DNA from: an uncultured Gammaproteobacteria bacterium | GTDB taxonomy: Bacteria; Patescibacteriota; Patescibacteriia; Magasanikbacterales; GWA2-37-8 | Direction: 5' to 3' | Length of the DNA stretch: 64,000 nt | NCBI GenBank assembly: GCA_964510885.1 | Contig: CAZEDL010000001.1 | Coordinates: forward strand, 129,310 to 193,309 | Part shown: in pieces, positions 1 to 64,000 of the stretch | How the letters are laid out: every line of letters begins with the position of its first letter | How positions within the stretch are numbered: position 1 is the stretch's first letter | Program-made: the position numbers and the translations under genes | Notes under the pieces: generated by a model | What the model was told of the DNA's origin: nothing | Database searches by the model: none | The model's input: the letters and a program-made list of their open reading frames with translations, nothing else

Positions 1-135
1 GATGGGACACTGACCATTGGATGCCTGAGTAGTACCATAGCTCAAGAAATAAAATTACAAGAAAGCAGTTTAATTACCGCTATAAATAAGCGTCTTGGAG
101 CTAGCCTGGTAAAAAAACTTCGTTATTTGCAATAA
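1..135 (+). CDS. 3-prime fragment of a gene that starts upstream of the window; the tail resembles DUF721/DciA-like C-termini
   Basis: Open frame running from the window edge to TAA at 133-135. The translation ends in ...GTLTIGCLSSTIAQEIKLQESSLITAINKRLGASLVKKLRYLQ. No start codon lies inside the window. Confidence 0.3.
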   Translation, partial: DGTLTIGCLSSTIAQEIKLQESSLITAINKRLGASLVKKLRYLQ

Positions 136-156
136 TATTTATTATTACCACTTCAT

Positions 157-838
157 ATGCGAGAAAACTCTGGCCTTAATAGACCGCTAGCTTTCGAAGC
201 TACAGATCCATCTAAGCCGCTGAGCTTGCAAGAATTTACTGAGATACTAGCCGAGACAAATGTCGGTAGCGGCGATGATGATAAATACCTGACTGCCGAA
301 GTTATCAGAGACCATGCTAAAATTTTATTTGCCATGAAAAGCTGCCGGAAATTAAACGATATCTGGAAACTCACAGTGATTTTGATAATCTTGATAGTTT
401 TGCAACGTTTCATCTAGCCAATCAATTGGGAGTTGAGCTCATGCTTGATTCAACTTCCGATGAAACCATTGCCAATGCTTATGAAGATTTAAAAGACTTA
501 AGAAAAACAGAAGATGAGCGGCAAGTATACCTGGGACTCAAAAAAAATCCGGCCACATTAAGGTTGTGGACCTGAGCACAGAACCGTCCGGAAAGGTTGA
601 ACCTCATACTCAATTTAGAAGCGCTGATTTATCAGATTAATCAGACGTGGGTAGCGATGATCCAGAAGCAGATTTTAAGCCAGAGGAAACAGATATTACC
701 CCGCTCCATAGTCCAATCTATATTTCTGGTGAAGCAACCAGCGTAAATTTAGGCTTAGATAAAAAATTAACTGATGAACCTCCAAATACTAAAAAGAAAA
801 AATCAACCCTACCTGGACCGTTAGAAATGATGCTCTAA
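157..838 (+). pseudogene. Degenerate gene remnant: ORF fragments in three different frames with an in-frame TGA
   Basis: The 157-417 ORF (frame 1), the 441-575 ORF (frame 0) and the 647-838 ORF (frame 2) abut each other. Frame 0 continues open beyond the TGA at 573-575 for another ~65 codons. The peptide ETIANAYEDLKDLRKTEDERQVYLGLKK is reminiscent of Rpn/YhgA-type (PD-(D/E)xK) transposase-like C-termini, but this is weak. Confidence 0.3.
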
Positions 839-904
839 AACTAGCCTAGTTAGATTGATAAAATAAATATTAAAAAACACCCCTGTATAATGGGTGTTTT
901 TTCG

Positions 905-977
905 TGGGTCGGCTGGGGTTCGAACCCAGGACCTTATCCTTAAAAGGGATCTGCTCTACCAGCTGAGCTACCGACCC
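905..977 (-). tRNA. tRNA-Lys (anticodon TTT)
   Basis: The reverse complement reads GGGTCGGTAGCTCAGCTGGTAGAGCAGATCCCTTTTAAGGATAAGGTCCTGGGTTCGAACCCCAGCCGACCCA. It has a 7-bp acceptor stem, a D-arm GCTC/GAGC, an anticodon loop CTTTTAA and a T-arm CTGGG-TTCGAAC-CCCAG. No CCA is encoded. Confidence 0.85.
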
Positions 978-1118
978 GAATATGACCACAAAATAATAGC
1001 ACAGCACCCCAAAATGATCAAGGCCGCTATTCCACAGAATCCCATTTGTCTAAAAAATAGACTTTTTTCAGCTATTTGCTATACTTTCTCTAACTTTAGC
1101 CTTTTCTAAACCTAGTCT

Positions 1119-1694
1119 ATGCTCAACAAAAAATACTTCCAAACCGTACGCGAGGAACTACTATCCTACGCCGAAAAACGTCGCGAAGTCATTAAATCCT
1201 CCGGTGATGCTCAGCACCAGGCTAAACGGGCTATTTTTGCCCTGCAGCGCGATGACCGCCCAGAAGCTAAGAAATGCCTCGATACCGCCAGCGAGCTGCT
1301 TATGGGCCTAAATAAGCGCTACCACAAGAGTCCAGAGTTATTCGAAGAAGGGTCTTACCGAGCCTCGCTTGAAGAATATGTCGAAGCTTGGCTATTTCAT
1401 GAATACCTCGAGGGTCGTGATATGGGCCCGGTCAACGGCCTCACCGTCGACCCGGATTTATATGTTAGCGGCCTCGCTGATGTTCCCGGAGAAATGCTGC
1501 GCTATGCCATTAAAGCTGCCACCGAACGCGATTTTATGATGGTAAAAAAATGCTACCAAGCTGCCGAAATGATTGTCAGCGAAATGGTAGATATGGACCT
1601 CACTGGTTATAACCGCCAAAAATTTGACCAAGCCAAACAAGCTCTCAACAAACTCCAACAAGTAGTATACGAAGTGAGCCTCAAAACGTCATAA
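1119..1694 (+). CDS. Hypothetical helical protein, possibly translin-family
   Basis: 191-aa ORF with no competing frame. The motif LEEYVEAWLFHEYLEG and its length and helical character are loosely translin-like. Assignment is tentative. Confidence 0.5.
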   Translation: MLNKKYFQTVREELLSYAEKRREVIKSSGDAQHQAKRAIFALQRDDRPEAKKCLDTASELLMGLNKRYHKSPELFEEGSYRASLEEYVEAWLFHEYLEGRDMGPVNGLTVDPDLYVSGLADVPGEMLRYAIKAATERDFMMVKKCYQAAEMIVSEMVDMDLTGYNRQKFDQAKQALNKLQQVVYEVSLKTS

Positions 1695-1710
1695 TACTCG
1701 ATAGAGCGGT

Positions 1711-3027
1711 ATGTCGTTTGTGTCGAGATTTAAAAATTATGGCCACCTGCTAGTCGCAATACTGGCCTATTGGCGCTATGGCCGACCCGCCCGACAGCTG
1801 GTCGTTGTTGGCGTCACGGGCACCAAAGGTAAATCCACCACCAGTCGCCTGATCGCTTCGGTGCTAGAAGCCGGTGGTAAAAAAGTTGGCCTACTTTCAA
1901 CCGTCGAATTCCAGATTGGCTCTGAACGTTTCCCAAACGAACGCAAAATGACGATGCTTGGCCACGGCGAAATTCAAGGTCTGCTCAGGCGTATGGTAAG
2001 TGCTGGCTGCACGCATGTGGTGGTTGAAACCTCATCTCAGGGAATTCTGCAATATCGCCACTATGGTCTGCATTATGATATTGCCGTCTTTACCAATTTA
2101 GCACCCGAACATGTCGAAGCACATGGCGGATTTGACAATTTAAAAAGGGATAAAGGAAAATTATTCGCCGCTCTTAACAATCCCCACAAAGAATTAAACG
2201 GGATAATTATTCCTAAAATAATCGTCGCCAATAGCGACGACGAGCATGCCGACTATTATTTAAATTTTAAAGCCGATCAAAAATACGCCTATACACTAAA
2301 GTCATCGAGCCATCCTACTTCTGCTGTTTCTGTTATCCAAGCGAGCGATATTACGAGCACTGGGCAGGGGAGTACTTTTACCGTATCGGGACAAAAATAT
2401 TCTCTACCGTTATTTGGCATATTCAACGTAAGTAATGCCCTGGCTGCAATTACTGTAGCAAAAGCCGTCGGCATCTCAAGTACCGACATTGCTTCGGGCC
2501 TAGTGAGTGTCAGCCATATTACTGGCCGCCTTGAAGCTATCGACTGCGGCCAACCCTTTAAAGTATTTGTGGATTATGCCCACGATCCGCTCAGCATCAA
2601 AAGCGTCCTTGAAGCGGTGCGACAATTACACCTGGCTGCCGGCCAAAAACTTATTTCTGTAATTGGTTCTGATGGCGGCGGTCGCGATGTCGGCAAACGC
2701 AGAGTTACTGGTGAACTCGCGAAAAAACTATCGGATATCGTTATTGTTACCACCACCGATCCCTATGACGAAGACCCGGCTGCCATTGTTGAGATGGTAG
2801 TTGCCGGGGCTCTTAGATCAGGAGGAGTCATTAATCAATCAGTATTTGAAATTCCTGATCGCAAAATCGCTATCGAAAAGGCTCTGTCGCTCGCTGGCAG
2901 GGGAGATGCCGTGATACTTACCGCCAAAGGCCATGAAACGTGTATGGCAGTAAAAAACGGCCAGAAAATCCCGTGGAGCGACCGCTCTGTTGTAGAGGCT
3001 TACCTAAAAAGTCGGCCACTACCTTAA
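1711..3027 (+). CDS. murE: Mur ligase family protein, MurE-like (UDP-MurNAc-tripeptide synthetase) lacking the usual N-terminal domain
   Basis: P-loop GVTGTKGKSTT near the N-terminus. Central TSSQGILQYR...FTNLAPEHVEAHG matches the MurE central domain. C-terminal DYAHDPLSIK and TAKGHETCMAVKNGQKIPWSD match the MurE DYAHTPDAL and AGKGHE..F.D motifs. Confidence 0.75.
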   Translation: MSFVSRFKNYGHLLVAILAYWRYGRPARQLVVVGVTGTKGKSTTSRLIASVLEAGGKKVGLLSTVEFQIGSERFPNERKMTMLGHGEIQGLLRRMVSAGCTHVVVETSSQGILQYRHYGLHYDIAVFTNLAPEHVEAHGGFDNLKRDKGKLFAALNNPHKELNGIIIPKIIVANSDDEHADYYLNFKADQKYAYTLKSSSHPTSAVSVIQASDITSTGQGSTFTVSGQKYSLPLFGIFNVSNALAAITVAKAVGISSTDIASGLVSVSHITGRLEAIDCGQPFKVFVDYAHDPLSIKSVLEAVRQLHLAAGQKLISVIGSDGGGRDVGKRRVTGELAKKLSDIVIVTTTDPYDEDPAAIVEMVVAGALRSGGVINQSVFEIPDRKIAIEKALSLAGRGDAVILTAKGHETCMAVKNGQKIPWSDRSVVEAYLKSRPLP

Positions 3028-3061
3028 CCTGTGGTATACTACTAAGCACCATACATTACCT

Positions 3062-3469
3062 ATGCCGCAGCGTCCGCGCTGGAATGCTTTTTTTGCTTCA
3101 CAATGGACCACCATTATATTGCTGGCTTTGTTAGTGTTACTCGCAATCGGCTACGGCTCGGCCTATTATCAGCATTACCAAGTACAACAAGAAATAAGAC
3201 GCCTCGAGCGCCAAGCCGAAGACCTCAAAGCCAAAAAATTAAAAACCTTGGAATTGCTCAAATATGTCGAATCCCCAGCCTTTGTAGAAGAGCGGGCTCG
3301 CCTCGAGCTCAATCTCGGCCGCCCTGGTGAGAAAATGATGGTAATTGATTCTGGCGCCGCCGCTCCGCCTAGACAATCCCTAGTGAATATGTTAGAACAA
3401 AACCGGCCGGTATTATCCAACCAAACTAAATGGTGGAATTACTTTTTCTCCCCGGCAGGCGACACATAA
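3062..3469 (+). CDS. ftsB: Septum formation initiator FtsB/DivIC/FtsL-like
   Basis: N-terminal TM segment, then a coiled coil (QQEIRRLERQAEDLKAKKLK), then the conserved PAFVEERARLELNLGRPGEKMMVI motif. Confidence 0.7.
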   Translation: MPQRPRWNAFFASQWTTIILLALLVLLAIGYGSAYYQHYQVQQEIRRLERQAEDLKAKKLKTLELLKYVESPAFVEERARLELNLGRPGEKMMVIDSGAAAPPRQSLVNMLEQNRPVLSNQTKWWNYFFSPAGDT

Positions 3470-3513
3470 GCTAGTACCTATAGTATATTAAATTTTTTTC
3501 ATCATCTCATCCT

Positions 3514-4542
3514 ATGGAAACTACTGATCTAAAACAAATGCCGCGCCTGACTAGTAATCAAAACCTACGCAATTTTATATACGGAATTGCCGGCCTCTTA
3601 ATCGTAGCAATCGTGGCTGTGGTCGGGACCGGAATCTTCCGAGTCTATCGCCAAGGAGCCACCGATCGTTTCAGCCGCACCGTGGCGAGCGCCTTGCATT
3701 TGCCAATTGCTAAAATCAACGGCGAAACCATTCTCTACAGCGATTATGCGCACGACCTTGAAGCTATTAATCTAAAAAGCGCCTACGATAAATCGCACAA
3801 TGGCCCGACCGCAAATCTTAGCAATGTTGAAAAATCAGACCAAGTATTGTGGCGCCTTAGCAACAACGCGCTTATCGAAGCCAGTGCCAAAAAATATAAT
3901 GTCACCGCTTCTCCTGAAGAGATAAAAGAGATCAGAGAAAAAATTCTGACAAAATTCAATGGCGACGCCGCCGCCGCAGACACCCAATTATCGGCTGAAT
4001 TTGGTTGGAATTTAGCCACCTATGAACAGAAGGTCGTTGTCCCTTATATTCTAGGGAGCAAAATCATAGCCATTCTCGAAACAGAGCCGACCACTCGCAA
4101 CGAAAGCCGTGCCTTGGCCCAAAGCATTCTTGATCAACTCAAAAAAGGAGCTGATTTCGCCGATCTGGCCGCCCGCTATGGCGAGGATGGCAGCGCCGAA
4201 GATGGCGGGGATCTTGGTTGGTTTGGACGCGGAGTGATGGTGCCGCAGTTTGAAACACCGGCCTTTAAACTTAAAAAAGGCGAGCTAAGCCCAGAGTTAG
4301 TTGAAACCACGTATGGGTTTCACATCATTAAAGTCGAAGACACTCGCGTAAATAATGAAAAAGATCCTAAGACCAATAAACCTGTCGGCCAAGAAATAAA
4401 AGGCCGTCATATCCTAATTCGCTTCGCTAGCTTAACCCGCTTTCTAAATGAACAAACTCGCACGGCCGATTTGCACTTATACGTAAATATCCATAATCCA
4501 TTCAAAGAGCCGCCGACCACAACTCCAGCTCCTCAATCCTAA
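3514..4542 (+). CDS. Parvulin-type peptidyl-prolyl cis-trans isomerase (PpiC/PrsA/SurA-like), membrane anchored
   Basis: N-terminal TM segment. C-terminal rotamase domain contains GADFADLAARYGEDGSAEDGGDLGWFGRGVMVPQFE...GFHIIKVED. Confidence 0.8.
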   Translation: METTDLKQMPRLTSNQNLRNFIYGIAGLLIVAIVAVVGTGIFRVYRQGATDRFSRTVASALHLPIAKINGETILYSDYAHDLEAINLKSAYDKSHNGPTANLSNVEKSDQVLWRLSNNALIEASAKKYNVTASPEEIKEIREKILTKFNGDAAAADTQLSAEFGWNLATYEQKVVVPYILGSKIIAILETEPTTRNESRALAQSILDQLKKGADFADLAARYGEDGSAEDGGDLGWFGRGVMVPQFETPAFKLKKGELSPELVETTYGFHIIKVEDTRVNNEKDPKTNKPVGQEIKGRHILIRFASLTRFLNEQTRTADLHLYVNIHNPFKEPPTTTPAPQS

Positions 4543-4565
4543 ATTCTGGCCGCCATGCGGCCTCC

Positions 4566-4636
4566 TGCGGGCGTAGTACAATGGTAGTACATTGGCTTCC
4601 CAAGCCAAGGACGTGGGTCCGATTCCCATCGCCCGC
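4566..4636 (+). tRNA. tRNA-Gly (anticodon CCC)
   Basis: GCGGGCGTAGTACAATGGTAGTACATTGGCTTCCCAAGCCAAGGACGTGGGTCCGATTCCCATCGCCCGCT. Cloverleaf with anticodon loop TTCCCAA. Very close to canonical bacterial tRNA-Gly(CCC). Confidence 0.85.
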
Positions 4637-4694
4637 TCAAAAATGAAATAAAATTTGACAACTAAATTAATCTACCGAACTTGATAACTTCCCT

Positions 4695-4818
4695 AATCGG
4701 ACAGGGGGAAGGATTGGGAACCGCCAGGTTCCCACTGCTGCTGGGGAGAGCACACGAGAGGGCGAAAGCCCTTTCGTGAGAGGCACGAAGTGCCGAGTCC
4801 GATTCCCATCGCCCGATC
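4695..4818 (+). ncRNA. Unclassified structured RNA-like element ending in a duplicate of the tRNA-Gly 3-prime end
   Basis: Outer stem ATCGGAC (4695-4701) pairs with GTCCGAT (4796-4802). Inside are three hairpins: GGGAACC-gcca-GGTTCCC, CACGAGAGGGC-GAAA-GCCCTTTCGTG with a GNRA tetraloop, and GGCAC-gaa-GTGCC. The 3-prime 23 nt, GTCCGATTCCCATCGCCCGATCA, repeat tRNA-Gly positions 4616-4638 with one mismatch. A TTGACA hexamer lies upstream at 4655-4660 and a terminator follows immediately. Confidence 0.3.
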
Positions 4819-4822
4819 AAAC

Positions 4823-4858
4823 AAAAAATCTATGCCGTCTGGCATAGATTTTTATTTT
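4823..4858. terminator. Bidirectional intrinsic terminator
   Basis: AAAAAATCTATGCC-gtct-GGCATAGATTTTTATTTT. A perfect 10-bp stem is flanked by an A-run on one side and a T-run on the other. It serves the + strand tRNA/RNA element and the convergent minus-strand gene that ends at 4868. Confidence 0.75.
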
Positions 4859-4867
4859 AAGGTATAT

Positions 4868-5206
4868 TTATCCGTATTGCTGAATCGAGCTTTTACGGGC
4901 CTCGGCCTGAGTACTGAGTTCCGTTTTAATCCGCTCCGCTTCTGCCTCAACCAGCTCCCCATCATATTCACCCGCATGAGCGGTAACACCGGTATAGACC
5001 GTTGCCCGCTGGTCAAGATGCAAATTGAGCTGAGCGGTTTCACCCCGGTCCTCAACATACAAATGAAACCGGGGGTACAAATCATGCCGTACCCGACGCA
5101 CAAAACTTTGCGTACCATGCCGACGATCTTGAAGAACACTATACCCAAGGCGGCGGAGAGTAATGGTCGGATTACCTAATTCTATTTTAGAAATCATTAT
5201 TTTCAT
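4868..5206 (-). CDS. Small protein, possibly a ribosome hibernation factor (HPF/RaiA-like); tentative
   Basis: 112 aa. The stretch LNLHLDQRATVYTGVTAHAGEYDGELVEAEAERIKTEL loosely follows the HPF pattern (LHVNG..A....DMYAAID.L.DKLERQL). The gene ends in the shared terminator. The frame competes with ORF 4852-5148. Confidence 0.3.
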   Translation of the reverse strand: MKIMISKIELGNPTITLRRLGYSVLQDRRHGTQSFVRRVRHDLYPRFHLYVEDRGETAQLNLHLDQRATVYTGVTAHAGEYDGELVEAEAERIKTELSTQAEARKSSIQQYG

Positions 5207-5214
5207 AAATATCT

Positions 5215-5658
5215 ATGTTATCACAGGATACACCGCAACACTTTGCCGATCAAGAGCAAGAAAAATTTGACCAAATCCGCGCATGGGAAAAACTTCTTAC
5301 GGAAGCTGTTTTCCAAACTTTTGTAGTAAAACAACTCTTCCCCGAAGCAGAAAGTGACGAAGCTGCTTTTGGAAAATACATTGGGGAAACCCCGGCTACT
5401 GGCTATAACACTGATTATCGAGCCGCCCTTAAAGAAATTAAAGATAACGACGATTATTCAAAATTAAGGGACGAACTTAAAAGTGTGATTGCTTTATGTC
5501 ATACTGAAAATCCAACCGGGGCTCAAAGTGTAAAAAGTGCCCGCGTGGACACCCTAATTACTAACTTACCAGAAGGCGCCAAAGAAGCAATTGGTCATTT
5601 TACGGCTGGGCTAACTGAAGTAATTCACACTATAAGAGCCAAAAAAAGTAAAAACTAG
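5215..5658 (+). CDS. Hypothetical protein
   Basis: 147-aa ORF, divergent from the 4868-5206 gene. No recognisable motif. Confidence 0.5.
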   Translation: MLSQDTPQHFADQEQEKFDQIRAWEKLLTEAVFQTFVVKQLFPEAESDEAAFGKYIGETPATGYNTDYRAALKEIKDNDDYSKLRDELKSVIALCHTENPTGAQSVKSARVDTLITNLPEGAKEAIGHFTAGLTEVIHTIRAKKSKN

Positions 5659-5661
5659 CAT

Positions 5662-5988
5662 ATGATTGAATCAGACTACGTCCGATTAGTAATTTGCACC
5701 CCAACAACACATGCGGATATCGTACGAAGCGCTCTAGGAGATGCCGGGGCAGGGGAGCAGGGCAACTATAGTCATTGTTCCTCTTCATACCGAAGCACAG
5801 GGCGTTTCATACCGCTAACCGGAGCCGATCCAGCTGTTGGAACCATAGGAGTGCTCGAAACAGTTGCCGAAGAAACAATCGTTACTATTTGTCATAAAGA
5901 CAAGCTAAAAGATGTAATTGCTGCAGTCAAAAAAGTGCACCCTTACGAAGAAGTCCCGATTGACATAATACCTCGTTTTGAGGTATAA
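5662..5988 (+). CDS. Small PII/CutA-like fold protein resembling the inserted domain of NIF3/YqfO-family proteins
   Basis: Motifs AGAGEQGNYSHCSSSYRSTGRFIPLTGADPAVG and HPYEEVPIDIIP. It starts 4 nt after the previous ORF. Confidence 0.5.
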   Translation: MIESDYVRLVICTPTTHADIVRSALGDAGAGEQGNYSHCSSSYRSTGRFIPLTGADPAVGTIGVLETVAEETIVTICHKDKLKDVIAAVKKVHPYEEVPIDIIPRFEV

Positions 5989-6013
5989 CGTGTAAGCCAA
6001 AACGGCCAAATAT

Positions 6014-6086
6014 GCCGCCTTAGCTCAGTTGGTAGAGCGACACATTCGTAACGTGTAGGTCCGGGGTTCGATCCCCCGAGGTGGCT
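6014..6086 (+). tRNA. tRNA-Thr (anticodon CGT)
   Basis: GCCGCCTTAGCTCAGTTGGTAGAGCGACACATTCGTAACGTGTAGGTCCGGGGTTCGATCCCCCGAGGTGGCT. Anticodon loop TTCGTAA. Resembles E. coli tRNA-Thr(CGU). Confidence 0.8.
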
Positions 6087-6100
6087 CGCGTATTATCCAC

Positions 6101-6125
6101 AAACCGACTATAGGTCGGTTTTTTA
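6101..6125 (+). terminator. Intrinsic terminator after tRNA-Thr
   Basis: AACCGAC-tatag-GTCGGTT followed by TTTTT. Confidence 0.7.
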
Positions 6126-6138
6126 ATTATTATTTTAA

Positions 6139-6147
6139 TGCTATAAT
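6139..6147 (+). promoter_or_regulatory. Extended -10 promoter (TGcTATAAT) for ftsEX; near-leaderless
   Basis: TGCTATAAT at 6139-6147. The ftsE ATG lies at 6156, about 9 nt downstream of the -10 element. Confidence 0.4.
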
Positions 6148-6155
6148 GGACATCT

Positions 6156-6836
6156 ATGATAAAGCTGCATGGTGTTTCCAAATTCTATTCTCACAATTCA
6201 GTCGGCCTTCGCGATATTAATCTTGATATCAAAGCCGGAGAATTTGTCTCGGTAGTTGGCCAAAGTGGGGTAGGCAAGACCACTTTCATCAAACTTCTTA
6301 TTGCCGAAGAACGCCCTACCAAGGGTACCATCGAAATCGGCGGCTGGAATATTACCAAAATTAACCGTGATACCATTCCATACCTTCGCCGCCAGATCGG
6401 CGTAATTTTTCAGGATTTTAAATTATTGCCCAAAAAAACCGTGTTTGAAAATGTAGCTTTTGCTCTCGAAGTCGCTGGTGCACCATCCTCGCGAATCAAA
6501 GAAGTTGTCCCAAAAGTTCTTGATATCGTCGGCCTCAGCGGCAAACACCACCGCTTTCCGAACCAGATCTCTGGTGGAGAGCAGCAGCGCGTGGTTATTG
6601 CCCGATCCCTGGTGCATACACCAAAAATTATTGTGGCCGATGAGCCCACTGGCAACCTTGATTCGATTAACACCGAAGAAATTATTTCTATTCTAAAAAA
6701 AATCAACGAATTCGGCACCACGATAGTGCTTGTTACGCATAATCGCGAAGTGGTTAATCACCTACGACGCCGTGTCGTCACCTTGCATGACGGCCAAATT
6801 ATCAATGATAGCCTAGAAGGAAAGTATATCTTATAA
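6156..6836 (+). CDS. ftsE: Cell division ABC ATPase FtsE
   Basis: Walker A GQSGVGKTT, signature ISGGEQQRVVIARSL and Walker B IIVADEPTGNLD. Immediately upstream of the FtsX-like permease. Confidence 0.85.
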   Translation: MIKLHGVSKFYSHNSVGLRDINLDIKAGEFVSVVGQSGVGKTTFIKLLIAEERPTKGTIEIGGWNITKINRDTIPYLRRQIGVIFQDFKLLPKKTVFENVAFALEVAGAPSSRIKEVVPKVLDIVGLSGKHHRFPNQISGGEQQRVVIARSLVHTPKIIVADEPTGNLDSINTEEIISILKKINEFGTTIVLVTHNREVVNHLRRRVVTLHDGQIINDSLEGKYIL

Positions 6837-6904
6837 AAGCTTGTTCTTTGCGTATAATTACTAACAATTTAGCATTGTAACACTTTAACAATTCCGGCAT
6901 ACGT

Positions 6905-7813
6905 ATGGTATCACTACTCCGAATCATAAAATTCGCCTTTCAAGACATCGCTCGCAACCTCGGCCTGTCGCTCATGACGGTGTTTATTTTGGTGCTCATG
7001 CTTGTTTCGGTCAACATGCTCTGGTCCGTGAAGATTCTTACCACCGAAGCCGTCACCTTAGTGAAAGATCAGGTAAATGTCAGCCTCTACCTGAACGGTG
7101 AAGTGACCGACAAGGATGTCACCAGTGTTACCGATTACATCAAATCATTCCCCGAAGTTACGAGCCTCAAAACCCTCACTCGAGCCGAAGTGCTACAGAC
7201 ATTTAAAGATCGTCACCAGGTACGCACAGAAGTATTGCAAGCGCTTGAAGAACTTGGGGGCAACCCATTTGGCCCGACCCTTGTCATCACTGCCCGAGAA
7301 CCTGGGGATTACACCAAAATTATTGATGCCCTGAATGTCCCAGAATATGATCATCTGATCGAGGCTAAAAGCTTCGATGGGCATGAAGCCGCTATTGACC
7401 GTATCCAGATCATTACGAACCGGGTAGAAAAAATCGGGCTTGGCTTATCGCTCGTGTTTGCGATTATTTCGTTCTTGATCATCTTTAATACCATCCGTGT
7501 AGCCATCTATACCCAGCGGGTAGAAATCAGCATCAAACGCCTCGTAGGGGCGAATAACTGGTTCATTCGTGGCCCATACCTCGTGGAATCAGTCATTTTC
7601 ACCTTCATTAGCCTGGTGATCACTGGCGGCCTGATTTACTTTACCCTTAGCCATTTTGACCCCTATTTAAGCGTAGTCTTCCCCAGCTCCTTCTCCTTGA
7701 CAAGTTACTATAAGTTGCATATCTTGTTCTTGTGCTTAATCCAAGGCGGAGCGGTATTATTCCTGACCACCATCTCCAGCAGCCTAGCGATGAGCAAAAA
7801 TCTCAAAGTCTAG
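6905..7813 (+). CDS. ftsX: Cell division permease FtsX
   Basis: N-terminal TM segment, periplasmic domain, and a C-terminal three-TM bundle with the FtsX-type segment (GANNWFIRGPYL). Confidence 0.8.
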   Translation: MVSLLRIIKFAFQDIARNLGLSLMTVFILVLMLVSVNMLWSVKILTTEAVTLVKDQVNVSLYLNGEVTDKDVTSVTDYIKSFPEVTSLKTLTRAEVLQTFKDRHQVRTEVLQALEELGGNPFGPTLVITAREPGDYTKIIDALNVPEYDHLIEAKSFDGHEAAIDRIQIITNRVEKIGLGLSLVFAIISFLIIFNTIRVAIYTQRVEISIKRLVGANNWFIRGPYLVESVIFTFISLVITGGLIYFTLSHFDPYLSVVFPSSFSLTSYYKLHILFLCLIQGGAVLFLTTISSSLAMSKNLKV

Positions 7814-7836
7814 CGGAAATAGGGGAGTACACACCT

Positions 7837-7865
7837 ATCCGTCCGCCACGGCAGACGGATTTTTC
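7837..7865 (+). terminator. Intrinsic terminator after ftsX
   Basis: ATCCGTC-cgccacggca-GACGGAT followed by TTTTT. Confidence 0.6.
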
Positions 7866-7875
7866 AATAGTATAT

Positions 7876-7946
7876 TCGGGGATCGTCTAACGGTAGGACA
7901 GCAGCCTTTGAAGCTGTTTATCTTGGTTCGATTCCAAGTCCCCGAG
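7876..7946 (+). tRNA. tRNA-Gln (anticodon TTG)
   Basis: TCGGGGATCGTCTAACGGTAGGACAGCAGCCTTTGAAGCTGTTTATCTTGGTTCGATTCCAAGTCCCCGAG. 7-bp acceptor stem TCGGGGA/TCCCCGA, anticodon loop CTTTGAA. Confidence 0.8.
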
Positions 7947-7950
7947 CAAG

Positions 7951-7977
7951 AAAGCGCACCCAACATGCGCTTTTTTA
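7951..7977 (+). terminator. Intrinsic terminator after tRNA-Gln
   Basis: AAGCGCA-cccaaca-TGCGCTT followed by TTTTT. Confidence 0.7.
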
Positions 7978-8043
7978 TATATAGATGTTTTGACCCAGCG
8001 CAAAGAACAGGTTACAATATCTGCTCAATAATTTTTCACCTCT

Positions 8044-9342
8044 ATGTCCACTTCCGCCATCCGCTGCCCCCACTGCAAGAACGAAATCGAACTGACCGAA
8101 ACCCTCACCGGGCATATTAAAACCGAGTTGCAAGCCGAATTTGACACCAAGCAGCGCCTCCAGGCCGAACTGGTGGCCAAGAAAGAACAAGCCCTAAAAG
8201 ACGCCCTCGAAAAACTCGATCAGGAGAAAGCCAGTCTAAAAGAAGCGGTGGATGCCAAGGTCAAAACCGAAAAAGAAAAACTCTGGACCGTAGCCCAAGA
8301 AAAAGCCCAGGAAAAGTTTAGCCTCGAACTACAAGATTTAAAACTCCAGAAACAAGAACGCGATCGCCAGCTTGAAGAAGCGCGTAAAAACGAACTCGAG
8401 CTCCGCGCAGCGGCTAGAGAACTAGAGGAAAAAACTAAAAATCTGGATTTAGAATTAGAGCGCAAACTTGATGCTGAACGCAAAAAAGTTGAAGCAAAAT
8501 TGAAAGGTGAACAAACACAGCTTCTCGACGATAAACTCCGTACCATGCAAGAGGAATTCCGCCTGAAAGAGCTAGAAAAAGATAAGCAGATGGAAATTTT
8601 GAAAAAATCCCTTGACGAAGCCCAGCGTAAATCTGCCCAGGCCTCCATGCAAATTCAGGGTGAAGTGCAAGAAGCAGATCTGAAGCGGCTGCTCGAAACC
8701 AATTTCCCGCTAGATATTATCAGCGATGTACCAACTGGTATCAAAGGCGCAGATTTAGTGCAGACTGTAAAAACCCCTTTCGGGCAGGCGTGTGGTATAA
8801 TTCTCTGGGAATCAAAAAATACCAAGCAATGGAGTGCTGACTGGATAAAAAAAATGAAAGGGGATCAAGGCCTCGCTAATGCCGATGTGTGTATTATTGT
8901 GTCCAAAGTCTTACCCGATACCATCTCCACCTTCGGCTGTCTCGACGGTATTTGGGTGCTTGATGCCGCCTATGCCATACCAGTCACAGCAATGCTGCGC
9001 CAACATCTAATGGAATTAAGCCAAGCAAAAAATTCACTAGTCGGTCAGGAAACCAAAAAAGATTACTTATACGAATATATTTCGAGTCCTCAATTCAAGA
9101 ATCGCCTAGAAAATATTATCATGGGCTTTACCAGTCTAAAACAAGATCTCGAAACCGAAAAACGCTCTATGCAACGCATCTGGAGCAAACGGGAAAAAGA
9201 AATCGAACGGGTGATTATGAGTACCAGCGGGCTCTACGGCGATATGCAGGGCATCATCGGGGCCAGCTTACCAAGCGTACCAATCCTTGAGCTAGACGCA
9301 AGTGAACCAGAGCCTGAGGCGGCAAATCTTACTCTTATCTAA
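8044..9342 (+). CDS. DUF2130-like protein: N-terminal CxxC, long coiled coil, C-terminal PD-(D/E)xK-like nuclease domain (RmuC-related)
   Basis: CPHCKNEIEL at the N-terminus. About 170 aa of E/K/L-rich heptads follow. The C-terminal GADLVQTVKTPFGQACGIILWESKNTKQW...VCIIVSKVLP has a D...E-x-K arrangement. Confidence 0.6.
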   Translation: MSTSAIRCPHCKNEIELTETLTGHIKTELQAEFDTKQRLQAELVAKKEQALKDALEKLDQEKASLKEAVDAKVKTEKEKLWTVAQEKAQEKFSLELQDLKLQKQERDRQLEEARKNELELRAAARELEEKTKNLDLELERKLDAERKKVEAKLKGEQTQLLDDKLRTMQEEFRLKELEKDKQMEILKKSLDEAQRKSAQASMQIQGEVQEADLKRLLETNFPLDIISDVPTGIKGADLVQTVKTPFGQACGIILWESKNTKQWSADWIKKMKGDQGLANADVCIIVSKVLPDTISTFGCLDGIWVLDAAYAIPVTAMLRQHLMELSQAKNSLVGQETKKDYLYEYISSPQFKNRLENIIMGFTSLKQDLETEKRSMQRIWSKREKEIERVIMSTSGLYGDMQGIIGASLPSVPILELDASEPEPEAANLTLI

Positions 9343-9358
9343 ATTAACTTTTTGTCAT

Positions 9359-10381
9359 ATGAAAGCGCTGATACTAACAGCACTGACTGCCCTTGGTTTG
9401 GTGACCACACCTGCCAAACCGGTGAAACCAATTACTGAACCGACTAAAACTACTTCACCGACCGCGACTGCCAAGTCAAAAATGCCTGTCAAATCACAGG
9501 TCACAAAAATAAAGCCTGCCACCAAGCCAACGACTGCCAAGAAAACCGTTCCTGGTGTCAAGAAAGCATCTGATTTAAAAGTGCCCGCCTCAAAAATTAT
9601 TGAGATTGCACTTCCACTCCCTAAAAAAAATAAAACCACACCCGCCAAGGACCGCGATATATCCAATCCCGAGCCTTTCACCATGAGTGAAAATGAAATC
9701 TCCAAAAGTCCGCTCACCGTGGCCGGGGTTTTAGCCTTTACTAACGCTGCAAGGCATGATAATGGCGATATTACTGCACTCAAAGGCAATGCTTTATTAA
9801 ATAAAGTAGCAGGCTTACGTCTCAAAGACATGTTTGACAAACAATATTTTGCCCATGTATCGCCAAGCGGTATCGGGCCGTCTGAAATTGCTGGCGATGT
9901 GGGATACGAATATCTAACTCTTGGTGAAAATATTGCCCGCGGCACTTTTGCTGATGATGCAGCTCTTGTAACTGCCTGGATGAACAGCCCGCATCACCGT
10001 GAAAATATCGTTAATCCCAAATATCAAGAACTAGGTATTGCTGTAGGAGAGGGGACATACGAAGGGCACAGCACGTGGCTAGCGGTGCAGGTATTTGGGA
10101 CAGCTGCCAGCGTCTGCCCCGAACCTGACGAAACGCTAAAAACCAGCATCAATGCTGCAAGTGGCGAAGTTAATACTCTAGCTGAATCAGCTGCTAAAAT
10201 TCAAAGTGAATTAGAAAAATTGAGCCCCAAAACATCTCTTGAAATTGAAAACTATAATGTTAAAATTAACGAATACAATGATCTAGCCCAAAAAATCACT
10301 GCTTTAAATGAATCCATAAAACTAAAAATAAAAACCTATAATGGACAGTCAAACAGTTATAATAAATGCATAAACGGTTAA
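9359..10381 (+). CDS. Secreted CAP/SCP/PR-1 domain protein with Pro/Thr/Lys-rich linker and C-terminal coiled region
   Basis: Signal peptide MKALILTALTALGLVTT. CAP motifs AWMNSPHHRENIVNPKYQELGIAVGEG. Start set to the ATG at 9359 rather than the track's 9302, which overlaps the upstream gene. Confidence 0.75.
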   Translation: MKALILTALTALGLVTTPAKPVKPITEPTKTTSPTATAKSKMPVKSQVTKIKPATKPTTAKKTVPGVKKASDLKVPASKIIEIALPLPKKNKTTPAKDRDISNPEPFTMSENEISKSPLTVAGVLAFTNAARHDNGDITALKGNALLNKVAGLRLKDMFDKQYFAHVSPSGIGPSEIAGDVGYEYLTLGENIARGTFADDAALVTAWMNSPHHRENIVNPKYQELGIAVGEGTYEGHSTWLAVQVFGTAASVCPEPDETLKTSINAASGEVNTLAESAAKIQSELEKLSPKTSLEIENYNVKINEYNDLAQKITALNESIKLKIKTYNGQSNSYNKCING

Positions 10382-10394
10382 ATCTGACTCACCT

Positions 10395-11912
10395 ATGAAA
10401 TATATTGATGGTTTGTTGAACAAGATAACAATGTATCGACTGGTATTATATTGTTTAATCGGCTTGTCAATTATCGCCATCATCTTCGGCTTTGTCGGCA
10501 TCATTTCCTACCGCGGAAGTGAATTGTCGATCTCACTGATTTTACTTCTTGCTATCTGCTCGGCTGTAAATTATGCTTTCGCCAAACTGTATAAGGCACC
10601 AGTAAATATCGAGTCAACTTTTATCACGGCGTACATCTTGTTTTTGATCATGTTTCCAGCTGGCAGTGTGCAGGGAGCTCTATACCTTGCTCTGACTGGT
10701 TTTATTGCGGTGGCATCGAAATATGTCATTGCTCTGAATCATAAACATCTTTTCAACCCAGCTGCTTTTGCGCCCGCGCTGCTAGGGTTTACACCTATCG
10801 GTGGCGCAGCTTGGTGGGTTGGCTCTATGTATCTTTTGCCGCTAACGCTCATTGCCGGCTTGCTAATCGTGCGCAAAATTCGCCGCGAAGTCTTATTTTT
10901 TAGCTGTGTAGTGGCCAGCATAATCACCGTCATAGTTCTCGGTGTAGTGCACGACTCTAATTTACTCGACATCATTAAGCAACACTTCTTATCCTGGCCG
11001 ATAATCTTTTTTGCCGCGGTCATGGTCACCGAGCCGCTCACGACGCCCCCTACCAAACGTTTACAAATCATCTACGGCGCACTCGTTGGCACCATCTCGA
11101 GCTGGCCCTTCCATATCGGCACTATTTTTTCTACCCCCGAACTTACTCTAGTAATGGCCAACTTATTTTCATACAGCGTAAGTTTACGACGACGCCTTAC
11201 GCTGGTGCTTAAAAGCAAACAAGAAATTGCTACGGGCACGTACGAGTTTATCTTTGATCCAGGTTGCACCGTAGCATTTAAAGCTGGTCAGTATCTTGAG
11301 TGGACACTACCGCATGCCAAACCAGACGATCGCGGCAATCGGCGCTATTTCACCGTTGCCTCATCTCCGACAGAGCGGAATCTGCACCTTGGCGTGCGCT
11401 ATGGCGACACGTGCAGCTCCTTCAAACGGGCATTAATGAACCTGGAGCCAGGTGGACACCTCACCGCCGGTCAGTTGGCTGGTGACTTTACCCTTCCCGC
11501 CGACACCACACTACCACTAGTTTTTATTGCTGGTGGTATCGGTATCACCCCATTTCGCAGCATGATCAAGTATCTGCTCGATAAAAAAGAATCGCGCGAT
11601 ATAATTCTTTTCTACACCAACCGGACAGCCGCTGATATCGCCTATAATGACCTTTTCGCCGAGGGAGCTAGGGTATTAAAATTAAAAACTGTCTATATTT
11701 TGACCGAACGCGGAGCCGTACCGGGAGATTGGTCTGGCGAGACCGGTTTTATTACCGCCGATATGATAAAAAAGCATGTCCCAAATTTTTCTAGTCGCCA
11801 ATTTTATCTCTCCGGGCCAAATGGCATGGTTGACTCCTACGCCCAGCTACTCAAAACCATGGGAGTAAATCGCCGACAGATACACAGTGATTACTTCCCG
11901 GGCTTTGCTTGA
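10395..11912 (+). CDS. Polytopic membrane protein fused to an FNR-type FAD/NAD(P)-binding reductase domain
   Basis: About 270 aa with multiple TM helices. The C-terminus has RRYFTVASSP (the FNR R-x-Y-S/T FAD motif), GGIGITPFRSM (NAD(P) binding) and FYLSGPNGMV. Confidence 0.7.
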   Translation: MKYIDGLLNKITMYRLVLYCLIGLSIIAIIFGFVGIISYRGSELSISLILLLAICSAVNYAFAKLYKAPVNIESTFITAYILFLIMFPAGSVQGALYLALTGFIAVASKYVIALNHKHLFNPAAFAPALLGFTPIGGAAWWVGSMYLLPLTLIAGLLIVRKIRREVLFFSCVVASIITVIVLGVVHDSNLLDIIKQHFLSWPIIFFAAVMVTEPLTTPPTKRLQIIYGALVGTISSWPFHIGTIFSTPELTLVMANLFSYSVSLRRRLTLVLKSKQEIATGTYEFIFDPGCTVAFKAGQYLEWTLPHAKPDDRGNRRYFTVASSPTERNLHLGVRYGDTCSSFKRALMNLEPGGHLTAGQLAGDFTLPADTTLPLVFIAGGIGITPFRSMIKYLLDKKESRDIILFYTNRTAADIAYNDLFAEGARVLKLKTVYILTERGAVPGDWSGETGFITADMIKKHVPNFSSRQFYLSGPNGMVDSYAQLLKTMGVNRRQIHSDYFPGFA

Positions 11913-11913
11913 T

Positions 11914-12789
11914 ATGGCCCCCCTTATTTTTTCGTATCAAGCACTCGGCACAGAGTGGCGCATCACCGTTTGGCATGAATTAGAACCCGCTGCCTGGACA
12001 AAGCTTCAAGAACAAATTCTGGCCGTATCGACTAAATTTGATCACACCTACTCACGGTTTATTAAAACTTCGTTTGTGTGGTCAGTTGCCAAGCAGCAGG
12101 GGGCAATTGCCGTGCCAGCAGATTTCATGGCCATGCTACGCTGGTATTTTGACCTTTACCGGCCATCCCACCAAAAATTCTCCCCTCTGATCGGGTTTAC
12201 CCTTAGCGATCTTGGTTACGATGCCGATTATTCGCTCACCGAAAAACCATCTATTCGGCCAACACCGGATCTTGAAAAAACCGTAAAAATTATTGACGAT
12301 TCACATATTCAACTGGCAGAACCGGTGTTGTTTGATTTTGGAGCCCTTGGAAAAGGATACCTAGTAGACAAAATAGCCAGACTTCTAAAAGCCAACGCAC
12401 TTGAGTATTTTTTAGTAGACGGGAGCGGTGATATCAACTACCAAGGCCACCCAGATTTCCCGCTGCGCGTCGGACTCGAAGATCCTGGCGATCCCACCAA
12501 AGTGATCGGGGTACTCGAGCTAAAATCAGGGGCTTTATGCGGTTCAGGAACTAACCGCCGCAAATGGGGGAATCATCATCATATCATCGACCCAAGCACC
12601 GGCCGATCCACCGAGGGAATTGTGGCGGCGTGGATTCTATCTGAATCAGCCACCTTGTCTGACGCCTTGGCCACCACTTTATTTTTGGCTGAACCAGAAC
12701 GGTTCTCACATTTAAATTTTGAATACTGTCTACTTAACAAAGACTATAAAATAAAACGCTCCGCCGGTTTTACGGCAGAGCTATTTTAA
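11914..12789 (+). CDS. apbE: FAD:protein FMN transferase (ApbE family)
   Basis: ApbE core FDFGALGKGYLVDKIARLL...DGSGDI. ATG at 11914 is one nt after the upstream stop. The track's 11887 start overlaps the upstream gene. Confidence 0.8.
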   Translation: MAPLIFSYQALGTEWRITVWHELEPAAWTKLQEQILAVSTKFDHTYSRFIKTSFVWSVAKQQGAIAVPADFMAMLRWYFDLYRPSHQKFSPLIGFTLSDLGYDADYSLTEKPSIRPTPDLEKTVKIIDDSHIQLAEPVLFDFGALGKGYLVDKIARLLKANALEYFLVDGSGDINYQGHPDFPLRVGLEDPGDPTKVIGVLELKSGALCGSGTNRRKWGNHHHIIDPSTGRSTEGIVAAWILSESATLSDALATTLFLAEPERFSHLNFEYCLLNKDYKIKRSAGFTAELF

Positions 12790-12808
12790 GAAGTTATTTT
12801 TTCAGTGA

Positions 12809-13378
12809 TTAGGCGGCGGCTTGTGCTTTGATCTTTACCAAGGCATCCATGAAGCCTTTTGATACCAGCGAAGCTCCATTTACCACACTGAGTGACACAC
12901 TGTCAATCGGCTTGCCAACCACTTGCTCTTTAAAGCCTTCGTTAAAACGATCCTGCATTTTTTGACTGATTGGGTTCTGAGAACTACCGCTAAAAGTAGC
13001 GTCAATAATTTCGCCCGCCTTAACAGTTAATCCGATCATGATTTTTTCCTGACCAGCCGGAGAGACATATACTCCTTCAGCAGAATAAGTGCCGTCAGCA
13101 TACGTTTTCTCTTCTTTAGCTGGGGGCGGAGTTGTTGGCTGGGTAGAAGGGAGACTCGTGCTGTTGTCAGGGGTAGTCGCAACCGGTTCGTTGGTCGGTG
13201 TTTCAGAGCCAGTCGGAACCGTAACATCGATTGCAGGTGCCGCAGGCTGTGCACCACGTTTGGTAAAGAGTCCGATCGCACCGGCAACTACAGCCACCGC
13301 GAGTACTGCACCGACAATTTTTGGAGTATTAGACCCTCCTGCTTTAAACGGAGAATTTGATTGCATCTCTGGGCTCAT
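12809..13378 (-). CDS. Membrane-anchored FMN-binding domain protein (FMN_bind), likely flavinylation substrate
   Basis: N-terminal TM anchor followed by a Pro/Thr linker. C-terminal DGTYSAEGVYVSPAGQEKIMIGLTVKAGEII...IDSVSLSVVNGASLVSKGFMDAL matches the FMN_bind domain with a GAS site equivalent to SGAT. Convergent with apbE. Confidence 0.75.
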   Translation of the reverse strand: MSPEMQSNSPFKAGGSNTPKIVGAVLAVAVVAGAIGLFTKRGAQPAAPAIDVTVPTGSETPTNEPVATTPDNSTSLPSTQPTTPPPAKEEKTYADGTYSAEGVYVSPAGQEKIMIGLTVKAGEIIDATFSGSSQNPISQKMQDRFNEGFKEQVVGKPIDSVSLSVVNGASLVSKGFMDALVKIKAQAAA

Positions 13379-13576
13379 ATCAAAAAGATAGATAATAATA
13401 AATTAATTTTATAAGTGTATCATGTATAGGTGGCGTTTTCAAGTATTTTTCCGCTTATACCTAATACACTCACGCCAAAAAATTTATTTCATTTGGTTAC
13501 CACCGCTTAGGAATGATGAAGCCAAAATCTGAGATGATTACTCACGAAGCTAGTTAATGATTAACATGGCCAAATA

Positions 13577-14308
13577 ATGCGCAAGCATGCTATAGTAATT
13601 CCTCCTATGAATAATTGTAAATTCGTAAATAATGGCCAGTCGTTTGACGTTACTATTCGCGACGATGTAGATGAAAGTGTCATGGCTGAAATACTTACCT
13701 GGCACGAATACCGGTCGGCAGATTCGGTCATTCGTTCAGCACCACACCCAATCATTGATCTCGGAGCACACGCCGGATTTTTTACCCTCTACTGCCGTAC
13801 CCTTAACCAAACTGTCCCGATTATTGCAATCGAGCCTGCCCCGTCCAACCTTAAAGCGTTGCACGCACACCTATCTGCCAATAAAATAATAGGCGTAACG
13901 GTTGTCAAAGCGGCGGTGGGGAGCGTGACTAGGCGCGGTACACTCATGCTTACGAGCGATAGTCATAACCATTATTTATCTGATAAAAAAAGAAATAAAA
14001 CTGAACAAGAAATACCGGTTCAGATTTTTTCCTTATCTGATCTGCGGCGAACGTATAACTTAAACCACGTGTCACTGCTTAAAATGGATATCGAAGGTGG
14101 TGAAAAGGCCATTTTTACTTCTTTAGAAACCGACACACTCACTGGTATCGAAGCCATCATCCTCGAATATCACGATACCGAAGAAAAATTATCCCGTCGC
14201 ATCGAACAAATTCTGCGCGAACACGGTTTCAGTGTCGCCACCCATCCGTCGCGATTTGACCGCACCTTTGGCTTTCTATTTGCCCGTAATAAACGGCTAC
14301 TATCTTAA
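13577..14308 (+). CDS. FkbM-family SAM-dependent methyltransferase
   Basis: IIDLGAHAGFFT (SAM motif I) and LLKMDIEGGE, the characteristic FkbM motif. Confidence 0.75.
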   Translation: MRKHAIVIPPMNNCKFVNNGQSFDVTIRDDVDESVMAEILTWHEYRSADSVIRSAPHPIIDLGAHAGFFTLYCRTLNQTVPIIAIEPAPSNLKALHAHLSANKIIGVTVVKAAVGSVTRRGTLMLTSDSHNHYLSDKKRNKTEQEIPVQIFSLSDLRRTYNLNHVSLLKMDIEGGEKAIFTSLETDTLTGIEAIILEYHDTEEKLSRRIEQILREHGFSVATHPSRFDRTFGFLFARNKRLLS

Positions 14309-14316
14309 AAAGGTCT

Positions 14317-15548
14317 ATGCCGCAAAAAACTTGGCTAGTGGCAGTCGATATGGGCTATGGCCATCAGCGCGCCCTATTTCCACTCCGTGATCTGTCTCCG
14401 ACCGGGAAACTTTTGATAGCCAATAACTACGACGGTATATCGGCAGCAGAAAAGAATCTATGGGATGAGGGCCGCGCTATCTACGAACGAATTTCACGCT
14501 TGAATAATGTACCCCTCATTGGACCAACTCTCTTCGGCCTGTTTGATCGATTTCAAGCCGTGCCAACAAGCCCGCCGCGGGGAATTAACGATCACCCGAC
14601 TCTGCAAGTTCGGCAAAATTATTATCTTATCAAACGCGGGTGGGGGAGAGAATTAATTACTATCTTGAATACAAAATCAATTCCGCTTATAACCAGTTTC
14701 TTCACCGTCGCGTTCATGGCTGAAGAACATGGTTTCAACGGCGAGATCTTCCTCTTAATTTGCGACACAGACATCAGCCGCGCCTGGGCTCCACTAGTGC
14801 CCGCAAAGAGCCGAATTAAATACCTGGCGTCGACAGAGCAAGCAGCCGCTCGCCTAGCTTCATACGGAGTTCCGAAGCATAATATTTTTTTAACCGGCTT
14901 CCCGCTACCCACAGAAAATAGTGAAAAAATTAGCGGGGTACAAAAAATATATGAGGCTCGTTTAAAACGCTTAAAACTATTTGAAAAACAGGGCTTTACC
15001 TCCAAAAATCCACTAACACTTATGTTTGCCATTGGCGGCGCAGGCGCCCAACAATGGATTGCTGGTGACCTAATCAATAATCTAAAGACCCTAATTCGTG
15101 AACAAGAAATTAACCTTCATCTGGTGGCCGGACAAGGCCAGATGCTTATCAATATCTCGAATCGCATCTTAGAGAGGCTAAACTTTATGACCAGATAGGT
15201 AAAACAATTCATATTATCTACAAAGCGGACAAAGACAGCTATTTTAAAGAATTCAACGCGGCTCTCCCAAGCACAGACATACTCTGGACCAAGCCAAGCG
15301 AATTAGTATTCTATGCTGGTCTTGGCCTACCTATTATTATCGCGCCGCCAATCGGCTCCCAGGAAAAAGCCAACGAAGCCTGGCTAACCAGAGCCGGAGC
15401 TGGCCGCAAAGAAGATGCCCCAGATATGTGTGTAGACTGGCTCGACTTGTGGCGGCGGGACGCGGCCTTCTCCACAGCAGCTACCGCTGGCTACGGGCTG
15501 TCTGATCACAAAGCCACTGCCACCATTAAAACGGTTGTTTTTGGCTAA
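14317..15548 (+). pseudogene. GT28-type (MGDG synthase/UgtP-like) glycosyltransferase interrupted by a +1/-1 frameshift near 15100-15198
   Basis: Frame 1 (14317-15198) carries an N-terminal domain with VDMGYGHQRA. The C-terminal domain (PSELVFYAGLGLPIIIAPPIGSQEKANEAWL...GAG) continues in another frame from about 15120 to 15548. Both frames are open across the junction. Confidence 0.5.
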
Positions 15549-15636
15549 AATCATCGTAAAAGCCAGTGTAATACAACCTAGATAGTCGCTTGCCAAGCCT
15601 TGGTTTTTTTATTACACTACTAGTCTAATTAGCGCT

Positions 15637-16041
15637 ATGAACCTCAAACGATACCTAACGTTTATGTCGATCGGCACAGTGTTGTGCTGGATCGCCTGGG
15701 GCTCAATCGTCTATAGCCTTGATCCCACCGCCGGCGGAGCCTTTGCTATTATCTTTTTTTATAGCAGCTTATTTTTAGCTGTTCTCGGCACCGTATCGGT
15801 GGCCGGATTTTTTGGGCGCTGGCTGCTTATCAAACATGATGAAGTAGTCTTTCGCCATGTCCGTCGCACGTTTCGGCAAGCAATTATTGCTGCCACCTTG
15901 GTTGACCTTACGTTGATATTGCTTCATGCTGGGTTACTGCGCTGGTGGAATAGCTTACTATTAATTTTGCTTGGATTCCTAGTAGAAGCGGTATTCTTCA
16001 CGAATCGTAAATATCGTAATCATGATTATGTGGCGCCCTAA
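15637..16041 (+). CDS. Hypothetical small membrane protein
   Basis: 134 aa with four predicted TM helices. Overlaps the mreB start by about 20 nt. Confidence 0.5.
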   Translation: MNLKRYLTFMSIGTVLCWIAWGSIVYSLDPTAGGAFAIIFFYSSLFLAVLGTVSVAGFFGRWLLIKHDEVVFRHVRRTFRQAIIAATLVDLTLILLHAGLLRWWNSLLLILLGFLVEAVFFTNRKYRNHDYVAP

Positions 16042-17077
16042 TGTTTTTCAAAAATTTAGCAAAGAGATCGGCATTGATCTTGGCACGGCCAACACGCTAG
16101 TGTATGTCAAAGGCCGCGGTATTATCATTAACGAACCTAGCATTGTCGCCATCAACACTCGCACCGAACAAATTCTGGCCGTCGGCAGCGAAGCCAAAGA
16201 AATGCTTGGCAAAACACCACCTCACATTGTCACCACCCGTCCACTCACGAATGGTATCATTTCTGATTTTGAGGTCGCCGAAAAAATGCTGCGCTATTTT
16301 ATTGATAAAGTGTACGAAGATAGTGGGCTTAGTTTTTTCACCCGCCCCACCGTAGTGGTAGGGGCCCCGGTTGATATTACTGAGGTAGAACGTAAAGCCA
16401 TCGGCGACGCCGTACTGAACGCCGGTGCTCGCTCAGTTTATATCGTAGAAGAACCAATGGCCGCGGCCATCGGGTCGCGCATGCCAGCTCGTGAACCGGT
16501 CGGCAATCTAATTGTAGAAATTGGCGGTGGCACCTGCGAGATAGCCGTTATTTCACTCAGCGGTATTGCTGCCAAAAAATCAATTAAAATTGCTGGAGAT
16601 GAATTAAACCGAAACATTATCCAGTATGCACGTGACGTCTTCAAGCTCCTGCTCGGAGAACGTCAAGCCGAAGAAATAAAAATAAAAGTTGGCTCTGCTA
16701 TCGAGCTACCAGAACCCCTCGAATTCCCCATGCGCGGCCGTGATCTTGTCACGGGTTTGCCGCGTGAGGTGATGATCAATGACGCTGAAGTGCGCGAATC
16801 AATGATCAAATCTCTGCGCACTATCGTCGATAATATAAAACTTACTATCGAAACTACTCCACCTGAATTGGTAGCCGATATTCACGAACGAGGAATCTTA
16901 TTATCTGGCGGCGGCTCGCTCCTGCGCGGTCTGGATCAGCTTATTTCTAAAGCGGTCGAAATCCCAGTTCGCATTGCCGATGACCCGCTAACATCGGTTG
17001 TTCGAGGTGCAGGGGCACTCCTCGATGACCGTGAACTTCTTGATGAAGTAGCTGTTTGGCCGACCAAACAAAAATAG
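16022..17077 (+). CDS. mreB: Rod shape-determining actin homologue MreB
   Basis: GIDLGTANTLVYVKGRGIIINEPSIVA plus the actin-fold phosphate and adenosine motifs. Confidence 0.9.
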   Translation: MIMWRPNVFQKFSKEIGIDLGTANTLVYVKGRGIIINEPSIVAINTRTEQILAVGSEAKEMLGKTPPHIVTTRPLTNGIISDFEVAEKMLRYFIDKVYEDSGLSFFTRPTVVVGAPVDITEVERKAIGDAVLNAGARSVYIVEEPMAAAIGSRMPAREPVGNLIVEIGGGTCEIAVISLSGIAAKKSIKIAGDELNRNIIQYARDVFKLLLGERQAEEIKIKVGSAIELPEPLEFPMRGRDLVTGLPREVMINDAEVRESMIKSLRTIVDNIKLTIETTPPELVADIHERGILLSGGGSLLRGLDQLISKAVEIPVRIADDPLTSVVRGAGALLDDRELLDEVAVWPTKQK

Positions 17078-17098
17078 TCTGATTTTCGCTGTTATCTC

Positions 17099-17902
17099 AT
17101 GCGGACTCTTGCTTCCAAAACAATTTACCTGGCAGCCATGGGAATCGTAACGTTACTGATGCTATTCCATTTCTTAGGCTGGCTCCGTTCCGTAGAAAAT
17201 TGGTTTAGAAATTTGTTGACCCCATTTTTTTCTGGCACCCACAGCTTCAGCATCAAAGTAGGGGACAGTTACGAATTTTTTTCAAATCGACAGAGTGTTA
17301 TTAGCGCGTATCAAGCATGCCGAGATACCTCGGCAAAAAATCAAGTTGATATGGCGACAATTGCTGTTTTGACCGAAGAAAATCAAGAGTTGAAAAAAAT
17401 ATTAGCCTTTAAAGAAAACTCCAGTCGACAATTAGTAGTGGCCAATGTGGTCGGCAACGACCTTAATGATGTAGAAAAAACAATTATTTTAAATCGTGGT
17501 CAGGCCGACGGACTAAAACTCAATCAACCCGTAATTGCAGAGAGCGGGGTGCTAATCGGCAAACTAATCGCCGTCGAAGACCAGCAGGCCATGGCCCGTT
17601 TACTGCCGGATAATCGGAGTAAAATTATTGCCGCCCTGCTGAACCAAGAACGCAGCACCGGTGTAGTTGAAGGCGGGTACGGCCTTAGCTTGCGTCTCAA
17701 GTTTATCCCTCGCAATGAAATCGTGACCGTCGGCCAGCAAGTTATCACTTCTGGTCTTGAAAATGGTATTCCAAGGGGACTATTAATCGGCACTGTGGCA
17801 GTGGTAGAAAACGAAGCCTACCAACCATTTCAACAAGCCTTGATAACTCCAATAGTAGATTACTCTAAACTCACCGTTGTCAGCGTGATTACCAACCAGT
17901 AA
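17099..17902 (+). CDS. mreC: Rod shape-determining protein MreC
   Basis: N-terminal TM segment, coiled coil, and the C-terminal beta-domain motif VITSGLENGIPRGLLIGTV. Follows mreB. Confidence 0.8.
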   Translation: MRTLASKTIYLAAMGIVTLLMLFHFLGWLRSVENWFRNLLTPFFSGTHSFSIKVGDSYEFFSNRQSVISAYQACRDTSAKNQVDMATIAVLTEENQELKKILAFKENSSRQLVVANVVGNDLNDVEKTIILNRGQADGLKLNQPVIAESGVLIGKLIAVEDQQAMARLLPDNRSKIIAALLNQERSTGVVEGGYGLSLRLKFIPRNEIVTVGQQVITSGLENGIPRGLLIGTVAVVENEAYQPFQQALITPIVDYSKLTVVSVITNQ

Positions 17903-17936
17903 TTGGCCTCACTTGTTACCTGCAGTTACCACCGTC

Positions 17937-17986
17937 GACTCATTTCACAATCAATCCATGTCATTCCTGACCAGGATCAGGAATCC
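17937..17986 (+). repeat. GTCATTCC-palindrome repeat unit, copy 1
   Basis: CTCATTTCACAATCAATCCATGTCATTCCTGACCAGGATCAGGAATCCAC is 47/50 identical to the reverse complement of 53461-53510. It has an internal hairpin GTCATTCCTGA/TCAGGAATC. Confidence 0.7.
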
Positions 17987-18161
17987 ACAGTTAAAATTTT
18001 TAATTTTCAATTAAAGAATCACTGGGCGACACCATCATTAAAAATTGTAAATTGTATTTATTGACCGAAGGGAAACTAATTGAAAATCATATCTGATACC
18101 ATGTGGATTGTGGATTCCTCCGACTGAGTTGGGAGGATGAGAGTTTTAACATGACTTTTAT

Positions 18162-18707
18162 ATGAACCGTCTTCTGTCAGTCATATACGCAATAATACTT
18201 ACAGCAGGGCTGACTCTCGGTCAAATTTTAATTCGAGAAGTTGCCCCATTTCCATTTAGCCAAATAAATCTTATATTTGCGAGCATTGCCACGCTTGTCA
18301 TCGCATATGGCAATAATCGACCTTTGGTTATAGCTGCTGTAGCCACGCTTCTCTTAGATGGTTTTTCTTCCGCACCTTTTGGCCTTGGAAGTCTTACTAT
18401 ACTGTCGGGCTTAGCCTGCCACAGCTTACTGCTTAGTAAAATTTTTACCACTCATTCACCTTCGATTGTGGCGCTATCAGGATTTTTAAGCAATCTATTG
18501 TACCGCATACTCTGGCTTATTATTATAATATCACTTAATCTTTCGCAAAATAATACGGGCATACTCAATTTTGACCTGCTCCAAAAATGGTCAGCTGATG
18601 TATTTTTAACCACCGGCACCTTGGTGCTTATGTATATGCTCAGCACTCGTTTTGTTAAGCGGCTCAAACCAAACTATATAAACATCCAACGCCAAACATC
18701 CGTATGA
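18162..18707 (+). CDS. mreD: Multi-TM membrane protein, probably MreD
   Basis: 181 aa with 5-6 TM helices. Positioned between mreC and mrdA as in canonical mreBCD-mrdA operons. Overlaps the mrdA start by 4 nt. Confidence 0.5.
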   Translation: MNRLLSVIYAIILTAGLTLGQILIREVAPFPFSQINLIFASIATLVIAYGNNRPLVIAAVATLLLDGFSSAPFGLGSLTILSGLACHSLLLSKIFTTHSPSIVALSGFLSNLLYRILWLIIIISLNLSQNNTGILNFDLLQKWSADVFLTTGTLVLMYMLSTRFVKRLKPNYINIQRQTSV

Positions 18708-20698
18708 AACGAAAGTCAAGCGACCAATCATTATTTTTAGGACTCACCGAGGCCGATACTGATAACTCTAAAATTCCTAATCGTTACCGATTGTCATGGG
18801 TGGAATCATCTTTTGATTTACCAACCTCTAGCCAGGCGTCTGCCTCATACGAACACGATGCCTTTCTCGGAAAAAGTGTTAACCCCAAAAAAACGCGCTG
18901 GTTTTTTTTAGTCTTGCTTGCTGGGGTATTGCTAATCTTATGTCGAGTGAGTTATCTCCAGATTTGGAAAGGGAGCGAATATCGAGCACAGGCAGAAGGA
19001 AATCGTTTGCGTTTGATCCCGGTATTGGCTGAGCGGGGGATAATCTACGACCGCTTTAATCGCGAATTAGTCCAAAATATTCCAAGCTTTACCCTGTCTA
19101 TTATTCCTCAAGATTTACCACGCGATCAAAACGAGCGAACAACAGTACTGTCGCGGGTATCCGAAATGAGCGGAGTCCCAAGCGAAGATATCAATACCGC
19201 ACTCAAAAAATATCGGACCGCTGGATATCAGTCACTCACTGTAAAAGAAAATCTGGATTACGAAGCTGCGCTCACTCTCTATACCGAAAATGCCGACCTG
19301 CCTGGAGTAGTTATTGAAAGCGCCACCAAACGCTACTACCCAGAAACGACTAACTCAAGCTCAAGCAGCACCCTCTCAATGTCGCATCTGTTTGGATATC
19401 TTGGAAAAATAAATGAACAAGAATTAAGCCGAGTTAAAAAAGGCACGTATCTATTAGCCGACACCATCGGTAAAGCCGGTCTAGAAAAATCATATGAAGC
19501 CGAGCTGCGCGGCACCATGGGCACCAAAAAAATAGAAGTTGATGCCAGGGGTAAAGAACAAGCGGTACTAACGATCGATCCTCCTGTACCTGGAAAAAAT
19601 CTAATTTTGACCCTTGATCTTGACGCCCAACGAACACTAGAGCAAGCAGTCAGGCAAACGCTCGACAAGAATAATAAAACCCGGGCCGCCGCAATTGCCC
19701 TTAATCCCGAAACCGGCGCTATTTTGGCTATGGTCAGCTGGCCAAGCTTTGATAATAATCATTTTTCGGGCGGTATAGCATCAAGCACGTATCGCACTTA
19801 CATAAACGACCCAGATCATCCGCTTTTCAATCGCGCCATTGCCGGCCTTATGCCGCCCGGTTCGACCCTTAAACTATTAGTCGGCCTAGCCGCCTTGGAA
19901 GAAAAAATAATCACTACGCAAACCAGTGTTAACAGCGCCGGTGGAATTATGGTGGGCGGACACTTATTCAGAGACTGGAAAGCTGGTGGCCACGGTATTA
20001 CATCACTCACCAAAGCGTTAGCCTGGTCAGTGAACACCTTCTTTTACTATGTCGGCGGGGGATACCGCGATTTTACGGGCATGGGCGTTGATACGCTACT
20101 TAGCTACCTTAATCATTATAAACTTACCGACACTACGGGTATAGATCTGCCGGGTGAACGAGCTGGCTTTTTACCAAGTAGGGAATGGAAACAAGAGAAA
20201 CGTGGTGAACCTTGGTATGTCGGTGACACATACAATTTATCAATCGGCCAGGGAGATTTAGTGGTCACCCCGTTGCGTGTAGCCTGGTGGACGGCCTTTA
20301 TTGCTACTGGTAAAAATATCAAGCCGCATTTGGCCGATGCGCTCGTCGATTCAATTACCAAAAAACGTACCTCACTAAACTTTAGTGATAATCCTGAAGC
20401 GCTTGCGAATTCGGGCAACGAAGCGGTCATCCGCCGAGGGATGAAAGAATGCGTGGAGTATGGTAGCTGCCGTGCTCTCGCCACTCTACCCTTCACAGTA
20501 GGTGGCAAAACCGGCACCGCTCAGTGGAGTTCAAGTCATGATACCCACGCCTGGTTCACCTCATTTGCTCCAGTCGAGCGCCCCCAAATCGTTGTTACCG
20601 TGCTCGTTGAAGAAGGTGGTGAAGGCTCAGGCGTAGCACTGCCAATTGCTAAACAATTTTTAAGTTGGTGGGGGAAAAAATATTTGACAGGGGGATGA
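18704..20698 (+). CDS. mrdA: Penicillin-binding protein 2 (elongasome transpeptidase)
   Basis: N-terminal TM segment and dimerisation domain. Transpeptidase motifs STLK (PPGSTLK), SVN and KTGTA. Confidence 0.85.
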   Translation: MKRKSSDQSLFLGLTEADTDNSKIPNRYRLSWVESSFDLPTSSQASASYEHDAFLGKSVNPKKTRWFFLVLLAGVLLILCRVSYLQIWKGSEYRAQAEGNRLRLIPVLAERGIIYDRFNRELVQNIPSFTLSIIPQDLPRDQNERTTVLSRVSEMSGVPSEDINTALKKYRTAGYQSLTVKENLDYEAALTLYTENADLPGVVIESATKRYYPETTNSSSSSTLSMSHLFGYLGKINEQELSRVKKGTYLLADTIGKAGLEKSYEAELRGTMGTKKIEVDARGKEQAVLTIDPPVPGKNLILTLDLDAQRTLEQAVRQTLDKNNKTRAAAIALNPETGAILAMVSWPSFDNNHFSGGIASSTYRTYINDPDHPLFNRAIAGLMPPGSTLKLLVGLAALEEKIITTQTSVNSAGGIMVGGHLFRDWKAGGHGITSLTKALAWSVNTFFYYVGGGYRDFTGMGVDTLLSYLNHYKLTDTTGIDLPGERAGFLPSREWKQEKRGEPWYVGDTYNLSIGQGDLVVTPLRVAWWTAFIATGKNIKPHLADALVDSITKKRTSLNFSDNPEALANSGNEAVIRRGMKECVEYGSCRALATLPFTVGGKTGTAQWSSSHDTHAWFTSFAPVERPQIVVTVLVEEGGEGSGVALPIAKQFLSWWGKKYLTGG

Positions 20699-20758
20699 CG
20701 TGTGTTATAGTAACTACATAATTTAAAAATTTTTTCTCTACCTATAATTCCATTGTCT

Positions 20759-21220
20759 ATGGAAGAAACAGTTCACTACGTATCTGCCCAAAGTCTAGCT
20801 GATCTGAAACAAGAATACGAAAATTTAAAAAATGTTACCATTCCGGAAATTGCCAAACGCATTGATGAAGCCAAACAACAAGGCGACCTGTCAGAAAATG
20901 CCGAATATACGCAAGCCCGTGAAGACATGTCGTGGGTGCAGGGCCGCCTGCTCGAGCTGGAACAAATTATCACCAATTCCAAAATTATCACTCATCAAAC
21001 TACCGGAGTCGTTGGTGTCGGGAGCGTGGTGATTGCCACCATAAATGGCAAAGATCGAGACCTCACCATAGTCGGGCCGCAAGAAGTCAATCCGGCTAAA
21101 GGCCTAATTTCCAACGAATCACCGCTCGGTCAGGCACTTATCGGCCATAAAGCTGGCGAGACAGTCGAGGTATCGGCCCCAGCCGGAAAAATAAAATACA
21201 CCATAAAAGCCGTTAAATAA
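20759..21220 (+). CDS. greA: Transcription elongation factor GreA
   Basis: N-terminal coiled coil (LSENAEYTQAREDMSWVQGRLLELEQII) and a C-terminal FKBP-like domain. Start moved to the ATG at 20759; the track starts at a TTG at 20753. TATAAT at 20743-20748 gives a near-leaderless transcript. Confidence 0.85.
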   Translation: MEETVHYVSAQSLADLKQEYENLKNVTIPEIAKRIDEAKQQGDLSENAEYTQAREDMSWVQGRLLELEQIITNSKIITHQTTGVVGVGSVVIATINGKDRDLTIVGPQEVNPAKGLISNESPLGQALIGHKAGETVEVSAPAGKIKYTIKAVK

Positions 21221-21235
21221 GACAAAAAACTCCTC

Positions 21236-21268
21236 AAAAAGTCCCTGATTTACAGGGGCTTTTTTTAT
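21236..21268 (+). terminator. Intrinsic terminator after greA
   Basis: AAGTCCCTG-attta-CAGGGGCTT followed by TTTTTT. Confidence 0.75.
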
Positions 21269-21279
21269 ATCAAAAATCT

Positions 21280-21308
21280 TTGACGAATCGGTTTATTTTC
21301 GCTATATT
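21280..21308 (+). promoter_or_regulatory. Sigma70-type promoter for lysS
   Basis: TTGACG (21280-85), a 17-nt spacer, then TATATT (21303-08). About a 100-nt leader to the ATG at 21415. Confidence 0.5.
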
Positions 21309-21414
21309 ACTACATGTATTTTACTTACAATTCCTAAGCAAGCCACAGCAACTAGCTACCGTTACGCGTGCTTCATAAAAAAGATCTCAAATACTGCTAA
21401 GTACTTAATATATT

Positions 21415-22920
21415 ATGCCGGAACATCAAACTGAAGCCGAGGTGCGGCTTGAACATTTAAATCGCTTGATTAGCGCCGGAGTGAGCCCCTATCCAGCTAC
21501 CACCGGAGCCCATGTATCAATCGATTCACTAACCGACCTTCCCGTCGATACCAGCGTCACCATTGCAGGCCGTATCGTCGCCAAGCGTCTCATGGGAAAA
21601 TTATGTTTTGCCAAACTTTCTGATGCGACAGGACAATTCCAAGTCGCTTTTTCTGAAAAAGAATTAGGTAAAGAAACCTACGATTTTTTCAGCAGCACCA
21701 TTGATCTGGCAGATTTTGTGACTGTCACCGGTCCAATTTTTATCACCCATAAAGGGGAGCGAACAATCTTAGTTAAAAACTACCAACTACTAACCAAGGC
21801 ACTATTGCCACTTCCCGAAAAATGGCACGGGTTGTCTGATGTTGAAACGCGCTATCGTCAACGATACCTTGATCTGTTAGCCAACGAAGAATCAATGCGA
21901 ATTGCCAAGCTGCGCAGCAAACTAGTGCGAGAACTCCGCTCCTATTTTGATACTCGCGGATTTCAGGAAGTGGAAACGCCAATCTTGCAACCACTCTATG
22001 GCGGTGCCAATGCCCGCCCATTTGTTAGCCACCACGAAGCCTTAGACATCACCCTCTATTTGCGCATCGCTCCAGAATTATATTTAAAACGATTAATTGT
22101 CGGGGGTTTTGAAAAAGTCTACGAAATCGCCCGCTGCTTCCGCAACGAAGGCATCGATCATAACCACAATCCGGAATTTACCCAGATAGAATACTACTGG
22201 GCCTATGCCGATTATAATGATTCCATGAATTTGGTAGAAGAAATGTTGCCGTATCTTATTAATGCCATTGGTCTGCCCCTGCAATTTGAAGCCGATGGTA
22301 AACAAGTGGATTTTAGCGGGCCATATCCGCGAATCACCATGCGCGAACTCATCAAGCAGTATGCCAAAATTGATATTGAGGATTATCCGGATCAAGTGAG
22401 CCTCTATAAAAAAGCCACCGAACTTGGCGTAGAAGATCTGTCACCAGCCGATGGGCGCGGTAAACTAATTGATGAAATCTACAAGAAATTTGCCCGTCCG
22501 AATATTGTCGACCCAATTTTTGTCATTGATCACCCTGTAGAATTATCACCGCTCGCGAAACGCAAAGCCAGTGACCCTCGCTATGTAGAGCGTTTTCAAC
22601 TCTTATGCGTTGGGGGCAACGAACTCTGCAACGCCTTCACCGAGCTCAATGACCCGCTCGATCAAGAAGAACGCTTCAAAGAACAAGAACGCCTGCACGC
22701 CGCCGGCGATGCCGAAGGCATGCGCTACGATGCCGATTACATCACCGCCCTAAAGCATGGCATGCCGCCGACCAGTGGTCTTGGCATGGGCATCGATCGC
22801 TTAGTAAAATTACTCGTCAATGCTCAAAACTTAAAAGAAGTAATTCTATTCCCCACACTTCGCCCCGAAGTGTCTGTACCGAATGAAGAGGCGGCACCAC
22901 AAAAAGATAGCTCTAAATAG
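21415..22920 (+). CDS. lysS: Lysyl-tRNA synthetase, class II
   Basis: N-terminal OB anticodon-binding domain. Class II motifs FRNEGIDHNHNPEFT, the motif-2 region, and the motif-3 GMGIDRLVKLL. Confidence 0.9.
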   Translation: MPEHQTEAEVRLEHLNRLISAGVSPYPATTGAHVSIDSLTDLPVDTSVTIAGRIVAKRLMGKLCFAKLSDATGQFQVAFSEKELGKETYDFFSSTIDLADFVTVTGPIFITHKGERTILVKNYQLLTKALLPLPEKWHGLSDVETRYRQRYLDLLANEESMRIAKLRSKLVRELRSYFDTRGFQEVETPILQPLYGGANARPFVSHHEALDITLYLRIAPELYLKRLIVGGFEKVYEIARCFRNEGIDHNHNPEFTQIEYYWAYADYNDSMNLVEEMLPYLINAIGLPLQFEADGKQVDFSGPYPRITMRELIKQYAKIDIEDYPDQVSLYKKATELGVEDLSPADGRGKLIDEIYKKFARPNIVDPIFVIDHPVELSPLAKRKASDPRYVERFQLLCVGGNELCNAFTELNDPLDQEERFKEQERLHAAGDAEGMRYDADYITALKHGMPPTSGLGMGIDRLVKLLVNAQNLKEVILFPTLRPEVSVPNEEAAPQKDSSK

Positions 22921-22924
22921 TACT

Positions 22925-23317
22925 ATGAAAAAAGTACTTGCTTTTGGCACCTTTGACCACTTGCATCCTGGCCATTCATTTTTTTTAGCCGAAGCCAAAA
23001 AACTCGGCGACCACTTAACCGTGGTAGTAGGCCGAGATGTCACCGTTAGCCAAGTAAAACACCACCTGCCAAAACAATCAGAAGTCGAGCGCTTAGCTGC
23101 AGTAGCCAAAGATCCGGCCGTCGATAAAGCTCGGCTCGGGAATACCGGTGAAGATAAATTAAAAGTGATCGAAGAAGAGAAGCCAGATATTATTGCGCTA
23201 GGCTATGATCAAAAAGTATTTGTAGACTTGTTACTTGAGAAATATTCTGGAAAAATTCAAATTTCTTGGATCGAAGCCTTCCAACCGGATATCTACAAAA
23301 GCTCCAAACTAAGGTAA
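22925..23317 (+). CDS. Cytidylyltransferase-like nucleotidyltransferase (RibL/TagD-like)
   Basis: FGTFDHLHPGH (HxGH motif), KPDIIALGYDQ. About 130 aa. Start set to the ATG at 22925. Confidence 0.6.
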   Translation: MKKVLAFGTFDHLHPGHSFFLAEAKKLGDHLTVVVGRDVTVSQVKHHLPKQSEVERLAAVAKDPAVDKARLGNTGEDKLKVIEEEKPDIIALGYDQKVFVDLLLEKYSGKIQISWIEAFQPDIYKSSKLR

Positions 23318-23319
23318 CT

Positions 23320-24372
23320 ATGAAGACGCCTGCCCCGCTCAAAATTTTAATCGCCACTTCGAACCCCGGAAAATTTCAGGAATTTATCTTAGAATTTGCT
23401 GATTTACCTTTTACATTTGTAAATCTCACGGACTGCGGTCTTGGCAACCTTGACGTTGACGAACCCTACGACACCACCGAACAAAACGCCATTCACAAAG
23501 CTAAAATCTATGGACAAAAGAGCGGCCTCTTAACTATTGCCGAAGATAGCGGTTTATTTGTACGAGCACTGCAAGGTGCCCCCGGCGTCCATTCAAAACG
23601 CTACGCACCCACCGCTCCCGAACGAGTCAAAAAACTCTTGGCCGCTCTAACCGGAGTGCCGACCAAACACCGCTCAGCTTCATTTGAAAGTTCAAGCTGC
23701 CTGTATAATCCAACTACTCATTCATACACCGTATTTTCGGGTCAAACCCACGGCCACATCACTGAGCGCACCAGCCGTATTCCTGCCCGCCCCGGGCTCG
23801 AATACGACAGTGTTTTTTACTATGAGGCCGCTAAAAAAATCGGCACCGCAATTTCGCCCGCTGAAAAAAATCTGATTAGTCATCGAGGCCAACTAGCCAT
23901 CCAGCTCAAAATTTACCTAACGCGCCAACTGTCTTTCAAACAGATAATTGTGCCCGCCGCGCTGGTGGTAAAAGATCGTAAATTATTTTGCAACAAACGC
24001 CGCGACCACCGCCCTCACATGAATAATAAGTGGGAATTTCCAGGTGGGGGAATAGATAATGGCGAAGATCCAGTTGAGTGTGTAAAACGAGAAATAAAAG
24101 AAGAGACGGGATATACCGTAGAACCAATCGAAATGATTCCGCACATGCTCTCAACCGTTGCAAAAGGGGCCAGCCAAGAGCCATACCAAGTATTCATCTT
24201 CTGTTATATCTGCAAAATAACGGGGGGCAGTCTCAAAGTCCCTGCCGGAGAATCTAACGGACACGGATGGTTCACTCTTGCAGAAGCTAAAAAGCTGGAT
24301 TTTCTAGCTTTAAACAAGCAACTGTTCCGTCTCAAGCACACTCTCGCTATCATTAAAAAATATATTGATTAA
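23320..24372 (+). CDS. Fusion of RdgB/HAM1 non-canonical purine NTP pyrophosphatase (ITPase) and a NUDIX hydrolase
   Basis: N-terminal ILIATSNPGKFQEF...IAEDSGLFVRALQGAPGVHSKRY...ISHRGQ follows E. coli RdgB throughout. C-terminal Nudix box WEFPGGGIDNGEDPVECVKREIKEETGY. Confidence 0.75.
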   Translation: MKTPAPLKILIATSNPGKFQEFILEFADLPFTFVNLTDCGLGNLDVDEPYDTTEQNAIHKAKIYGQKSGLLTIAEDSGLFVRALQGAPGVHSKRYAPTAPERVKKLLAALTGVPTKHRSASFESSSCLYNPTTHSYTVFSGQTHGHITERTSRIPARPGLEYDSVFYYEAAKKIGTAISPAEKNLISHRGQLAIQLKIYLTRQLSFKQIIVPAALVVKDRKLFCNKRRDHRPHMNNKWEFPGGGIDNGEDPVECVKREIKEETGYTVEPIEMIPHMLSTVAKGASQEPYQVFIFCYICKITGGSLKVPAGESNGHGWFTLAEAKKLDFLALNKQLFRLKHTLAIIKKYID

Positions 24373-24384
24373 ATAAAGAGCCGT

Positions 24385-25623
24385 ATGCTAGATATTAACC
24401 TAATCCGTCAAAACCCTGAACTCATCAAAAAAAATAACGCTACTCGAAACGTTACTGTCGATCTCGATGCTATTTTAATCCTCGATGAAGAAAAAAATAA
24501 ACTTAAGACCGAAGCCGATCGATTGCGTTCAGAGCGCAACAAGCGCTCCAAAGGCAAGCCCTCTGAAGATGAAATCAAGCTGCTGCGGAAGCTCGGCGAA
24601 GAGGTGAGCGGGCTCGAACAAATCGTCGCCGAAAAACAAACTGCTCTTGATGCGCTACTTGGTAAAATTCCAAATATTAATCACGATAGCACGCCAGTTG
24701 GCCCCGATGAGAGCGGTAATGTAGTGGAACGCACTAGCGGTACGAAGCCTCAATTCTCATTTGAACCACTTGAGCACCATCTGGTTCCAAGTGTCAAAAA
24801 TTACATAGATCTTGAACGGGGTGCTAAATTATCTGGTTCGCGTTTTTATTACCTCAAAGGCAAACTCGCCATTTTAGAGCGCGCCCTTATTCAATTCACG
24901 CTCGACACTATTCAAAAACAAGGCTTTGAGCTTATCTTGCCACCACTTCTTGTCACTGAACCAGCCATGTACGGCACTGGATTTTTCCCCGCTGACCGGA
25001 ATGAAGTTTATGCCGTAAACCCGGATGAAGATGATTTATACTTAATCGGCACCTCCGAAGTGCCGTTAGTATTCATGCACAGTAATGAAATTCTTAAGGC
25101 CGGAGACCTACCAAAAAAATATGTCTCGGTGACACCCTGTTTCCGCCGTGAAGCCGGTAGCTACGGCAAAGACACCAAAGGCATCTTCCGCGTCCACCAA
25201 TTCTATAAAGTAGAAATGGTTGTTTTCTGCCGGCCTGAAGACTCATGGAATATTCACGCCGAAATCCTGGCTCATGAAGAAACTATTTTGCAGGCACTAG
25301 GCCTTCATTATCAAGTACTTAATATTTGTAGTGGCGACCTTGGTTTTCCAGCCGCTAAAAAATATGATTGCGAAGGGTGGTTCCCTGGCCAGAGCCGCTT
25401 TCGAGAGCTCACTTCCACCAGCAACACCACCGATTATCAAGCCAGGCGTAGCAACATTCGCTATGAAACACCTGACGGTAAAAAAGAACTCGCCCACACG
25501 CTAAATGGTACGGCCGTAGCCGACCGCACGCTGCTCGCTATTATTGAAAACTACCAGACCGCTGATGGGGGAGTAGTCGTACCAGAAGTGCTACGTAAAT
25601 ATACTGGTTTTGACCAGATCTAA
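24385..25623 (+). CDS. serS: Seryl-tRNA synthetase
   Basis: N-terminal coiled-coil arm. Class II core FRREAGS...GIFRVHQF..VE, then the motif-3 region. Confidence 0.9.
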   Translation: MLDINLIRQNPELIKKNNATRNVTVDLDAILILDEEKNKLKTEADRLRSERNKRSKGKPSEDEIKLLRKLGEEVSGLEQIVAEKQTALDALLGKIPNINHDSTPVGPDESGNVVERTSGTKPQFSFEPLEHHLVPSVKNYIDLERGAKLSGSRFYYLKGKLAILERALIQFTLDTIQKQGFELILPPLLVTEPAMYGTGFFPADRNEVYAVNPDEDDLYLIGTSEVPLVFMHSNEILKAGDLPKKYVSVTPCFRREAGSYGKDTKGIFRVHQFYKVEMVVFCRPEDSWNIHAEILAHEETILQALGLHYQVLNICSGDLGFPAAKKYDCEGWFPGQSRFRELTSTSNTTDYQARRSNIRYETPDGKKELAHTLNGTAVADRTLLAIIENYQTADGGVVVPEVLRKYTGFDQI

Positions 25624-25637
25624 TACTTCGTTAGATC

Positions 25638-26642
25638 ATGACCAACCCCTATTCGTTTAGCAAAAAACTAATTACCAAACGGTTTCTTTTGCATCCTGCT
25701 ACGATTATAACGGCCATACCAACCGCCTTTCTTATTGGTTTTGTAATTATCGGCAATCTTGCTAAAGATAGCAATAGGGAGCTGCTAACAGGAGTCAGTT
25801 GGGGCGCTAGTATACTAGGAATAATTTTTGTGCTCACCCTTACGACAACCTGGTTGCTGGCAAAATGCGGCTTTCCCTATCAAACATATGAGTTACTTGA
25901 GGATAGTATTGAGCTTGAAAACAGGGGATGGATTTTTAAGAGTAAAAAAAGTATTCAATATAGCAAAATTATCCAGATAAGCCTATCAGAAAGTTTAGGC
26001 AACCGCGTATGGAATCTAAAAGATATTGTTCTTAAAGTAATTGATGATGAAAAGCATATAGTCTATGCTAGAACGCTACATGGCTTTGATCAACGCGAAG
26101 CAGAACTCCTAAAAAACGCTTTGGTCAAAAAAATAACTGCAACAGAGCATGCCACGAGCGAATATCACAATCTTAATATTGATTTGCCAAAAACCATTAT
26201 TAATAGTCTGGGCTTTGGATTTCTAGGTGCAGTATTTATAGGGGTCGTTACCGGAGCATCATACAAATATAAATTCTCTATTTCACGATATGGTTATAAT
26301 CCTATAACCAGTATCAATGAGATCATCCTTTTTGAAGCCGTTGCTGCACTCTTATTTTTATACGGAATTTGTAATAAATGGTACGGTTGGAAATTGAGCG
26401 CAACACCAACCGAACTCATAATCAGTCATGGTTTTTTTATCAGGACAGTTGATTACATTTTTTATTCACATCTTCAGACTGGTTTTTTGAGCGGGTTATT
26501 TTTTAAGAGTATAACATTCCACTTACCTTATGACTGTTTGGTAGAATTTCCACCGCTAGTGGGGCGTGAGGGCGAAAAAGTCCTATCAGAAATTAATCAA
26601 AAATTAACCACAACCTATGAAAAACATCCTCAAAGAATTTAA
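25638..26642 (+). CDS. Membrane protein with YdbS/YdbT-like bacterial PH (bPH_2) domains
   Basis: Two TM-hairpin plus bPH-like repeats, including YELLEDSIELENRGWIFKSKKSIQYSKIIQISL. Confidence 0.45.
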   Translation: MTNPYSFSKKLITKRFLLHPATIITAIPTAFLIGFVIIGNLAKDSNRELLTGVSWGASILGIIFVLTLTTTWLLAKCGFPYQTYELLEDSIELENRGWIFKSKKSIQYSKIIQISLSESLGNRVWNLKDIVLKVIDDEKHIVYARTLHGFDQREAELLKNALVKKITATEHATSEYHNLNIDLPKTIINSLGFGFLGAVFIGVVTGASYKYKFSISRYGYNPITSINEIILFEAVAALLFLYGICNKWYGWKLSATPTELIISHGFFIRTVDYIFYSHLQTGFLSGLFFKSITFHLPYDCLVEFPPLVGREGEKVLSEINQKLTTTYEKHPQRI

Positions 26643-27030
26643 AGAATTTGCTGTTAAAGGTAATGTCATCGATCTCGCCGTTGGCGTCGTAATTGGTGGA
26701 GCTTTTGGGAAAATTGTCTCTTCTCTAGTTAGCGACATAATCTCTCCGTTATTAAGCGTTTTAACCAATAGTATCGATCTAAAAAATCTTCATGCAGTAA
26801 TTAAAACCGGCCCACTTGGCCAGCCACCTGTGCTGCTCAATTACGGACTATTTATCGAGAATATTATCGATTTTATCATTATCTCTTTCACTATTTTCCT
26901 CATGGTAAAGGGAATTAATCAAGTACGTAAAAAACAAGCAGCCGAAGAAGCCAAGCCGGTCCTACCACCACGGCAAGAACAACTTCTCGAAGAAATTCGC
27001 GACCTATTAAAAAGTCAGACCAGAAAATAA
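26617..27030 (+). CDS. mscL: Large-conductance mechanosensitive channel MscL
   Basis: MKNILKEFKEFAVKGNVIDLAVGVVIGGAFGKIVSSLVSDII is the canonical MscL N-terminus and TM1. Confidence 0.85.
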   Translation: MKNILKEFKEFAVKGNVIDLAVGVVIGGAFGKIVSSLVSDIISPLLSVLTNSIDLKNLHAVIKTGPLGQPPVLLNYGLFIENIIDFIIISFTIFLMVKGINQVRKKQAAEEAKPVLPPRQEQLLEEIRDLLKSQTRK

Positions 27031-27035
27031 CCGCT

Positions 27036-27066
27036 AAAAAAACCGGCCGTAACGGTCGGTTTTTTC
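27036..27066. terminator. Bidirectional intrinsic terminator between mscL and the convergent gene
   Basis: AAAAAACCGGCCG-taa-CGGTCGGTTTTTT. Confidence 0.7.
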
Positions 27067-27074
27067 TTCAAAAA

Positions 27075-27719
27075 CTATTTTACAATCAGCGTACCTCTCA
27101 TCGCGCCATGCCCGGCTCCACAGAAGACTGAGCAGGAAAAGGTGAACGTCCCACTTTTATCGGCCACAAACTCTGCCACGACTGTCTTCCCAGACTCGAT
27201 ATTAAGCGATAGGTTAAATTCAGGCAAACTGAAGCCATGAACGGTATCAGCGCTAGTTATCAGTAACTTTACTACGTCACCTCTATTCACCGTAATCGTA
27301 CTTGGTTCAAAGGCAAATTGTTTAGCGGTTAAATTGAAGGTTTTGGTTTCAGGCTTCGCTGGCGCTGGTACTGGCTCCGATTTTGGCTCGGGTTTAGATT
27401 CTGGCTGTGACTCTGCTTTTACTTTAACCTCCATGGCCCCATCAACCGATACGGCCGTTTTTTCTTGAGTGTTAGCAGCCTTATCTTCGATTTTAGACGG
27501 CTCTGTTTTTGCGTCTCCTGTCTCAGTCGCAGTTACCTCTGTTTTCTCCATCACTGCTGCATCATTTTCAGCTGGCGGGGGAGTTGTTGCTGTCGTTTCA
27601 ACTCCAGTTGAAGCACTCTCAGGAGGAGCAACCGTTACATTAGCGGTCGAAGAGCATCCTGCTCCGACCGTGACCAGCAAGGCTCCGGCCATAAATAGTC
27701 CGGCAACTTGTTTCTGCAT
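27075..27719 (-). CDS. Lipoprotein with C-terminal cupredoxin-like (copper-binding) domain
   Basis: Lipobox LVTVGAGC, a long acidic/Pro/Thr linker, and the C-terminal HGFSLPEFNLSLNIESGKTVVAEFVADKSGTFTFSCSVFCGAGHGAMRGTLIV. Confidence 0.65.
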   Translation of the reverse strand: MQKQVAGLFMAGALLVTVGAGCSSTANVTVAPPESASTGVETTATTPPPAENDAAVMEKTEVTATETGDAKTEPSKIEDKAANTQEKTAVSVDGAMEVKVKAESQPESKPEPKSEPVPAPAKPETKTFNLTAKQFAFEPSTITVNRGDVVKLLITSADTVHGFSLPEFNLSLNIESGKTVVAEFVADKSGTFTFSCSVFCGAGHGAMRGTLIVK

Positions 27720-27865
27720 ACATTAATATATTAATAATTAGCTACTCGTAGTATAGGGATAAAACACCATTTTTACAAGCCTTTAAAAAAGCTTGGGTAT
27801 CGGGTATACTATATAGAAAGCCATACACTGTGGTGATTTTTGATGCTAGAGAATAAAAGCTTACT

Positions 27866-28981
27866 ATGCTCACTTGGATTGAAGTCAACGCTGCAGCTAT
27901 TCGTCACAACCTTCGCCAATTTAGAAAAAAGATCGGGCCGCATGTTTTACTCATGCCGGTTATAAAACGCAATGCCTATGGGCATGGTTTTCTAGAAGTG
28001 GCGAGCATAGTAGCTGCGGAACCGGTTGTTGACCGAGTTTGCGTAGCCAGCCTTGAAGAAGCTGCCGTATTACTACGCAACGGTTTCAAAAAACCAATAA
28101 TCATTCTGAGTTTCTATGAACTATCTTCAAAAGAGTGCCTACTAGCGATAAAACGAGGTGTAGCCTTTCCAGTCTATTCACTGGAGCAAGCCAAAAAATT
28201 GAACCAGCTAGCAAAAACAGTCCGTACCAAGGCAGTACTGCATCTTAAAATCGATACTGGAACGTCACGACTTGGCGTGCTACCCTCGGAGGCTACGACT
28301 TTAGCTCGCTATATTACAAAACAACGATACCTTACTCTCGAAGGCCTGTGGAGTCATTTTTCTTCGAGCGAGCACAATCACACTGAAACCAAGCGGCAAG
28401 AAAAAATTTTTAATTCTGTTATTTCTGAATTAAGGCAGCAGGGGATAGAGCCACCACTCAAACATATCAGCTGTTCAGCCTCTACCATACTGTACCCAAG
28501 TACTCATTTTAATGCGGTGCGTATTGGCCTTAGCACCTATGGATTATACCCATCCGAGAGTTGCCGTCCAAACATTGCTCTAAAGGCAGCCCTATCCTGG
28601 CACACCAAGCTGATCCAGATAAAAAAGATCCCGACTGGAACAGCTGTTAGCTACGGTATGACCTACAAAGTCACCCGCCCCACAATACTCGGTGTTCTGC
28701 CAATTGGCTATTCAGATGGATACGACCGTTCCCTGTCTTCACGTGCAACTGTTCTCGTGCACGGTCGACGCTGTAGAGTTCTCGGTCGAATCTGCATGAA
28801 TTTAACCATGATCGATCTCACAGATTTGTCCTATATTCCACAGACCGGTGAAAAAGTTACACTGCTCGGTGGCACCGGTCCGAATACCATTACCGCCGAT
28901 GAACTGGCAAGTCTCGCTGGAACTATCAACTACGAAATTATTGACCGCCTTAATCCACTCATTCCACGCCGCGTCACCTAA
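27866..28981 (+). CDS. alr: Alanine racemase
   Basis: PLP-lysine motif PVIKRNAYGHG and the C-terminal beta domain. Confidence 0.85.
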   Translation: MLTWIEVNAAAIRHNLRQFRKKIGPHVLLMPVIKRNAYGHGFLEVASIVAAEPVVDRVCVASLEEAAVLLRNGFKKPIIILSFYELSSKECLLAIKRGVAFPVYSLEQAKKLNQLAKTVRTKAVLHLKIDTGTSRLGVLPSEATTLARYITKQRYLTLEGLWSHFSSSEHNHTETKRQEKIFNSVISELRQQGIEPPLKHISCSASTILYPSTHFNAVRIGLSTYGLYPSESCRPNIALKAALSWHTKLIQIKKIPTGTAVSYGMTYKVTRPTILGVLPIGYSDGYDRSLSSRATVLVHGRRCRVLGRICMNLTMIDLTDLSYIPQTGEKVTLLGGTGPNTITADELASLAGTINYEIIDRLNPLIPRRVT

Positions 28982-28984
28982 CCT

Positions 28985-30061
28985 ATGCGTCGTTATAGCT
29001 CAGCCATGCGTCCGAACTTCAAAAGCCAACGCCCTACCAAACGGCGGTCTATTTTTAGCATCTTTAAACGGCGGAAACATGCCCTTGCTGAGCGGCATAC
29101 GGTGCTGCATCAGGAATATTCAGGTGCTTTTATCCCTAGGCGACAGCGAATGATACAAGCTTCAGGCACCAGACTGAACCTTTGGCCGCTAATCCGAAAG
29201 CTCCTTTTGCCCGCACTCCTGCTAGCCTGGATTGGTTTAATGCTTTTTTTACCCTATTTTCGTATTAATAATGTAAGCTACTACGGCCTCAATATAGTAA
29301 AAAAAGATACGATTGATACCTATGTTAGAGGCAATGTTCTAGCATCTCGCTTCAGTTGGTGGCCGGCCAATAACTATTTTTTACTCGGGAAGAGCCGACT
29401 TGAGTCTAATCTCAAAAAACAGTTTTCTTTTGCCACGGTAACAGTTAAAAAAGTATTTCCGAATCGTATAATTGTTGATGTTACCGAGAAAATCTCAAGC
29501 ATCATCTATGATGATGGCCAAAATTATTACCTGCTTGATCAAAGCGGTCAAATTATAAAATTATTGCGGGCAGTGGGGGAGAGTGAACGCAAAACAGTGC
29601 TGATTTCAGCGCCGATAGTAGCGATTAGCAGCACCACCCCTACATTCACCGCTTCAAGTACAGCTGAAAGCCCTTCCAGTACCACCCGTATCGACCATAC
29701 CCCTAATAGCGCCAGTATCCACCAAGAATTTGGCAAATTCCCTGTTCTGTATGATAAACGTGACGAACCTTTAAATGCGGCTTCTAGCTCGGGAATGGTT
29801 CTATTTAACCCCATTGCAGTAAAAGGTATCCTTGATTGGCAAACCCTAGTGGAAGAACGGGGGATAGGGAGGATTAAATATTTTACGAGCCAACAGACCA
29901 CCCCAGGTATAACTACCGTTATAAACGAACCCTGGACTCTACAATTCGATCCTACCGGCGATCTAGAACAACAAGCCAGAAACATAGAGCTAGTCCTACG
30001 CGAGAATCGGCCAACGCAGTATATTGATGTGCGGTTTGGGGATCGGGTGTATTGGAAGTGA
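28985..30061 (+). CDS. ftsQ: Cell division protein FtsQ/DivIB-like (POTRA domain)
   Basis: Basic cytoplasmic N-terminus, TM segment (LLLPALLLAWIGLMLFL), POTRA segment YFRINNVSYYGLNIVKKDTID, and VFPNRIIVDVTEK. Confidence 0.6.
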   Translation: MRRYSSAMRPNFKSQRPTKRRSIFSIFKRRKHALAERHTVLHQEYSGAFIPRRQRMIQASGTRLNLWPLIRKLLLPALLLAWIGLMLFLPYFRINNVSYYGLNIVKKDTIDTYVRGNVLASRFSWWPANNYFLLGKSRLESNLKKQFSFATVTVKKVFPNRIIVDVTEKISSIIYDDGQNYYLLDQSGQIIKLLRAVGESERKTVLISAPIVAISSTTPTFTASSTAESPSSTTRIDHTPNSASIHQEFGKFPVLYDKRDEPLNAASSSGMVLFNPIAVKGILDWQTLVEERGIGRIKYFTSQQTTPGITTVINEPWTLQFDPTGDLEQQARNIELVLRENRPTQYIDVRFGDRVYWK

Positions 30062-30176
30062 TACGACTCAAAGCGGAGTGGGAAAAACAGAAAAACGAGC
30101 CAAAGGGTTAAAGCATGCTTAACGTCGTATAACATAGATTAAGAGACGTTAGAACCATTCCTATTTCTTAGATTCT

Positions 30177-31148
30177 ATGCAGAAATCAAATACTCCTATA
30201 ATCAAGCACTTCACCCCTTTTCTTGACTACTGCGAGGTAGAGAAAGGTTTGAGTCCTACCACTACGCGCAATTATCACAATTTCCTAAAAGTCTTTGCAG
30301 ACTGGCTCACTGAGCAAAAATTAACCACGCTTAAGCCGCATGACTTAACTCAGGAACATATTTGGAACTATCGACTATTCCTTTCCCGTCACAAAGACAA
30401 GCACACCAATCAGCCAATCAAAAAAACCACCCAAAACTACTACCTAATCGCTCTACGCAACCTACTTAGCTATTTAAGCATCCGCGACATTGCCGCTCTG
30501 CCATCTGATAAAATTCAACTACCAAAATTGACTGACAAAGATAAAGCTATAAAATTTCTCACCTATGATCAGGTAGAAAAGCTGCTATCAATGCCCGATA
30601 TTACTGATGAATCTGGCCTCCGTGACCGGGCCATTCTCGAGCTCCTCTTCTCCACCGGGATGCGTGTCTCGGAACTAACGTCGCTTAATATTAGGCTATT
30701 TGATAAAAATGCTATAATCAGCGGAAAAATAACTGATCTAGAGATAAGTATTAGCGGTAAAGGTGAATCTACGCGCACCGTATACTTCTCAACCCGGGCG
30801 CTCAAATGGCTGGGTGCATACCTCAAAACCCGTCAAAACGACCTCTACCCCCCTCTGTTCATTAATTACGCCAAAACCCAAAAAGATAATACCGAACGCC
30901 GACTCACTCCCCGCTCTATCGAACGCCTAGTGCGTCAATACACCAGCATGGCCGGTCTGCCAGTGGATGCCACCCCCCATACCCTGCGCCACAGCTTTGC
31001 TACCGACCTTTTGGATCAAGGAGCTGACATGCGCTCGGTGCAAGAACTGCTTGGGCACAAAAATATTGTTACCACCCAAATTTATACGCACGTGACCAAC
31101 AAAAAATTGCACGATATTCATACTAAATTCCATCGAGGGAATAAATAA
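30177..31148 (+). CDS. xerC: Tyrosine site-specific recombinase, XerC/XerD-like
   Basis: Catalytic residues in conserved context: RDRAILELLFSTGMRVSEL, HTLRHSFATDLL, LGHKNIVTTQIYTHV. An insertion of about 35 aa (LFDKNAIISGKITDLEISISGKGE) lies between the R box and the H box. Confidence 0.85.
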   Translation: MQKSNTPIIKHFTPFLDYCEVEKGLSPTTTRNYHNFLKVFADWLTEQKLTTLKPHDLTQEHIWNYRLFLSRHKDKHTNQPIKKTTQNYYLIALRNLLSYLSIRDIAALPSDKIQLPKLTDKDKAIKFLTYDQVEKLLSMPDITDESGLRDRAILELLFSTGMRVSELTSLNIRLFDKNAIISGKITDLEISISGKGESTRTVYFSTRALKWLGAYLKTRQNDLYPPLFINYAKTQKDNTERRLTPRSIERLVRQYTSMAGLPVDATPHTLRHSFATDLLDQGADMRSVQELLGHKNIVTTQIYTHVTNKKLHDIHTKFHRGNK

Positions 31149-31153
31149 ATCAT

Positions 31154-31822
31154 ATGCAACTACCCTTTGAAAAATTCGCTGGCGACATGAAGGTAGGGCT
31201 GTCATTACTCGGCATAGCCGAAAAACGATTAGTCGAGCGCTATGTGAGCAAAATCCCCGCCGGCATTGAGACGTACCACCTCACCATGACAACGGTGATC
31301 TGGAGCGGTTTAATCGTGCTCTTTGGATATCTCACCCAATACAATATCCACTGGCTCTGGGGTACCTCTGTCATGATTTTGGCCCAATATATTACCGACC
31401 TCTTTGATGGTGCCGTTGGCCGCTATCGCAATACCGGCCTGATTCGTTGGGGGTATTACATGGATCACTTTCTTGATTACATCTTCCTCTGTTCAATCTT
31501 AGTCGGATATTCCTTTTTATTTAACGATAAATTCAATTCCCTGTTCTTCATCCTCGTGGTATTTGGCGCCTTCATGGTCAATTCCTACCTGGCCTTTGCC
31601 GCTACCAATCAATTTAAAATTGAATATTTAAAAATCGGACCAACTGAGATCCGATTATTATTCATAATCATTAATACGCTTTTAATTTTTCTTCACAAGA
31701 CGTATCTGGTGTCATTTTTGCCAGCGGTGCTGGCATTTGCCATGATTGGCCTGGTGTATGCGGTGTATGATACGCAGAAGAAAATTTGGGAGAAGGATAT
31801 GGAGAATAAAAATAAACTGTAA
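31154..31822 (+). CDS. CDP-alcohol phosphatidyltransferase family protein
   Basis: DLFDGAVGRYRNTGLIRWGYYMDHFLD follows the D-G-x2-(A/G)-R-x8-G-x3-D-x3-D pattern. 6 TM helices. Confidence 0.7.
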   Translation: MQLPFEKFAGDMKVGLSLLGIAEKRLVERYVSKIPAGIETYHLTMTTVIWSGLIVLFGYLTQYNIHWLWGTSVMILAQYITDLFDGAVGRYRNTGLIRWGYYMDHFLDYIFLCSILVGYSFLFNDKFNSLFFILVVFGAFMVNSYLAFAATNQFKIEYLKIGPTEIRLLFIIINTLLIFLHKTYLVSFLPAVLAFAMIGLVYAVYDTQKKIWEKDMENKNKL

Positions 31823-31848
31823 AAACGTCTAATTTATAATAAAAAACC

Positions 31849-32664
31849 TTAAACCAGATCACTCGGATCCCAACATGTCCTCAAATTCTCATTCAATCCA
31901 TCAATCTTCAGTATCTCTTCCGCAGACAATTCGAACCCAAACACTTCGCTATTCTGCTCAATCCGCTCCGGGTTAGTCGATTTTGGTAAAATAATATTCC
32001 CTTTTTGAACATTCCAGCGTAACAAAACCTGAGCGTCAGATACAGCATGCTGAGTTGCGATCGCTCTGATCAGTGGTTCATCTTTACGTGCACCATGTAC
32101 CAATGGGCTATATGCCTCGAGCGCTATCCCCTGCCCAGTGCAATACTCGAGCAATTCTTTTTGATATAAATACGGATGAAATTCTACCTGATTCACCGCC
32201 GGCGTTACCTTGGCATACGTTTTAAGCTCTTCGAGATGGCGTACTGTATAATTGGACACCCCAATCGCCCGGCACACTCCCCTTTCACACAATTCCTCAA
32301 GCGCCCGCCAACTATCTTGGCGCGTACCCGTCTGTGGCCAATGAATCAAATATAAATCAATATAATCAACCGCTAATTTGAGACGCGACAAATCAAAGGC
32401 CCGCTTGGCCGAATCATACCCCTGATCCGCATTCCAGAGTTTGGTAGTAATAAAAATCTGCTCGCGCGGAATACCGCTCTCTCGAATGGCCTCCCCTACC
32501 TCGCGTTCATTGTCGTAAATCATTGCCGTGTCGAAATGGCGATATCCGGCCTCGAGCGCCGAGCGCACCGCCGTTTTTACCTCTGCCCCCTTGGCTTTCC
32601 ACGTACCAAGGCCGACCAATGGAATTTCTACTCCATTATTCAATTTTTTAGCAGGGATAGTCAT
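31849..32664 (-). CDS. Aldo/keto reductase (AKR family, DkgA-like)
   Basis: LGTWKA, YRHFDTAMIYDNE, ITTKLWN, IDLYLIHWP. Confidence 0.85.
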   Translation of the reverse strand: MTIPAKKLNNGVEIPLVGLGTWKAKGAEVKTAVRSALEAGYRHFDTAMIYDNEREVGEAIRESGIPREQIFITTKLWNADQGYDSAKRAFDLSRLKLAVDYIDLYLIHWPQTGTRQDSWRALEELCERGVCRAIGVSNYTVRHLEELKTYAKVTPAVNQVEFHPYLYQKELLEYCTGQGIALEAYSPLVHGARKDEPLIRAIATQHAVSDAQVLLRWNVQKGNIILPKSTNPERIEQNSEVFGFELSAEEILKIDGLNENLRTCWDPSDLV

Positions 32665-32666
32665 AG

Positions 32667-34022
32667 TTATTGCGGATCAAACACTGATCGCTCAAGCACA
32701 CGACGTTTCAAAAATTGCGAGATACGGCGCCCCCCATATACCGATGATAAAATCCCTACCCCATTACAACCAAGGTTATACATAAGTATCGGATTTTTTG
32801 GCTCTGGCCCTACTACTCGAAGACCAGTTGGCGTATAGGCCATCAGCCCATGCCACTCGAACAGGTAATCAATACTTTCATGTGGTGCATACTGGTAACT
32901 ACTGCGAATAAACGCATCCAGCTCGCGTTTGGCAGACTCTGGATATAGATGTCTATCACGGTGATACATCCCTTTGTGCTCCAAATCTTCCTCTGGGCCA
33001 CCTATGCAAATTAAATTTTCTTCACCATGTTCACGGTGAACAAAACGGCGACGAGTAAAATAATAGTATGGCGTGTCCTCGTTTATTCCGGGATTAGAAA
33101 AATAACTAATCGCCACCGGCTTATGGTCAGCGTGTTCCAAGTATGCTGACATATACCCTACCTTGGCATTTACACAGCTATGGAAGGCCGTATCGATATC
33201 CGCTCCGCCCGGGTAATTAAAAATCGTAAAATTCTGGAAGCCATTTGTGCAGAGCACGACCCGACTCGCATCCACTGAATACTCACCAATACACAGCATA
33301 GCCTGGCGTTTACTCAGGTGAATTTCTTTCACTGGGCTATGCTCATATAGCGAAAATCGATCCGGATAAGTGCTTAATAAATATTCGATAATATCTTCAC
33401 AAAACAAGGCACTGTTGAGACAACCTTTACGTGAAGCCAGTGCCCCAATATATCGCGTGTCAGTCGTTTCTATCATCTTTAAAATCTGTTCGTGCGGAAC
33501 GATAGCATAGAGCCCCTCGTATTCAGGAGCAATCCTGCATAATACTTCAGGAATATCGGCTACCAACACTTCTTCCACATTTAATCCAGCTTCACGCTGG
33601 AAAGACAGATTACGCAAGTGCAAATTAATTTGCTCCGTACTTGAACATCCGGCATATCCAGTACACACGCTAAGTGGAGTCGTAATCTTGGTGTCTTTAA
33701 AAATATCTTCAAGCAAATCCCATGCATGATAAATAGATTCCTGGGCCTTGGCTGCTAAATTGAGGCCATATTCATCGACCAAATGAGCAAACGGATGCTC
33801 AAAATAACTCACAATCTGGCCGGCATTATGGCCGGTAGCACCATGTGCCACTTTATACGCCTCAATCAGCGTAACTTTTTTAGCAGTATGCTTGAGCGCA
33901 AAGTAGGCAGTGGTCACCCCGGCAATACCAGCCCCGACAATTGCTAAATCAGTCTTGATATCTTTGTTGAGGACGCCATGGGTGCGTTTAAAAGTGAGTT
34001 GATGAATCCAAGGAGACTGCAT
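32667..34022 (-). CDS. FAD-dependent oxidoreductase, DAO/DadA-like
   Basis: Rossmann motif IVGAGIAGVTTAY. ATGHNAGQIV resembles the DadA SANAGQIS motif. 451 aa. Directly downstream of ddl, with 3-nt spacing. Confidence 0.7.
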   Translation of the reverse strand: MQSPWIHQLTFKRTHGVLNKDIKTDLAIVGAGIAGVTTAYFALKHTAKKVTLIEAYKVAHGATGHNAGQIVSYFEHPFAHLVDEYGLNLAAKAQESIYHAWDLLEDIFKDTKITTPLSVCTGYAGCSSTEQINLHLRNLSFQREAGLNVEEVLVADIPEVLCRIAPEYEGLYAIVPHEQILKMIETTDTRYIGALASRKGCLNSALFCEDIIEYLLSTYPDRFSLYEHSPVKEIHLSKRQAMLCIGEYSVDASRVVLCTNGFQNFTIFNYPGGADIDTAFHSCVNAKVGYMSAYLEHADHKPVAISYFSNPGINEDTPYYYFTRRRFVHREHGEENLICIGGPEEDLEHKGMYHRDRHLYPESAKRELDAFIRSSYQYAPHESIDYLFEWHGLMAYTPTGLRVVGPEPKNPILMYNLGCNGVGILSSVYGGRRISQFLKRRVLERSVFDPQ

Positions 34023-34028
34023 AAAAAA

Positions 34029-35132
34029 TTACTCAGAAACTGAAAATGATGTTTTAAGAGCTTTTTCACGATTATGACGCTCGATAGCCAACTGAATCAA
34101 GCGGTCAATCAGTACAGAATACGGGACCCCACTCACTTCCCATAATTTTGGATACATGCTAATTGGCGTAAAACCAGGCAAGGTATTAACCTCGTTCACT
34201 CGGAGCTCACCATTCTTCATAAGGAACATATCTACTCGCGACAACCCTTCAAGGCAGAGTGCCTTAAAAGTTTTTATGGATAAATCCTGAATATTTTTAA
34301 TGATTGCCGCCTCAAGTTTGGCTGGAATTTCAAAGGTGGCACCGTTTGGATCAATATACTTCGCCTCGTACGAATAAAATTCGTGTGTTGGCACAACTTT
34401 TCCGGGAAGTGATGCCTCGGGATGCTCGTTTCCAAGCACTGCACATTCCACTTCTTCGCCATTAACAGATTCTTCGATTAAAATTTTGCTGTCATACAAA
34501 AAAGCCACTTTAATTGCCTCTTTTAGGGCAGCTTCTGTTTTGGCTTTACTAACCCCGACAGATGAGCCGGCATTAGCTGGTTTTACAAATACCGGCAAAC
34601 CAAGGTGCTCTAAGACACGCTTAGTATCAATGACAGAAGTCGTATCAAAGCACAACCACTTAGCTACCGGGATATCGGCCCCTTTAAGAAGTCGTTTCAT
34701 CACATCTTTATCCATGCCAACCGCCGACCCAAGCACCCCAGCCCCTACAAATGGAACATCAAGCAACTTAAGGAGACCTTGCAAAGTTCCATCTTCGCCA
34801 TAGGTGCCATGCACAATCGGAAAGGCTACATCTATGGGTTTCACCTGGTTATCGGGGCTAAGCGAAATAAGTTGCCGACTATCCTGGCCCGGCACCACGG
34901 CAATTTCTTTAAAAGTAGTTTGATTAAGCTTAATAAGCTTAGGATTATTTTCATTTAGTAAAAAATTAGCGGCCGCAGCTGAGTACCATTTGCCCTCTTT
35001 ATCAATGCCAAGCGCCACGACGTCATACTTCTCTGGATCGAGCGCTGCTATAATATTTTTAGCTGATTGCAGTGACACTTCATGTTCTGCCGACCTCCCC
35101 CCAAATACCACACCCACTCTGATCTTATTCAT
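34029..35132 (-). CDS. ddl: D-alanine--D-alanine ligase
   Basis: VGVVFGGRSAEHEVSLQSA, ATP-grasp fold, and the C-terminal EVNTLPGFT. Confidence 0.9.
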   Translation of the reverse strand: MNKIRVGVVFGGRSAEHEVSLQSAKNIIAALDPEKYDVVALGIDKEGKWYSAAAANFLLNENNPKLIKLNQTTFKEIAVVPGQDSRQLISLSPDNQVKPIDVAFPIVHGTYGEDGTLQGLLKLLDVPFVGAGVLGSAVGMDKDVMKRLLKGADIPVAKWLCFDTTSVIDTKRVLEHLGLPVFVKPANAGSSVGVSKAKTEAALKEAIKVAFLYDSKILIEESVNGEEVECAVLGNEHPEASLPGKVVPTHEFYSYEAKYIDPNGATFEIPAKLEAAIIKNIQDLSIKTFKALCLEGLSRVDMFLMKNGELRVNEVNTLPGFTPISMYPKLWEVSGVPYSVLIDRLIQLAIERHNREKALKTSFSVSE

Positions 35133-35153
35133 AAAAAAGAAGTAAACAAGTAA

Positions 35154-35726
35154 CTATTTCATCTCCGGCATAAATTCACCAAGCGTAGTTTCCTCCTGTA
35201 AGAGCGACGCTGGATCTTTATCATTTATTGTCAACAAAATCGTATTCCGTGACATGTGTGGGTCATGGCAGAGCATGCTAGAACAGGTCATGCACGGCTT
35301 GAGTGTCGTTTCATGGGCATCTTTGTGATTAGGATCAGTATTAGTTTCGCGTGACGCTACGACCACTGCTATAATCGGGATGAGTTCATCGGTCTCCGTA
35401 GTTTGCGCAATAATAGACTCAAGTGTTGCCCGTTCCGCACACTGCTTAGGGATAATTTGCGCTCGCTTATCATTGTGGCCGTAAAAAATTTGTCCGCGCT
35501 CATTCATCATAGCGGCGCCTACATAAAAACCGCGGTACTGGGTTTCATCTTGCTCGGCTTGATTGCGGGCCTCAATTGCGCGCCGGATTAACAATTGTTT
35601 ATTAGCTTCAAATAACTCTCTGGCCTCAAACGGAAATAAATGCTCAGCGACACCGCTTTCCCTCTTAAGATCATCACTGCCAGGCGATATTTGATGACGA
35701 ACTTCGTTCATATCATTATTAATCAC
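35154..35726 (-). CDS. cdd: Cytidine deaminase (tetrameric CDA-type) with N-terminal extension
   Basis: GFYVGAAMMNERGQIFYGHN, the zinc ligand motif CAERATLESII and PCMTCSSML. Confidence 0.75.
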   Translation of the reverse strand: MINNDMNEVRHQISPGSDDLKRESGVAEHLFPFEARELFEANKQLLIRRAIEARNQAEQDETQYRGFYVGAAMMNERGQIFYGHNDKRAQIIPKQCAERATLESIIAQTTETDELIPIIAVVVASRETNTDPNHKDAHETTLKPCMTCSSMLCHDPHMSRNTILLTINDKDPASLLQEETTLGEFMPEMK

Positions 35727-36966
35727 CCAAATAAGACACTGGATTTACCGGTATACCATTAGCCCGGACTTCAAAATGAAGGTGAGGGCCGGTGACAAAT
35801 GGCCCCGCACCTACCGTACCCGGAGTGCCTCCAGAATACCCAATGACATCACCTTTGTTCACAAATTCATCCTCTGCAACGGAAATTTGGCTAAGATGGC
35901 CATAGACCGTGGAAATATTACCAGTGTGGATCAAGAGGACATACGCATAGCACGATGATGTAGCGCACTTACGAGCTCTCCCCACATACCCAGCCGCAGC
36001 TGCCTTCACTGGCGTACCTTGGGATGCGCGAATATCAATGGCACTATGTTCAAATACATTCCGGAACGGATAGGACGGATCGTGGAATTGCGCGGTAATG
36101 TAATGGCTCGGTACGGGCCAACTCATACTCACCTGGCCGGTCGGCTTGATTTTATCTTGCTCTGCTAATTTTTTACTCACCTGTTCTTCATACGAGCGTA
36201 CCTCATTTTCTACCACTTGGTACTGTTGCTTCAAACTCTTTAATAAAGTGGCATACTTAAGCTCCGAAGACCGAGTTTCAACCAGTAAATTTTGTTTTTG
36301 GCCATAGCGCTCACCAAGATCGTCGCGTTTCTGCTGGAGCTGTTCTTGCAGTTGCGCATACTCAGTACGCCGTGTCAGCACCTGCTTCTTGCGCGCATCA
36401 AGATCTTCTTTTGCCAAACGTAAATTTTTTACCGACCACCCGAGATCGCTATACACATTTTCAAGATACCGCACTTGGCTGTAAAAATCAGCAAAACTCT
36501 GATTGGTTGCCATGATCTCGAGATAACTACGCTGATCATCGGCCTGGATATTTTGAATAATTTTGGCGATCAATTGTTTTTGTTTGGTAATTACTTTTTC
36601 TTTTTCTGCAATTGAAATGGAGAGAATATCAATTTCATTCTGAGTTATACTAATTTTTTCTTTGGTCACTTCAATATCGGCCTCAACTACGGCCGTTTGG
36701 TTATCAATAATGCTCAATTGATTTTTGAGTGACACTGCTTCAGTCTGTTTTTGAACAATGTTTTTTTTATATTTCTCAATCGTTTGTTCTAATTCTTTAA
36801 TTTTGTCTTTTTGAGCTGCAATTTTACCGTTCAGCACCTTAATTTCTTGCTCTTTGGAGGTGTCTGCCGACACAAAAAAACCACTTCCGGAAAAAGTGAG
36901 TAAAAACCCAAGTATGAAGACGACTAAAAATAAAGTTCGTTTGGACATGGGGATAGTATAGCACAC
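35719..36966 (-). CDS. M23 family peptidoglycan metalloendopeptidase with N-terminal coiled coil (EnvC-like)
   Basis: Signal/TM segment, about 250 aa of coiled coil, and a C-terminal LytM domain with HTGNISTVYGH and GPHLHFEVR. Confidence 0.8.
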   Translation of the reverse strand: MCYTIPMSKRTLFLVVFILGFLLTFSGSGFFVSADTSKEQEIKVLNGKIAAQKDKIKELEQTIEKYKKNIVQKQTEAVSLKNQLSIIDNQTAVVEADIEVTKEKISITQNEIDILSISIAEKEKVITKQKQLIAKIIQNIQADDQRSYLEIMATNQSFADFYSQVRYLENVYSDLGWSVKNLRLAKEDLDARKKQVLTRRTEYAQLQEQLQQKRDDLGERYGQKQNLLVETRSSELKYATLLKSLKQQYQVVENEVRSYEEQVSKKLAEQDKIKPTGQVSMSWPVPSHYITAQFHDPSYPFRNVFEHSAIDIRASQGTPVKAAAAGYVGRARKCATSSCYAYVLLIHTGNISTVYGHLSQISVAEDEFVNKGDVIGYSGGTPGTVGAGPFVTGPHLHFEVRANGIPVNPVSYLGD

Positions 36967-36984
36967 TCCCCTCCCCCTGAAAAC

Positions 36985-38466
36985 TTAGCCAAGTTTGGTA
37001 ATCGCCACCCTAATTCTACGCAGTGTTTCATCTTTTCCGAGCACTTCCGCGATCTCGAATGGGCCGGGCGAATTCTGCTGCCCCGACAAAGCCACCCGAA
37101 GCGGCCAGAGCACAGTGCCAGCCGAATACCCTTTTGAAGTAAGCCAATCTTTAATCCCGGTTTCAAGCGCCGTCTTCTCCCAATTAAATGACGCCTCAGT
37201 AAAATAATCTAAAATCTCAGTCAAATTACGCTTGGCTTCTTCGGCTGTACTTTTTTTCCAGACAAGCATGGTTCCATCATAATTTGGAAGCTCGAAAATA
37301 AAGGTGATTGCTGCCGGCAATTCTGCCAACGTGGTTACCCGATCTTTCTCTAACGCTACCGCCTTTGTTACCGCCATAGCGTCAGTAGCAGCGATAGTAA
37401 CAGTTTCAAAAAAAGGTTGTGCCAAATGAGCCACTTCTTCAGGCGTCTTTTTCTTCAAATACTCACGGTTGTACCAATCAAGCTTCTCATGATTAAACAC
37501 TGCTCCAGCTTTATGGATCTGTTCCATCTTAAAATCTTTGACTAATTCCGGCAACGAAAATAATTCCCGTTCATCGCCAGGATTCCAACCCAAAAAAGCT
37601 ACAAAGTTAACCAACGCTTCGGGTAAATAGCCTTTAGTTTGATAATCAGATACTGCCACATCGCCCTGACGCTTGCTGAGCTTTGATTTGTCCGGATTTA
37701 ACAAGAGTGACAAATGGGCAAATTGCGGCGCTTCCCAACCAAACATCTTGTACAACGTCAAATGCTTTGGCGTGCTGCTTACCCACTCTTCGCCGCGCAC
37801 CACATGGGTAATCTGCATCAGGTGATCATCCACCACCACCGCAAAATGATAAGTCGGAAAGCCGTCCGATTTAAGAAGCACCTGATCATCAATCAACTCA
37901 TTTTTAAACCTGACTTCGCCTCGAATCAAATCGGTGAATACGATTTCGCCGCTATCCGGCATCTTCATCCGCACTACATGCTTCTCCCCTGCCTGCACCC
38001 GGCCAACCGCTTCTTCACCAGACAGTTTGGCGCACAGGCCATCATACAAAGTTGGCAGTTTAAGTTCTTGTTGGCGCGCACGCATCGCATCTAATCTTTC
38101 GGCCGTACAAAAACAATAGTAGGCATCACCCTTATCAAGAAGTACTTTGATATATTCCTGATAAATTTCGAGGCGCTCTGATTGAATGTATGGGCCGCAG
38201 ACTCCACTTTGCGTCACCGAACTTTCCCCCGGAACTGAGATAGTATCAAGCGTTACCCCTTCATCAGGAAAAATCCCCGCCCAATACAGTGATTTCAAAA
38301 TATTCACCGTACCATCGGCCACGTAGCGCTCGCGATCGGTATCTTCGATACGCAGCAAAAACTGGCCGCCGTTTTGTTTGGCGAGTAAATAAGAATAGAG
38401 GGCCGTGCGCAGACCACCAACATGCAGATAACCAGTCGGACTAGGAGCAAAACGGGTACGAATCAT
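36985..38466 (-). CDS. gltX: Glutamyl-tRNA synthetase
   Basis: RFAPSPTGYLHVGGLRTAL (HIGH-type), KLSKRQG (KMSKS), and a C-terminal anticodon-binding domain. Confidence 0.9.
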   Translation of the reverse strand: MIRTRFAPSPTGYLHVGGLRTALYSYLLAKQNGGQFLLRIEDTDRERYVADGTVNILKSLYWAGIFPDEGVTLDTISVPGESSVTQSGVCGPYIQSERLEIYQEYIKVLLDKGDAYYCFCTAERLDAMRARQQELKLPTLYDGLCAKLSGEEAVGRVQAGEKHVVRMKMPDSGEIVFTDLIRGEVRFKNELIDDQVLLKSDGFPTYHFAVVVDDHLMQITHVVRGEEWVSSTPKHLTLYKMFGWEAPQFAHLSLLLNPDKSKLSKRQGDVAVSDYQTKGYLPEALVNFVAFLGWNPGDERELFSLPELVKDFKMEQIHKAGAVFNHEKLDWYNREYLKKKTPEEVAHLAQPFFETVTIAATDAMAVTKAVALEKDRVTTLAELPAAITFIFELPNYDGTMLVWKKSTAEEAKRNLTEILDYFTEASFNWEKTALETGIKDWLTSKGYSAGTVLWPLRVALSGQQNSPGPFEIAEVLGKDETLRRIRVAITKLG

Positions 38467-38478
38467 AATTAAACAAGA

Positions 38479-39264
38479 TTACTTAGTGAGGTTCAGAAAT
38501 GGCACTGGCCCAGTCATATACTGGGGCAAATGACCATCCCATTTTTTCACCGCTTCAAGCTCTACAAGGCCAGTGCTACCGCGCAACGCCTCTGCCTGAA
38601 TCCTAATCGCTTCTGCTTCGGCTTTTGATTGCACGATGCGCTGTTCGGCTTCGTATTTAACTTGTTCTAATTTATTTTTAGAGGCCAACGCCTGTTGCTC
38701 GGCAGTTACCTTAGCTTCGATTGCTTCATTGAATGATTCAGAAAAATCAAAACTCACGATATTCACTTCTACGACTTGAATAAAATTTTTACTGAGCCGT
38801 TCCGCCAAGTTCAGTTTCATGTCGGTTTTTACTTGTTCGCGTTTGGTAATTAATTCTTCAGCCGTATACTTGGCCGTAGCTGCTTTAATAGATTCTTGCA
38901 GTGCCGGCGAGAGCAAGCGATCTTCATAATCCAGAGCCACTTGCTTGTAAAGCTCATCTACCTTAGATGCTTCCAGCTGAAAATTTAAGGCAATCTTGGC
39001 CGATACTGTCTGTAAATCTTTACTCGCCGCACTCGCTTGCACCTCTACTTTCAAAATCCGGACATCCACATCTTTCACCGATTCAATGAGCGGCATCTTG
39101 AAGTGCAACCCTTCATCCAACACTCGATTTACCGAGCCGAGGCGTATCACAATCCCCCGCGTACCAGGGCTTATAATAGTCCATGAGCCAAAAATTAACA
39201 CCAACACCACGGCACAAATAAATAATACCGAAACGACTGCACCAACCCCTGTTTTTTCAGCCAT
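38479..39264 (-). CDS. SPFH/band-7 (prohibitin/HflC-like) membrane protein
   Basis: N-terminal TM segment, SPFH core (GTRGIVIRLGSVNRVLDEGLHFKMPLIESV), then a coiled coil. Start set to the ATG at 39264, giving an N-terminal TM segment and avoiding overlap with the upstream gene. Confidence 0.7.
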   Translation of the reverse strand: MAEKTGVGAVVSVLFICAVVLVLIFGSWTIISPGTRGIVIRLGSVNRVLDEGLHFKMPLIESVKDVDVRILKVEVQASAASKDLQTVSAKIALNFQLEASKVDELYKQVALDYEDRLLSPALQESIKAATAKYTAEELITKREQVKTDMKLNLAERLSKNFIQVVEVNIVSFDFSESFNEAIEAKVTAEQQALASKNKLEQVKYEAEQRIVQSKAEAEAIRIQAEALRGSTGLVELEAVKKWDGHLPQYMTGPVPFLNLTK

Positions 39265-39274
39265 ATTTCTATAA

Positions 39275-40048
39275 TTAACCCTTAATAAGATAGTATAAAA
39301 AAGTGATTGTAGCATTACCAATCCGGGAAATTCTACTTGGCTCTCGCCACAAACGATATAACCATTCTAATCCAAGCCCACGCATCAGTAAAGGCGCGCG
39401 AGGCACCTGGCCGGAAATAAAATCAAGCGCCCCTCCTACACCCATGCCAATTTTAATCCCAGCTAGATTGGTCCTATTTTCATAGAGCCATTTTTCCTGC
39501 TTCCCCATTCCAAAAGCGACAAACAGGATATCGGCCTTGGCGGCCCTAATTTTATTCAAAAGATTGGCCTGTTCCCCAGGGTCAATTAGCAATCTTTCAT
39601 TGCTAAATCGGTGAATTGTTAAATTGTTAGTAACTAGTCTTTGTTCCTTAATCACCGGCCCCCTATCCACGCCCACAATCCGGAGCTTCGGAAACTGACG
39701 TAATAATTCTGCTTTTGTTTTATCAAGCACTTCATCACTGCCTGACCCAAGCAAAAAAATATTTTTTCCGGTTTCTTCTGCCACTTGGCACAGCTCAATC
39801 ATAAAATCAACTCCGGGTATCCGCTCTAATCGTTCGCGTCCTGCCAGCTGCAACCCTTTCCCATCGCACAGATTCACATCTCCACTATTCAACACTATTC
39901 TAAAATAACTATCTGTCTGCGCTTTCACTACCATTTCGGGATTAGGGGTAAAGAAGAGAGTACATTTTTCTCCATTCAAAAAATTCCGAGCTGCGGCCAG
40001 TGCCTGATCTTTTGTAACCTGATCTACTCTGACACCTAAGATTTCCAT
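39275..40048 (-). CDS. tagA: WecB/TagA/CpsF (GT26) family glycosyltransferase
   Basis: MEILGVRVDQVT at the N-terminus, LLGSGSDEV, and the C-terminal FVAFGMGKQEKW. Start set to the ATG at 40048; the track's upstream extension overlaps thpR. Confidence 0.7.
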   Translation of the reverse strand: MEILGVRVDQVTKDQALAAARNFLNGEKCTLFFTPNPEMVVKAQTDSYFRIVLNSGDVNLCDGKGLQLAGRERLERIPGVDFMIELCQVAEETGKNIFLLGSGSDEVLDKTKAELLRQFPKLRIVGVDRGPVIKEQRLVTNNLTIHRFSNERLLIDPGEQANLLNKIRAAKADILFVAFGMGKQEKWLYENRTNLAGIKIGMGVGGALDFISGQVPRAPLLMRGLGLEWLYRLWREPSRISRIGNATITFLYYLIKG

Positions 40049-40049
40049 A

Positions 40050-40604
40050 TTATTTAAAAGGTATTTCCTGCACCACGGTATAGTGCGCTCCCGCTCGGGC
40101 AAGTTCGCTTCGCAAAATAGCAATCTTGCCCACCTTCCATTCGAGTGGCCTGACGGCATCATTTGGGAACACGAACGGCTCCGGATGCGTGCAAGGCTTA
40201 ACTCGTCCCAGGGTAATATGCGGTTGCCAAGGCAACTCCGGCATCTTAAACCCAAGCGCGGCGAGAGCGTGATTCAAGAGGGCTTCTAATTCCCGGGCAC
40301 GATACTCGACTTCTTCTGCCCGCATGAAGACTGTGCGAGGATCAGCCACGGTTCCAAAAATTCCCAGTTCGCCAAGTTTCATCTCAAATGGCCTGATTTG
40401 GCTTGCTACACTAGCCACTGTCACTTTCAGGGTTTCAAGCTCGGCAGATTCAATCTCACCCAAAAAATGCAGAGTAATATGAAAGTTAGCTCCCGACACC
40501 CAATTAATCGGTACATCAGGATTAGCTAAGGCCGCTTTTTGAGCGACTTCTGACAGATATTGTTGTACCAGTGGAGGTACTGGCAAAGCCGTAAAAATAC
40601 GCAT
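40050..40604 (-). CDS. thpR: RNA 2',3'-cyclic phosphodiesterase ThpR/LigT (2H phosphoesterase)
   Basis: Two H-x-T-x motifs (HITLHFLG and HITLGRV) in a 184-aa protein. Confidence 0.75.
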   Translation of the reverse strand: MRIFTALPVPPLVQQYLSEVAQKAALANPDVPINWVSGANFHITLHFLGEIESAELETLKVTVASVASQIRPFEMKLGELGIFGTVADPRTVFMRAEEVEYRARELEALLNHALAALGFKMPELPWQPHITLGRVKPCTHPEPFVFPNDAVRPLEWKVGKIAILRSELARAGAHYTVVQEIPFK

Positions 40605-40627
40605 AACAAAGCCAGTATATCACCTAT

Positions 40628-40656
40628 TTGACAAATTGTTCAACCCTCGATATACT
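40628..40656 (+). promoter_or_regulatory. Sigma70 promoter of clpB
   Basis: TTGACA (40628-33), a 17-nt spacer, then TATACT (40651-56). Confidence 0.6.
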
Positions 40657-40660
40657 GATT

Positions 40661-40687
40661 TTATCACTCTAATATATAGAGTGATAA
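40661..40687 (+). promoter_or_regulatory. CIRCE-like inverted repeat (HrcA-type operator) overlapping the clpB transcription start
   Basis: TTATCACTC-N9-GAGTGATAA versus the CIRCE consensus TTAGCACTC-N9-GAGTGCTAA. Both arms are 8/9, the 9-nt spacer is exact, and the arms are perfectly complementary to each other. Confidence 0.55.
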
Positions 40688-40700
40688 ATATTCTTACCCT

Positions 40701-43334
40701 ATGAATTTAGAGAAATTTACTACCAAATCAGTGGAAGCGCTTCACGCGGCCGGCAGAATCGCTCGGGAAAATGGCCAGGCTCATATTGACCCACCTCATT
40801 TATTTTTAGCCTTTCTATTAGATCCGGAGAGTATCGTAATTTCGATCTTAGCCAAGGCGAATGTAAATTTGCAGAACGCTATTTACCAAATGAAAGTTTT
40901 AATCAGTCACTTGCCGAAACAAGGCGATATTAATTCGTATCCAAGCGGGCAAATAATCCTTGACTCGCCATTGGTAGCGTTATTGGAACAATCAGTCGCT
41001 GAAGCTAGAGACATGAACAGCGAATATGTAAGTGTAGAGCATATCTTATTGGCTTTTTTTGTTGATAAAAATGATGTCAGTAACGCTTTTAGCGTTGAAA
41101 ATGTTACCTTTGGGGTGATACAAAAAATTCTTGTAGAAATGAAGGGCTCTTCAGAATTCACGGACTCATTTTCGGGTGAAAAAAAATATGCCATGCTTGA
41201 AAAATTCGGCAAAAACCTGACGGAACTCGCGCGCAAAGAAAAAATTGATCCGGTGATTGGCCGCGATGACGAAATCCGACGGGTAATGCAGATTCTGAGC
41301 CGGCGGACCAAAAATAACCCGGTTCTGATCGGCGAACCAGGTACCGGTAAAACGGCTGTAGTGGAAGGGTTGGCCCAGCGTATTGTAAATGGTGACGTCC
41401 CAGAATCGCTTAAGAATAAAGACATTTTCGCGCTTGATATTGGTTCGCTGGTAGCCGGCACTAAATTTCGTGGCGAGTTTGAAGATCGGCTAAAAGGTAT
41501 TTTAAAAGAAATTTATGGAGCCGAAGGTAAAATTATCTTGTTTATCGACGAACTTCATACGATTGTGGGAGCCGGATCAACTGAAGGCTCGGTTGACACT
41601 TCCAATATGTTGAAACCAGCACTCGCCCGCGGTGAGCTCCATACCATTGGTGCCACTACCCTCAAAGAATATCAAAAATATATTGAAAAAGATGCGGCTC
41701 TCGAACGCCGTTTTCAACCAGTTATTATTAACGAACCTACCGAAGATGATACGGTCGCGATCTTGCGCGGTATCAAAGAAAAATATGAAGTCCATCATGG
41801 GGTACGCATTACTGATAATGCCCTGGTTAGTGCAGTAAAACTCTCCGAACGCTATATTACCGATCGCTTTTTACCAGACAAAGCCGTTGACCTCATCGAT
41901 GAAGCCGCCTCGGCCCTACGCCTCCAGATGGATTCGATGCCGGAAGAACTGGACAAGATGAAACGTTCGATCGTGAAACTTGAAATTGAGAAACGCGCCT
42001 TGCATAACGAGACCGATACTGAATCAAAAGAACGCTTAGCCAAAGTAGAAAGAGAACTGGCAGACATTCATGAACGTAGTAACGAATTTGAAGCTAAATG
42101 GAAAAATGAAAAAGAAATTATTACGCGCATTCAGGATTTTAAAAAAGAAATCGACCAACTTCGCCAACAATCTGAAATTGAAGAGCGGCAAGGTAATTTA
42201 CAAAAAGTTGCCGAAATTCGCTATGGCGCTATCCCCACTTTGGAAAAATCTATTCAAAAAGATGAAAAAAAACTGGCCGAACTGCAACAAAGCCGGGGCT
42301 TATTAAAAGAAGAAGTGAGCGAAGAGGATGTCGCCGGGGTCGTCGCGCGCTGGACCGGTATTCCCGTTAAAAAAATGCTTCAAAGCGAGATGGGTAAACT
42401 GGCCCACATGGAAGAAGTCTTAAAACAAAAAGTTATCGGCCAAGACGAAGCTATTAGGGCAGTGGCTAATGCTATCCGCCGCTCACGCGCGGGAATTTCG
42501 GAAAAAAATCGCCCCATTGGATCGTTTATCTTTATGGGTCCCACGGGAGTTGGTAAAACTGAACTGGCTAAGACGCTGGCGGAATTTATGTTTGATACCG
42601 AAGAAGCCTTAGTCCGTTTGGATATGAGCGAATACATGGAAAAACATAGCGTATCTAAAATTATCGGCTCACCACCTGGTTATATCGGCTATGAAGAAGG
42701 CGGCCAACTTACCGAAATCGTGCGTCGCCGTCCGTATGCCGTCATTCTCCTCGATGAAATCGAAAAAGCGCATCCCGATGTATTTAATTTACTACTCCAA
42801 GTACTTGATGATGGCCGGGTAACGGATGCCAAAGGACGCCTGGTTAATTTCAAAAATACCGTTATTATCATGACCAGTAATATTGGCAGTCGCACCATCT
42901 TGGAATTCAAAAAACGAGGCAGTTTTGGGTTTGAACAGGACCACAGTCAAAAGAAAAAAGATGAACGAGAGATTAAAGAAAAAGTTATGGCTGCTCTACA
43001 GGATCATTTTAAGCCCGAATTTTTAAACCGGTTAGATGAAATTATTATTTTCCATTCTCTTGGCGAAGCCAATATTGAACGAATTGTCGACTTACAATTG
43101 GCCGCAGTGCAAACACGATTAAATGAGAAAAAAATAATACTCTCTCTGGACGCTTCTGCTAAAAAATATATTGCTCAAACCGGCTTTAACAGCGATTATG
43201 GCGCTCGCCCAATCAAACGCCTGATCCAACAGGAAATTCTTGACAATCTAGCCATAAAAATCATTGACGGTACTATTACAGAAGGGCAAACCGTGAGCGT
43301 CAGCCTCGAAAAAGATACACTAAAAATAGTCTAA
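40701..43334 (+). CDS. clpB: ATP-dependent disaggregase ClpB
   Basis: Clp-N repeats, AAA-1 (GEPGTGKTA), coiled-coil M-domain, AAA-2 (GPTGVGKTE) and the sensor-2 GARPIKR. Confidence 0.9.
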
Positions 43335-43365
43335 GCATTGCTTAGAACCATCTATCTACTTAGCA

Positions 43366-43395
43366 AAAACCTGGCACCCTCTGTCAGGTTTTTTG
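43366..43395 (+). terminator. Intrinsic terminator after clpB
   Basis: AAACCTGGCA-ccctc-TGTCAGGTTTTTT. Confidence 0.65.
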
Positions 43396-43468
43396 CTTTT
43401 ATTATTACTATATATATGCTATGCTTAGAGCAAGTCATCAGAGGAGATGTTGCTCGTAATTTTGTAGT

Positions 43469-45694
43469 ATGTCTTCATTCCAAAAAATTTTTGCCAGCCT
43501 GCTTCTAGCCAGCCTATTTGTTCCGCTGGCCGCTGGCGCAGTATCTAGTGCCGATTTTAATCCTAATTTTATTATTTCTGATGCTGAGCTGCAGGATTAT
43601 AACAGCTGGACCAAAGGCGATATTCAAGATTTTTTAACCAGCAAAGGCAGTTATTTGCGTCAATATCAGGCAGCAGATGTAAACGGAACTCAAAAAACAG
43701 CGGCCGAAATCATATACGACTCCGCTCAGACCCACCAAATCAACCCCAAATACCTGCTCGTCACCCTCCAAAAAGAACAAAGTTTAATTACTGATGACAC
43801 TCCCACTGCCCGCCAGCTTGACTGGGCAACAGGCTACGCCGTCTGCGACAGCTGCTCCAAAGATGACCCAAAAGTTGCCAAGCATAAAGGGTTTGGCAAA
43901 CAGGTCGATGCCGGCGCCGGCATTATGCGTTGGTACTATGATAATAAAGATACGCATCCAGTGGTGTTAAAAAAAGATGTTCCGATTAAAATTGACAATA
44001 AACCCGTAACCCCCGGCAGTTGGGCCACTGCCTTTCTTTACACCTACACCCCGCACGAACATGGCAACCTAAATTTTTGGCGCATCTGGAACACCTGGTT
44101 CGAACAAGTCTATCCCGATGGCTCACTGCTCAAATCAGCCAGCAGCTCCGAAATCTGGCTAATCAAAGACGGTCTGCGCCGCAAATTCGCGAACCAATCC
44201 GCCCTTATCACCCGCGCCGATCCAAAACTCGTAATCACCGTGCCAGATATTGAGTTGCAAAATTACCAGCTTGGGCGAGATATTAGCCTGCCGAACTACT
44301 CTGTGCTCCGGGCCGCAAATTCAGGCATGTTCTATTTGCTTGACTATGACACAGTCCGCCCTTTTGCATCCGAAGCAGTGGTGCGCAAATTTGGCTATAA
44401 CCCGCAAGAAATTATCGACGTCAGCGACTCTGATCTATCTACCTATTCTATTGGTTCTATCATCAATACCAGTAGCACTGCCCCAGCCGGGATTATTTAC
44501 CAAATAACCGATTTAAATGATGCCTACTACCTCCTAAAAGATAATACTATCTACCCGCTCGTGGATCGCAAAGTAGCCAGCGTGGTCTACAAACATCTAG
44601 CCCTTGAAAAACATACCAAACAAGATATTGCCGCCTATCCGGTAGCCGACCTGCCCATTTCCTTCCCCGATGGCACCTTACTCAAATCAGCTGATAGCAA
44701 CACCATTTACGTCTTAGAAAAAGGCAAAAAACGTCGCCTGGCGGATGATGACACCTTCACCGGTCTTGGCTATAAAAAAGAAAATATCGTGACCGTCAAC
44801 CTGTTATCCCTACTCACTATTCCAAGCGGGCAAGCTCTGTTCCTCAACAGCAGCCTCTTATCGTCTAAAAATAAATTTTTGGGCGACAGCGAATCCGCAA
44901 TTCCAGATTTGTTCAGCACCAAGCTCCCCAGCTACCTTGTAGCCGAATACCCCTCCGGGCGTTTGCTAAGTGGAAAAAATATTGATTCACAGCGTTCAAT
45001 CGCCTCTTTCACCAAACTTATCACAGCCTATGAAGCCCTGCATGGCGAATATAAAAGAGATAAAACTGCCAAATATTCCGCCAAAAAATACAAAGGCTAT
45101 GATAATAAAATCGGCTTCAAAGAGAATGAGCAGCTTAAAAATGTAGATCTCTTAAACACCCTTCTGGTAGGCTCAATCAACAGTACCGCCGGCTTATTGG
45201 CTGAGGCAGCAGGACTCACCGAAGAGGGTCTAGTTCAAAAAATGAACGACCGTCTTAGCGAATGGGGAGCCGACAATACCACACTGTCAGATGTTAGTGG
45301 TCTTGATGCTAATAATAAATCCACGCCACGCGATCTGCTAAAAATCTTTACCAAAGTCCTAGCTGACTCGACCCTGAACCCTATCCTCAAAAAAACTACC
45401 TACACCTTCAGTGGTATCGCCAATAAAAAAGTAATCAAACATGAAGTCAAAAATACAAACCAGCTCTACTTTGCCACCGGCAAAAAACCAGCCTATACTA
45501 TCCTGGCGAGTAAAACTGGCTACACTGAAGAGGCAGGCAGTGTGCTAATGATGCTGATTGAAGGGGATAAAGACAAAAAACGCTATATAGTTATCACCAT
45601 GGGCAACCCTGACTATACCCGGCGGTTTGAAGAACCAGCTCGGTTGGCAGATTTCGTAGTAAGTGATAAATTCATCATAACGAACAATAAGTAA
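43469..45694 (+). CDS. Secreted protein with C-terminal D-Ala-D-Ala carboxypeptidase (S11, low-molecular-weight PBP) domain and a ~470-aa N-terminal extension
   Basis: Signal peptide. The C-terminal domain carries SIASFTKLITAYE (SxxK), GSINSTAG (SxN) and KTGYTEEAG (KTG). Confidence 0.7.
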   Translation: MSSFQKIFASLLLASLFVPLAAGAVSSADFNPNFIISDAELQDYNSWTKGDIQDFLTSKGSYLRQYQAADVNGTQKTAAEIIYDSAQTHQINPKYLLVTLQKEQSLITDDTPTARQLDWATGYAVCDSCSKDDPKVAKHKGFGKQVDAGAGIMRWYYDNKDTHPVVLKKDVPIKIDNKPVTPGSWATAFLYTYTPHEHGNLNFWRIWNTWFEQVYPDGSLLKSASSSEIWLIKDGLRRKFANQSALITRADPKLVITVPDIELQNYQLGRDISLPNYSVLRAANSGMFYLLDYDTVRPFASEAVVRKFGYNPQEIIDVSDSDLSTYSIGSIINTSSTAPAGIIYQITDLNDAYYLLKDNTIYPLVDRKVASVVYKHLALEKHTKQDIAAYPVADLPISFPDGTLLKSADSNTIYVLEKGKKRRLADDDTFTGLGYKKENIVTVNLLSLLTIPSGQALFLNSSLLSSKNKFLGDSESAIPDLFSTKLPSYLVAEYPSGRLLSGKNIDSQRSIASFTKLITAYEALHGEYKRDKTAKYSAKKYKGYDNKIGFKENEQLKNVDLLNTLLVGSINSTAGLLAEAAGLTEEGLVQKMNDRLSEWGADNTTLSDVSGLDANNKSTPRDLLKIFTKVLADSTLNPILKKTTYTFSGIANKKVIKHEVKNTNQLYFATGKKPAYTILASKTGYTEEAGSVLMMLIEGDKDKKRYIVITMGNPDYTRRFEEPARLADFVVSDKFIITNNK

Positions 45695-45706
45695 CCCTTT
45701 CACAAC

Positions 45707-45769
45707 TTACGCGTTATAACTTTTCCCTTTGGTAACCAAACGCATTCAGGGGAAAGTTATAACGCGTAA
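45707..45769. repeat. 21-bp near-perfect inverted repeat with 21-nt spacer
   Basis: TTACGCGTTATAACTTTTCCC ... GGGGAAAGTTATAACGCGTAA gives one G-T equivalent position. The spacer contains TTTGG-TAA-CCAAA. No following U-tract. Confidence 0.7.
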
Positions 45770-45798
45770 TTCTACACTTTATTCATTAAGTTAGCGCT

Positions 45799-46590
45799 AT
45801 GTCGCTTGTCTTTGCGGGCATTACCCCTCACCCGCCACTCTTAATCCCAAGCATAGGCAAAGAAGCTGCTAAAAAAGTGGAAAAAACCAAATTAGCCCTC
45901 GAAAAGCTGGAAGAAGATATCTACTTAGCCCATCCTGATGTAATTATTATTTTCTCCCCGCACAGCAACCTGCTTAAAGAAGCCTTTACGCTCAACTTGT
46001 GCCCTAAATACCACAGTGATTTGCGTGAATTTGGCGACCTCAGCACACAGCTTACCTTTCCTGGTGAAATGCAGGCGCTGTCATCGCTGCGCAAAACTGC
46101 CGAGAATGCCGGCATGGCCTGCCGCCTGATTAGCGAGCCAACCATTGATCATGGTATAGCCGTGCCGCTTTTTTTCCTGACTAGACATCTTAAAAACACC
46201 CCTATCGTCCCGATTGGTTTTTGTGATGCCGAATGGAAAACGCACCTTGAATTTGGCTATCTGATCAAAGAACAAATCATGAACAGCAACAAACGCGTAG
46301 CTGTAATTGCCTCGGGTGATTTATCGCATGCACTCACAACCGATGCTCCGGCCGGATTCAACCAACGCGGCTCAGAATTTGACCGAAAAGTCCAAGATTT
46401 ATTTGCCGTCCAAAATACCACCGGATTATTACAACTTGATCCTTCGCTCGTGTCTGATGCCGCTGAGTGCGGGTTCAAAACCTTTTTAATGTTAAGTGGC
46501 GTGCTCCGGGGAGTTAACTATACCTACCAGTCATATTGTTACGAAAGCCCGTTTGGCGTCGGATATCTCACTGCCCACTTTGCCTTCTAG
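45799..46590 (+). CDS. LigB-type class III extradiol dioxygenase / MEMO1-like (AmmeMemoRadiSam system protein B-like)
   Basis: 263 aa. GITPHPPLLIP, FSPHSNL, HGIAVPLFFL, VIASGDLSH. Histidine spacing typical of the LigB/MEMO fold. Confidence 0.6.
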   Translation: MSLVFAGITPHPPLLIPSIGKEAAKKVEKTKLALEKLEEDIYLAHPDVIIIFSPHSNLLKEAFTLNLCPKYHSDLREFGDLSTQLTFPGEMQALSSLRKTAENAGMACRLISEPTIDHGIAVPLFFLTRHLKNTPIVPIGFCDAEWKTHLEFGYLIKEQIMNSNKRVAVIASGDLSHALTTDAPAGFNQRGSEFDRKVQDLFAVQNTTGLLQLDPSLVSDAAECGFKTFLMLSGVLRGVNYTYQSYCYESPFGVGYLTAHFAF

Positions 46591-46629
46591 CGTCCCCTTA
46601 AAGCGCGGGTACTTCATGTTCTTCTGCCT

Positions 46630-48525
46630 ATGTTTGCCACCGTTGTGTTAGCCCGGCGTACTCCTGCTAAACTTTCCTATCTTACCTATCGAGTCCCGCC
46701 TTCACTTGCAGGTTCAATAGCCCTTCGCCAGCTGGTAGCCGCCCCCTTTGGCAAAAGCCAAGCCTACGGGATAGTTTTCGATTTATCACAGCACGCACCC
46801 ATTCTTCCCAAAAATCAACTGATTAAAGATATTGCAGCTATAATAAACCTAACCCCAGTACTATCCGAAGCACAATCGGATTTTATTAAAGACATCAGCG
46901 ATCTGTATCACACTTCGTTTGGCTGGCTGATTAAAAACACCTTATTTCCACTGCAACCGCGAAAAATAAAACAATTTGCCAGCGTAGCCAATTCAGGTGT
47001 GGTTACCGCAGCAAAAACACCTGCCCCAATCCACTTTTTTTATCACCGCACTCTACCCGAAGCCATCCCCTACCTTGAAAAAAATCTCAACGACGGTGCT
47101 CAAAACTTGCTATTAGTGCCCGAAATAAATCAACTCAAAAAAATTAGCGCCAGCCTGCCGACCTTGCTGTTACGTGAAGCTACAATAATAGATAATCAAA
47201 CTAGCGCTAAAATTTTATATGAAACCTGGTTACGGCTCTGGCGCGGTGAGGCCCTGACAGTAATCGGAACGCGCTCTAGCTTGTTTCTGCCGTGGACCAA
47301 TCTTAGAAACGTCGTCGTACTTGATGAATCAAATCCGAGTTACAAAAGTTTTGAAGCTGCCCCGCGGCTTGAAACTCGTGATGCTGCACGATTTTTAGGG
47401 TGGCACCATGGTGCCACCGTCCATCTACTTAGCCAAGTTCCATCGCTCGAAACCTACCAATTTGCCAGGCAAGGGTTATACCCGAATAATTTATTTACTG
47501 AAAAAGTGCCCGCCGCTACTCCACCGCCCCAGATCGAAATTATCAATCTTAAAGATGAATATTACCGCCGCAATAATACTGCTCTTTCAGAAGCTGCACG
47601 CAAAGCTCTCAGTCAAGTCAAACGTGGCGAGATTGGCCTCTGCTTAGTAAACAAGCGTGGCACCGCTTCATTTATCACCTGTCAGGATTGTGGTTTTGTA
47701 TGGCAGTGCAAAACCTGCCGCCAAAATCTTACCTGGCACGAACAATCTAAAAGCCTGCGCTGTCATTTTTGCAAAACGAACGAACCGCTCCCTGGCAGCT
47801 GCCCCACCTGCCAGGGCACACTCATTAAACTCGGCGGCTCTGGCAGCGAAAAAATTGAACAACTACTCCGCCAAATAACCCGTGAAAATAACGGCACCGT
47901 TGTTCGCATTGATTCTGATTCAAAACATATCGTGCCTACAGTAGACGCGCCGCTCTACTTGGCAGCCACCGCCGCCGCCTGGACCAGCCTCCCCTGGGAA
48001 AAAATTACCACAGTAGTCTTTGTCGACCCCGACACCATGCTACAGATTCCTGAATACCGAATCAGTGAACGCCTCTGGTATTATATTCAAATGGCCCGGC
48101 TTAATATTCCAGCCACCGGGAGATGCTTCGTACAAACCAGACACCCCGAGCAACCTTTTTTCCAGCACCTGAACAATCGAGCCCAATGGTACGCAGAGGA
48201 ACTAAAATCGCGCCGCCGCTTCAAATACCCGCCATACTGGAGCTTATTAAAACTAAGCCTCAGCCGACCGCTTCAAGGCACTATTGCTGGCGAAACAGAG
48301 CGCCTTTACCGACAACTGCGAACATTGACTAGCGGCTCTGAAAACGTTATAGTACTGCCGCCAATTGCCTCTGTAACTAGCGGAAACAGGCCTTCAGCAA
48401 GCCAGATTATAATAATCAAAATCAAACCTGAAGTGTATAAAAAAACCATCAAAAAGCTACTTGCCAGTGTGCCTAATTTTTGGAAAACCGATCTAAACCC
48501 GCACGATCTCCTGAACAGTCTATAA
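46630..48525 (+). CDS. priA: Primosomal protein N' (PriA)-like, with intact Cys-rich zinc module but degenerate Walker A
   Basis: N-terminal 3-prime-DNA-binding domain (LTYRVPPSLAGSIALRQLVAAPFGKSQAYGIV). Motif II-like VVLDESNPSYK. Cys cluster CQDCGFVWQCKTCRQNLTWH...CHFCK...CPTCQG. The usual GxGKT P-loop is replaced by LEKNLNDGAQNLLLVPEI. Confidence 0.7.
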   Translation: MFATVVLARRTPAKLSYLTYRVPPSLAGSIALRQLVAAPFGKSQAYGIVFDLSQHAPILPKNQLIKDIAAIINLTPVLSEAQSDFIKDISDLYHTSFGWLIKNTLFPLQPRKIKQFASVANSGVVTAAKTPAPIHFFYHRTLPEAIPYLEKNLNDGAQNLLLVPEINQLKKISASLPTLLLREATIIDNQTSAKILYETWLRLWRGEALTVIGTRSSLFLPWTNLRNVVVLDESNPSYKSFEAAPRLETRDAARFLGWHHGATVHLLSQVPSLETYQFARQGLYPNNLFTEKVPAATPPPQIEIINLKDEYYRRNNTALSEAARKALSQVKRGEIGLCLVNKRGTASFITCQDCGFVWQCKTCRQNLTWHEQSKSLRCHFCKTNEPLPGSCPTCQGTLIKLGGSGSEKIEQLLRQITRENNGTVVRIDSDSKHIVPTVDAPLYLAATAAAWTSLPWEKITTVVFVDPDTMLQIPEYRISERLWYYIQMARLNIPATGRCFVQTRHPEQPFFQHLNNRAQWYAEELKSRRRFKYPPYWSLLKLSLSRPLQGTIAGETERLYRQLRTLTSGSENVIVLPPIASVTSGNRPSASQIIIIKIKPEVYKKTIKKLLASVPNFWKTDLNPHDLLNSL

Positions 48526-48535
48526 TAAAATTTTT

Positions 48536-49030
48536 ATGGTATACGATATTGTCTACGAACCACACCCTATTTTACATAACCGGGCTAAAGACTTGACCGC
48601 GTCCGAAATTAATACGCCCGAAATGCAAAAATTTATTAAAGACATGGTAGAGACCATGTATGCCAAAGACGGTGTTGGCCTGGCCGCTGTCCAGATTGGA
48701 ACCTCGATCCAGCTGTGCGTGATTGCCAAAGCCTACAACGAATTGAATCCGAACCAGGACTTGTGTCTGATTAACCCAACCTGGACAAAAGCCTCACGCC
48801 ATACCAATTGGGATGAAGAAGGCTGCTTATCAGTCCCTGGTATTTATGGAAAAATAAAACGCTACTCTAATTTGAATGTCACCGCGCTTGATCACAAAGG
48901 CCGACCGCTCACCTTCCGGGCTGAAGACTTTTTTGCCCGCATCATCCAACATGAATGCGACCATTTAAACGGCACGCTATTTATTGAAAAAGCCAAAGAT
49001 TTACACCGGATCAAAAAACCTACACCCTAA
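48536..49030 (+). CDS. def: Peptide deformylase
   Basis: GVGLAAVQIG, EGCLSVPG, HECDHLNG. Confidence 0.9.
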   Translation: MVYDIVYEPHPILHNRAKDLTASEINTPEMQKFIKDMVETMYAKDGVGLAAVQIGTSIQLCVIAKAYNELNPNQDLCLINPTWTKASRHTNWDEEGCLSVPGIYGKIKRYSNLNVTALDHKGRPLTFRAEDFFARIIQHECDHLNGTLFIEKAKDLHRIKKPTP

Positions 49031-49036
49031 GCAGAC

Positions 49037-49417
49037 ATGTTTAAGCGCATCCATCACGTCGCGATAATTTGCCAAGACTACGATCGGTCAAAACATTTTT
49101 ATTGCACTATTTTGGGTGCAAAAATACTTCAAGAAAATTACCGTGCTGACCGCAGATCCTACAAGCTTGATTTAATGTTAGCTGACTGCCAAATCGAACT
49201 ATTCTCTTTTCCAAACCCTCCTAAACGCCTCAACAATCCTGAAGCTGCTGGACTTAGACATTTAGCATTTACCGTTGATTCAGTCACTACTGTCAAACAT
49301 ATCCTTGAAGCGTCAAATATTTCCGTTGAACCAATCAGAACCGACCCATATACGCGCAAAAAATTTACTTTTTTCAAAGATCCGGATGGCTTACCTCTCG
49401 AAATATATGAAAGTTAA
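49037..49417 (+). CDS. VOC/glyoxalase-family protein
   Basis: MFKRIHHVAIICQDYDRSKHFY...LGA plus a C-terminal beta-alpha-beta-beta-beta unit (PDGLPLEIYE). Confidence 0.7.
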   Translation: MFKRIHHVAIICQDYDRSKHFYCTILGAKILQENYRADRRSYKLDLMLADCQIELFSFPNPPKRLNNPEAAGLRHLAFTVDSVTTVKHILEASNISVEPIRTDPYTRKKFTFFKDPDGLPLEIYES

Positions 49418-50348
49418 TGACACAACTATATCTATCACTTTTTTCGGCACCGACCAATTTGCTGCCGACGTTCTTGCCCCGCTTATCGACAGCGGGCTAT
49501 TTACTTTCAAAGCAATCGTGACTCAGCCTGACCGGCCAATCGGTCGCAGCCGCGAAATCGCTCCGGCGCCAGTTAAAGAACTCGGCCGAACCCATAATAT
49601 CCCTGTAATACAGCCGCCTACCTTGAAATCTCCAGAGACAATTGCCAGTATTCCACCGGCAGATTTATTTTTAGTGTTTCATTACGGACTTATTATCCCG
49701 CCAGAATTATTAAGCATTCCTAAGTACGGCACCCTGAATCTTCACCCGTCAAAACTCCCAAGCTTCCGCGGCGCATCACCAATTCGGAGCGCGCTTATCA
49801 ATGGCGACACTGAAACGGCAGTAACAGTGATGCTAATGGATGACAAAATGGACCACGGCCCGATACTAGCCACCGAGATAATTGCGATTGATCCTGATGA
49901 TACCAATGATTCTCTGACTACCAAAATAACTCCGCGCGGCAGCGCACTACTATTAAAAACAATTCCGCGCTGGGTAAATGGCGACATCAGGCCGGAGCCT
50001 CAGAATCACGCCGCCGCTACTTTTTGTACTCTAGTATCCCGTGATGATGGCCAAATACAGTGGCACACTTCGGCAGCCACGATCTACAACCTATTCCGCG
50101 GGCTCAGTCCCTGGCCTGGAATCTGGACAGAACTCCAGGGTAAACGTCTCAAACTATTAATTATCTCTCCGGCTGTAACCACACAATCAGCCGCGCCAGG
50201 TACTATAATAGCTGAAAGTAACCGGCTATATATTGCAACTGGCCAAGGAGTTATTGAAGTAATTAGTCTGCAATTGGAAGGTAAAAAAGCGATGACGGCC
50301 AACCAATTCTTAAATGGGTATAAACACCTTATCGGAACTACCCTGTGA
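49407..50348 (+). CDS. fmt: Methionyl-tRNA formyltransferase
   Basis: ITFFGTDQFA, the SLLP-type motif HPSKLPSFRGASPIRSALINGD, and the C-terminal Fmt domain. Start set to the ATG at 49407, which overlaps the upstream stop by 11 nt. The track's 49275 start overlaps the VOC gene. Confidence 0.85.
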   Translation: MKVNDTTISITFFGTDQFAADVLAPLIDSGLFTFKAIVTQPDRPIGRSREIAPAPVKELGRTHNIPVIQPPTLKSPETIASIPPADLFLVFHYGLIIPPELLSIPKYGTLNLHPSKLPSFRGASPIRSALINGDTETAVTVMLMDDKMDHGPILATEIIAIDPDDTNDSLTTKITPRGSALLLKTIPRWVNGDIRPEPQNHAAATFCTLVSRDDGQIQWHTSAATIYNLFRGLSPWPGIWTELQGKRLKLLIISPAVTTQSAAPGTIIAESNRLYIATGQGVIEVISLQLEGKKAMTANQFLNGYKHLIGTTL

Positions 50349-51805
50349 AACATACCACAAGGCAGATCATCTGGTTTACTGGCGTCTACACCCTACTACG
50401 GGTTATTTCTTTTATTTTTCCTCCGGCTACTCCACTGCACGAAGCTTCGCTTTTTAACAGCATCTTCAGCGGCCTTATTTTAACTATCGTCGCTTACTGG
50501 TTAATTAAAAAAAATCCCGTGGGCTGGTATATTGTTGCTGGCGAACTATTTCTCGGCGGAACTGGAAACTTTTTTAGTTTTTTTGGCCTATCGCTCAGGA
50601 CTGCGCTGCTCCTCGTGTCGCTAGCTATATTTTTTGCTTGGCAATCGCCACCGCGAACCTGGAAAGAACTCATTTTTACTAATCAAACCGCCAGTGTAAT
50701 TATTATAATGGTTGCAACTGTGGCCAGCTTATCGGCAATTCGAGGCTATACCTTCGATCACCCATTGGCACTAATACGCGCCGACAGCATTCCCTATCTA
50801 TTCTTTTTATACTACTTTCCCCTGCGGAGTCTGATTAAAGACAGTGAGTATAAAGCTGAATTTTTATCAGTGTCACAATCGCTTATTATCGCTGCGGTTA
50901 TCGGCAGCGCTCTGTTCATGGGCACAACCTTCGCTCTGTATTCCAGTCACTTCTTAGTGCTGCAAGATACCTACTACCATTGGTTTCGCGATGTTGCGAA
51001 CGGAAAAATCACCGCCCTCCCATTTAATTTTTTCCGCATTGTACTCAATGAGCAACTACTGCTTATCCCTCTTATTCTAGTCGCCACTGATAGCTTAATT
51101 AAGCGACAGGCATTATTTTCGAGCATAACAAAGTGGCGACATTATATTCTTATTGGCGCCTTACTCGGTATCTTAGCTATCAACATCACGCGCATTTATC
51201 TTATCGCCTGGGTTATCGGTTTAGCTTTTCTCATTTCCAAACGGTTTTTTAAGCGCTGGCTGACTATTTCCGCGTTGAGCGGTGTGGCGTTTCTAACCAT
51301 CTTTACTACTATCCATACGATATCTAGCCGAGGCACGAGCCTTGGGCTTGAGCTCTTTGGGCTACGCCTGCAGAGCATTGTTAGCCCAGCGATTGAAGAT
51401 AGTTCGCTCAGCCGCACCCTACTACTGCCCAAAATCATAGCTAAAATAAAATCACATCCGATACTGGGCAATGGGTTAGCTGATACGGTCACAGTCTATA
51501 GCCCGGGAGTAAAACGCGATATCACCACCCCCCAATTTGATTGGGGCTGGCTTGAGATCTGGGCTGAGCTCGGAATCATTGGCCTGCTCGCCTGGGCGCT
51601 ATCGTGTGGGCTCCTGCTGCTACGTATGTTGCAAAGCCAGGCCCCGAGCTGGCAGGCAGCCAGTTTAGTTGCCCTTGGCGCCTGCACCATTACTGCTCCC
51701 GTTATATTTCATGTACTTGGCATTGTCTGGTTAGTCATACTGCTCAGCACCCTTAATCTTTCTTCACCAAACCCGGCTACTGCCAAAAATTCTTTTGACA
51801 GCTGA
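50345..51805 (+). CDS. O-antigen ligase (WaaL)/Wzy_C-family polytopic membrane protein
   Basis: At least 10 TM helices and a large periplasmic loop. The motif SHPILGNGLADTVTVY is typical of the Wzy_C family. Confidence 0.6.
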   Translation: MKHTTRQIIWFTGVYTLLRVISFIFPPATPLHEASLFNSIFSGLILTIVAYWLIKKNPVGWYIVAGELFLGGTGNFFSFFGLSLRTALLLVSLAIFFAWQSPPRTWKELIFTNQTASVIIIMVATVASLSAIRGYTFDHPLALIRADSIPYLFFLYYFPLRSLIKDSEYKAEFLSVSQSLIIAAVIGSALFMGTTFALYSSHFLVLQDTYYHWFRDVANGKITALPFNFFRIVLNEQLLLIPLILVATDSLIKRQALFSSITKWRHYILIGALLGILAINITRIYLIAWVIGLAFLISKRFFKRWLTISALSGVAFLTIFTTIHTISSRGTSLGLELFGLRLQSIVSPAIEDSSLSRTLLLPKIIAKIKSHPILGNGLADTVTVYSPGVKRDITTPQFDWGWLEIWAELGIIGLLAWALSCGLLLLRMLQSQAPSWQAASLVALGACTITAPVIFHVLGIVWLVILLSTLNLSSPNPATAKNSFDS

Positions 51806-52601
51806 TATGACGGGAAAATATAGTCAATTATTTAAGAATTGGTTGCAGCGTTTATTGGCCTACCGCGTCCGGATTATCATCTGGCTAATACGCGATGTCG
51901 CCATGTTTATTATTTTTCCTTTCATCTGGCTCGCCATCTACGGCGACCGGCCCGAGATTGGCAGCTTTTCGAAAGCCAACATAGTCACCTACTACGTGGT
52001 GGTCGCTTTTATCAACACGGTCGTAACCTCACATATCGGCGATGTTATTAAAAAAGATATCGTCCGTGGCGAATTAAACACCCTGCTACTTCGCCCGATG
52101 CCCTATGTATTTTATCATTCAATTCACGAAATAGCCTACCGCGTCTATGGCTTACTTGCAGCCACCCTCACTTCAAGCGTGCTATTGTTCGCTCTGCCCG
52201 GGTGGATTTCTTTCCCCACCCCTCTAAACAGTTTATTTTTTATAATTTCACTCGTGCTTGCCTTTGTAATTTCGCAAACCCTCCAGACTCTGATCGGGCT
52301 GGCGGCTTTTTGGCTCGGCGAAAACAGTTCACTTAATAATACGACAACTCTGTTACAGATGATCTGCGGTGGAGAAATCGCCCCGCTAAGCTTTTTCTCC
52401 CCACTCGTACAACTGATCGCCGCCTGGCTCCCCTTCAAATATCTGATCTATGTACCCGCTCAAATTTACCTGAACCAACTAAGTCCCACTGAAATTGGCC
52501 GACATTTTCTGTTGACGGCTGTTTGGATCATTTTACTCAGCTTGTTTACTCGCTTCTGTTGGCAACGAGGCGTTCGCACATATGATGGCTCTGGTATATG
52601 A
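51795..52601 (+). CDS. ABC-2 family transporter permease
   Basis: 6-TM ABC-2 architecture. Translationally coupled to the next permease with a 4-nt overlap. Confidence 0.6.
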   Translation: MTADMTGKYSQLFKNWLQRLLAYRVRIIIWLIRDVAMFIIFPFIWLAIYGDRPEIGSFSKANIVTYYVVVAFINTVVTSHIGDVIKKDIVRGELNTLLLRPMPYVFYHSIHEIAYRVYGLLAATLTSSVLLFALPGWISFPTPLNSLFFIISLVLAFVISQTLQTLIGLAAFWLGENSSLNNTTTLLQMICGGEIAPLSFFSPLVQLIAAWLPFKYLIYVPAQIYLNQLSPTEIGRHFLLTAVWIILLSLFTRFCWQRGVRTYDGSGI

Positions 52602-53389
52602 TCAAAAAATATTTCACACTCTATCGTCTGTTTTTTAATAACGCCCTGTCGCTCGAAGCACAATACCGCGTTGATACCTGGCTAAAATTGATTACGAATA
52701 TCATTTGGATCATAACGCTATTTGCCATTATTGAAGTAGTCTTCAACCATACCAGTGCATTATTAGGCTGGAGCAAAGCCGAGGTCTATATTCTCACCAT
52801 GCTGTGGGTGCTGCTTGATGAATTATTCATTACGCTGTTTCGAGAAAACTTCTATGATTTTTCTCTTTTGACCGCCGAAGGCCAACTTGATTTTTACCTG
52901 ACTAAGCCAGTAAACACCCTCTTTTTGGTCACCACCAAGCGGATCTTGGCTCGAGCCGGATACCGTTTTATCATGCAGATAGCAGTTCTCCTGTACGTAC
53001 TCTGGAATTTTGACATCACCATCAGGATCTCATTTATCCCCTTATTTATCTTGTTATTAATCATCGGACTTATCATTCAATACAGCTATTCCTTATTTTT
53101 TAATATCTTTAGTTTCTGGTACCTCAGGATTGAAAATATTAACGAACTGATCGGAGCGCTATCTATGTCCGGGCGGTATCCGCTTAGTATTCTGCCGAAA
53201 ACACTAAAAATTATTACCTTTAGTGCTATCCCGATCGCCTTCTCTGCCTATGTGCCCCTGGCCGTATTACTCGGTAAAATGCCCTGGACGGTTACGTTCC
53301 TCGCTCTTGGCGTCGCGCTCAGTTTCTTTGGTCTGAGTGTATCTTTTTGGAACTATGCGGTCCGCCAGTATTCGAGCGCTTCAAGTTAA
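52598..53389 (+). CDS. ABC-2 family transporter permease (second subunit)
   Basis: 6-TM ABC-2 architecture. Paralogous in layout to the preceding ORF. Confidence 0.6.
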   Translation: MIKKYFTLYRLFFNNALSLEAQYRVDTWLKLITNIIWIITLFAIIEVVFNHTSALLGWSKAEVYILTMLWVLLDELFITLFRENFYDFSLLTAEGQLDFYLTKPVNTLFLVTTKRILARAGYRFIMQIAVLLYVLWNFDITIRISFIPLFILLLIIGLIIQYSYSLFFNIFSFWYLRIENINELIGALSMSGRYPLSILPKTLKIITFSAIPIAFSAYVPLAVLLGKMPWTVTFLALGVALSFFGLSVSFWNYAVRQYSSASS

Positions 53390-53402
53390 TTACTATGAGC
53401 AA

Positions 53403-53510
53403 TCTCAAACTTGTCATTCCCGCGCAGCAGCGGGAATGCATTCGCTCATTTTATGAGTAAAGTGTGCATTCCTGATCCTGGTCAGGAATGACACGGATTG
53501 ATTTTGAAAT
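53403..53510. repeat. Composite palindrome of two GTCATTCC...GGAATG(C/A) units
   Basis: Unit B1 is GTCATTCCCGCGCAGCAGCGGGAATGCATTCGCTCATTTT. Unit B2 at 53461-53510 is the reverse complement of the 17937-17986 unit (47/50). The two units face each other across CTCATTTTATGAG. Confidence 0.7.
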
Positions 53511-53558
53511 GAGTTAAATGACACGAATTAATTTTGACAAGAATTCTATACACACATT

Positions 53559-54572
53559 ATGTCTACCCCGATAATCACCCTCACCGACCTCAGCAAGACC
53601 TATGAATACTACAAAAAAGAACCAGGCCTCATGAGCTCTTTAAAAAGCTTGGTGTACCGAAAAAAATTATATGCCGAAGCCGTAAAGAAAATTAATCTGA
53701 ATATTCAACCCGGTGAATTGATCGGATTTCTGGGGCCAAACGGTGCTGGTAAAACGACCACCCTCAAAATGCTCTCGGGGATTATTCATCCTACCAGCGG
53801 GTCTGCCAGCGTGCTCGGGTATACGCCGTGGCAGCGCCAAGCCGACTTTCAAAAGCAATTCGCCTTGGTGATGGGGCAGAAAAATCAGCTGTGGTGGGAT
53901 TTGCCAGCGATGGAAAGTTTTTTATTAAACAAAGCTATCTACGAAATTACCGATTCTGCCTTTAGTGCTACCCTGCAGGAATTAGCAACCATCCTTGATA
54001 TTAACGACATCCTACATATACCGGTCAGGAAATTATCCCTCGGCCAGCGCATGAAATGTGAGCTGACCGGAGCCTTATTACATTCACCGCAAGTATTATT
54101 CCTTGATGAGCCTACCATTGGGCTTGATGTGGTGTCGCAAAAAAATATTCGGGAATTTCTAAAAAAATATAACCGCCAAAAAAATATCACGATTATCCTG
54201 ACGTCACACTACATGGAAGATGTAGAAGCGCTCTGTGAACGAGTCGTGATCATTAATCACGGCAGCCTTATCTATGACGGCGCCCTAGCGAGCCTCCTCA
54301 CAACCTATGCCAACCAAAAAATACTGGAGGTAACATTTACTCTGCCCATTCCTGAAACAGACCTGTCAGCTTTCGGCCGTATTCAAGAATATGCACCGAG
54401 CCGGGTTGTGCTTGAAGTGCCAACTGAAAAAAGTAAAGATGTAGCTATCACCCTCCTACGCGACTTCCCAGTCGATGATATTCTAATCAATGAAATTGCC
54501 GTTGATGAAGTAGTCCGCAATATTTTTCTCGCCCCTCCGGCGGTTGCCCAAGCTACCAGCGGTCTTAAGTAA
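53559..54572 (+). CDS. ABC transporter ATP-binding protein partnered with the ABC-2 permeases
   Basis: Walker A GPNGAGKTT, signature LSLGQRMKC, Walker B LFLDEPTIGLD, H-loop TSHYMED, and a C-terminal extension. Confidence 0.85.
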   Translation: MSTPIITLTDLSKTYEYYKKEPGLMSSLKSLVYRKKLYAEAVKKINLNIQPGELIGFLGPNGAGKTTTLKMLSGIIHPTSGSASVLGYTPWQRQADFQKQFALVMGQKNQLWWDLPAMESFLLNKAIYEITDSAFSATLQELATILDINDILHIPVRKLSLGQRMKCELTGALLHSPQVLFLDEPTIGLDVVSQKNIREFLKKYNRQKNITIILTSHYMEDVEALCERVVIINHGSLIYDGALASLLTTYANQKILEVTFTLPIPETDLSAFGRIQEYAPSRVVLEVPTEKSKDVAITLLRDFPVDDILINEIAVDEVVRNIFLAPPAVAQATSGLK

Positions 54573-55287
54573 TTAACCCATGCTTTTTGAGCACTACCTG
54601 GCGAGCCCGTTCATAATCCGCCACGTGTTTATTCTTTAGCGGCAAAGCATACACAAATGAAGGCAGCCAGTTACTGATATGTAACCCCTTACGACCGGCT
54701 GTTTCTTTGGTAAACAATACTTCTGGCACAAATATGCCGATTTTATCCTCTTCAAACATAGTCAACCACAGATCCCAATCCTGAAACCGTTTTAAAGACT
54801 CATCAAAACCAGAAAAATCCTGACGTCTGATAAGCGAGGTAGTATCAATATAATTATAACGCTGCAAGTCAGCTGCTACAAACGGCTGTGAGCGCATTTT
54901 TTTCCAACCAAATTTAAACTGACTATAGGCATAACTGGCCGCTTGGTTCATCTGGAGGGCTGCATACATCTTCTCAATCATACTTACCTCGGCAATGGTA
55001 TCGGCATCCCAAAAAAGCACATACTGACCCGTAGATTCTGTGAATCCCCGGTTACGAGCTGCCGGCGCACCCTTATTTTCCTGCCTAATAAATAGGGCTT
55101 CTATATCGGCCTGTTGTGCTTTAATTTTTAAAGGCTCTGCCAGTGCTTGAAAATTATCTGTGCTGCCATCATTAACAAAAACAACCTGCAGCGGACGGTA
55201 GGTTTGACCAATCAGTGATTGAACAGAGCGCTCGATGGTAGCCGCATGATTATATACTGGTATTATAACACTAATTAAGGCATTCAT
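54565..55287 (-). CDS. Family 2 glycosyltransferase
   Basis: SVIIPVYNHAATIERSVQSL...VFVNDGSTD, with a DxD region. Confidence 0.8.
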   Translation of the reverse strand: MNALISVIIPVYNHAATIERSVQSLIGQTYRPLQVVFVNDGSTDNFQALAEPLKIKAQQADIEALFIRQENKGAPAARNRGFTESTGQYVLFWDADTIAEVSMIEKMYAALQMNQAASYAYSQFKFGWKKMRSQPFVAADLQRYNYIDTTSLIRRQDFSGFDESLKRFQDWDLWLTMFEEDKIGIFVPEVLFTKETAGRKGLHISNWLPSFVYALPLKNKHVADYERARQVVLKKHGLIT

Positions 55288-55289
55288 AA

Positions 55290-56417
55290 CTAATTATTGG
55301 CCAGCTCAATCTTTTTTAATTGCCTTTCCCAGTTGAATTCAGAGAGCACCCGCTGCTTCCCGGCTGCCCCAAGTTGTTTGGCATACTCTGGGTTGAGTAG
55401 TAGTCCCGTGATCGCCTCAACCACCGCTGGCTTTTGGTTTACATCTACAATGAAACCAGTGACAAGGTGTTCAACCGCCTCAGCCGTGCCGCCAGCCCGA
55501 CCAGCCACACTCGGCAAGCCAAGCGCCGCTGCTTCGAGAAATACCGTACCAAAACCTTCTTCGGTAAATTCATCGGGGTGGGATAACAGGACAAACAGAT
55601 CGGCCAATGAATAATAAACCGGCAGATCATCCGGTGGGACCGCCCCAAGAAACCTCACAACATTTTGCAGTGACCCTTCGGTAATCTGCTTAATGATTTC
55701 GCCTTTCTTCGGCCCATCACCCAAAATCAACCAGACTAAATTAGGTATTTTTTCTAATAAATTCGGCAGGATAGTTATCATATGCGGGAATCCTTTGCCT
55801 TCGGCCAAGCGCCCGACAGTGATAATGACTTTTTTGCCGTTCAAAGCTAATTGCGCCCGGAGCGATGCTTGCCGAGTCTCGGCAACTGGTTTAAAAAACT
55901 GCTCGCCGGGGCACGGGTACGACACCATAATCGGCACTCCGGCCGGAACTAAATCTTTTACTTTGCTCTCTAAAAATAAACTGTTAACCACTATCCGGTC
56001 GGCTTCAGCCAATATCTTTTGAAGGAATGCTCGTTTAAGCTTCGTTCTGGTAGCCAATTGAATATCAGTGCCATGTAAAAAAACCGTATACGGAATGCCA
56101 AGTAATTTTTTAATTAAAAAAGCCACATATCCCACCGGCAAGACATGATGCACCTGCACATGAGTAATTTGCTCTCGTTTAATAAGCAAAAACACCTGCC
56201 AAAACAGACGCACCCAATGTGGCCACCACCAAAAAAAATATGGGTTTTTGCGATATACTTTCCACAGATGGCCATCGTCAACCATTTTAGAATCGGGAGC
56301 TGGCGGCGCATATACCACCACATCATCCGGCAAGAGATGGGCTGCAAAATTCAGCACATACGAGGCAATGCCGCCAGTCTGCGGCGGATATTCTAACGTA
56401 ATAATAAGTAATTTCAT
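55290..56417 (-). CDS. Family 4 (GT-B) glycosyltransferase
   Basis: C-terminal EGFGTVFLEAAALGLPSVAGRAGGTAE follows the GT4 EX7E pattern. Confidence 0.8.
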   Translation of the reverse strand: MKLLIITLEYPPQTGGIASYVLNFAAHLLPDDVVVYAPPAPDSKMVDDGHLWKVYRKNPYFFWWWPHWVRLFWQVFLLIKREQITHVQVHHVLPVGYVAFLIKKLLGIPYTVFLHGTDIQLATRTKLKRAFLQKILAEADRIVVNSLFLESKVKDLVPAGVPIMVSYPCPGEQFFKPVAETRQASLRAQLALNGKKVIITVGRLAEGKGFPHMITILPNLLEKIPNLVWLILGDGPKKGEIIKQITEGSLQNVVRFLGAVPPDDLPVYYSLADLFVLLSHPDEFTEEGFGTVFLEAAALGLPSVAGRAGGTAEAVEHLVTGFIVDVNQKPAVVEAITGLLLNPEYAKQLGAAGKQRVLSEFNWERQLKKIELANN

Positions 56418-57928
56418 AAAAATTTAGCGACCAATTGTTTAATAAATTGCGGCGTCAGGGCTCCGGTGACAAACAATAAGGCAACATATACCGCGCCGCC
56501 AATCGGAATAGTAAATAGAAAATAAATATAGCGAGACAAGACTGCGACTACCACCGCCATGATACCAGCCGGTAAAAGCACCTGTCCAAGATACGTAAGC
56601 AAAACCATGACTCTGATTGAAACTTTGCGCCGCACCATCAGCAACCCGGTAACACAGAGTAATCCATTAGTCACCACCTCCACTCCGGCCGCCCCAATGA
56701 TACCAAACCGCGGAATCAAAATAATATTTAAAATAATATTGCAGCCAAGACTAATTGCCAGCAGAATAGTTTGTGTCACTTGATTGCCCGTAGCATTCAA
56801 CGTGGCACCGGTTACCAGACTCAAAAAGCCAAACCATACGCTGGCTAATAAAATTTGCAGCACCGGAGCTGCGGGCAAAAAATCGGCTCCATAGATCAAC
56901 GTAATAATCGGATGCGCCAATACTCCGATACCGAACACCACCGGGAATAACACTATGAATAAATAGCGCCAAGATTTTTCAAATAACTCTACCACCTTAG
57001 AGCGGTCAGTCATAAACCAGCTACTCATGGCCGGATAAATACTGGCGGTAAGAGCAATCGGAATAAACTGAAAGGCAGTGACAATTTTATTCCCGAGTCC
57101 CCACCAACCAAGATCGTGGGGACTGAGCAATTTTGAAATCAACACCGTGTCTGTGTAGGAGTATAACCGGCCGATAAAACTAGCCAGGGCAAACGGCCAA
57201 GCCAGTAAAAACAACATTTTTAGCACCGGCCGGCTGACACCCGTAAAAAAAGCCAGCGAAAATTTTCGCTTCACCACTAGTGCCGCTAAAATTAAATTGC
57301 AGCCGCTCGGAATAGTGTAGGCCAATACTAACCAAAATAAGGGCCACCCATTGAATAGCGCTATCGTACCAATTAGGAGGGTGAGGCCCTGAGCCACTAT
57401 CACCCCAAGTGCCTCATAAAACAAATTCTTATGGGCTCGCAGAATACTGAAAAAGACAGTCTGTAAGTTATCAAACACCATGGTTATTCCAGACACATAT
57501 ACCAGATGCTGAATTTGGACAGAATAATTGAGTACGTGCGCCATTAGAACCACAAAGCCATAAGTGAGAATGCTGAGGACAACTTTGGTAGACAGCACGG
57601 TCGGGACAAGTTCTTGTTCACGACCTGGGGTACGTGCAATTTCCCGCGTTAATACGGGCCCGAAACCAACATCTGCGAGCACGCTAAAAATCGTGGTAAA
57701 AGTAATGGCGAAAAAATAAGCCCCAGTCTGCTCCACCCCCAAAAAGCGTGCAACCAAAGTAAAGTACACGAACGAAATGATTTTTTGCAAAATCGAAGCC
57801 CCTGTCAAAAACGAAGCATTTTGAGTGACAGAATATGCCATATTATATCTATCAGCATAGCTGATTACAGCTAAAAAAACAACTTTATTTATATAAGAAG
57901 TAATACGCTTGTAATGAACAACCCTCAC
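56414..57928 (-). CDS. wzx: Polysaccharide biosynthesis flippase (Wzx/MOP superfamily)
   Basis: 504 aa with 12-14 TM helices in Wzx-like organisation. GTG start. Overlaps the GT4 gene by 4 nt. Confidence 0.75.
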   Translation of the reverse strand: MRVVHYKRITSYINKVVFLAVISYADRYNMAYSVTQNASFLTGASILQKIISFVYFTLVARFLGVEQTGAYFFAITFTTIFSVLADVGFGPVLTREIARTPGREQELVPTVLSTKVVLSILTYGFVVLMAHVLNYSVQIQHLVYVSGITMVFDNLQTVFFSILRAHKNLFYEALGVIVAQGLTLLIGTIALFNGWPLFWLVLAYTIPSGCNLILAALVVKRKFSLAFFTGVSRPVLKMLFLLAWPFALASFIGRLYSYTDTVLISKLLSPHDLGWWGLGNKIVTAFQFIPIALTASIYPAMSSWFMTDRSKVVELFEKSWRYLFIVLFPVVFGIGVLAHPIITLIYGADFLPAAPVLQILLASVWFGFLSLVTGATLNATGNQVTQTILLAISLGCNIILNIILIPRFGIIGAAGVEVVTNGLLCVTGLLMVRRKVSIRVMVLLTYLGQVLLPAGIMAVVVAVLSRYIYFLFTIPIGGAVYVALLFVTGALTPQFIKQLVAKFL

Positions 57929-58125
57929 CTGTCATTCCGACCGGGCACAGCCACGAGCCTGCCTGCGGAGCGAATAATCTCTGTCGAATTTAGGAACACA
58001 TATCCAGTTACCGCATAATCACCGCTCTGTCATCCTGAGTGAAACGAAGGATCCCTTGGCGATGGTGATGAGTGGAATTCTCCGCTCCGCTCAGAATGAC
58101 AAGTGGGAACATATGAACCAGCTCT
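57929..58125. repeat. Intergenic block with GTCATTCC-family palindromic units
   Basis: CTGTCATTCCGACCGGGCAC at 57930-49. TGTCATCCTGAG (58028-39) pairs with CTCAGAATGACA (58090-101) across a ~50-nt spacer. CTTGTCATTC is shared with unit B1. Confidence 0.55.
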
Positions 58126-58146
58126 AATTATTCATTAAATACTCTT

Positions 58147-58184
58147 AAAAAATAAAACCTCCCTCAGCATCAACCAAGGGAGAT
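58147..58184 (-). terminator. Intrinsic terminator of proS (minus strand)
   Basis: On the minus strand: CTCCCT-12 nt-AGGGAG followed by a U-run, which is the plus-strand A-run at 58147-58157. Confidence 0.6.
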
Positions 58185-58204
58185 TTAATTGTACTAAGCT
58201 TGGA

Positions 58205-59440
58205 TTAAAGGTGACTCAGAATGTCTGCAAAAGACGCCACTTCAGCTTCTGTTTGCGAACGTTTTTTAATTTCTACTCCCTGATTAGCCAGTGTCTTTTT
58301 AGACACCACCAGACGGGTAGGTATCCCAATCAAATCTGCATCTGCAAACTTCGCCCCCGCCGATACCTGAGAACGATCGTCGTATAGCACCTCAATCCCT
58401 TTATCAAGTAGATATGCATACAATTTTTCAGCCGCCGCCAGAACTTCCCCATCTCCCCCCAGCACCACCAGGTGAACTTGGTAAGGGGCGACTGCAGCTG
58501 GCCATCTAATACCCTTCTCATCATTAAACACCTCAACAATCGTACCCATAATCCGGGACGGCCCAATACCATAACAACCCATTTCCACCGGCTGCTTTTT
58601 ACCTTCCTGATCGGCAAACGTAAATTCAAACGCTCCCGAAAACCGCTGGTGCAGTTTGAAAATATTCCCAACTTCAATCCCCCGTCGCTCCTCAAGATCA
58701 ACATTGTTACACTTAGGGCAGTAATTATGTTCATCAATAATTTCACGATTTACACCAATATTACACTTGGTGCAAAGATATACCGTATCTTCACCAATAT
58801 CCGACAGAGTTTGAAATTCATGCGAATAGCGACTGAATACGCCGCCCGAAGCATAGGTTAGTACCGTTTGTTCCCCCAGCCCGAGCCGTTCATAAATTTT
58901 TAAATAAGCCCCCTGAACACGTTCATAATACGCTTCAAGATCTGCTACCGACGTATGAAACGAATACAAATCTTTCATGTTAAATTCCCGCCCACGCAGC
59001 AATCCAGATTTCGCGCGCGGCTCATTGCGGAATTTATTCTGAATTTGGTACACCGCGAGTGGCAAATCATTATAAGAAAAAGCATATTTCTGCACCAAAG
59101 GCGTGACAATCTCTTCATGTGTGGGATTAAGCACCATTTTGGTATCACCTGCTCCAAGGGTATGAAACAGTACATCCATGGTATCGCGGCCAGTTTTAAC
59201 ATAACTCTCTTCTTGGGTCAGAGCCGGCATCAAAATTTCCTGCGCGCCGATCGCATTTAATTCTTCGCGGATAATAGTCTGAATCTTATTAAGGACACGC
59301 AAACCAAGCGGCAGATAATTATACACCCCAGCCATTTGCTTGGTAATAAACCCACCCTGGGTCAACAATTCTGCATTCCGACTTTCGGCATCCGCCGGCA
59401 CCGATTTGCTAGTTTTTCCAAACAGCGCTGAATAACGCAT
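58205..59440 (-). CDS. proS: Prolyl-tRNA synthetase (short form without editing domain)
   Basis: MRYSALFGKTSKSVPADAESRNAELLTQGGFI is the ProRS N-terminus. Class II motifs, a Zn-binding C..C...C..C module, and a C-terminal anticodon-binding domain. Confidence 0.85.
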   Translation of the reverse strand: MRYSALFGKTSKSVPADAESRNAELLTQGGFITKQMAGVYNYLPLGLRVLNKIQTIIREELNAIGAQEILMPALTQEESYVKTGRDTMDVLFHTLGAGDTKMVLNPTHEEIVTPLVQKYAFSYNDLPLAVYQIQNKFRNEPRAKSGLLRGREFNMKDLYSFHTSVADLEAYYERVQGAYLKIYERLGLGEQTVLTYASGGVFSRYSHEFQTLSDIGEDTVYLCTKCNIGVNREIIDEHNYCPKCNNVDLEERRGIEVGNIFKLHQRFSGAFEFTFADQEGKKQPVEMGCYGIGPSRIMGTIVEVFNDEKGIRWPAAVAPYQVHLVVLGGDGEVLAAAEKLYAYLLDKGIEVLYDDRSQVSAGAKFADADLIGIPTRLVVSKKTLANQGVEIKKRSQTEAEVASFADILSHL

Positions 59441-59627
59441 ATAAAACAGAGATAAGTAAACTTTGCTAACTATAGCATATTTTTATGAAATGGCAAATCT
59501 GATCTGAATGATAATTACAAGGAAATATAATTAAAAAATAAAATCTCGTAAATAACCATTTACAATTTTCTTGACTTGACTACTAAAAACTTGCTATGTA
59601 CTTAACTAGACAAGTATGGAGGAGTCC

Positions 59628-60278
59628 ATGGAAAAATCAGAAATTGTTGTTTTTTTCGTAACCGACGCCAGGCAGTGGCACACCGAGCGGCTGCGCAGAA
59701 TCGGAGCCAATATCGGAGTGTACTGCATAGAAAACCATGTTCGGCGCCCAGTCATTTGCACTGCGGCGAATGGCAAACACTCAGTATGGACTTATTTCTG
59801 GGTGATCTGGGGTCTAAAAGGAGGCTTTCGCGGCTTGAGCAGATTCTTGCCATATTTCCGCCGAGAAGCCAACTCAGAAAACAAAGACGGGCGCGAGGAG
59901 ACGAAGCTGCTCTTCGACCATATCTGGGAAGGTCACTTTGCTGGGGAAACCCGCAGGCAAGGTGATCCCAGTCACGCGCACAGTGGATGGGTGACGAGCG
60001 TGCTCGTGGTTGGCCACCATGAGGCATTGAATCGGGTGCTCATCAGGCTCATACGCGAGTATATGGCGCCTGTAAAAGCGGGGCTCGTACCAATCTTGGC
60101 CGAAGCAGGGCTCGACGGTCGCCACCGTCAAAAAAAGCCCCCATTCACTCTCGGCAAAGCCGAGTTAGTAATCATGCGATTTGAACTTGACCCCAGTAAT
60201 AATTATTCGACCACGCTCATATCGATTGAGCATGGTATCGAGCTGAGCGCCACCGACACCCCTCCCACAATCGAATAG
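59628..60278 (+). CDS. Hypothetical protein (orphan); start set to second ATG preceded by GGAGGAG
   Basis: Strong SD GGAGGAG 3 nt upstream of the ATG at 59628. Locally higher GC with many overlapping shadow ORFs. No recognisable family. Confidence 0.4.
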   Translation: MEKSEIVVFFVTDARQWHTERLRRIGANIGVYCIENHVRRPVICTAANGKHSVWTYFWVIWGLKGGFRGLSRFLPYFRREANSENKDGREETKLLFDHIWEGHFAGETRRQGDPSHAHSGWVTSVLVVGHHEALNRVLIRLIREYMAPVKAGLVPILAEAGLDGRHRQKKPPFTLGKAELVIMRFELDPSNNYSTTLISIEHGIELSATDTPPTIE

Positions 60279-60375
60279 CCGCCATCTTCGCCGCTTCCGA
60301 CGACATCCCCCACCCTTTCTATCTATTTAGAGGATAAAAAGGGAGGAGAAAAATACTGATGTCGCCTGAAGTAAT

Positions 60376-60400
60376 AAAACCCTCCACTGGAGGGTTTTAT
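60376..60400. terminator. Bidirectional terminator between convergent genes
   Basis: AAAACCCTCC-actg-GAGGGTTTTATT. Confidence 0.7.
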
Positions 60401-60407
60401 TATTTAT

Positions 60408-60728
60408 TTATTCTTCGCTAGTCTTTTTTAATTCCTTTTCAAGCCCTGTCCAGCGCTTACGCAACTCTCGGACCAGCATATTTTTGACATCAACTGCCAA
60501 CTCGCGTTTGGCAGCATACTCTTCCACTGCCCGCTCAACCAAGGCATCGTACATTTCACGGGTTGGCCCATCGAGTTGGCTAATACTGTCTTTAAGTTCG
60601 GCGTAAAGCGGATCGAGGTGGAGCTTGATTTTGGCGCGAAGCTCTTTGCCTTTCGGAGTGGCGTTGAGCCAGACCAGGGCAGCCCCGAGTAATCCCCCGA
60701 CTACCAACCCTTTATTAAATCTTCCCAT
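60408..60728 (-). CDS. YtxH-like (DUF948) small membrane-associated protein
   Basis: MGRFNKGLVVGGLLGAALVWLNATPKGKELRAKI matches the YtxH N-terminal motif. Start set to the internal ATG at 60728. Confidence 0.5.
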   Translation of the reverse strand: MGRFNKGLVVGGLLGAALVWLNATPKGKELRAKIKLHLDPLYAELKDSISQLDGPTREMYDALVERAVEEYAAKRELAVDVKNMLVRELRKRWTGLEKELKKTSEE

Positions 60729-60753
60729 AGAATAGAGGTTAGTTAAGTAAAGA

Positions 60754-61614
60754 TTATGTGCCACACCCAGGAGTAGCGGATCCTCCGCTACCACTTGAAT
60801 CCGCTGCTGTGCCAAAACCAGGCACAAAAGCTACCGTACTGAGTGTTTGACCGCACTCAGCTGGTGGATTATTGAAAGAAGCACAGACGGCTTGTTTAAT
60901 CGCTTCGGGGCTGCGGGAACTGTCGATAATAGCACCGTTAATCACGAGGGTCGGAGAACCTTGAACACCGTAGCCTTCGCTCGCAGTTTGATCAATGGGG
61001 AAAATCGGGAATTGACCGGAGAGCCACTTGGACTGATCATTATACTGTGCCATCACGCCGAATTGTTTATCTGTTTTATCGGTACAGACTTTTAGTTTGC
61101 CAGTGTTCACTTTGGCGCTCGCAAGGCAGCCATCGGAATTGCCACCGGCGGCAAAACAGGAAAGATAGGCCTGGAAGACTTTTGGTTGTTCTGACTCAAT
61201 GCAGTGCTGGCGGGTATTTTCTTCTACTTCCTTTAGCCCGTGCATGGCATAATGCACAAATTTCAGATCAAAATCGGCTTTTTTGCCGAGTGTCTGCCAG
61301 ACCGGCAAGAAGCCTTTTTCCATCTGGAGTCCATAAGGGCAATAAGACATGACAAATAGTTCTACTTTTGGGCGATCACTCTTTGGAATATTGGCCGGAG
61401 GTGGGGGCAAGGCCTTAGCATTGGCAACATCATCAGCTGTTGCCTTATAGGCATAATTTGATGAGGGTCCGGCCGAACCAAATTGTAGAGTGCCACGAGC
61501 CAACAGACTCAACATGATAATGAAACCGAGAGTACAGAGTACCAAAAGTCCAGACACACAGCCGATGATCAGAGCGGATCTAGGATCTAAATTATCGAAG
61601 AGATTTTTTTGCAT
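60754..61614 (-). CDS. Membrane-anchored thioredoxin-fold (DsbA-like) thiol-disulfide oxidoreductase
   Basis: N-terminal TM segment. CxxC active site VMSYCPYGLQ. Thioredoxin-fold C-terminal part. Start set to the ATG at 61614. Confidence 0.65.
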   Translation of the reverse strand: MQKNLFDNLDPRSALIIGCVSGLLVLCTLGFIIMLSLLARGTLQFGSAGPSSNYAYKATADDVANAKALPPPPANIPKSDRPKVELFVMSYCPYGLQMEKGFLPVWQTLGKKADFDLKFVHYAMHGLKEVEENTRQHCIESEQPKVFQAYLSCFAAGGNSDGCLASAKVNTGKLKVCTDKTDKQFGVMAQYNDQSKWLSGQFPIFPIDQTASEGYGVQGSPTLVINGAIIDSSRSPEAIKQAVCASFNNPPAECGQTLSTVAFVPGFGTAADSSGSGGSATPGCGT

Positions 61615-61705
61615 AAGCGTACAGTGAAAAAATAAATGCATCTTAGGCTTAGTACACATCATTGTACCGTAGACTTGTGAATAGTCAAGCAATACAAGCT
61701 GTTTT

Positions 61706-62530
61706 TTAGTCAGTTTTTTTAGCGATCAAATGAACATTAGGTGATGGAAACCGACAGAGTAGTCGTGATTCGATATTCACGCTTGAATTAACGATATGTT
61801 TGATTATTTTCATGATCACTCCCCCACTCTGGTTATTTGTTTCAGCAAAATAAGCTTCGTTATTTAATTGGGATAGGCCTTTCGCAGTAGCTGCTCGGTG
61901 CATGAGTTTAAAGCTCATCACATTCAGTAGCTGCCCGAGGAGATGTTCTCCATAGCGTACTTCAAGAATTTCAAAACCGGCGGCTTGTACCGTTTGTTTT
62001 AAACTCTGCCGGGAAAAATATTGGATATGGCCGGCATATTTTTTGGTCAGATCATTTTTTAGCTGCAGCTTGTGGAGCCAATGCCATAATGACAGACAAT
62101 CATCTTCACAGGGAACAAAGGCATACAACCGGCCGCCCGGCTTGAGGACACGGTGAGATTCTTTAAGAAGGGAGACCGGATCGGGTACATGCTCGAGAAC
62201 ATCAAAGATCAACACCATATCAAGCTCTTGATCTGCATATGGTAAACGATCTGGGGTGCTGAGCGCATATTCGACTCCATCGCCTAGCGCCTGTGCTTGT
62301 GTAATGGCGGTTTCGCTTATATCTGAGCCATAACACATGAGTTCCGGTCGGGCTTGTTTTATTGCTCGGATAAATTGGCCAAGGCCGCACCCAATTTCCA
62401 TGACTTTGGCACTGGCGGGCAAAATTTTTACCGCTTTGAGCGCTTGAGACAGTCGAAAACTGGTTGGAGATGACCAATTAAGGCGGGCAGTACCTTTGCC
62501 CCACAGTGATTCGTTATAATCAAAAGACAT
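61706..62530 (-). CDS. Class I SAM-dependent methyltransferase
   Basis: VMEIGCGLGQF (motif I), DMVLIFDVLEHV (motif II/III). Confidence 0.8.
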   Translation of the reverse strand: MSFDYNESLWGKGTARLNWSSPTSFRLSQALKAVKILPASAKVMEIGCGLGQFIRAIKQARPELMCYGSDISETAITQAQALGDGVEYALSTPDRLPYADQELDMVLIFDVLEHVPDPVSLLKESHRVLKPGGRLYAFVPCEDDCLSLWHWLHKLQLKNDLTKKYAGHIQYFSRQSLKQTVQAAGFEILEVRYGEHLLGQLLNVMSFKLMHRAATAKGLSQLNNEAYFAETNNQSGGVIMKIIKHIVNSSVNIESRLLCRFPSPNVHLIAKKTD

Positions 62531-62540
62531 GTTTTAAATA

Positions 62541-63713
62541 TCAACTAAGTACTTGTTTATCAGACACACTATAATAAACCTGTTCCAGCTTGGCAATATG
62601 TGCTTCCCACGAAAAATCGATGATCATACGGGTGCGCCCGGCAGAACCAAAGGCAGAGTGTTTATCCGGAGATAACTGCAATATGCTTTTTAGTTTGTCC
62701 GCTAAATCGATCTGATCTCCGGCTTGAAATAGCAAGCCGTCTACACCGTCTCTCACTCTTTCGGCCAAACCAGGAATGCTACTAACGACAACCGGGCAGC
62801 CAGCGGAGAGCGACTCGCTCAGCACCAACGAAAACGATTCACCGCGATCGGCCGGTATTACGGTGCAGGCGGCGGCGTTGTAATACTGATTCAGAACTCT
62901 GGAGTCTTCGAGGCGACCGGCAAATATCACCAGGCCGGCCAAGCCTTCTGTTTCAACGAGGGCGCGATATTCTGCTGCGGCGTACCCGCTGCCAACTACC
63001 AATAAGCGTGCATCCGGTTCGACTTCATGAATCTTAGAGAAGGCTCGGATTAGAAGATCCAGGCGTTTGAAAGGAATTAGATTACCAACAAATAAAATGA
63101 TTTTTTTATCCTTTAGTTCAGGAAATGGAAACTGCTCCCAATTCACTGGTTCTGGTTTAAAAATAGCGGCATCCACCCCATTTGGAATCACGGTCCATTT
63201 TTTTTCTGCAACGTGCGCGCTTATGCTAGTCGATAAAAAATGAGTGCGATCAACCCCAATGACGTGAGCGGCCTGGCTAATGATGACTGCACTCATTAAA
63301 CGATCATATATCTCCTGCACAACCTGTTTTACAAGTCCGGTAGTGGCGGCTTCCATGTGCACCGTTATGACAAGAGGAATCCCCCATACTCGGCTGGCTA
63401 GCGCCGCCCACTCCGCCCCCCCATAAAATGGATAGTGCAGATGAATAACATCGAAGCCGCGCAAGCGCCAGATTAGCTGAGGCACTACTCCAGCGTCACC
63501 AAGCCTAAGGAGCGGGCAAAGAAGTACGATCGATCCATCTGAGCATGATTCTGAAGAAGTATGGTTGTACTTCAGCGTAAAAACAGTTACTTCGTGACCA
63601 CGCTTTCTTAATTCTTGGGATTCATTGTCTGCCACTGACCCCATGCCGCCAAGGCGAGGAGGAAAAGCCGCTACTACCTGAGCAATCTTCATAAAATAGG
63701 AAACATTACTCAC
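62541..63713 (-). CDS. Family 4 glycosyltransferase
   Basis: GT-B fold. C-terminal ESFSLVLSESLSAGCPVVVSSIPG matches the GT4 motif. Confidence 0.8.
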   Translation of the reverse strand: MSNVSYFMKIAQVVAAFPPRLGGMGSVADNESQELRKRGHEVTVFTLKYNHTSSESCSDGSIVLLCPLLRLGDAGVVPQLIWRLRGFDVIHLHYPFYGGAEWAALASRVWGIPLVITVHMEAATTGLVKQVVQEIYDRLMSAVIISQAAHVIGVDRTHFLSTSISAHVAEKKWTVIPNGVDAAIFKPEPVNWEQFPFPELKDKKIILFVGNLIPFKRLDLLIRAFSKIHEVEPDARLLVVGSGYAAAEYRALVETEGLAGLVIFAGRLEDSRVLNQYYNAAACTVIPADRGESFSLVLSESLSAGCPVVVSSIPGLAERVRDGVDGLLFQAGDQIDLADKLKSILQLSPDKHSAFGSAGRTRMIIDFSWEAHIAKLEQVYYSVSDKQVLS

Positions 63714-64000
63714 GCGAAGAAACTGGCAGCTTCACGTCATTAAGGGCTTGTTGGCGCACCAGGCGAGTGAGTTGTTTATTGAGACGGTCGATATGTACGG
63801 TGAGGCGAAAAATAAGAAAAAAAATACCGGCGAGTGAGAGATAGACTACCAAATCAGCGCCGCGACCGATACCAACCGCTTTAGCGAACATGGCAGTTGA
63901 ATTTGGTACCGCCACCACAATCCCGGCCAGCACCCAAAATACACTCCAGAGCGAAGCGGAGCTAAACGAGAGATCGCCCGCACGATATTTGCCCCACACA
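63706..64000 (-). CDS. DUF2304-like small membrane protein; 5-prime end may lie beyond the window
   Basis: Two TM helices then the basic amphipathic tail IDRLNKQLTRLVRQQALNDV, which is typical of DUF2304 proteins that accompany GT operons. ORF reaches the window edge. Confidence 0.4.
   Translation of the reverse strand, partial: VWGKYRAGDLSFSSASLWSVFWVLAGIVVAVPNSTAMFAKAVGIGRGADLVVYLSLAGIFFLIFRLTVHIDRLNKQLTRLVRQQALNDVKLPVSSRE

What the first reader, a model, noticed from the sequence alone, without database searches (positions are those of the whole stretch)
17937..17986. Near-identical 50-nt palindromic repeat present in opposite orientation 35 kb apart
17937-17986 and the reverse complement of 53461-53510 match at 47 of 50 positions. 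Each carries an internal hairpin GTCATTCCTGA-ccagga-TCAGGAATC and a CTCATTT flank. Both copies are intergenic: mreC/mreD-like here, and ABC-2 permease/ABC ATPase at the second locus. This conservation in non-coding DNA of a compact genome suggests a mobile MITE/REP-like element or a shared regulatory site.
Basis: seen in the sequence. Interest (0 to 1): 0.6.

Follow-up and report, generated by a model that had tools for sequence, protein, structure and literature searches.

The report
Small hairpin DNA repeat, known class
Two near-identical 55-base stretches between genes of a tiny-genome (Patescibacteria) bacterium are copies of a small hairpin-forming DNA repeat of the NTS / Ssn-related class described in 2025, so this is a new example of a known kind of repeat and not a new kind of element.

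Summary
The repeat is real. 17938-17992 (+) and 53460-53514 (-) match at 51 of 55 positions, and the 25-nt core is identical. It is the longest repeat in the window and never arises in shuffles. The core, T-GTCATTCC-TGAC-CAG-GATCA-GGAATC-CA, has the head and tail of the Neisseria NTS (CGTCATTCC...GGAATCYRG, an extension of dRS3). The NTS is the ssDNA hairpin bound and cut by the small GIY-YIG nuclease SsnA (Chenal 2025). The same core occurs in 41 genome stretches from about ten phyla. There, positions I did not specify show the NTS tail: C at +1 in 42 of 47. The window holds at least four clear hairpins of this class and three probable ones. All lie in three unusually long intergenic gaps, as head-out convergent pairs. 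The mreC|mreD junction is 259 nt here but 3-24 nt in five relatives. The nearest relative carries a doublet at a junction that is empty here. Only the two reported copies share a further 22-nt 5' flank, which I found nowhere else. No ssn gene, transposase, TSD or terminator tail was found in the window, and the rest of the genome could not be read. Verdict: a new member of a known repeat class. The Ssn link is inferred.

The parts
17938..17992 (+). Copy A of the 55-nt repeat unit: a 22-nt lineage-specific 5' flank (ACTCATTTCACAATCAATCCAT), the class hairpin, and the tail CCACAGTT.
   Evidence: (I1)
17960..17986 (+). Core hairpin A: GTCATTCC-TGAC-CAG-GATCA-GGAATCC. It has the NTS-type head and tail, an 8-bp stem, and C directly after the palindrome.
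   Evidence: (I8)
53460..53514 (-). Copy B of the 55-nt repeat unit, 51/55 identical to A.
   Evidence: identical in an independent Logan contig L044
53466..53492 (-). Core hairpin B: GTCATTCCTGACCAGGATCAGGAATGC. It has a 9-bp stem, and G instead of C directly after GGAAT.
   Evidence: (I3)
53517..53545 (-). Tandem half-copy of the B 5' flank, ending in ...CGTGTCATT, 83% identical to 53487-53515. No hairpin follows it.
   Evidence: D1
53413..53439 (+). Hairpin C: GTCATTCCCGCGCAGCAGCGGGAATGC, with a canonical NTS-like CCCGC stem. It is the convergent partner of B, with 26 nt between the annotated ends. A hairpin of the same class lies just 3' of the same permease stop codon in relative L045.
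   Evidence: (I1, I2)
18107..18141 (-). Hairpin D: CTCATCCTCCCAACTCAGTCGGAGGAATCCACAAT. It has a degenerate head and the full lineage-typical tail. It is the convergent partner of A and is close in sequence to the L045 hairpin at 3553-3584.
   Evidence: (I3)
17903..18161 (.). Expanded mreC|mreD spacer, 259 nt. The same junction is 3-24 nt in five related contigs.
53390..53558 (.). Expanded permease|ATPase spacer, 169 nt. It is 17 nt on a more distant relative's contig.
57931..57979 (+). Probable class hairpin F: GTCATTCCGA[24-nt internal segment]GCGGAGCGAATAATC. Weak fold, low confidence.
58029..58054 (+). Probable class hairpin G: GTCATCCTGAGTGAAACGAAGGATCC. This is the subtype that flanks a GIY-YIG gene in L031. 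Its Watson-Crick fold is weak.
   Evidence: (I1)
58074..58100 (-). Probable class hairpin E: GTCATTCTGAGCGGAGCGGAGAATTCC. It is the convergent partner of G, with 28-nt arms 75% complementary.

Best explanation
A and B are two copies of a lineage-specific 55-nt repeat unit. Its functional core is an oriented single-strand DNA hairpin of the NTS / Ssn-related-motif class, the class that includes the Neisseria dRS3/NTS repeats. The published mechanism for this class (PMC11893778) is as follows. When DNA is single-stranded, as in replication, uptake or repair, one strand folds into the hairpin. A roughly 94-aa single-domain GIY-YIG nuclease (Ssn) binds the hairpin through the stem sequence and the C just 3' of it, then nicks a few nucleotides 5' of the GTCAT head. 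In Neisseria this modulates integration of transforming DNA. ssn genes are typically flanked by the motif, like an insertion sequence. I infer that this Patescibacteria lineage was colonised by such hairpins, which spread into intergenic junctions. They mostly form head-out convergent doublets and have expanded three otherwise tight junctions in this window. A and B arose recently from one source by copying of a 'flank plus hairpin' module, through nick-dependent copying or recombination at hairpins, as proposed for the Neisseria intergenic mosaic elements. SHOWN: the repeat; its fold; its class head and tail; its distribution across phyla with conservation at positions I did not specify; its restriction to intergenic DNA; the doublet architecture; presence/absence against relatives; and a GIY-YIG gene flanked by class hairpins in one fetched genome. 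INFERRED: that this genome encodes a cognate Ssn, that A and B are cut by it, and how the copies spread.
For: Class identity. A matches the published NTS consensus CGTCATTCCCGCGMAVGCGGGAATCYRG at 16 of the 18 outer positions: GTCATTCC 8/8, GGAATC 6/6, then Y and R. The inner stem differs but still pairs. Family behaviour. The scan GTCATTCCTGA-N6-TCAGGAAT found 41 stretches in Parcubacteria, Saccharibacteria, Dojkabacteria, Microgenomates, Desulfobacterales, Cyclobacteriaceae, Flavobacteriales, Pseudomonadales, Acidobacteriota and others. About 4 hits are expected by chance for 19 specified bases. In 47 distinct hits the unspecified positions are conserved: +1 C 42/47, +2 C/T 45/47, loop position 1 C 35/47, position 5 G 41/47, position 6 A 35/47. 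That reproduces the NTS tail. Structure. 21 other GTCATTCC...GGAAT hits in the fetched loci carry different stems, yet 13/21 keep at least 2 inner pairs against about 7% for shuffled inners, and 19/21 have C at +1. Lineage consensus. A, D and three hairpins of the nearest relative share TGTCATTCC...GGAATCCACAAT. Location. All four exact GTCATTCC occurrences in the window lie in the roughly 7.5% that is intergenic. Gain and loss. mreC|mreD is 259 nt here against 24, 9, 8, 3 and 3 nt in relatives. ATPase|GT2 overlaps by 8 nt here but holds a head-out doublet flush with both stop codons in L045. The third filled gap is 276 nt here against 82 nt without class hairpins in L045. Doublets. 16 of 43 scanned hairpins have an inverted head within 250 nt downstream, against 6 upstream. 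Enzyme link. In L031 a 109-aa GIY-YIG protein (PF01541) is flanked by four GTCATCCTGAGCG... hairpins arranged as two convergent pairs. This is the architecture described in the paper. Patescibacteria are reported to carry GIY-YIG genes and competence machinery.
Against: A, B and C all fail the paper's published degenerate SRM search string, because the inner stem is CCTGA rather than CCVSBR. B and C have G, not C, directly after GGAAT, and that C was the position most critical for SsnA binding in Neisseria. No GIY-YIG gene or gene remnant is in the 64-kb window, nor in the roughly 60 kb fetched from relatives (for L042-L045; L083-L085, about 39 kb of it, by their precomputed Pfam gene tables only). 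No gene family recurs next to the TGA-stem hairpins across the 41 loci. Only 2 copies of the 55-nt unit and about 7 class hairpins could be counted, because the rest of the genome was not retrievable. The partner arms C and D are unlike each other, so the doublet is not the unit that was copied, and the copying mechanism is unknown. The relatives are only 65-80% identical in protein, so the presence/absence differences are between genera, not between strains.
Confidence: 0.6

Rival explanations
1. The hairpins act mainly at the RNA level as operon punctuation: 3'-end stabilisers, attenuators or processing sites that tune the relative expression of mreC versus mreD-PBP2 and of permease versus ATPase. 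On this view the A/B similarity reflects selection for one RNA-binding factor.
For: Class hairpins in relative L045 sit 5-8 nt after stop codons in the sense orientation of the upstream gene. A and C are in the sense orientation downstream of mreC and of the permease. E. coli REPs are known to stabilise upstream mRNA (established knowledge).
Against: B is antisense to the surrounding operon. No T-run follows A or B, and the terminator scan does not call them. The junctions are tight, with no hairpin, in five relatives, so no conserved regulatory need is evident. Nothing in Rfam matches. SsnA does not bind the RNA form of the NTS. This reading also does not explain the 22-nt shared flank.
Confidence: 0.15
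2. They are REP/REPIN-type elements mobilised by a RAYT (a Y1 HUH transposase of the IS200/IS605 superfamily), not by a GIY-YIG nuclease.
For: They are short, oriented, extragenic palindromes occurring as inverted doublets in intergenic DNA. This is the REP/BIME/REPIN pattern (Ton-Hoang 2012, cited).
Against: The head is GTCAT, not the GTAG or CGTC tag of REP superfamilies (my own knowledge of Di Nocera 2013; sequence). The two arms of each doublet are different sequences, unlike REPINs. No Y1_Tnp hit appeared among the 20 small or mid-sized window ORFs scanned. The motif matches the experimentally defined Ssn target instead.
Confidence: 0.08
3. They are recombination targets (att-like sites) for an integrase or IS110-family recombinase of a phage or IS, as dRS3 is for the Neisseria filamentous prophage recombinase. 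A and B would then be scars or target sites, not mobile units.
For: dRS3 is reported as the target of a specific phage recombinase (Introduction of PMC11893778). At B there is a half-copy of the flank ending exactly in GTCATT, next to a full unit, which could be a recombination scar.
Against: No integrase, IS or prophage genes lie next to either copy. The viral-contig scan for the core found nothing. Synteny on both sides of A and B is the same as in the relative.
Confidence: 0.07
4. It is a segmental duplication or a chance similarity.
For: Only two copies of the 55-nt unit were found in all sequence available.
Against: The flanking genes are unrelated (MreC/MreD versus ABC-2/ABC ATPase). Similarity ends sharply at 55 nt. 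There were 0 chance matches in shuffles.
Confidence: 0.01

Closest known systems
NTS (Neisseria Transformation Sequence) and Ssn-related motifs (SRM), the ssDNA hairpins cut by SsnA-family GIY-YIG nucleases (Chenal et al., Nat Commun 2025, PMC11893778)
   Same: The head GTCATTCC and the tail GGAATC-Y-R are identical. Both are oriented semi-palindromes with a variable inner stem. Both are intergenic and multi-copy, occur across many phyla, and cluster in pairs. A small GIY-YIG gene is flanked by the motif in one fetched genome (L031).
   Different: The inner stem is CCTGAC...GATCAGG, with a conserved unpaired A, instead of CCCGCG...CGCGGG, so A/B fail the published SRM search string. B lacks the C directly after GGAAT. 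No ssn gene was seen in the window. The host is a Patescibacteria MAG, a group not mentioned in the paper's main text. A and B also share a 22-nt 5' flank that is not part of the NTS.
Neisseria dRS3 repeats and neisserial intergenic mosaic elements (NIMEs)
   Same: Both have an ATTCC...GGAAT palindrome core. Short lineage-specific repeat segments are bounded by the hairpins, giving mosaic intergenic arrays. The B locus is of this kind: half-flank, full flank, hairpin, spacer, second hairpin.
   Different: dRS3 is defined as ATTCCC-N8-GGGAAT. A/B are ATTCCT...AGGAAT, and C has N10. Copy number here is small, and the organism is unrelated.
REP / BIME / REPIN elements with RAYT transposases
   Same: All are extragenic palindromes of 20-40 nt that occur as inverted doublets and sit close to gene ends. 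A domesticated, hairpin-specific ssDNA enzyme is thought to maintain them.
   Different: There is no GTAG or CGTC tag. The doublet arms are not copies of each other. No Y1 transposase was found. The head and tail match the target of a GIY-YIG nuclease.
MITEs
   Same: Both are small, non-coding and repeated, and are present or absent at orthologous sites.
   Different: There are no terminal inverted repeats at the unit ends, no target-site duplication, and no related autonomous IS.

Membership tests
NTS / Ssn-related motif (SRM) | An oriented hairpin with the conserved unpaired 5' head (C)GTCAT directly before the palindrome | tested here: met
   A, B and C carry exact GTCATTCC followed by an 8-9 bp stem. 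D has the degenerate head CTCATCC.
NTS / Ssn-related motif (SRM) | C immediately 3' of the palindrome and the tail C-Y-R-G; this C is the nucleotide most critical for binding in Neisseria | tested here: inconclusive
   A has GGAAT-CCAC, so C, Y and R are met and G is not. D has GGAAT-CCAC. B and C have GGAAT-GCA, so G is at +1, although the palindrome is then 1 bp longer and is followed by C. Across genomes the TGA-stem family has C at +1 in 42/47.
NTS / Ssn-related motif (SRM) | A match to the published degenerate search string HGTCWYN(0-2)YYVSBRHN(0-5)WNVSBRGN(0-2)RNCYNB | tested here: not met
   The regex was run on the window and all loci. A, B and C do not match. Two of the three hairpins in relative L045 do.
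NTS / Ssn-related motif (SRM) | A cognate single-domain GIY-YIG (cd10448) ssn gene in the genome, typically flanked by the motif | tested here: inconclusive
   None is in the 64-kb window: Pfam on 20 small or mid-sized ORFs, jackhmmer over all ORFs of at least 45 aa, and tblastn for remnants. The rest of the 400,724-nt source contig could not be fetched. The architecture was confirmed in L031.
NTS / Ssn-related motif (SRM) | Many copies per genome, enriched over shuffled sequence | not testable with these tools
   Only 64 kb of the source is available. It holds 4 clear and 3 probable hairpins, all intergenic. The nearest relative has 3 in 10 kb, and more distant relatives have 0 in 39 kb.
NTS / Ssn-related motif (SRM) | Strand-specific binding and cleavage by Ssn as ssDNA, a few nucleotides 5' of the motif | not testable with these tools
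   This needs a biochemical assay (describes it).
Neisseria dRS3 | The exact 20-bp palindrome ATTCCC-N8-GGGAAT | tested here: not met
   A and B are ATTCCT-N10-AGGAAT. C is ATTCCC-N10-GGGAAT.
REP / REPIN (RAYT-associated) | A GTAG or CGTC tetranucleotide tag at one end of the palindrome | tested here: not met
   The head is GTCAT in all clear members. The tag definition comes from my own knowledge of Di Nocera et al. 2013.
REP / REPIN (RAYT-associated) | A RAYT (Y1_Tnp) gene flanked by the repeats | tested here: inconclusive
   There was no Y1_Tnp hit among the 20 window ORFs scanned. The whole genome is not available.
MITE | Terminal inverted repeats at the element ends plus a target-site duplication | tested here: not met
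   The ends of the 55-nt unit (ACTCATTT... / ...CACAGTT) are not inverted repeats. The flanks are GTCG/AAAA at A and TTTA/TACT at B, so there is no shared duplication.
Intrinsic terminator | A G+C-rich stem followed by a T-run | tested here: not met
   A and B are not called by the scan and have no T tail.

The most novel reading that the evidence does not exclude
The CCTGAC-NNN-GATCAGG-stem hairpin may mark a distinct, so far uncharacterised specificity class of the Ssn system. It fails the published SRM search string but keeps the NTS head and tail, and it recurs almost unchanged in about ten phyla, including several Patescibacteria lineages. This class would have spread horizontally into ultra-small, naturally competent Patescibacteria. 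There, 'flank plus hairpin' modules are still being copied, and they could serve as self-marks that control which incoming single-stranded DNA gets integrated.
Probability: 0.25. Interest if true: 0.55.

Novelty: new member of a known kind. Interest (0 to 1): 0.3.

Why it matters
There are three modest reasons.

1. It places a raw-sequence oddity in a class with a known enzyme partner. That gives a concrete, testable prediction: a small GIY-YIG gene should lie elsewhere in this MAG and should cut the A strand as ssDNA.

2. Ssn nucleases are being developed as site-specific ssDNA tools. A widespread hairpin variant with a different stem would point to enzymes with a new specificity.

3. It affects annotation of streamlined Patescibacteria genomes. 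These hairpins explain unusually long spacers inside otherwise tight operons. They also generate spurious small ORFs, such as 17903-18064.

None of this would surprise a specialist in bacterial repeats.

Tried and rejected
- Rfam. The gathering-threshold scan of the whole window found only 4 tRNAs. Permissive scans of both spacers gave only chance miRNA/snoRNA hits.
- Literature search by sequence and pseudo-peptide strings (GTCATTCC, IPAFAGMT and others) returned only primers. The useful paper came from searching dRS3. Its supplements are not held, and no follow-up papers on mobility were found.
- The viral-contig scan for the core gave 0 hits.
- The metagenome scan with the A/B-specific flank (AATCAATCCNTGTCATTCC) gave 37 hits. 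All were chance matches or an unrelated conserved coding sequence, so the 22-nt flank was found nowhere else.
- BLAST of the consensus hairpin against plasmids gave only chance matches inside coding genes.
- Fetching the source contig failed. Exact-protein look-ups for MreC did not find it. The permease look-up gave only an identical 1.8-kb Logan contig.
- A search for a gene family recurring next to the TGA-stem hairpins across 41 loci found none in more than 3 loci.
- The inversion hypothesis (A and B as inverted repeats flipping the 35-kb segment) was rejected. Gene order on both sides of A and B matches the relative.
- Considered but not done. I did not build a covariance model of the class, because the training set would be dominated by the stem I had searched for. 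I ran no further search on a GIY-YIG query, because the top-120 listing was unlikely to reach this lineage.

Full report
OBSERVATION. I read both sites directly and aligned them. A whole-window repeat search ranks the pair first. 17938-17992 (+) against 53460-53514 (-) is 55 nt and 93% complementary, and nothing else in the 64 kb comes close. The 25-nt core GTCATTCCTGACCAGGATCAGGAAT is identical in both copies. It has no third match at up to 3 mismatches and none in 100 shuffles. The four differences all lie outside the core. The correct partner of 17937-17986 is 53466-53515, at 46/50. The core folds as an 8-9 bp hairpin on either strand. The 55-nt unit as a whole is oriented, not palindromic.

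CONTEXT AND SOURCE. Pfam confirms MreB, MreC and PBP2 around copy A, and two ABC-2 permeases, an ABC ATPase and a GT2 glycosyltransferase around copy B. The 181-aa ORF after copy A aligns from its first residue with the protein in the MreD position of a relative. MreC homologues that carry a source name come from Patescibacteria/Magasanikbacteria MAGs. The 100%-identical database entries sit on a 400,724-nt NCBI contig, which I could not retrieve. An independent 1.8-kb Logan contig is identical across locus B. The window is about 45% G+C and about 92% coding.

WHAT THE CORE IS. One scan of 185,579 species-representative genomes for GTCATTCCTGA-N6-TCAGGAAT returned 41 stretches. They come from Parcubacteria, Saccharibacteria, Dojkabacteria (at least 11 copies on four contigs), Microgenomates, Desulfobacterales, Cyclobacteriaceae, Flavobacteriales, Pseudomonadales, Acidobacteriota and others. 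For 19 specified bases about 4 hits are expected by chance.

The positions I left free are conserved across the 47 distinct hits:
- the base after GGAAT is C in 42/47;
- the next base is C or T in 45/47, usually followed by A-G;
- the loop reads C-NNN-G-A.

A literature search on dRS3 led to Chenal et al. 2025 (PMC11893778). They define the Neisseria Transformation Sequence CGTCATTCCCGCGMAVGCGGGAATCYRG, which extends the classical dRS3 palindrome. They show that a 94-aa single-domain GIY-YIG nuclease, SsnA, binds it only as ssDNA and only on one strand, and cuts a few nucleotides upstream. They also report that related 'SRM' hairpins flank ssn genes in many phyla.

Copy A matches that consensus at 16 of its 18 outer positions. 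The inner stem differs but still pairs. Other GTCATTCC...GGAAT hairpins in the fetched loci have yet other stems. Of these, 13/21 keep at least 2 inner pairs against about 7% when the inner sequence is shuffled, and 19/21 have C at +1. The class is therefore defined by a fixed head, a fixed tail and a variable paired middle. In one fetched locus (L031, Acidobacteriota) a 109-aa GIY-YIG protein (PF01541) is flanked by four GTCATCCTGAGCG... hairpins forming two head-out convergent pairs. This reproduces the architecture described in the paper.

MORE MEMBERS IN THE WINDOW. Searching for the head and tail separately showed that each reported copy has a partner of the same class but of different sequence, in the same spacer and in convergent orientation.
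- Hairpin C (53413-53439, +, GTCATTCCCGCGCAGCAGCGGGAATGC) lies 26 nt from B.
- Hairpin D (18107-18141, -, CTCATCCTCCCAACTCAGTCGGAGGAATCCACAAT) faces A.
- A third long gap (57929-58204) holds three probable members, F, G and E. Their heads and tails fit the class, but their Watson-Crick folds are weak.

An alignment of A, B, C, D and the three hairpins of the nearest relative gives a lineage consensus TGTCATTCC-[stem-loop-stem]-GGAATCCACAAT. All four exact GTCATTCC octamers in the window lie in the roughly 7.5% that is intergenic. Convergent pairing is common in the class generally. Of 43 scanned hairpins, 16 have an inverted head within 250 nt downstream and 6 have one upstream, against an expectation of under 2.

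GAIN AND LOSS.
- The mreC|mreD junction is 259 nt in the window. It is 24, 9, 8, 3 and 3 nt in five related contigs.
- The permease|ATPase junction is 169 nt here and 17 nt in a more distant relative. In the nearest relative (GCA_964640395.1; ATPase 80% identical) a hairpin of the C type lies just 3' of the same permease stop codon (8 nt after it, against 23 nt for C here), and a ddl gene has been inserted.
- Conversely, ATPase and GT2 overlap by 8 nt here, while the relative has a 93-nt gap filled by a head-out doublet flush with both stop codons.
- The third filled gap is 276 nt here and 82 nt, without class hairpins, in the relative.
- More distant relatives have no class hairpins in 39 kb.

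These hairpins therefore come and go at gene junctions in this lineage. The comparison is between genomes only 65-80% identical in protein, not between strains.

WHAT IS SPECIAL ABOUT A AND B. Only these two share the same stem and a further 22 nt on the 5' side (ACTCATTTCAMAATCAATCCRT). That flank was found nowhere else: not in the other window hairpins, not in any fetched locus, and not in JGI metagenomes. Next to B there is a tandem half-copy of the flank that ends exactly in ...GTCATT. In other genomes the same core is likewise embedded in longer genome-specific repeat units (L005, L009/L026/L030, L035). 'Common hairpin plus private flank' is thus the usual form, and it recalls the Neisseria mosaic elements. 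Because the partner arms C and D differ, the unit that was copied is the flank-plus-hairpin module, not the doublet. I found no target-site duplication.

MECHANISM. The best-supported reading is that the core is an Ssn-type ssDNA recognition hairpin, and that A and B are recent copies of one module. The sequence-level class assignment is shown. The existence of a cognate nuclease in this genome, cleavage of A or B, and the route of copying are all inferred.

Several points count against full membership:
- A, B and C fail the published SRM search string.
- B and C have G at the position where Neisseria SsnA needs C.
- No GIY-YIG gene or remnant is in the window.
- No gene family recurs beside the TGA-stem hairpins.

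Patescibacteria are reported to carry GIY-YIG genes and DNA-uptake machinery, so the inference is plausible but untested.

RIVALS.
- An RNA-level role is possible as a side effect: class hairpins in the relative sit just after stop codons. It does not explain B's antisense orientation, the lack of a T-run or the tight junctions in relatives.
- REP/RAYT is unlikely. The tag is wrong, the doublet arms are unlike, and no Y1 transposase was found.
- A recombinase target site, as dRS3 is for a Neisseria phage, cannot be excluded, but no such gene is nearby.
- Segmental duplication and chance are excluded.

VERDICT. The interpretation 'REP-like repeat' is right in spirit, 'MITE' and 'regulatory site' are not supported, and the element belongs to a class described in 2025. 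It is a new member of that class, with a variant stem, in a phylum the paper's main text does not discuss. Interest is modest.

Noticed in passing
window 4617-4649 and 4797-4829: A 33-nt direct repeat, 88% identical. The first copy is the 3' end of tRNA-Gly(CCC) (4567-4638) plus downstream bases. The second lies 180 nt further on. It looks like the attL/attR scar of a small or decayed element integrated at the tRNA gene.
   Followed up: no
window 45707-45769: A 22-nt inverted repeat, 95% complementary, with a 19-nt spacer (TTACGCGTTATAACTTTTCCCT / AGGGGAAAGTTATAACGCGTAA). It lies in the 104-nt gap between two + strand genes and is unrelated to the GTCAT class. It could be a terminator or a protein-binding site (I11).
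   Followed up: no
window 57929-58204: A third long intergenic gap holds three probable class hairpins of a GAGCG-type subtype (F, G, E). Their stems would need G.A mismatches, and F carries a 24-nt internal segment.
   Followed up: partly
L045 1510-2517: In the nearest relative a D-Ala-D-Ala ligase gene sits between the ABC-2 permease and its ATPase, directly after a class hairpin. The window has no gene there.
   Followed up: no
L045 7087-7168: The relative's spacer, orthologous to the window's third locus, holds a different palindrome made of GATACACGATAC / GTATCGTGTATC units instead of GTCAT hairpins.
   Followed up: no
L030 (Dojkabacteria WJKM01000017.1) 3986-4155 and 5948-6333: TGA-stem hairpins occur head-to-tail with a 45-nt period (25-nt hairpin plus a 20-nt fixed spacer), inside longer conserved units. 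There are at least 11 copies on four contigs of one MAG.
   Followed up: partly
L018 2240-2262 and 2784-2806: A 124-aa GIY-YIG gene in a Cyclobacteriaceae genome is flanked on both sides by direct copies of GAACGTCATGCCAYGGATC. This may be its own cognate motif, with the head GTCATGCC.
   Followed up: no
window 17903-18064: A 53-aa ORF runs through hairpin A. It has no Pfam match and is most likely spurious. Hairpins of this class can produce such artefactual ORFs.
   Followed up: partly
window 18150-18155 (-) and 17939-17946 (+): A second, degenerate head-like motif precedes the real head: GTCATG 14 nt before D's head, and CTCATTTC 21 nt before the heads of A and B. The 5' flanks may therefore be collapsed older hairpins.
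   Followed up: no

Follow-up and report, generated by a model that had tools for sequence, protein, structure and literature searches.

The 27-bp palindrome that separates the promoter of clpB from its start codon in the window (the whole 64,000-nt stretch of DNA analysed here) is highly likely to be an operator of the repressor HrcA. It represents a variant of CIRCE specific to the lineage, in which the G at position 4 of both arms has given way to T. The CIRCE-like nature of the site had been proposed in an initial annotation, and the proposal is now supported by copies of the palindrome in front of other genes of a heat-shock regulon and by its conservation upstream of clpB in relatives. 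Judged from the sequences compared, operators of this lineage regularly have the G-to-T change, which is not the mark of a degenerate site.

Promoter and operator of clpB

A promoter TTGACA-17-TATACT followed 4 nt further on by the palindrome had been described for positions 40628-40687, and every element was found in its place (Table 1); the promoter is a strong one of the sigma-70 type, and the four intervening nucleotides are GATT. The palindrome is perfect, with 9+9 complementary bases around a 9-nt spacer, and agrees with CIRCE (TTAGCACTC-N9-GAGTGCTAA) at 16 of 18 bases, the two mismatches being the one symmetric G-to-T change per arm already noted in the initial annotation. The operator had also been said to overlap the predicted transcription start of clpB, and the start expected from the promoter geometry does fall in the left arm. 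The clpB start codon follows 13 nt downstream of the operator end, and the encoded protein is 100% identical to P0001. Only one copy of the palindrome is present in the window, against 0.02 expected from shuffled sequences. A site at 49391 with three mismatches to the motif lies within the formyltransferase gene and was taken as a chance match.

Table 1. Coordinates of the clpB promoter, the putative operator and the adjoining genes in the window
Feature	Position	Strand	Remarks
-35 hexamer TTGACA, clpB promoter	40628..40633	+	Part of the conserved block ATTTGACAA; no variation between the window and the six aligned relatives
-10 hexamer TATACT	40651..40656	+	17-nt spacer from -35; 11/12 consensus matches; TATA invariant in the alignment
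Operator left arm TTATCACTC	40661..40669	.	CIRCE left arm with T for G at position 4
Operator 9-nt spacer TAATATATA	40670..40678	.	Length kept, sequence variable among relatives
Operator right arm GAGTGATAA	40679..40687	.	Invariant in clpB and hrcA relatives
Putative transcription start, inside left arm	40663..40664	+	Expected from promoter geometry, about 7 nt past -10
clpB, 877 aa, ATG at 40701	40701..43334	+	Pfam Clp_N, AAA, AAA_lid_9, AAA_2, ClpB_D2-small
LigT-type 2'-5' RNA ligase, divergent, upstream of clpB	40050-40604	-	Pfam

On the minus strand, a promoter-like sequence at 40614-40643 (TTGAAC-18-TATACT, 9/12 matches) is suitably placed for the divergent ligT-wecG gene string. It overlaps the -35 region of clpB and has the operator on its upstream side.

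The rest of the window carries housekeeping genes, which include those for a Mur ligase, DivIC, FtsEX, MreBC, PBP2, GreA, several aminoacyl-tRNA synthetases, MscL, Alr, Def, Fmt and glycosyltransferases. Searches by tblastn with HrcA, GroES, Hsp20, ClpP and DnaK queries from related loci detected none of these genes in the 64 kb, in agreement with the earlier observation that hrcA is missing from the window; weak matches of the DnaK query at 16.0-16.9 kb correspond to MreB. The Rfam scan of the window returned four tRNAs only. A 191-aa protein encoded at 1119-1694 (+) gives a match to Translin (PF01997, E 1e-17), a family known mainly from eukaryotes and archaea, and an open reading frame at 23266-24372 (+) fuses two domains that sanitise nucleotides, one Ham1-like (ITPase) and the other NUDIX.

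Distribution of the variant palindrome

An exact-match scan for the 18 specified bases covered 185,579 species (596 Gb), each represented by a single genome, and yielded at least 119 loci with the T-variant (L001-L119). In 108 of the at least 119 loci listed, the site lies no more than 300 bp upstream of a heat-shock gene. When the loci were classified by the gene encountered first, on one strand or the other, over the 300 bp downstream, the matches listed comprised 48 loci with groES, 26 with clpB, 23 with an hrcA-like gene, five with hsp20, four with dnaK, two with clpP and 11 with none of these; this classification by reference sequences is a sorting device, checked with Pfam on representatives (HrcA PF01628, HSP20) and against the ClpB of the window. 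Of the 11 loci left unassigned, L030, L059 and L080 resemble further hsp20 loci, as Pfam confirmed for L059. The gene for GroEL comes after groES in 45 of the 48 groES loci.

The search for the same palindrome in front of groESL and dnaK, which the initial annotation had suggested for the genome of the window, was successful in related genomes (groES 48 and dnaK 4 among the matches listed). Its remark that these two are the usual targets of CIRCE calls for a correction here: clpB is by no means unusual in this lineage, being the second most frequent gene among the matches listed. In nine assemblies, again among the matches listed, two heat-shock operons carry the site, for instance clpB and hrcA in CAZHYG01 and hrcA and groES in LBTN01. 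The hrcA gene itself is preceded by the site at 25 loci in all, 23 of them listed in the scan and two found independently; such a position directly in front of hrcA is what is expected of autoregulation. Tandem operators were observed before an hsp20-like gene in L077 (5514-5540 and 5575-5601) and in L015 (947-973 and 979-1005), the second operator of L077 being a hybrid of a T-type left arm and the canonical right arm GAGTGCTAA.

Patescibacteria account for most of the listed copies. According to the record titles, 56 of the listed loci belong to Patescibacteria lineages, among them Magasanikbacteria, Peribacteria, Saccharibacteria, Peregrinibacteria and Nomurabacteria, and 26 are labelled 'uncultured Gammaproteobacteria' (e.g. 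L001, L007, L010, L012, L014, L018 and L027). One record with the latter title, CAZHYG01, encodes an HrcA that shares 80% identity with proteins under the name Magasanikbacteria. This label and the Udaeobacter label of L004 are probably wrong: those compared have a ClpB or HrcA that closely matches Magasanikbacteria-type proteins. A further 11 listed loci are Rhodobacteraceae or Rhodobacterales, ten of them with the site before groES (L002, L052, L055, L057, L086, L101, L104, L107, L111 and L113) and one, the truncated locus L075, unclassified. Seven are Salinibacter or Salinivenus, for example L011, L023, L049, L112 and L114 before groES, and seven are of Firmicutes type, mostly Peptoniphilaceae before groES (L041, L068, L079 and L106 in the Peptoniphilaceae/Helcococcus group). 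The T-variant before groES in Rhodobacteraceae, Salinibacter/Salinivenus and Peptoniphilaceae indicates that lineages without close relationship have acquired the G-to-T change or tolerate it.

Because the loci of the scan had been selected by the motif, relatives were also taken by protein similarity alone. The full-length ClpB proteins listed, from Magasanikbacteria and other Patescibacteria, are 65-74% identical to that of the window. The six nearest relatives looked up (L200-L205, 70-74% identity) have the gene order of the window, Ddl-M23 peptidase-GltX-(Band7)-WecG // ClpB-PBP-LigB-PriA, and all six carry both arms, TTATCACTC and GAGTGATAA, exactly conserved upstream of clpB, as the initial annotation would have it. 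From the ClpB similarities and the shared gene order, the window comes from a Patescibacteria (CPR) genome with Magasanikbacteria as its relatives. Their N9 spacers all differ in sequence (TAGTATAGC, TAGTATATC, TCTTATATA, AATATACTA, TGTTGATGA and ATATATCAA) and keep the length of 9. In the alignment of the window with the six relatives, the invariant elements are ATTTGACAA at -35, TATA at -10 and the two arms; the spacer, the flanks and the stretch up to the start codon vary. In the nearest relative, L200 (ClpB 74% identical), an open reading frame of 238 aa with no Pfam match (9265-9981) is located between the operator and clpB, and the operator thus heads a two-gene unit.

An independent query with the HrcA protein led to two hrcA loci (L206 and L207), and both have the exact T-variant, with hrcA as the first gene of an hrcA-grpE-hsp20-dnaK-dnaJ operon. 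The gene that follows hrcA in these loci (L206 10691-11557 and L207 10800-11708) encodes a protein of 288-302 aa with NUDIX and GrpE Pfam domains, which looks like a NUDIX-GrpE fusion within the hrcA-hsp20-dnaK-dnaJ operon.

No G-type CIRCE was detected in L001-L119 at up to two mismatches or in L200-L207 at up to three. In the metagenome background of more distant ClpB loci (50-64% identity), by contrast, the G-type was found in 6 of 67 and the T-type in none of the 67. Set against a distant background with the G-type alone, the lack of the G-type in these loci marks the T-variant as the operator that the lineage regularly uses. For five HrcA matches, the longest contig has the same size as a contig that bears ClpB (963,177, 593,082, 512,367, 393,751 and 233,864 bp). 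The ClpB is 66-67% identical to that of the window in four of these pairs, and the fifth, of 233,864 bp, is the one behind locus L004. The equal sizes suggest that hrcA and clpB reside on one contig in these five related cases.

The short HrcA of the relatives

The HrcA proteins encoded beside these operators are short. Genomes of Magasanikbacteria type have HrcAs of 225-231 aa (about 226), while those of Saccharibacteria, Harrisonbacteria and Minisyncoccia measure 237-252 aa. Characterised HrcAs have about 340 aa, and the Thermotoga HrcA chain 1STZ, to our knowledge the only solved HrcA, has 338. Examples of the short form are found in L027, where hrcA starts 48 nt from the site, L063, L066 and L206 (10001-10687), and among the proteins P0129-P0248; their NCBI names are often 'hypothetical' or 'winged-helix domain-containing'.

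The proteins of about 226 aa are HrcA according to Pfam PF01628 (HrcA_C), which is matched only from profile position ~75-106 on, that is, over its last half. At the sequence level, the similarity to 1STZ is confined to the winged helix (residues 16-91, E 2e-17), which is well conserved. An AlphaFold model of the short HrcA (pLDDT 92.4) consists of the winged helix and one alpha/beta domain, and its top match in Foldseek is Thermotoga HrcA 1STZ (E 7e-14), with a TM-score of 0.78 when normalised to the query and 0.56 when normalised to the target; the alignment takes up 325 columns, against 226 residues in the query. Taken together, the protein lengths, the partial Pfam profile and the span of the Foldseek alignment leave about 100 residues of 1STZ with no counterpart; this segment is probably the inserted dimerising domain. 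Compared with the canonical three-domain HrcA (winged helix, GAF-like domain and inserted dimerising domain), the HrcA of the relatives appears to be devoid of the insert of about 100 aa.

It is tempting to go further and to propose that Patescibacteria run their whole protein-damage response, by which we mean groESL, hrcA-grpE-hsp20-dnaK-dnaJ, clpB and clpP, through a minimal, insert-less HrcA that has co-evolved with the T-shifted operator, with altered dimerisation, DNA recognition and perhaps stress sensing. We offer this proposal tentatively and consider it rather unlikely. If it were true, the minimal HrcA and the T-operator would constitute a distinct subtype of HrcA/CIRCE and not a neutral sequence variant.

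Mode of action, alternatives and known systems

Three layouts of promoter and operator were distinguished. A promoter TTGACA-16/17-TATACT/TATAGT stands 1-4 nt ahead of the operator in 13 of the 26 listed clpB loci, and in the Magasanikbacteria-type clpB loci the operator begins 1-4 nt past the -10 box. Among the hrcA promoters with a good match, the -10 box overlaps the operator by 2 nt in 13 of 15. Many loci of Saccharibacteria, Peribacteria and others have TTGAC(A) within the N9 spacer (among them L005, L042, L044, L045, L067, L092, L094, L095 and L100), and here the -35 box appears to be enclosed in the operator, unlike in the window. Repression by promoter occlusion would fit each of the three layouts. 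In the window, the operator begins 4 nt past the -10 box and the left arm consequently takes in the expected transcription start, so that the polymerase would be occluded by a bound repressor.

By analogy with HrcA systems that have been characterised, the switch could operate as follows. In the unstressed cell, a dimer of HrcA on both arms would block RNA polymerase at clpB, and GroEL/GroES would keep HrcA active. Unfolded proteins would titrate GroEL, whereupon HrcA would become inactive and the clpB promoter would open; the ClpB disaggregase would then be made along with GroESL, the products of the hrcA-grpE-hsp20-dnaK-dnaJ operon and the small heat-shock proteins. The GroEL-titration model of HrcA goes back to Mogk et al. 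1997 (cited in PMC7737663). For the genome of the window, we infer that hrcA is present, that HrcA binds and represses, and that GroEL is titrated. The HrcA of the relatives appears to have no dimerising insert, and the scheme accordingly assumes how it dimerises and that it depends on GroEL.

A palindrome at the very beginning of a transcript could also act mainly as RNA, either as a hairpin in the 5'-UTR that governs the stability or translation of the clpB mRNA or as a weak attenuator or terminator. A transcript starting at ~40663 does fold into a 9-bp hairpin (-10.5 kcal/mol, z = -4.4), and a consensus scan flags a terminator-like region in which the stem is followed by TATTCTTACC. However, palindromic operators all fold when transcribed, and the hairpin is therefore not independent evidence; its stem has only three G-C pairs and the T-run is poor. 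The Rfam scan gave nothing credible at the operator site (best E = 0.51, to a snoRNA model), and no family is matched. Furthermore, the arms are identical in sequence in all eight independently found relatives, with no compensatory pair changes seen, which argues for base-specific recognition rather than mere pairing. The layouts in which the palindrome overlaps the -10 box or encloses the -35 box, and is mostly or wholly untranscribed, are hard to square with a purely RNA-level role. We consider such a role improbable as the main function of the site; CIRCE of Bacillus subtilis has been reported to affect mRNA half-life as well, and a secondary role of this kind is possible.

Recognition of the site by a different repressor whose operator resembles CIRCE is very improbable. 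In its favour, HrcA binding is predicted here for a site in which the G at position 4 is replaced, and a change of partner is conceivable for the structurally reduced HrcA of the relatives. Yet the set of targets is that of the classical HrcA regulon, hrcA itself included at 25 loci, the 9-N9-9 geometry and 16 of the 18 bases are those of CIRCE, and the winged-helix region is well conserved with respect to Thermotoga HrcA. In Rhodobacteraceae, Salinibacter/Salinivenus and Peptoniphilaceae, moreover, the T-variant occupies the normal place of CIRCE before groES. Neither of the two other operators that we looked for, the CtsR heptad repeat (RGTCAAA-NAN-RGTCAAA) and the HspR element HAIR (CTTGAGT-N7-ACTCAAG), is present in the clpB upstream region, and their counts across the window are at chance level.

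A functionless palindrome, thrown up by chance in AT-rich DNA between genes, is a negligible prospect: by our own estimate some 10-20 exact copies are expected in 596 Gb, much like the 11 listed loci with no heat-shock gene, but a chance origin of the copy in the window is contradicted by its conservation at the same place in 6/6 relatives with the same gene order, by the expectation of 0.02 copies and by the heat-shock genes that adjoin 108 of the at least 119 copies listed.

Literature searches with the motif string returned unrelated primer matches only, those combining HrcA with Patescibacteria only an unrelated study of oral microbiota, and those on gene regulation in these Patescibacteria genomes nothing. 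An operator of HrcA gives the clpB upstream region a concrete regulatory role and brings clpB into the HrcA heat-shock regulon of an uncultivated lineage related to Magasanikbacteria, and TTATCACTC-N9-GAGTGATAA can serve as a simple searchable signature for stress-regulated genes in Patescibacteria genomes. The reduced HrcA could reveal what the repressor can do without and is the aspect most worth following.

The operator of the window shares with CIRCE of Bacillus subtilis and many other bacteria the inverted 9-bp arms, the 9-bp spacer, 8/9 bases per arm and the position at the promoter and transcription start of a chaperone gene; in the relatives, the T-variant likewise precedes groESL and the hrcA-grpE-dnaK-dnaJ operon, hrcA included. 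It differs from CIRCE in that the regular form of the lineage has T for G at position 4 and, correspondingly, A for C in the right arm. In comparison with the B. subtilis-type system, the T-variant regulon is wider, taking in clpB, hsp20 and clpP, and the repressor of the relatives is shorter (~226 against ~340 aa). With Thermotoga maritima HrcA (1STZ), the HrcA of the relatives has the winged helix in common and differs by the absence of ~100 residues.

The closest parallel for control of clpB is offered by the Mollicutes. In Spiroplasma, M. gallisepticum and M. pneumoniae, clpB is under HrcA/CIRCE, the HrcA regulon of M. pneumoniae, M. gallisepticum and Spiroplasma melliferum comprising clpB, dnaK, groESL and lon (PMC5138195, PMC7737663), and a CIRCE site is regarded as functional there with as many as two changes (PMC5138195). 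These too are genome-reduced bacteria in which one repressor presides over most of the protein quality-control genes; they belong to a different phylum, and the targets seen in Patescibacteria do not include lon and have clpP and hsp20 instead. With clpB already known as an HrcA target in Mollicutes, the site of the window adds a member to a known kind of control and leaves the general understanding of HrcA/CIRCE unchanged. It is very probably a new example of the known HrcA/CIRCE switch in the little-studied Patescibacteria.

What the first reader, a model, noticed from the sequence alone, without database searches (positions are those of the whole stretch)
46630..48525. PriA homologue retaining the Zn-binding Cys cluster but lacking a Walker A P-loop
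The N-terminal DNA-binding domain, a helicase motif-II-like VLDESNPSYK and the CxxC...CxxC...C..C..CxxC module are all present. Where PriA has GxGKT(E/S), this protein has LEKNLNDGAQNLLLVPEI. The helicase ATPase may be inactive, with the protein serving as a structure-specific loader. Alternatively, the P-loop is highly divergent.
Basis: partly seen in the sequence, partly recalled or inferred. Interest (0 to 1): 0.5.

Follow-up and report, generated by a model that had tools for sequence, protein, structure and literature searches.

The report
PriA homologue with deleted ATPase site
This gene encodes a bacterial replication-restart protein (PriA) that keeps its fork-binding and zinc-finger parts but has lost its ATP-binding motor site; a whole lineage of tiny uncultured (CPR/Patescibacteria) bacteria shares this state, so the protein most likely works as a passive fork-recognising adaptor, as already shown for Deinococcus PriA.

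Summary
The ORF at 46630-48525 (+), 631 aa, is real and is a PriA orthologue. It scores above the TIGR00595 cut-off, models at pLDDT 90-95, matches E. coli PriA at TM 0.8, and sits in priA-def-fmt synteny. The P-loop position is 'FFYHRTLPEA' (aa 136-145), modelled as a 3-residue turn. The Q motif, the catalytic Glu and His of motif II, motif III, the KG of motif V and both motif VI arginines (3-aa deletion) are also gone. The 3'-end-binding domain, motifs Ia, Ib and IV, the aromatic-rich loop, all eight zinc cysteines and the C-terminal domain are kept. The state is lineage-wide. It occurs in 25 Magasanikbacteria/Parcubacteria genome loci and in at least 148 50%-identity clusters that form one clade, with P-loop-bearing CPR PriAs as sister. 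dN/dS is 0.07-0.16, so the gene is not decaying. Best reading: an ATP-independent fork-recognition and helicase-recruitment scaffold, a pseudohelicase. That kind is known from Deinococcus-Thermus PriA and mimicked by E. coli priA300. This case is an apparently independent, more extreme and seemingly undescribed variant. Interest is moderate.

The parts
46630..48525 (+). priA orthologue, 631 aa plus stop; P-loop-less 'pseudohelicase' PriA
   Evidence: The ORF is. TIGR00595 scores 242 bits against a cut-off of 230.35. PDB PriA chains match at E 3e-45. AF2 gives pLDDT 90.2 and 94.7. Foldseek gives TM 0.79-0.80 to E. coli PriA 8fak_H.
46630..46953 (+). 3'-DNA-binding domain (3'BD), aa 1-108
   Evidence: PF17764 matches at E 1.8e-11. 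Residues conserved in canonical PriA are kept in the clade: Y18, P21, V32, P35, F36, G44, V46, K61 in E. coli numbering.
46954..47028 (+). Short linker, aa 109-133, replacing the winged-helix domain and the Q-motif segment
Evidence: Alignments A1 and big.aln show that the roughly 90-aa WH domain and the 'LNxxQ' stretch are absent. Some P-loop-bearing short PriAs also lack WH.
47029..47067 (+). Remnant of motif I: IHFFYHRTLPEAI (aa 134-146), a strand, a 3-residue turn and a helix with no P-loop
   Evidence: It aligns to E. coli 'LLAGVTGSGKTEVYL'. DSSP on both AF2 models gives E134-138, turn 139-141 and H142-152/153. In the clade G224 is Y in 104/155 and G229 is E in 84/155.
47107..47127 (+).
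   Evidence: V252, P253 and E254 are kept in the clade.
47260..47286 (+). Motif Ib VIGTRSSLF (aa 211-219), retained
   Evidence: G302, T303, R304, A306 and F308 are kept in at least 125/155.
47314..47385 (+). Degenerate motif II plus aromatic-rich loop: VVLDESNPSYKSFEAAPRLETRDA (aa 229-252)
   Evidence: D320 is L, E321 is D and H323 is S in the window protein. E322, K328, P333 and R334 are kept across the clade. The ARL role at the fork junction is from PMC5175346 and PMC10175261.
47425..47451 (+). Degenerate motif III LLSQVPSLE (aa 266-274), SAT replaced by SQV
47641..47664 (+). Motif IV CLVNKRGT (aa 338-345), retained
   Evidence: N426, R427 (K in the window protein) and G429 are kept.
47671..47823 (+). 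Cys-rich region (CRR), aa 348-398, four CxxC pairs for two predicted Zn sites
   Evidence: C351, C354, C360, C363, C378, C381, C391 and C394 are invariant against 14 other PriAs. All eight are kept in at least 70% of the clade, and in A4 four are invariant and four are at least 90% conserved. PF18319 matches at E 1.7e-4, below its cut-off.
47959..47997 (+). Degenerate motif V LAATAAAWTSLPW (aa 444-456); T kept, KG lost
   Evidence: T539 is kept in 153/155. K544 and G545 are not conserved.
48082..48120 (+). Remnant of motif VI YIQMARLNIPATG (aa 485-497); both arginine fingers gone, 3-aa deletion
   Evidence: It aligns to E. coli 'YTQVAGRAGRAGKQG'. A three-residue deletion within the GRAGRAG segment is gapped in about 83-94% of the clade, at E. 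coli 588-590 in one alignment and 586-587 in the other.
48211..48522 (+). C-terminal domain, aa 528-631
   Evidence: R625, P631, P632, P675 and D726 are kept. The domain is modelled at high pLDDT. PF18074 is detected in 37/76 relatives.
48536..49030 (+). def (peptide deformylase), starting 10 nt after the priA stop; a synteny partner
   Evidence: PF01327 matches at E 5.7e-50. The priA-def-fmt order is conserved in 23 related loci.
49416..50348 (+). fmt (methionyl-tRNA formyltransferase); a synteny partner
   Evidence: PF00551 and PF02911 match.

Best explanation
The gene is the genome's priA orthologue. It has become a pseudohelicase: a folded, selected, two-lobed SF2-shaped protein that can no longer bind or hydrolyse ATP.

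Shown here:
- The nucleotide pocket has been dismantled. The P-loop is reduced to a 3-residue turn, the Q motif segment is deleted, the catalytic Glu of motif II and motif III are lost, and the arginine-finger loop is deleted.
- The nucleic-acid-contacting and architectural elements are retained under purifying selection. These are the 3'BD with its conserved residues, motifs Ia, Ib and IV, the Thr of motif V, the aromatic-rich loop that wedges at the fork junction in E. coli PriA, the 2-Zn Cys-rich region and the C-terminal domain.

Inferred mechanism:
- The protein recognises an abandoned fork or D-loop. It captures the nascent leading-strand 3' end in the 3'BD and clamps lagging-strand-template ssDNA between lobe 2, the CRR and the CTD.
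- It then uses the CRR and neighbouring surfaces as a docking platform to bring in the replicative helicase DnaB, directly or through a loader. PriB and DnaT are not expected in this lineage.
- It cannot unwind a duplex lagging arm. It should therefore act only on forks that already expose lagging-strand ssDNA, or depend on another helicase for fork remodelling.

The loss happened once, inside the CPR/Patescibacteria radiation, in the ancestor of a large clade that includes Magasanikbacteria.
For: - Identity as PriA: TIGR00595 scores 242 bits, above its cut-off. PDB PriA chains match at E 3e-45. Two AF2 models (pLDDT 90.2 and 94.7) match E. coli PriA 8fak_H at TM 0.79-0.80. priA-def-fmt synteny is conserved in 23 related loci.
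- ATP site gone: motif-by-motif alignment against E. coli and canonical PriAs. No DEAD or Helicase_C Pfam hit even at E<=1. The strand, 3-residue turn and helix at aa 134-152 appear in both models.
- Constraint-shift analysis, 114 P-loop-bearing versus 149 P-loop-less sequences: 3'BD, Ia, Ib, IV, ARL, eight Cys and CTD residues are kept. Q203, G224-T231, E321, SAT, K544/G545, R584 and R587 are lost.
- Purifying selection: dN/dS is 0.07-0.16 for the whole gene and 0.07-0.21 for dead lobe 1 in six pairs.
- Lineage-wide: 25 genome loci. 145 of 147 further 50%-identity representatives lack the P-loop. A single pure clade of 148 has P-loop-bearing CPR sisters, P0216 from Candidatus Torokbacteria and P0263.
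- Precedents from papers: E. coli priA300 (K230R) lacks ATPase yet supports PriA-PriB restart (PMC5778457). D. radiodurans PriA has no ATPase or helicase activity but binds forks and DnaB (PMC4504706). Fork recognition and the ssDNA pore use 3'BD, HD1, HD2, CRR and CTD (PMC10175261).
Against: - No biochemistry was possible. ATP binding at an unconventional site cannot be formally excluded; a second weak nucleotide site has been proposed for E. coli PriA but never located (PMC5778457).
- No partner gene (dnaB, dciA, dnaC/I, dnaD, ssb) lies in the 64-kb window, so the recruitment step is pure inference.
- PriA is the fastest-evolving gene of its conserved block: 52% identity against 63-86% for neighbours in L002, and about 35% against 38-77% elsewhere. 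This shows relaxed constraint and would also fit partial loss or change of function.
- I could not check whether the same genome also carries a canonical PriA elsewhere.
- The monophyly rests on an unbootstrapped NJ tree of fast-evolving sequences. The indels at motifs I and VI, seen in most of the clade, support it.
Confidence: 0.75

Rival explanations
1. The protein is still an ATPase/helicase that uses a highly divergent or relocated nucleotide-binding site.
For: The two-lobe RecA-like fold is intact. An acidic pair (D232-E233) survives at motif II, and E322 is kept in 142/155 of the clade. A second, unmapped nucleotide site has been proposed for E. coli PriA (PMC5778457).
Against: There is no Gly-rich loop. 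The strand-to-helix connection is 3 residues. The only GK[ST] lies in the 3'BD and aligns to a non-P-loop segment. The Q-motif segment and both motif VI arginines are physically deleted. The catalytic E321 position is variable in the clade (D58/Y20/E14/Q13/F11). The replacement residues at the P-loop site are not conserved as any alternative phosphate-binding motif.
Confidence: 0.03
2. It is a decaying relic, a pseudogene in progress with no remaining function.
For: It is the fastest-evolving gene in the conserved ClpB-to-fmt block. Several catalytic motifs are lost.
Against: Full-length intact ORFs occur in all 22 related genome loci not cut by a contig end and in at least 148 clusters at 50% identity. 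dN/dS is 0.07-0.16 in every domain. Eight Zn cysteines are conserved along with many DNA-binding residues. The clade-only MSA gives a very confident fold, pLDDT 94.7.
Confidence: 0.03
3. The protein has been repurposed. It still binds branched DNA but no longer reloads the replisome; it might act as a fork-capping or protection factor, or as a recombination-intermediate binder.
For: Constraint is relaxed relative to neighbours. A few residues are conserved only in the clade, for example R344 to L in 81% and F548 to W in 80%. No restart partners lie nearby. E. coli PriA also blocks Pol III access to the 3' end independently of ATP (PMC5778457).
Against: All surfaces used by E. coli PriA for fork recognition and partner docking are retained (3'BD, ARL, CRR, CTD). 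The chromosomal position is orthologous, priA-def-fmt. The Deinococcus pseudohelicase still binds DnaB (PMC4504706).
Confidence: 0.12
4. A canonical, ATP-hydrolysing PriA paralogue exists elsewhere in the genome, and this copy is an accessory subunit or regulator.
For: This cannot be excluded. Only 64 kb of a contig of at least 400 kb is visible, and only about 6 kb of flank is held for the related loci.
Against: This copy occupies the ancestral priA-def-fmt slot. The clade branches as the vertical continuation of CPR PriAs. CPR genomes are small and rarely keep paralogues of replication genes (general knowledge). No second PriA-like ORF was seen among the roughly 50 window ORFs of at least 126 aa that I scanned.
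Confidence: 0.05

Closest known systems
Deinococcus radiodurans / Deinococcus-Thermus PriA pseudohelicase (Lopper et al. 2015, PMC4504706)
   Same: It is a PriA orthologue with degenerate motifs I and II across a whole lineage. It is expected to have no ATPase or helicase activity but to keep fork binding. It is proposed to keep a replisome-reloading role through direct contact with DnaB.
   Different: In Deinococcus-Thermus the P-loop is still present as a loop with the catalytic Lys changed to Arg (PMC4504706). Here the loop is shortened to a 3-residue turn. The Q-motif segment, motif III, the KG of motif V and the arginine-finger loop of motif VI are also lost. The lineage is different (CPR/Patescibacteria), with P-loop-bearing CPR sisters, which implies an independent origin. 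No Deinococcus sequence was available to place in the tree. Nothing here has been tested biochemically.
E. coli PriA K230R/K230A (priA300), an engineered ATPase-dead PriA
   Same: ATPase, helicase and translocase activities are abolished, yet primosome assembly and PriA-PriB restart are retained (PMC5778457). It is the functional model for what a P-loop-less PriA can still do.
   Different: It is a single point mutation in an otherwise intact helicase that works with PriB/DnaT/DnaC. The window protein is a natural, long-evolved form without the WH domain, in a lineage where PriB and DnaT are not expected.
Canonical PriA (E. coli / K. pneumoniae; PDB 4NL4, 6DGD, 8FAK)
   Same: The domain order is the same (3'BD, lobe 1, lobe 2 with inserted CRR, CTD). 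TM-score is 0.79-0.80 to 8fak_H. The protein scores above the TIGR00595 cut-off.
   Different: It has no winged-helix domain and no functional ATP site. Sequence identity is 22-24%.
Short P-loop-bearing CPR PriAs (P0216 from Candidatus Torokbacteria, and P0263)
   Same: They are the closest sister sequences in the NJ tree. They have a similar length (655-665 aa) and also lack the WH domain.
   Different: They retain TGSGKT / TSSGKT, DEEH, S/T-A-T and the motif VI arginines.

Membership tests
PriA / primosomal protein N' (TIGR00595) | Whole-protein score above the curated equivalog cut-off | tested here: met
   242.0 bits against a cut-off of 230.35, only just above. The subfamily models (PRK05580.x) score far below their cut-offs.
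PriA / primosomal protein N' (TIGR00595) | N-terminal 3'-DNA-binding domain | tested here: met
   PF17764 at aa 17-103, E 1.8e-11. It is detected in 76/76 relatives. Conserved residues are kept.
PriA / primosomal protein N' (TIGR00595) | Two RecA-like lobes with PriA-specific topology, and a C-terminal domain | tested here: met
   AF2 gives pLDDT 90.2 and 94.7. Foldseek top hits are all PriA chains (E 1e-31 to 1e-46, TM up to 0.80). The next family, Mfd/DEAD, scores E about 1e-9 with TM about 0.35.
PriA / primosomal protein N' (TIGR00595) | Cys-rich region with four CxxC pairs (two Zn) inserted in lobe 2 | tested here: met
   C351/354, C360/363, C378/381 and C391/394 all align to the CRR cysteines. 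PF18319 alone is sub-threshold, 21.9 bits against 26. Zn binding itself is not testable here.
PriA / primosomal protein N' (TIGR00595) | Walker A (motif I) GxGKT | tested here: not met
   'FFYHRTLPEA' stands in its place, with a 4-aa deletion in alignment A1, and is modelled as a 3-residue turn. The state is shared by 148-149 related representatives.
PriA / primosomal protein N' (TIGR00595) | Walker B / motif II DExH | tested here: not met
   The window protein has L-D-E-S where E. coli has D320-E321-E322-H323. The catalytic E321 position is variable in the clade.
PriA / primosomal protein N' (TIGR00595) | Motif VI arginine fingers (QxxGRxGR) | tested here: not met
   'QMARLNI--PATG' with a 3-aa deletion and no Arg at 584 or 587.
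PriA / primosomal protein N' (TIGR00595) | Winged-helix domain between 3'BD and lobe 1 | tested here: not met
   It is replaced by a 25-aa linker. It is also absent from several P-loop-bearing short PriAs, so it is not universally defining.
PriA / primosomal protein N' (TIGR00595) | DNA-dependent ATPase, 3'-5' helicase activity and replication-restart function | not testable with these tools
   This needs purified protein or genetics.
SF2 helicase catalytic core (Pfam DEAD PF00270 / Helicase_C PF00271 / ResIII PF04851) | Detectable match to the catalytic-core profiles | tested here: not met
   No hit at E<=1 for the window protein. 112 of the 120 nearest database homologues carry all three domains. 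Only 13 of 76 scanned sequences hit DEAD or Helicase_C, five of which are P-loop-bearing controls.
PriA pseudohelicase (Deinococcus-Thermus type, PMC4504706) | PriA architecture with non-consensus motifs I and II across a lineage | tested here: met
PriA pseudohelicase (Deinococcus-Thermus type, PMC4504706) | P-loop retained in length with GKT changed to GRT | tested here: not met
   The loop is deleted here. The state is different and probably of independent origin.
PriA pseudohelicase (Deinococcus-Thermus type, PMC4504706) | No ATPase or unwinding activity, but ssDNA/fork binding and DnaB interaction | not testable with these tools
   These are biochemical properties, inferred only from motif retention and loss.

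The most novel reading that the evidence does not exclude
A large CPR/Patescibacteria clade has converted PriA into an ATP-free clamp fixed in the 'CRR-up', ssDNA-encircling, partner-docking conformation. Both AF2 models, including one built only from P-loop-less sequences, resemble the fork-bound E. coli state 8FAK (TM 0.80) more than the apo states (TM 0.61-0.72). The protein would load DnaB directly, without PriB/DnaT and without any fork remodelling. That would be a minimal, one-protein replication-restart pathway, revealing which PriA functions are truly indispensable.
Probability: 0.25. Interest if true: 0.6.

Novelty: new variant of a known kind. Interest (0 to 1): 0.45.

Why it matters
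PriA is the central replication-restart factor of bacteria. What its helicase activity is for has long been debated, because E. coli tolerates ATPase-dead PriA. [quoted passage not shown]

This work shows a second, apparently independent lineage of at least 148 clusters at 50% identity. In it the whole ATP site has been excised while fork-binding and zinc elements stay under selection. That is a natural separation-of-function experiment. It marks which PriA surfaces suffice for the ATP-independent role. It predicts that these small-genome bacteria restart only forks with an exposed lagging-strand template. It also offers a compact WH-less, ATP-free PriA for structural work on how PriA hands over to DnaB without PriB and DnaT.

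On the practical side, these genes are annotated 'primosomal protein N'' like any active PriA, so helicase activity should not be assumed for them.

Tried and rejected
- A P-loop elsewhere in the protein. The only GK[ST] is PFGKS in the 3'BD, aligned to a non-P-loop segment. Rejected.
- A frameshift or truncation artefact. The ORF is continuous. The upstream gene ends 39 nt before the ATG. The same architecture occurs in 25 genomes. Rejected.
- A pseudogene. dN/dS is 0.07-0.16. Rejected.
- Exact-sequence look-up of the protein's contig to read more of the genome. It is not on record.
- The AFDB50 fold library, to get UniProt organisms. It was not available.
- Cluster look-ups for taxonomy. The only organism names seen are Magasanikbacteria and Patescibacteria group for clade members, and Torokbacteria for the P-loop-bearing sister P0216.
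- Restart partners in the window. None were found among the roughly 50 ORFs scanned.
- Literature searches for a prior description in CPR/Patescibacteria/Parcubacteria or Actinobacteria. None were found in the held library.
- An untested lead from memory. UniProt attaches a caution, 'no detectable helicase domains', to some actinobacterial PriA entries. I could not obtain such a sequence to test it. If true, P-loop erosion in PriA is more recurrent than the literature says.
- A Deinococcus PriA sequence could not be fetched. Independence from that lineage therefore rests on the paper's description of its motifs and on the CPR sister groups.
- SSB-tail pocket residues were not evaluated, because no residue list was available in the papers I read.
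- The promoter and terminator scan was uninformative, apart from a strong terminator-like hairpin after clpB at 43365-43393.
Full report
**1. The observation**

An ATG-initiated ORF of 631 codons occupies 46630-48525 on the + strand. It lies 39 nt after a LigB/Memo-like gene and 10 nt before def.
- Pfam finds the PriA 3'-DNA-binding domain at aa 17-103 (E 1.8e-11) and a sub-threshold PriA Cys-rich zinc ribbon. It finds no DEAD, Helicase_C or ResIII match even at E<=1.
- NCBIfam TIGR00595 (priA equivalog) scores 242 bits, just above its 230.35 cut-off.
- The solved K. pneumoniae and E. coli PriA chains match at E about 3e-45 over aa 147-540.
- No [AG]xxxxGK[ST] exists. The sole GK[ST] is PFGKS (aa 41-43) in the 3'BD, aligned to E. 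coli PFGKQ.

**2. Correction of the register**

The HMMER alignment to 4NL4 and MAFFT alignments with E. coli PriA (fetched as L001) agree on the register.
- 'LEKNLNDGAQNLLLVPEI' pairs with E. coli 'LENVLAQGKQALVMVPEI'. That is the helix following the P-loop plus motif Ia, which is conserved.
- The P-loop position is upstream. 'FFYHRTLPEA' (aa 136-145) pairs with 'LLAGVTGSGKTEVYL', with a four-residue deletion in alignment A1.

**3. The whole ATP site is gone, not only the P-loop**

Motif by motif:
- The Q-motif segment is deleted, together with the winged-helix domain. A 25-aa linker replaces them.
- Motif II is L-D-E-S in place of D320-E321-E322-H323.
- Motif III SAT is S-Q-V.
- Motif V keeps its Thr but loses Lys-Gly.
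- Motif VI QxxGRxGR is QMARLNI with a three-residue deletion, so both arginine fingers are absent.

I ran a constraint-shift comparison of 114 P-loop-bearing and 149 P-loop-less sequences.
- Positions conserved in canonical PriA and lost in the clade are Q203, G224-T231, E321, S356-T358, K544/G545, Q580, G583, R584, G586 and R587.
- Positions kept in both groups are:
  - 3'BD residues Y18, P21, V32, P35, F36, G44, V46 and K61;
  - motif Ia V252-P253-E254;
  - motif Ib G302, R304, A306 and F308;
  - E322;
  - aromatic-rich-loop residues K328, P333 and R334;
  - motif IV N426-R427, G429;
  - all eight cysteines plus H464;
  - G538-T539;
  - D560, E572, Q597 and T598;
  - CTD residues R625, P631, P632 and D726.

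In SF2 helicases generally (established knowledge), motifs Q, I, II and VI bind and hydrolyse ATP and motif III couples hydrolysis to unwinding. Motifs Ia, Ib, IV and part of V contact nucleic acid. In E. coli PriA the aromatic-rich loop sits at the fork junction (PMC5175346, PMC10175261). The pattern is therefore selective loss of the motor with retention of DNA binding.

**4. Structure**

- AlphaFold2 with a mixed alignment (60 sequences, mostly canonical PriA) gave pLDDT 90.2 and pTM 0.89.
- With an alignment of 131 P-loop-less sequences only, it gave pLDDT 94.7 and pTM 0.93.
- Both models place strand 134-138, a three-residue turn (H139-R140-T141) and helix 142-152/153. A phosphate-binding loop needs about eight residues between that strand and helix, so none can form.
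- Foldseek against the PDB returns only PriA chains at the top. The best is E. coli PriA in the fork/PriB-bound state, 8fak_H (TMq 0.79 and 0.80). Apo, ADP-, SSB-peptide- or dsDNA-bound forms score 0.61-0.72. The next family (Mfd, DEAD-box) has TM about 0.3-0.37.
- The preference for the 'CRR-rotated' state is a hint only.

**5. Distribution and evolution**

- The word-indexed search found only seven other proteins without helicase Pfam domains among the 120 best hits.
- A back-translated pattern scan of one genome per GTDB species found 25 loci. They are titled Candidatus Magasanikbacteria, Parcubacteria group, Patescibacteria group and Paceibacterota, plus many third-party MAGs labelled 'uncultured Gammaproteobacteria'.
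- 23 of these loci carry the same priA-def-fmt order, and the ones long enough upstream share the whole ClpB / S11 carboxypeptidase / LigB-like / priA / def / fmt block. Every locus that covers a given motif shows the degenerate state there. The scan pattern itself selected for the degenerate motif II, so this does not measure frequency.
- An exhaustive HMMER search with the clade profile against 1.84 billion representatives returned 150 hits of at least 450 bits, and the list is truncated there. 145 of the 147 new ones lack the P-loop and GRxGR.
- In an NJ tree of 263 sequences, 148 P-loop-less representatives form one pure clade. Its sister is P0216 (Candidatus Torokbacteria, EVTGSGKT, DEEH, GRTGR) plus P0263 (GVTSSGKT). 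Next come short canonical PriAs P0120 and P0094.
- At least one basal member, P0239, still has a Q motif and DEEH but no P-loop or motif VI arginines. This suggests that ATP binding was lost first and the other motifs decayed afterwards. The tree has no bootstrap support and long-branch effects are possible. The indels at motifs I and VI, seen in most of the clade, argue for common descent.

**6. Selection**

- Nei-Gojobori dN/dS for six pairs of orthologues is 0.07-0.16 over the whole gene and 0.07-0.21 in the dead lobe 1. The protein, including its ex-ATPase domain, is maintained.
- PriA is also the fastest-evolving gene of its block: 52% identity against 63-86% for neighbours in L002, and about 35% against 38-77% in most other loci. 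This fits release from catalytic constraints.

**7. Mechanism**

Shown: PriA orthology, an intact fold, a dismantled nucleotide pocket, retained DNA-contact and zinc elements, and purifying selection.

Inferred:
- The protein recognises abandoned forks or D-loops through the 3'BD, which holds the leading-strand 3' end, and through the aromatic-rich loop at the junction.
- It encloses lagging-strand ssDNA between lobe 2, the CRR and the CTD. This is the pore described for E. coli in PMC10175261.
- It recruits the replicative helicase through its CRR and adjacent surfaces.

Support from papers:
- E. coli priA300 (K230R) lacks ATPase, helicase and translocase activity yet supports PriA-PriB restart (PMC5778457).
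- D. radiodurans PriA has no ATPase or helicase activity but binds ssDNA (Kd about 215 nM) and forks (about 109 nM), and interacts with DnaB (PMC4504706).
- In the recent switch model, PriA must unwind a duplex lagging arm before the CRR can rotate and partners can dock (PMC13594977).

A P-loop-less PriA should therefore be restricted to forks that already expose lagging-strand ssDNA, or rely on another helicase. No dnaB, dciA, dnaD or ssb gene is in the window, so the partner is unknown.

**8. Comparison with what is known**

- The protein is a PriA family member by architecture, fold, synteny and the TIGR00595 score. It fails the catalytic defining features (Walker A, DExH, arginine fingers) and the generic SF2 Pfam profiles.
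- The kind, a PriA pseudohelicase, is known from Deinococcus-Thermus. There the P-loop persists with Lys changed to Arg (PMC4504706). Here the loop and the arginine-finger loop are deleted, and the lineage is CPR with P-loop-bearing CPR sisters. I therefore regard it as an independent and more extreme variant.
- I found no description of this state for CPR/Patescibacteria in the held literature. The field's review states that helicase activity is conserved 'except in Deinococcus'.
- I recall, but could not test, a UniProt caution that some actinobacterial PriAs lack detectable helicase domains. If so, erosion of PriA's motor is recurrent, which lowers the surprise.

**9. Verdict**

- Novelty: a new variant of a known kind.
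- Interest: moderate, 0.45. It is a clean natural separation-of-function case in a central replication-restart factor, widespread in an understudied radiation, but conceptually anticipated by Deinococcus PriA and priA300.

Noticed in passing
window 49037-49417 (+): A glyoxalase/VOC-family gene (PF00903, E 8e-21) sits between def and fmt. tblastn found no counterpart in any of the 25 related loci, where def and fmt usually lie within about 130 nt of each other. It looks like an insertion specific to this genome.
   Followed up: partly
window 40701-50348 and loci L002-L024: The block ClpB / S11 D-Ala-D-Ala carboxypeptidase / LigB-Memo-like / priA / def / fmt / 486-aa membrane protein is conserved, wholly or as far as each contig reaches, in 23 related loci (L002-L024). 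PriA is by far its fastest-evolving member: 52% against 63-86% identity in L002, and about 35% against 38-77% elsewhere.
   Followed up: partly
loci L002, L003, L005, L006, L008, L009, L011, L014, L015, L018, L021, L022, L024: Third-party MAG records titled 'uncultured Gammaproteobacteria bacterium' carry the same gene order and the same P-loop-less PriA as MAGs named Magasanikbacteria, Parcubacteria or Patescibacteria. The record titles look like placeholder or wrong taxonomy.
   Followed up: no
proteins P0239, P0238, P0264, P0262 (basal clade members); P0216, P0263 (sister): There are graded intermediates. P0239 keeps a Q motif (LNYGQ) and DEEH but has no P-loop or motif VI arginines. The sisters P0216 and P0263 are fully canonical. 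This suggests stepwise decay after loss of ATP binding.
   Followed up: partly
AF2 models m581c5db7e676 and md3cbe3475aae of window 46630-48522: Both models resemble the fork-bound, CRR-rotated E. coli PriA structure 8fak_H (TM 0.79-0.80) more than the apo or ADP forms (TM 0.61-0.72). No control prediction on a canonical PriA was possible.
   Followed up: partly
window 1119-1694 (+): A 191-aa protein matches the Translin family (PF01997, E 1.3e-17). As far as I recall, this family is known mainly from eukaryotes and archaea, which would make it unusual in a bacterial genome.
   Followed up: no
window 23266-24372 (+): One 368-aa ORF joins a Ham1-type ITPase domain (aa 27-210) and a NUDIX hydrolase domain (aa 235-348). 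This would be a fusion of two nucleotide-pool sanitising enzymes.
   Followed up: no
window 27075-27719 (-): A 214-aa protein has a cupredoxin / COX2-periplasmic-like domain (E 4e-12 and 3e-8). I would not expect this in a presumably fermentative CPR genome.
   Followed up: no
window 49275-50348 (+): The mechanical ORF for fmt starts at a TTG at 49275 and overlaps the glyoxalase gene by about 140 nt. Translating from 49416 (the reading frame of an in-frame ATG at 49419, MKVNDTT...) gives complete Formyl_trans_N and Formyl_trans_C domains, so the real start is probably that ATG.
   Followed up: partly
window 8044-9342 (+); 50345-51805 (+); 28985-30061 (+); 59616-60278 (+); 60754-61692 (-): There is a DUF2130 protein and several sizeable ORFs with no Pfam match. 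One is the 486-aa multi-pass membrane protein that is syntenic downstream of fmt in most related loci.
   Followed up: no
window 43365-43393 (+): A strong terminator-like hairpin (12-bp stem followed by a T-run) lies right after clpB. No comparable site lies between the LigB-like gene, priA and def, which fits co-transcription of priA with def.
   Followed up: no
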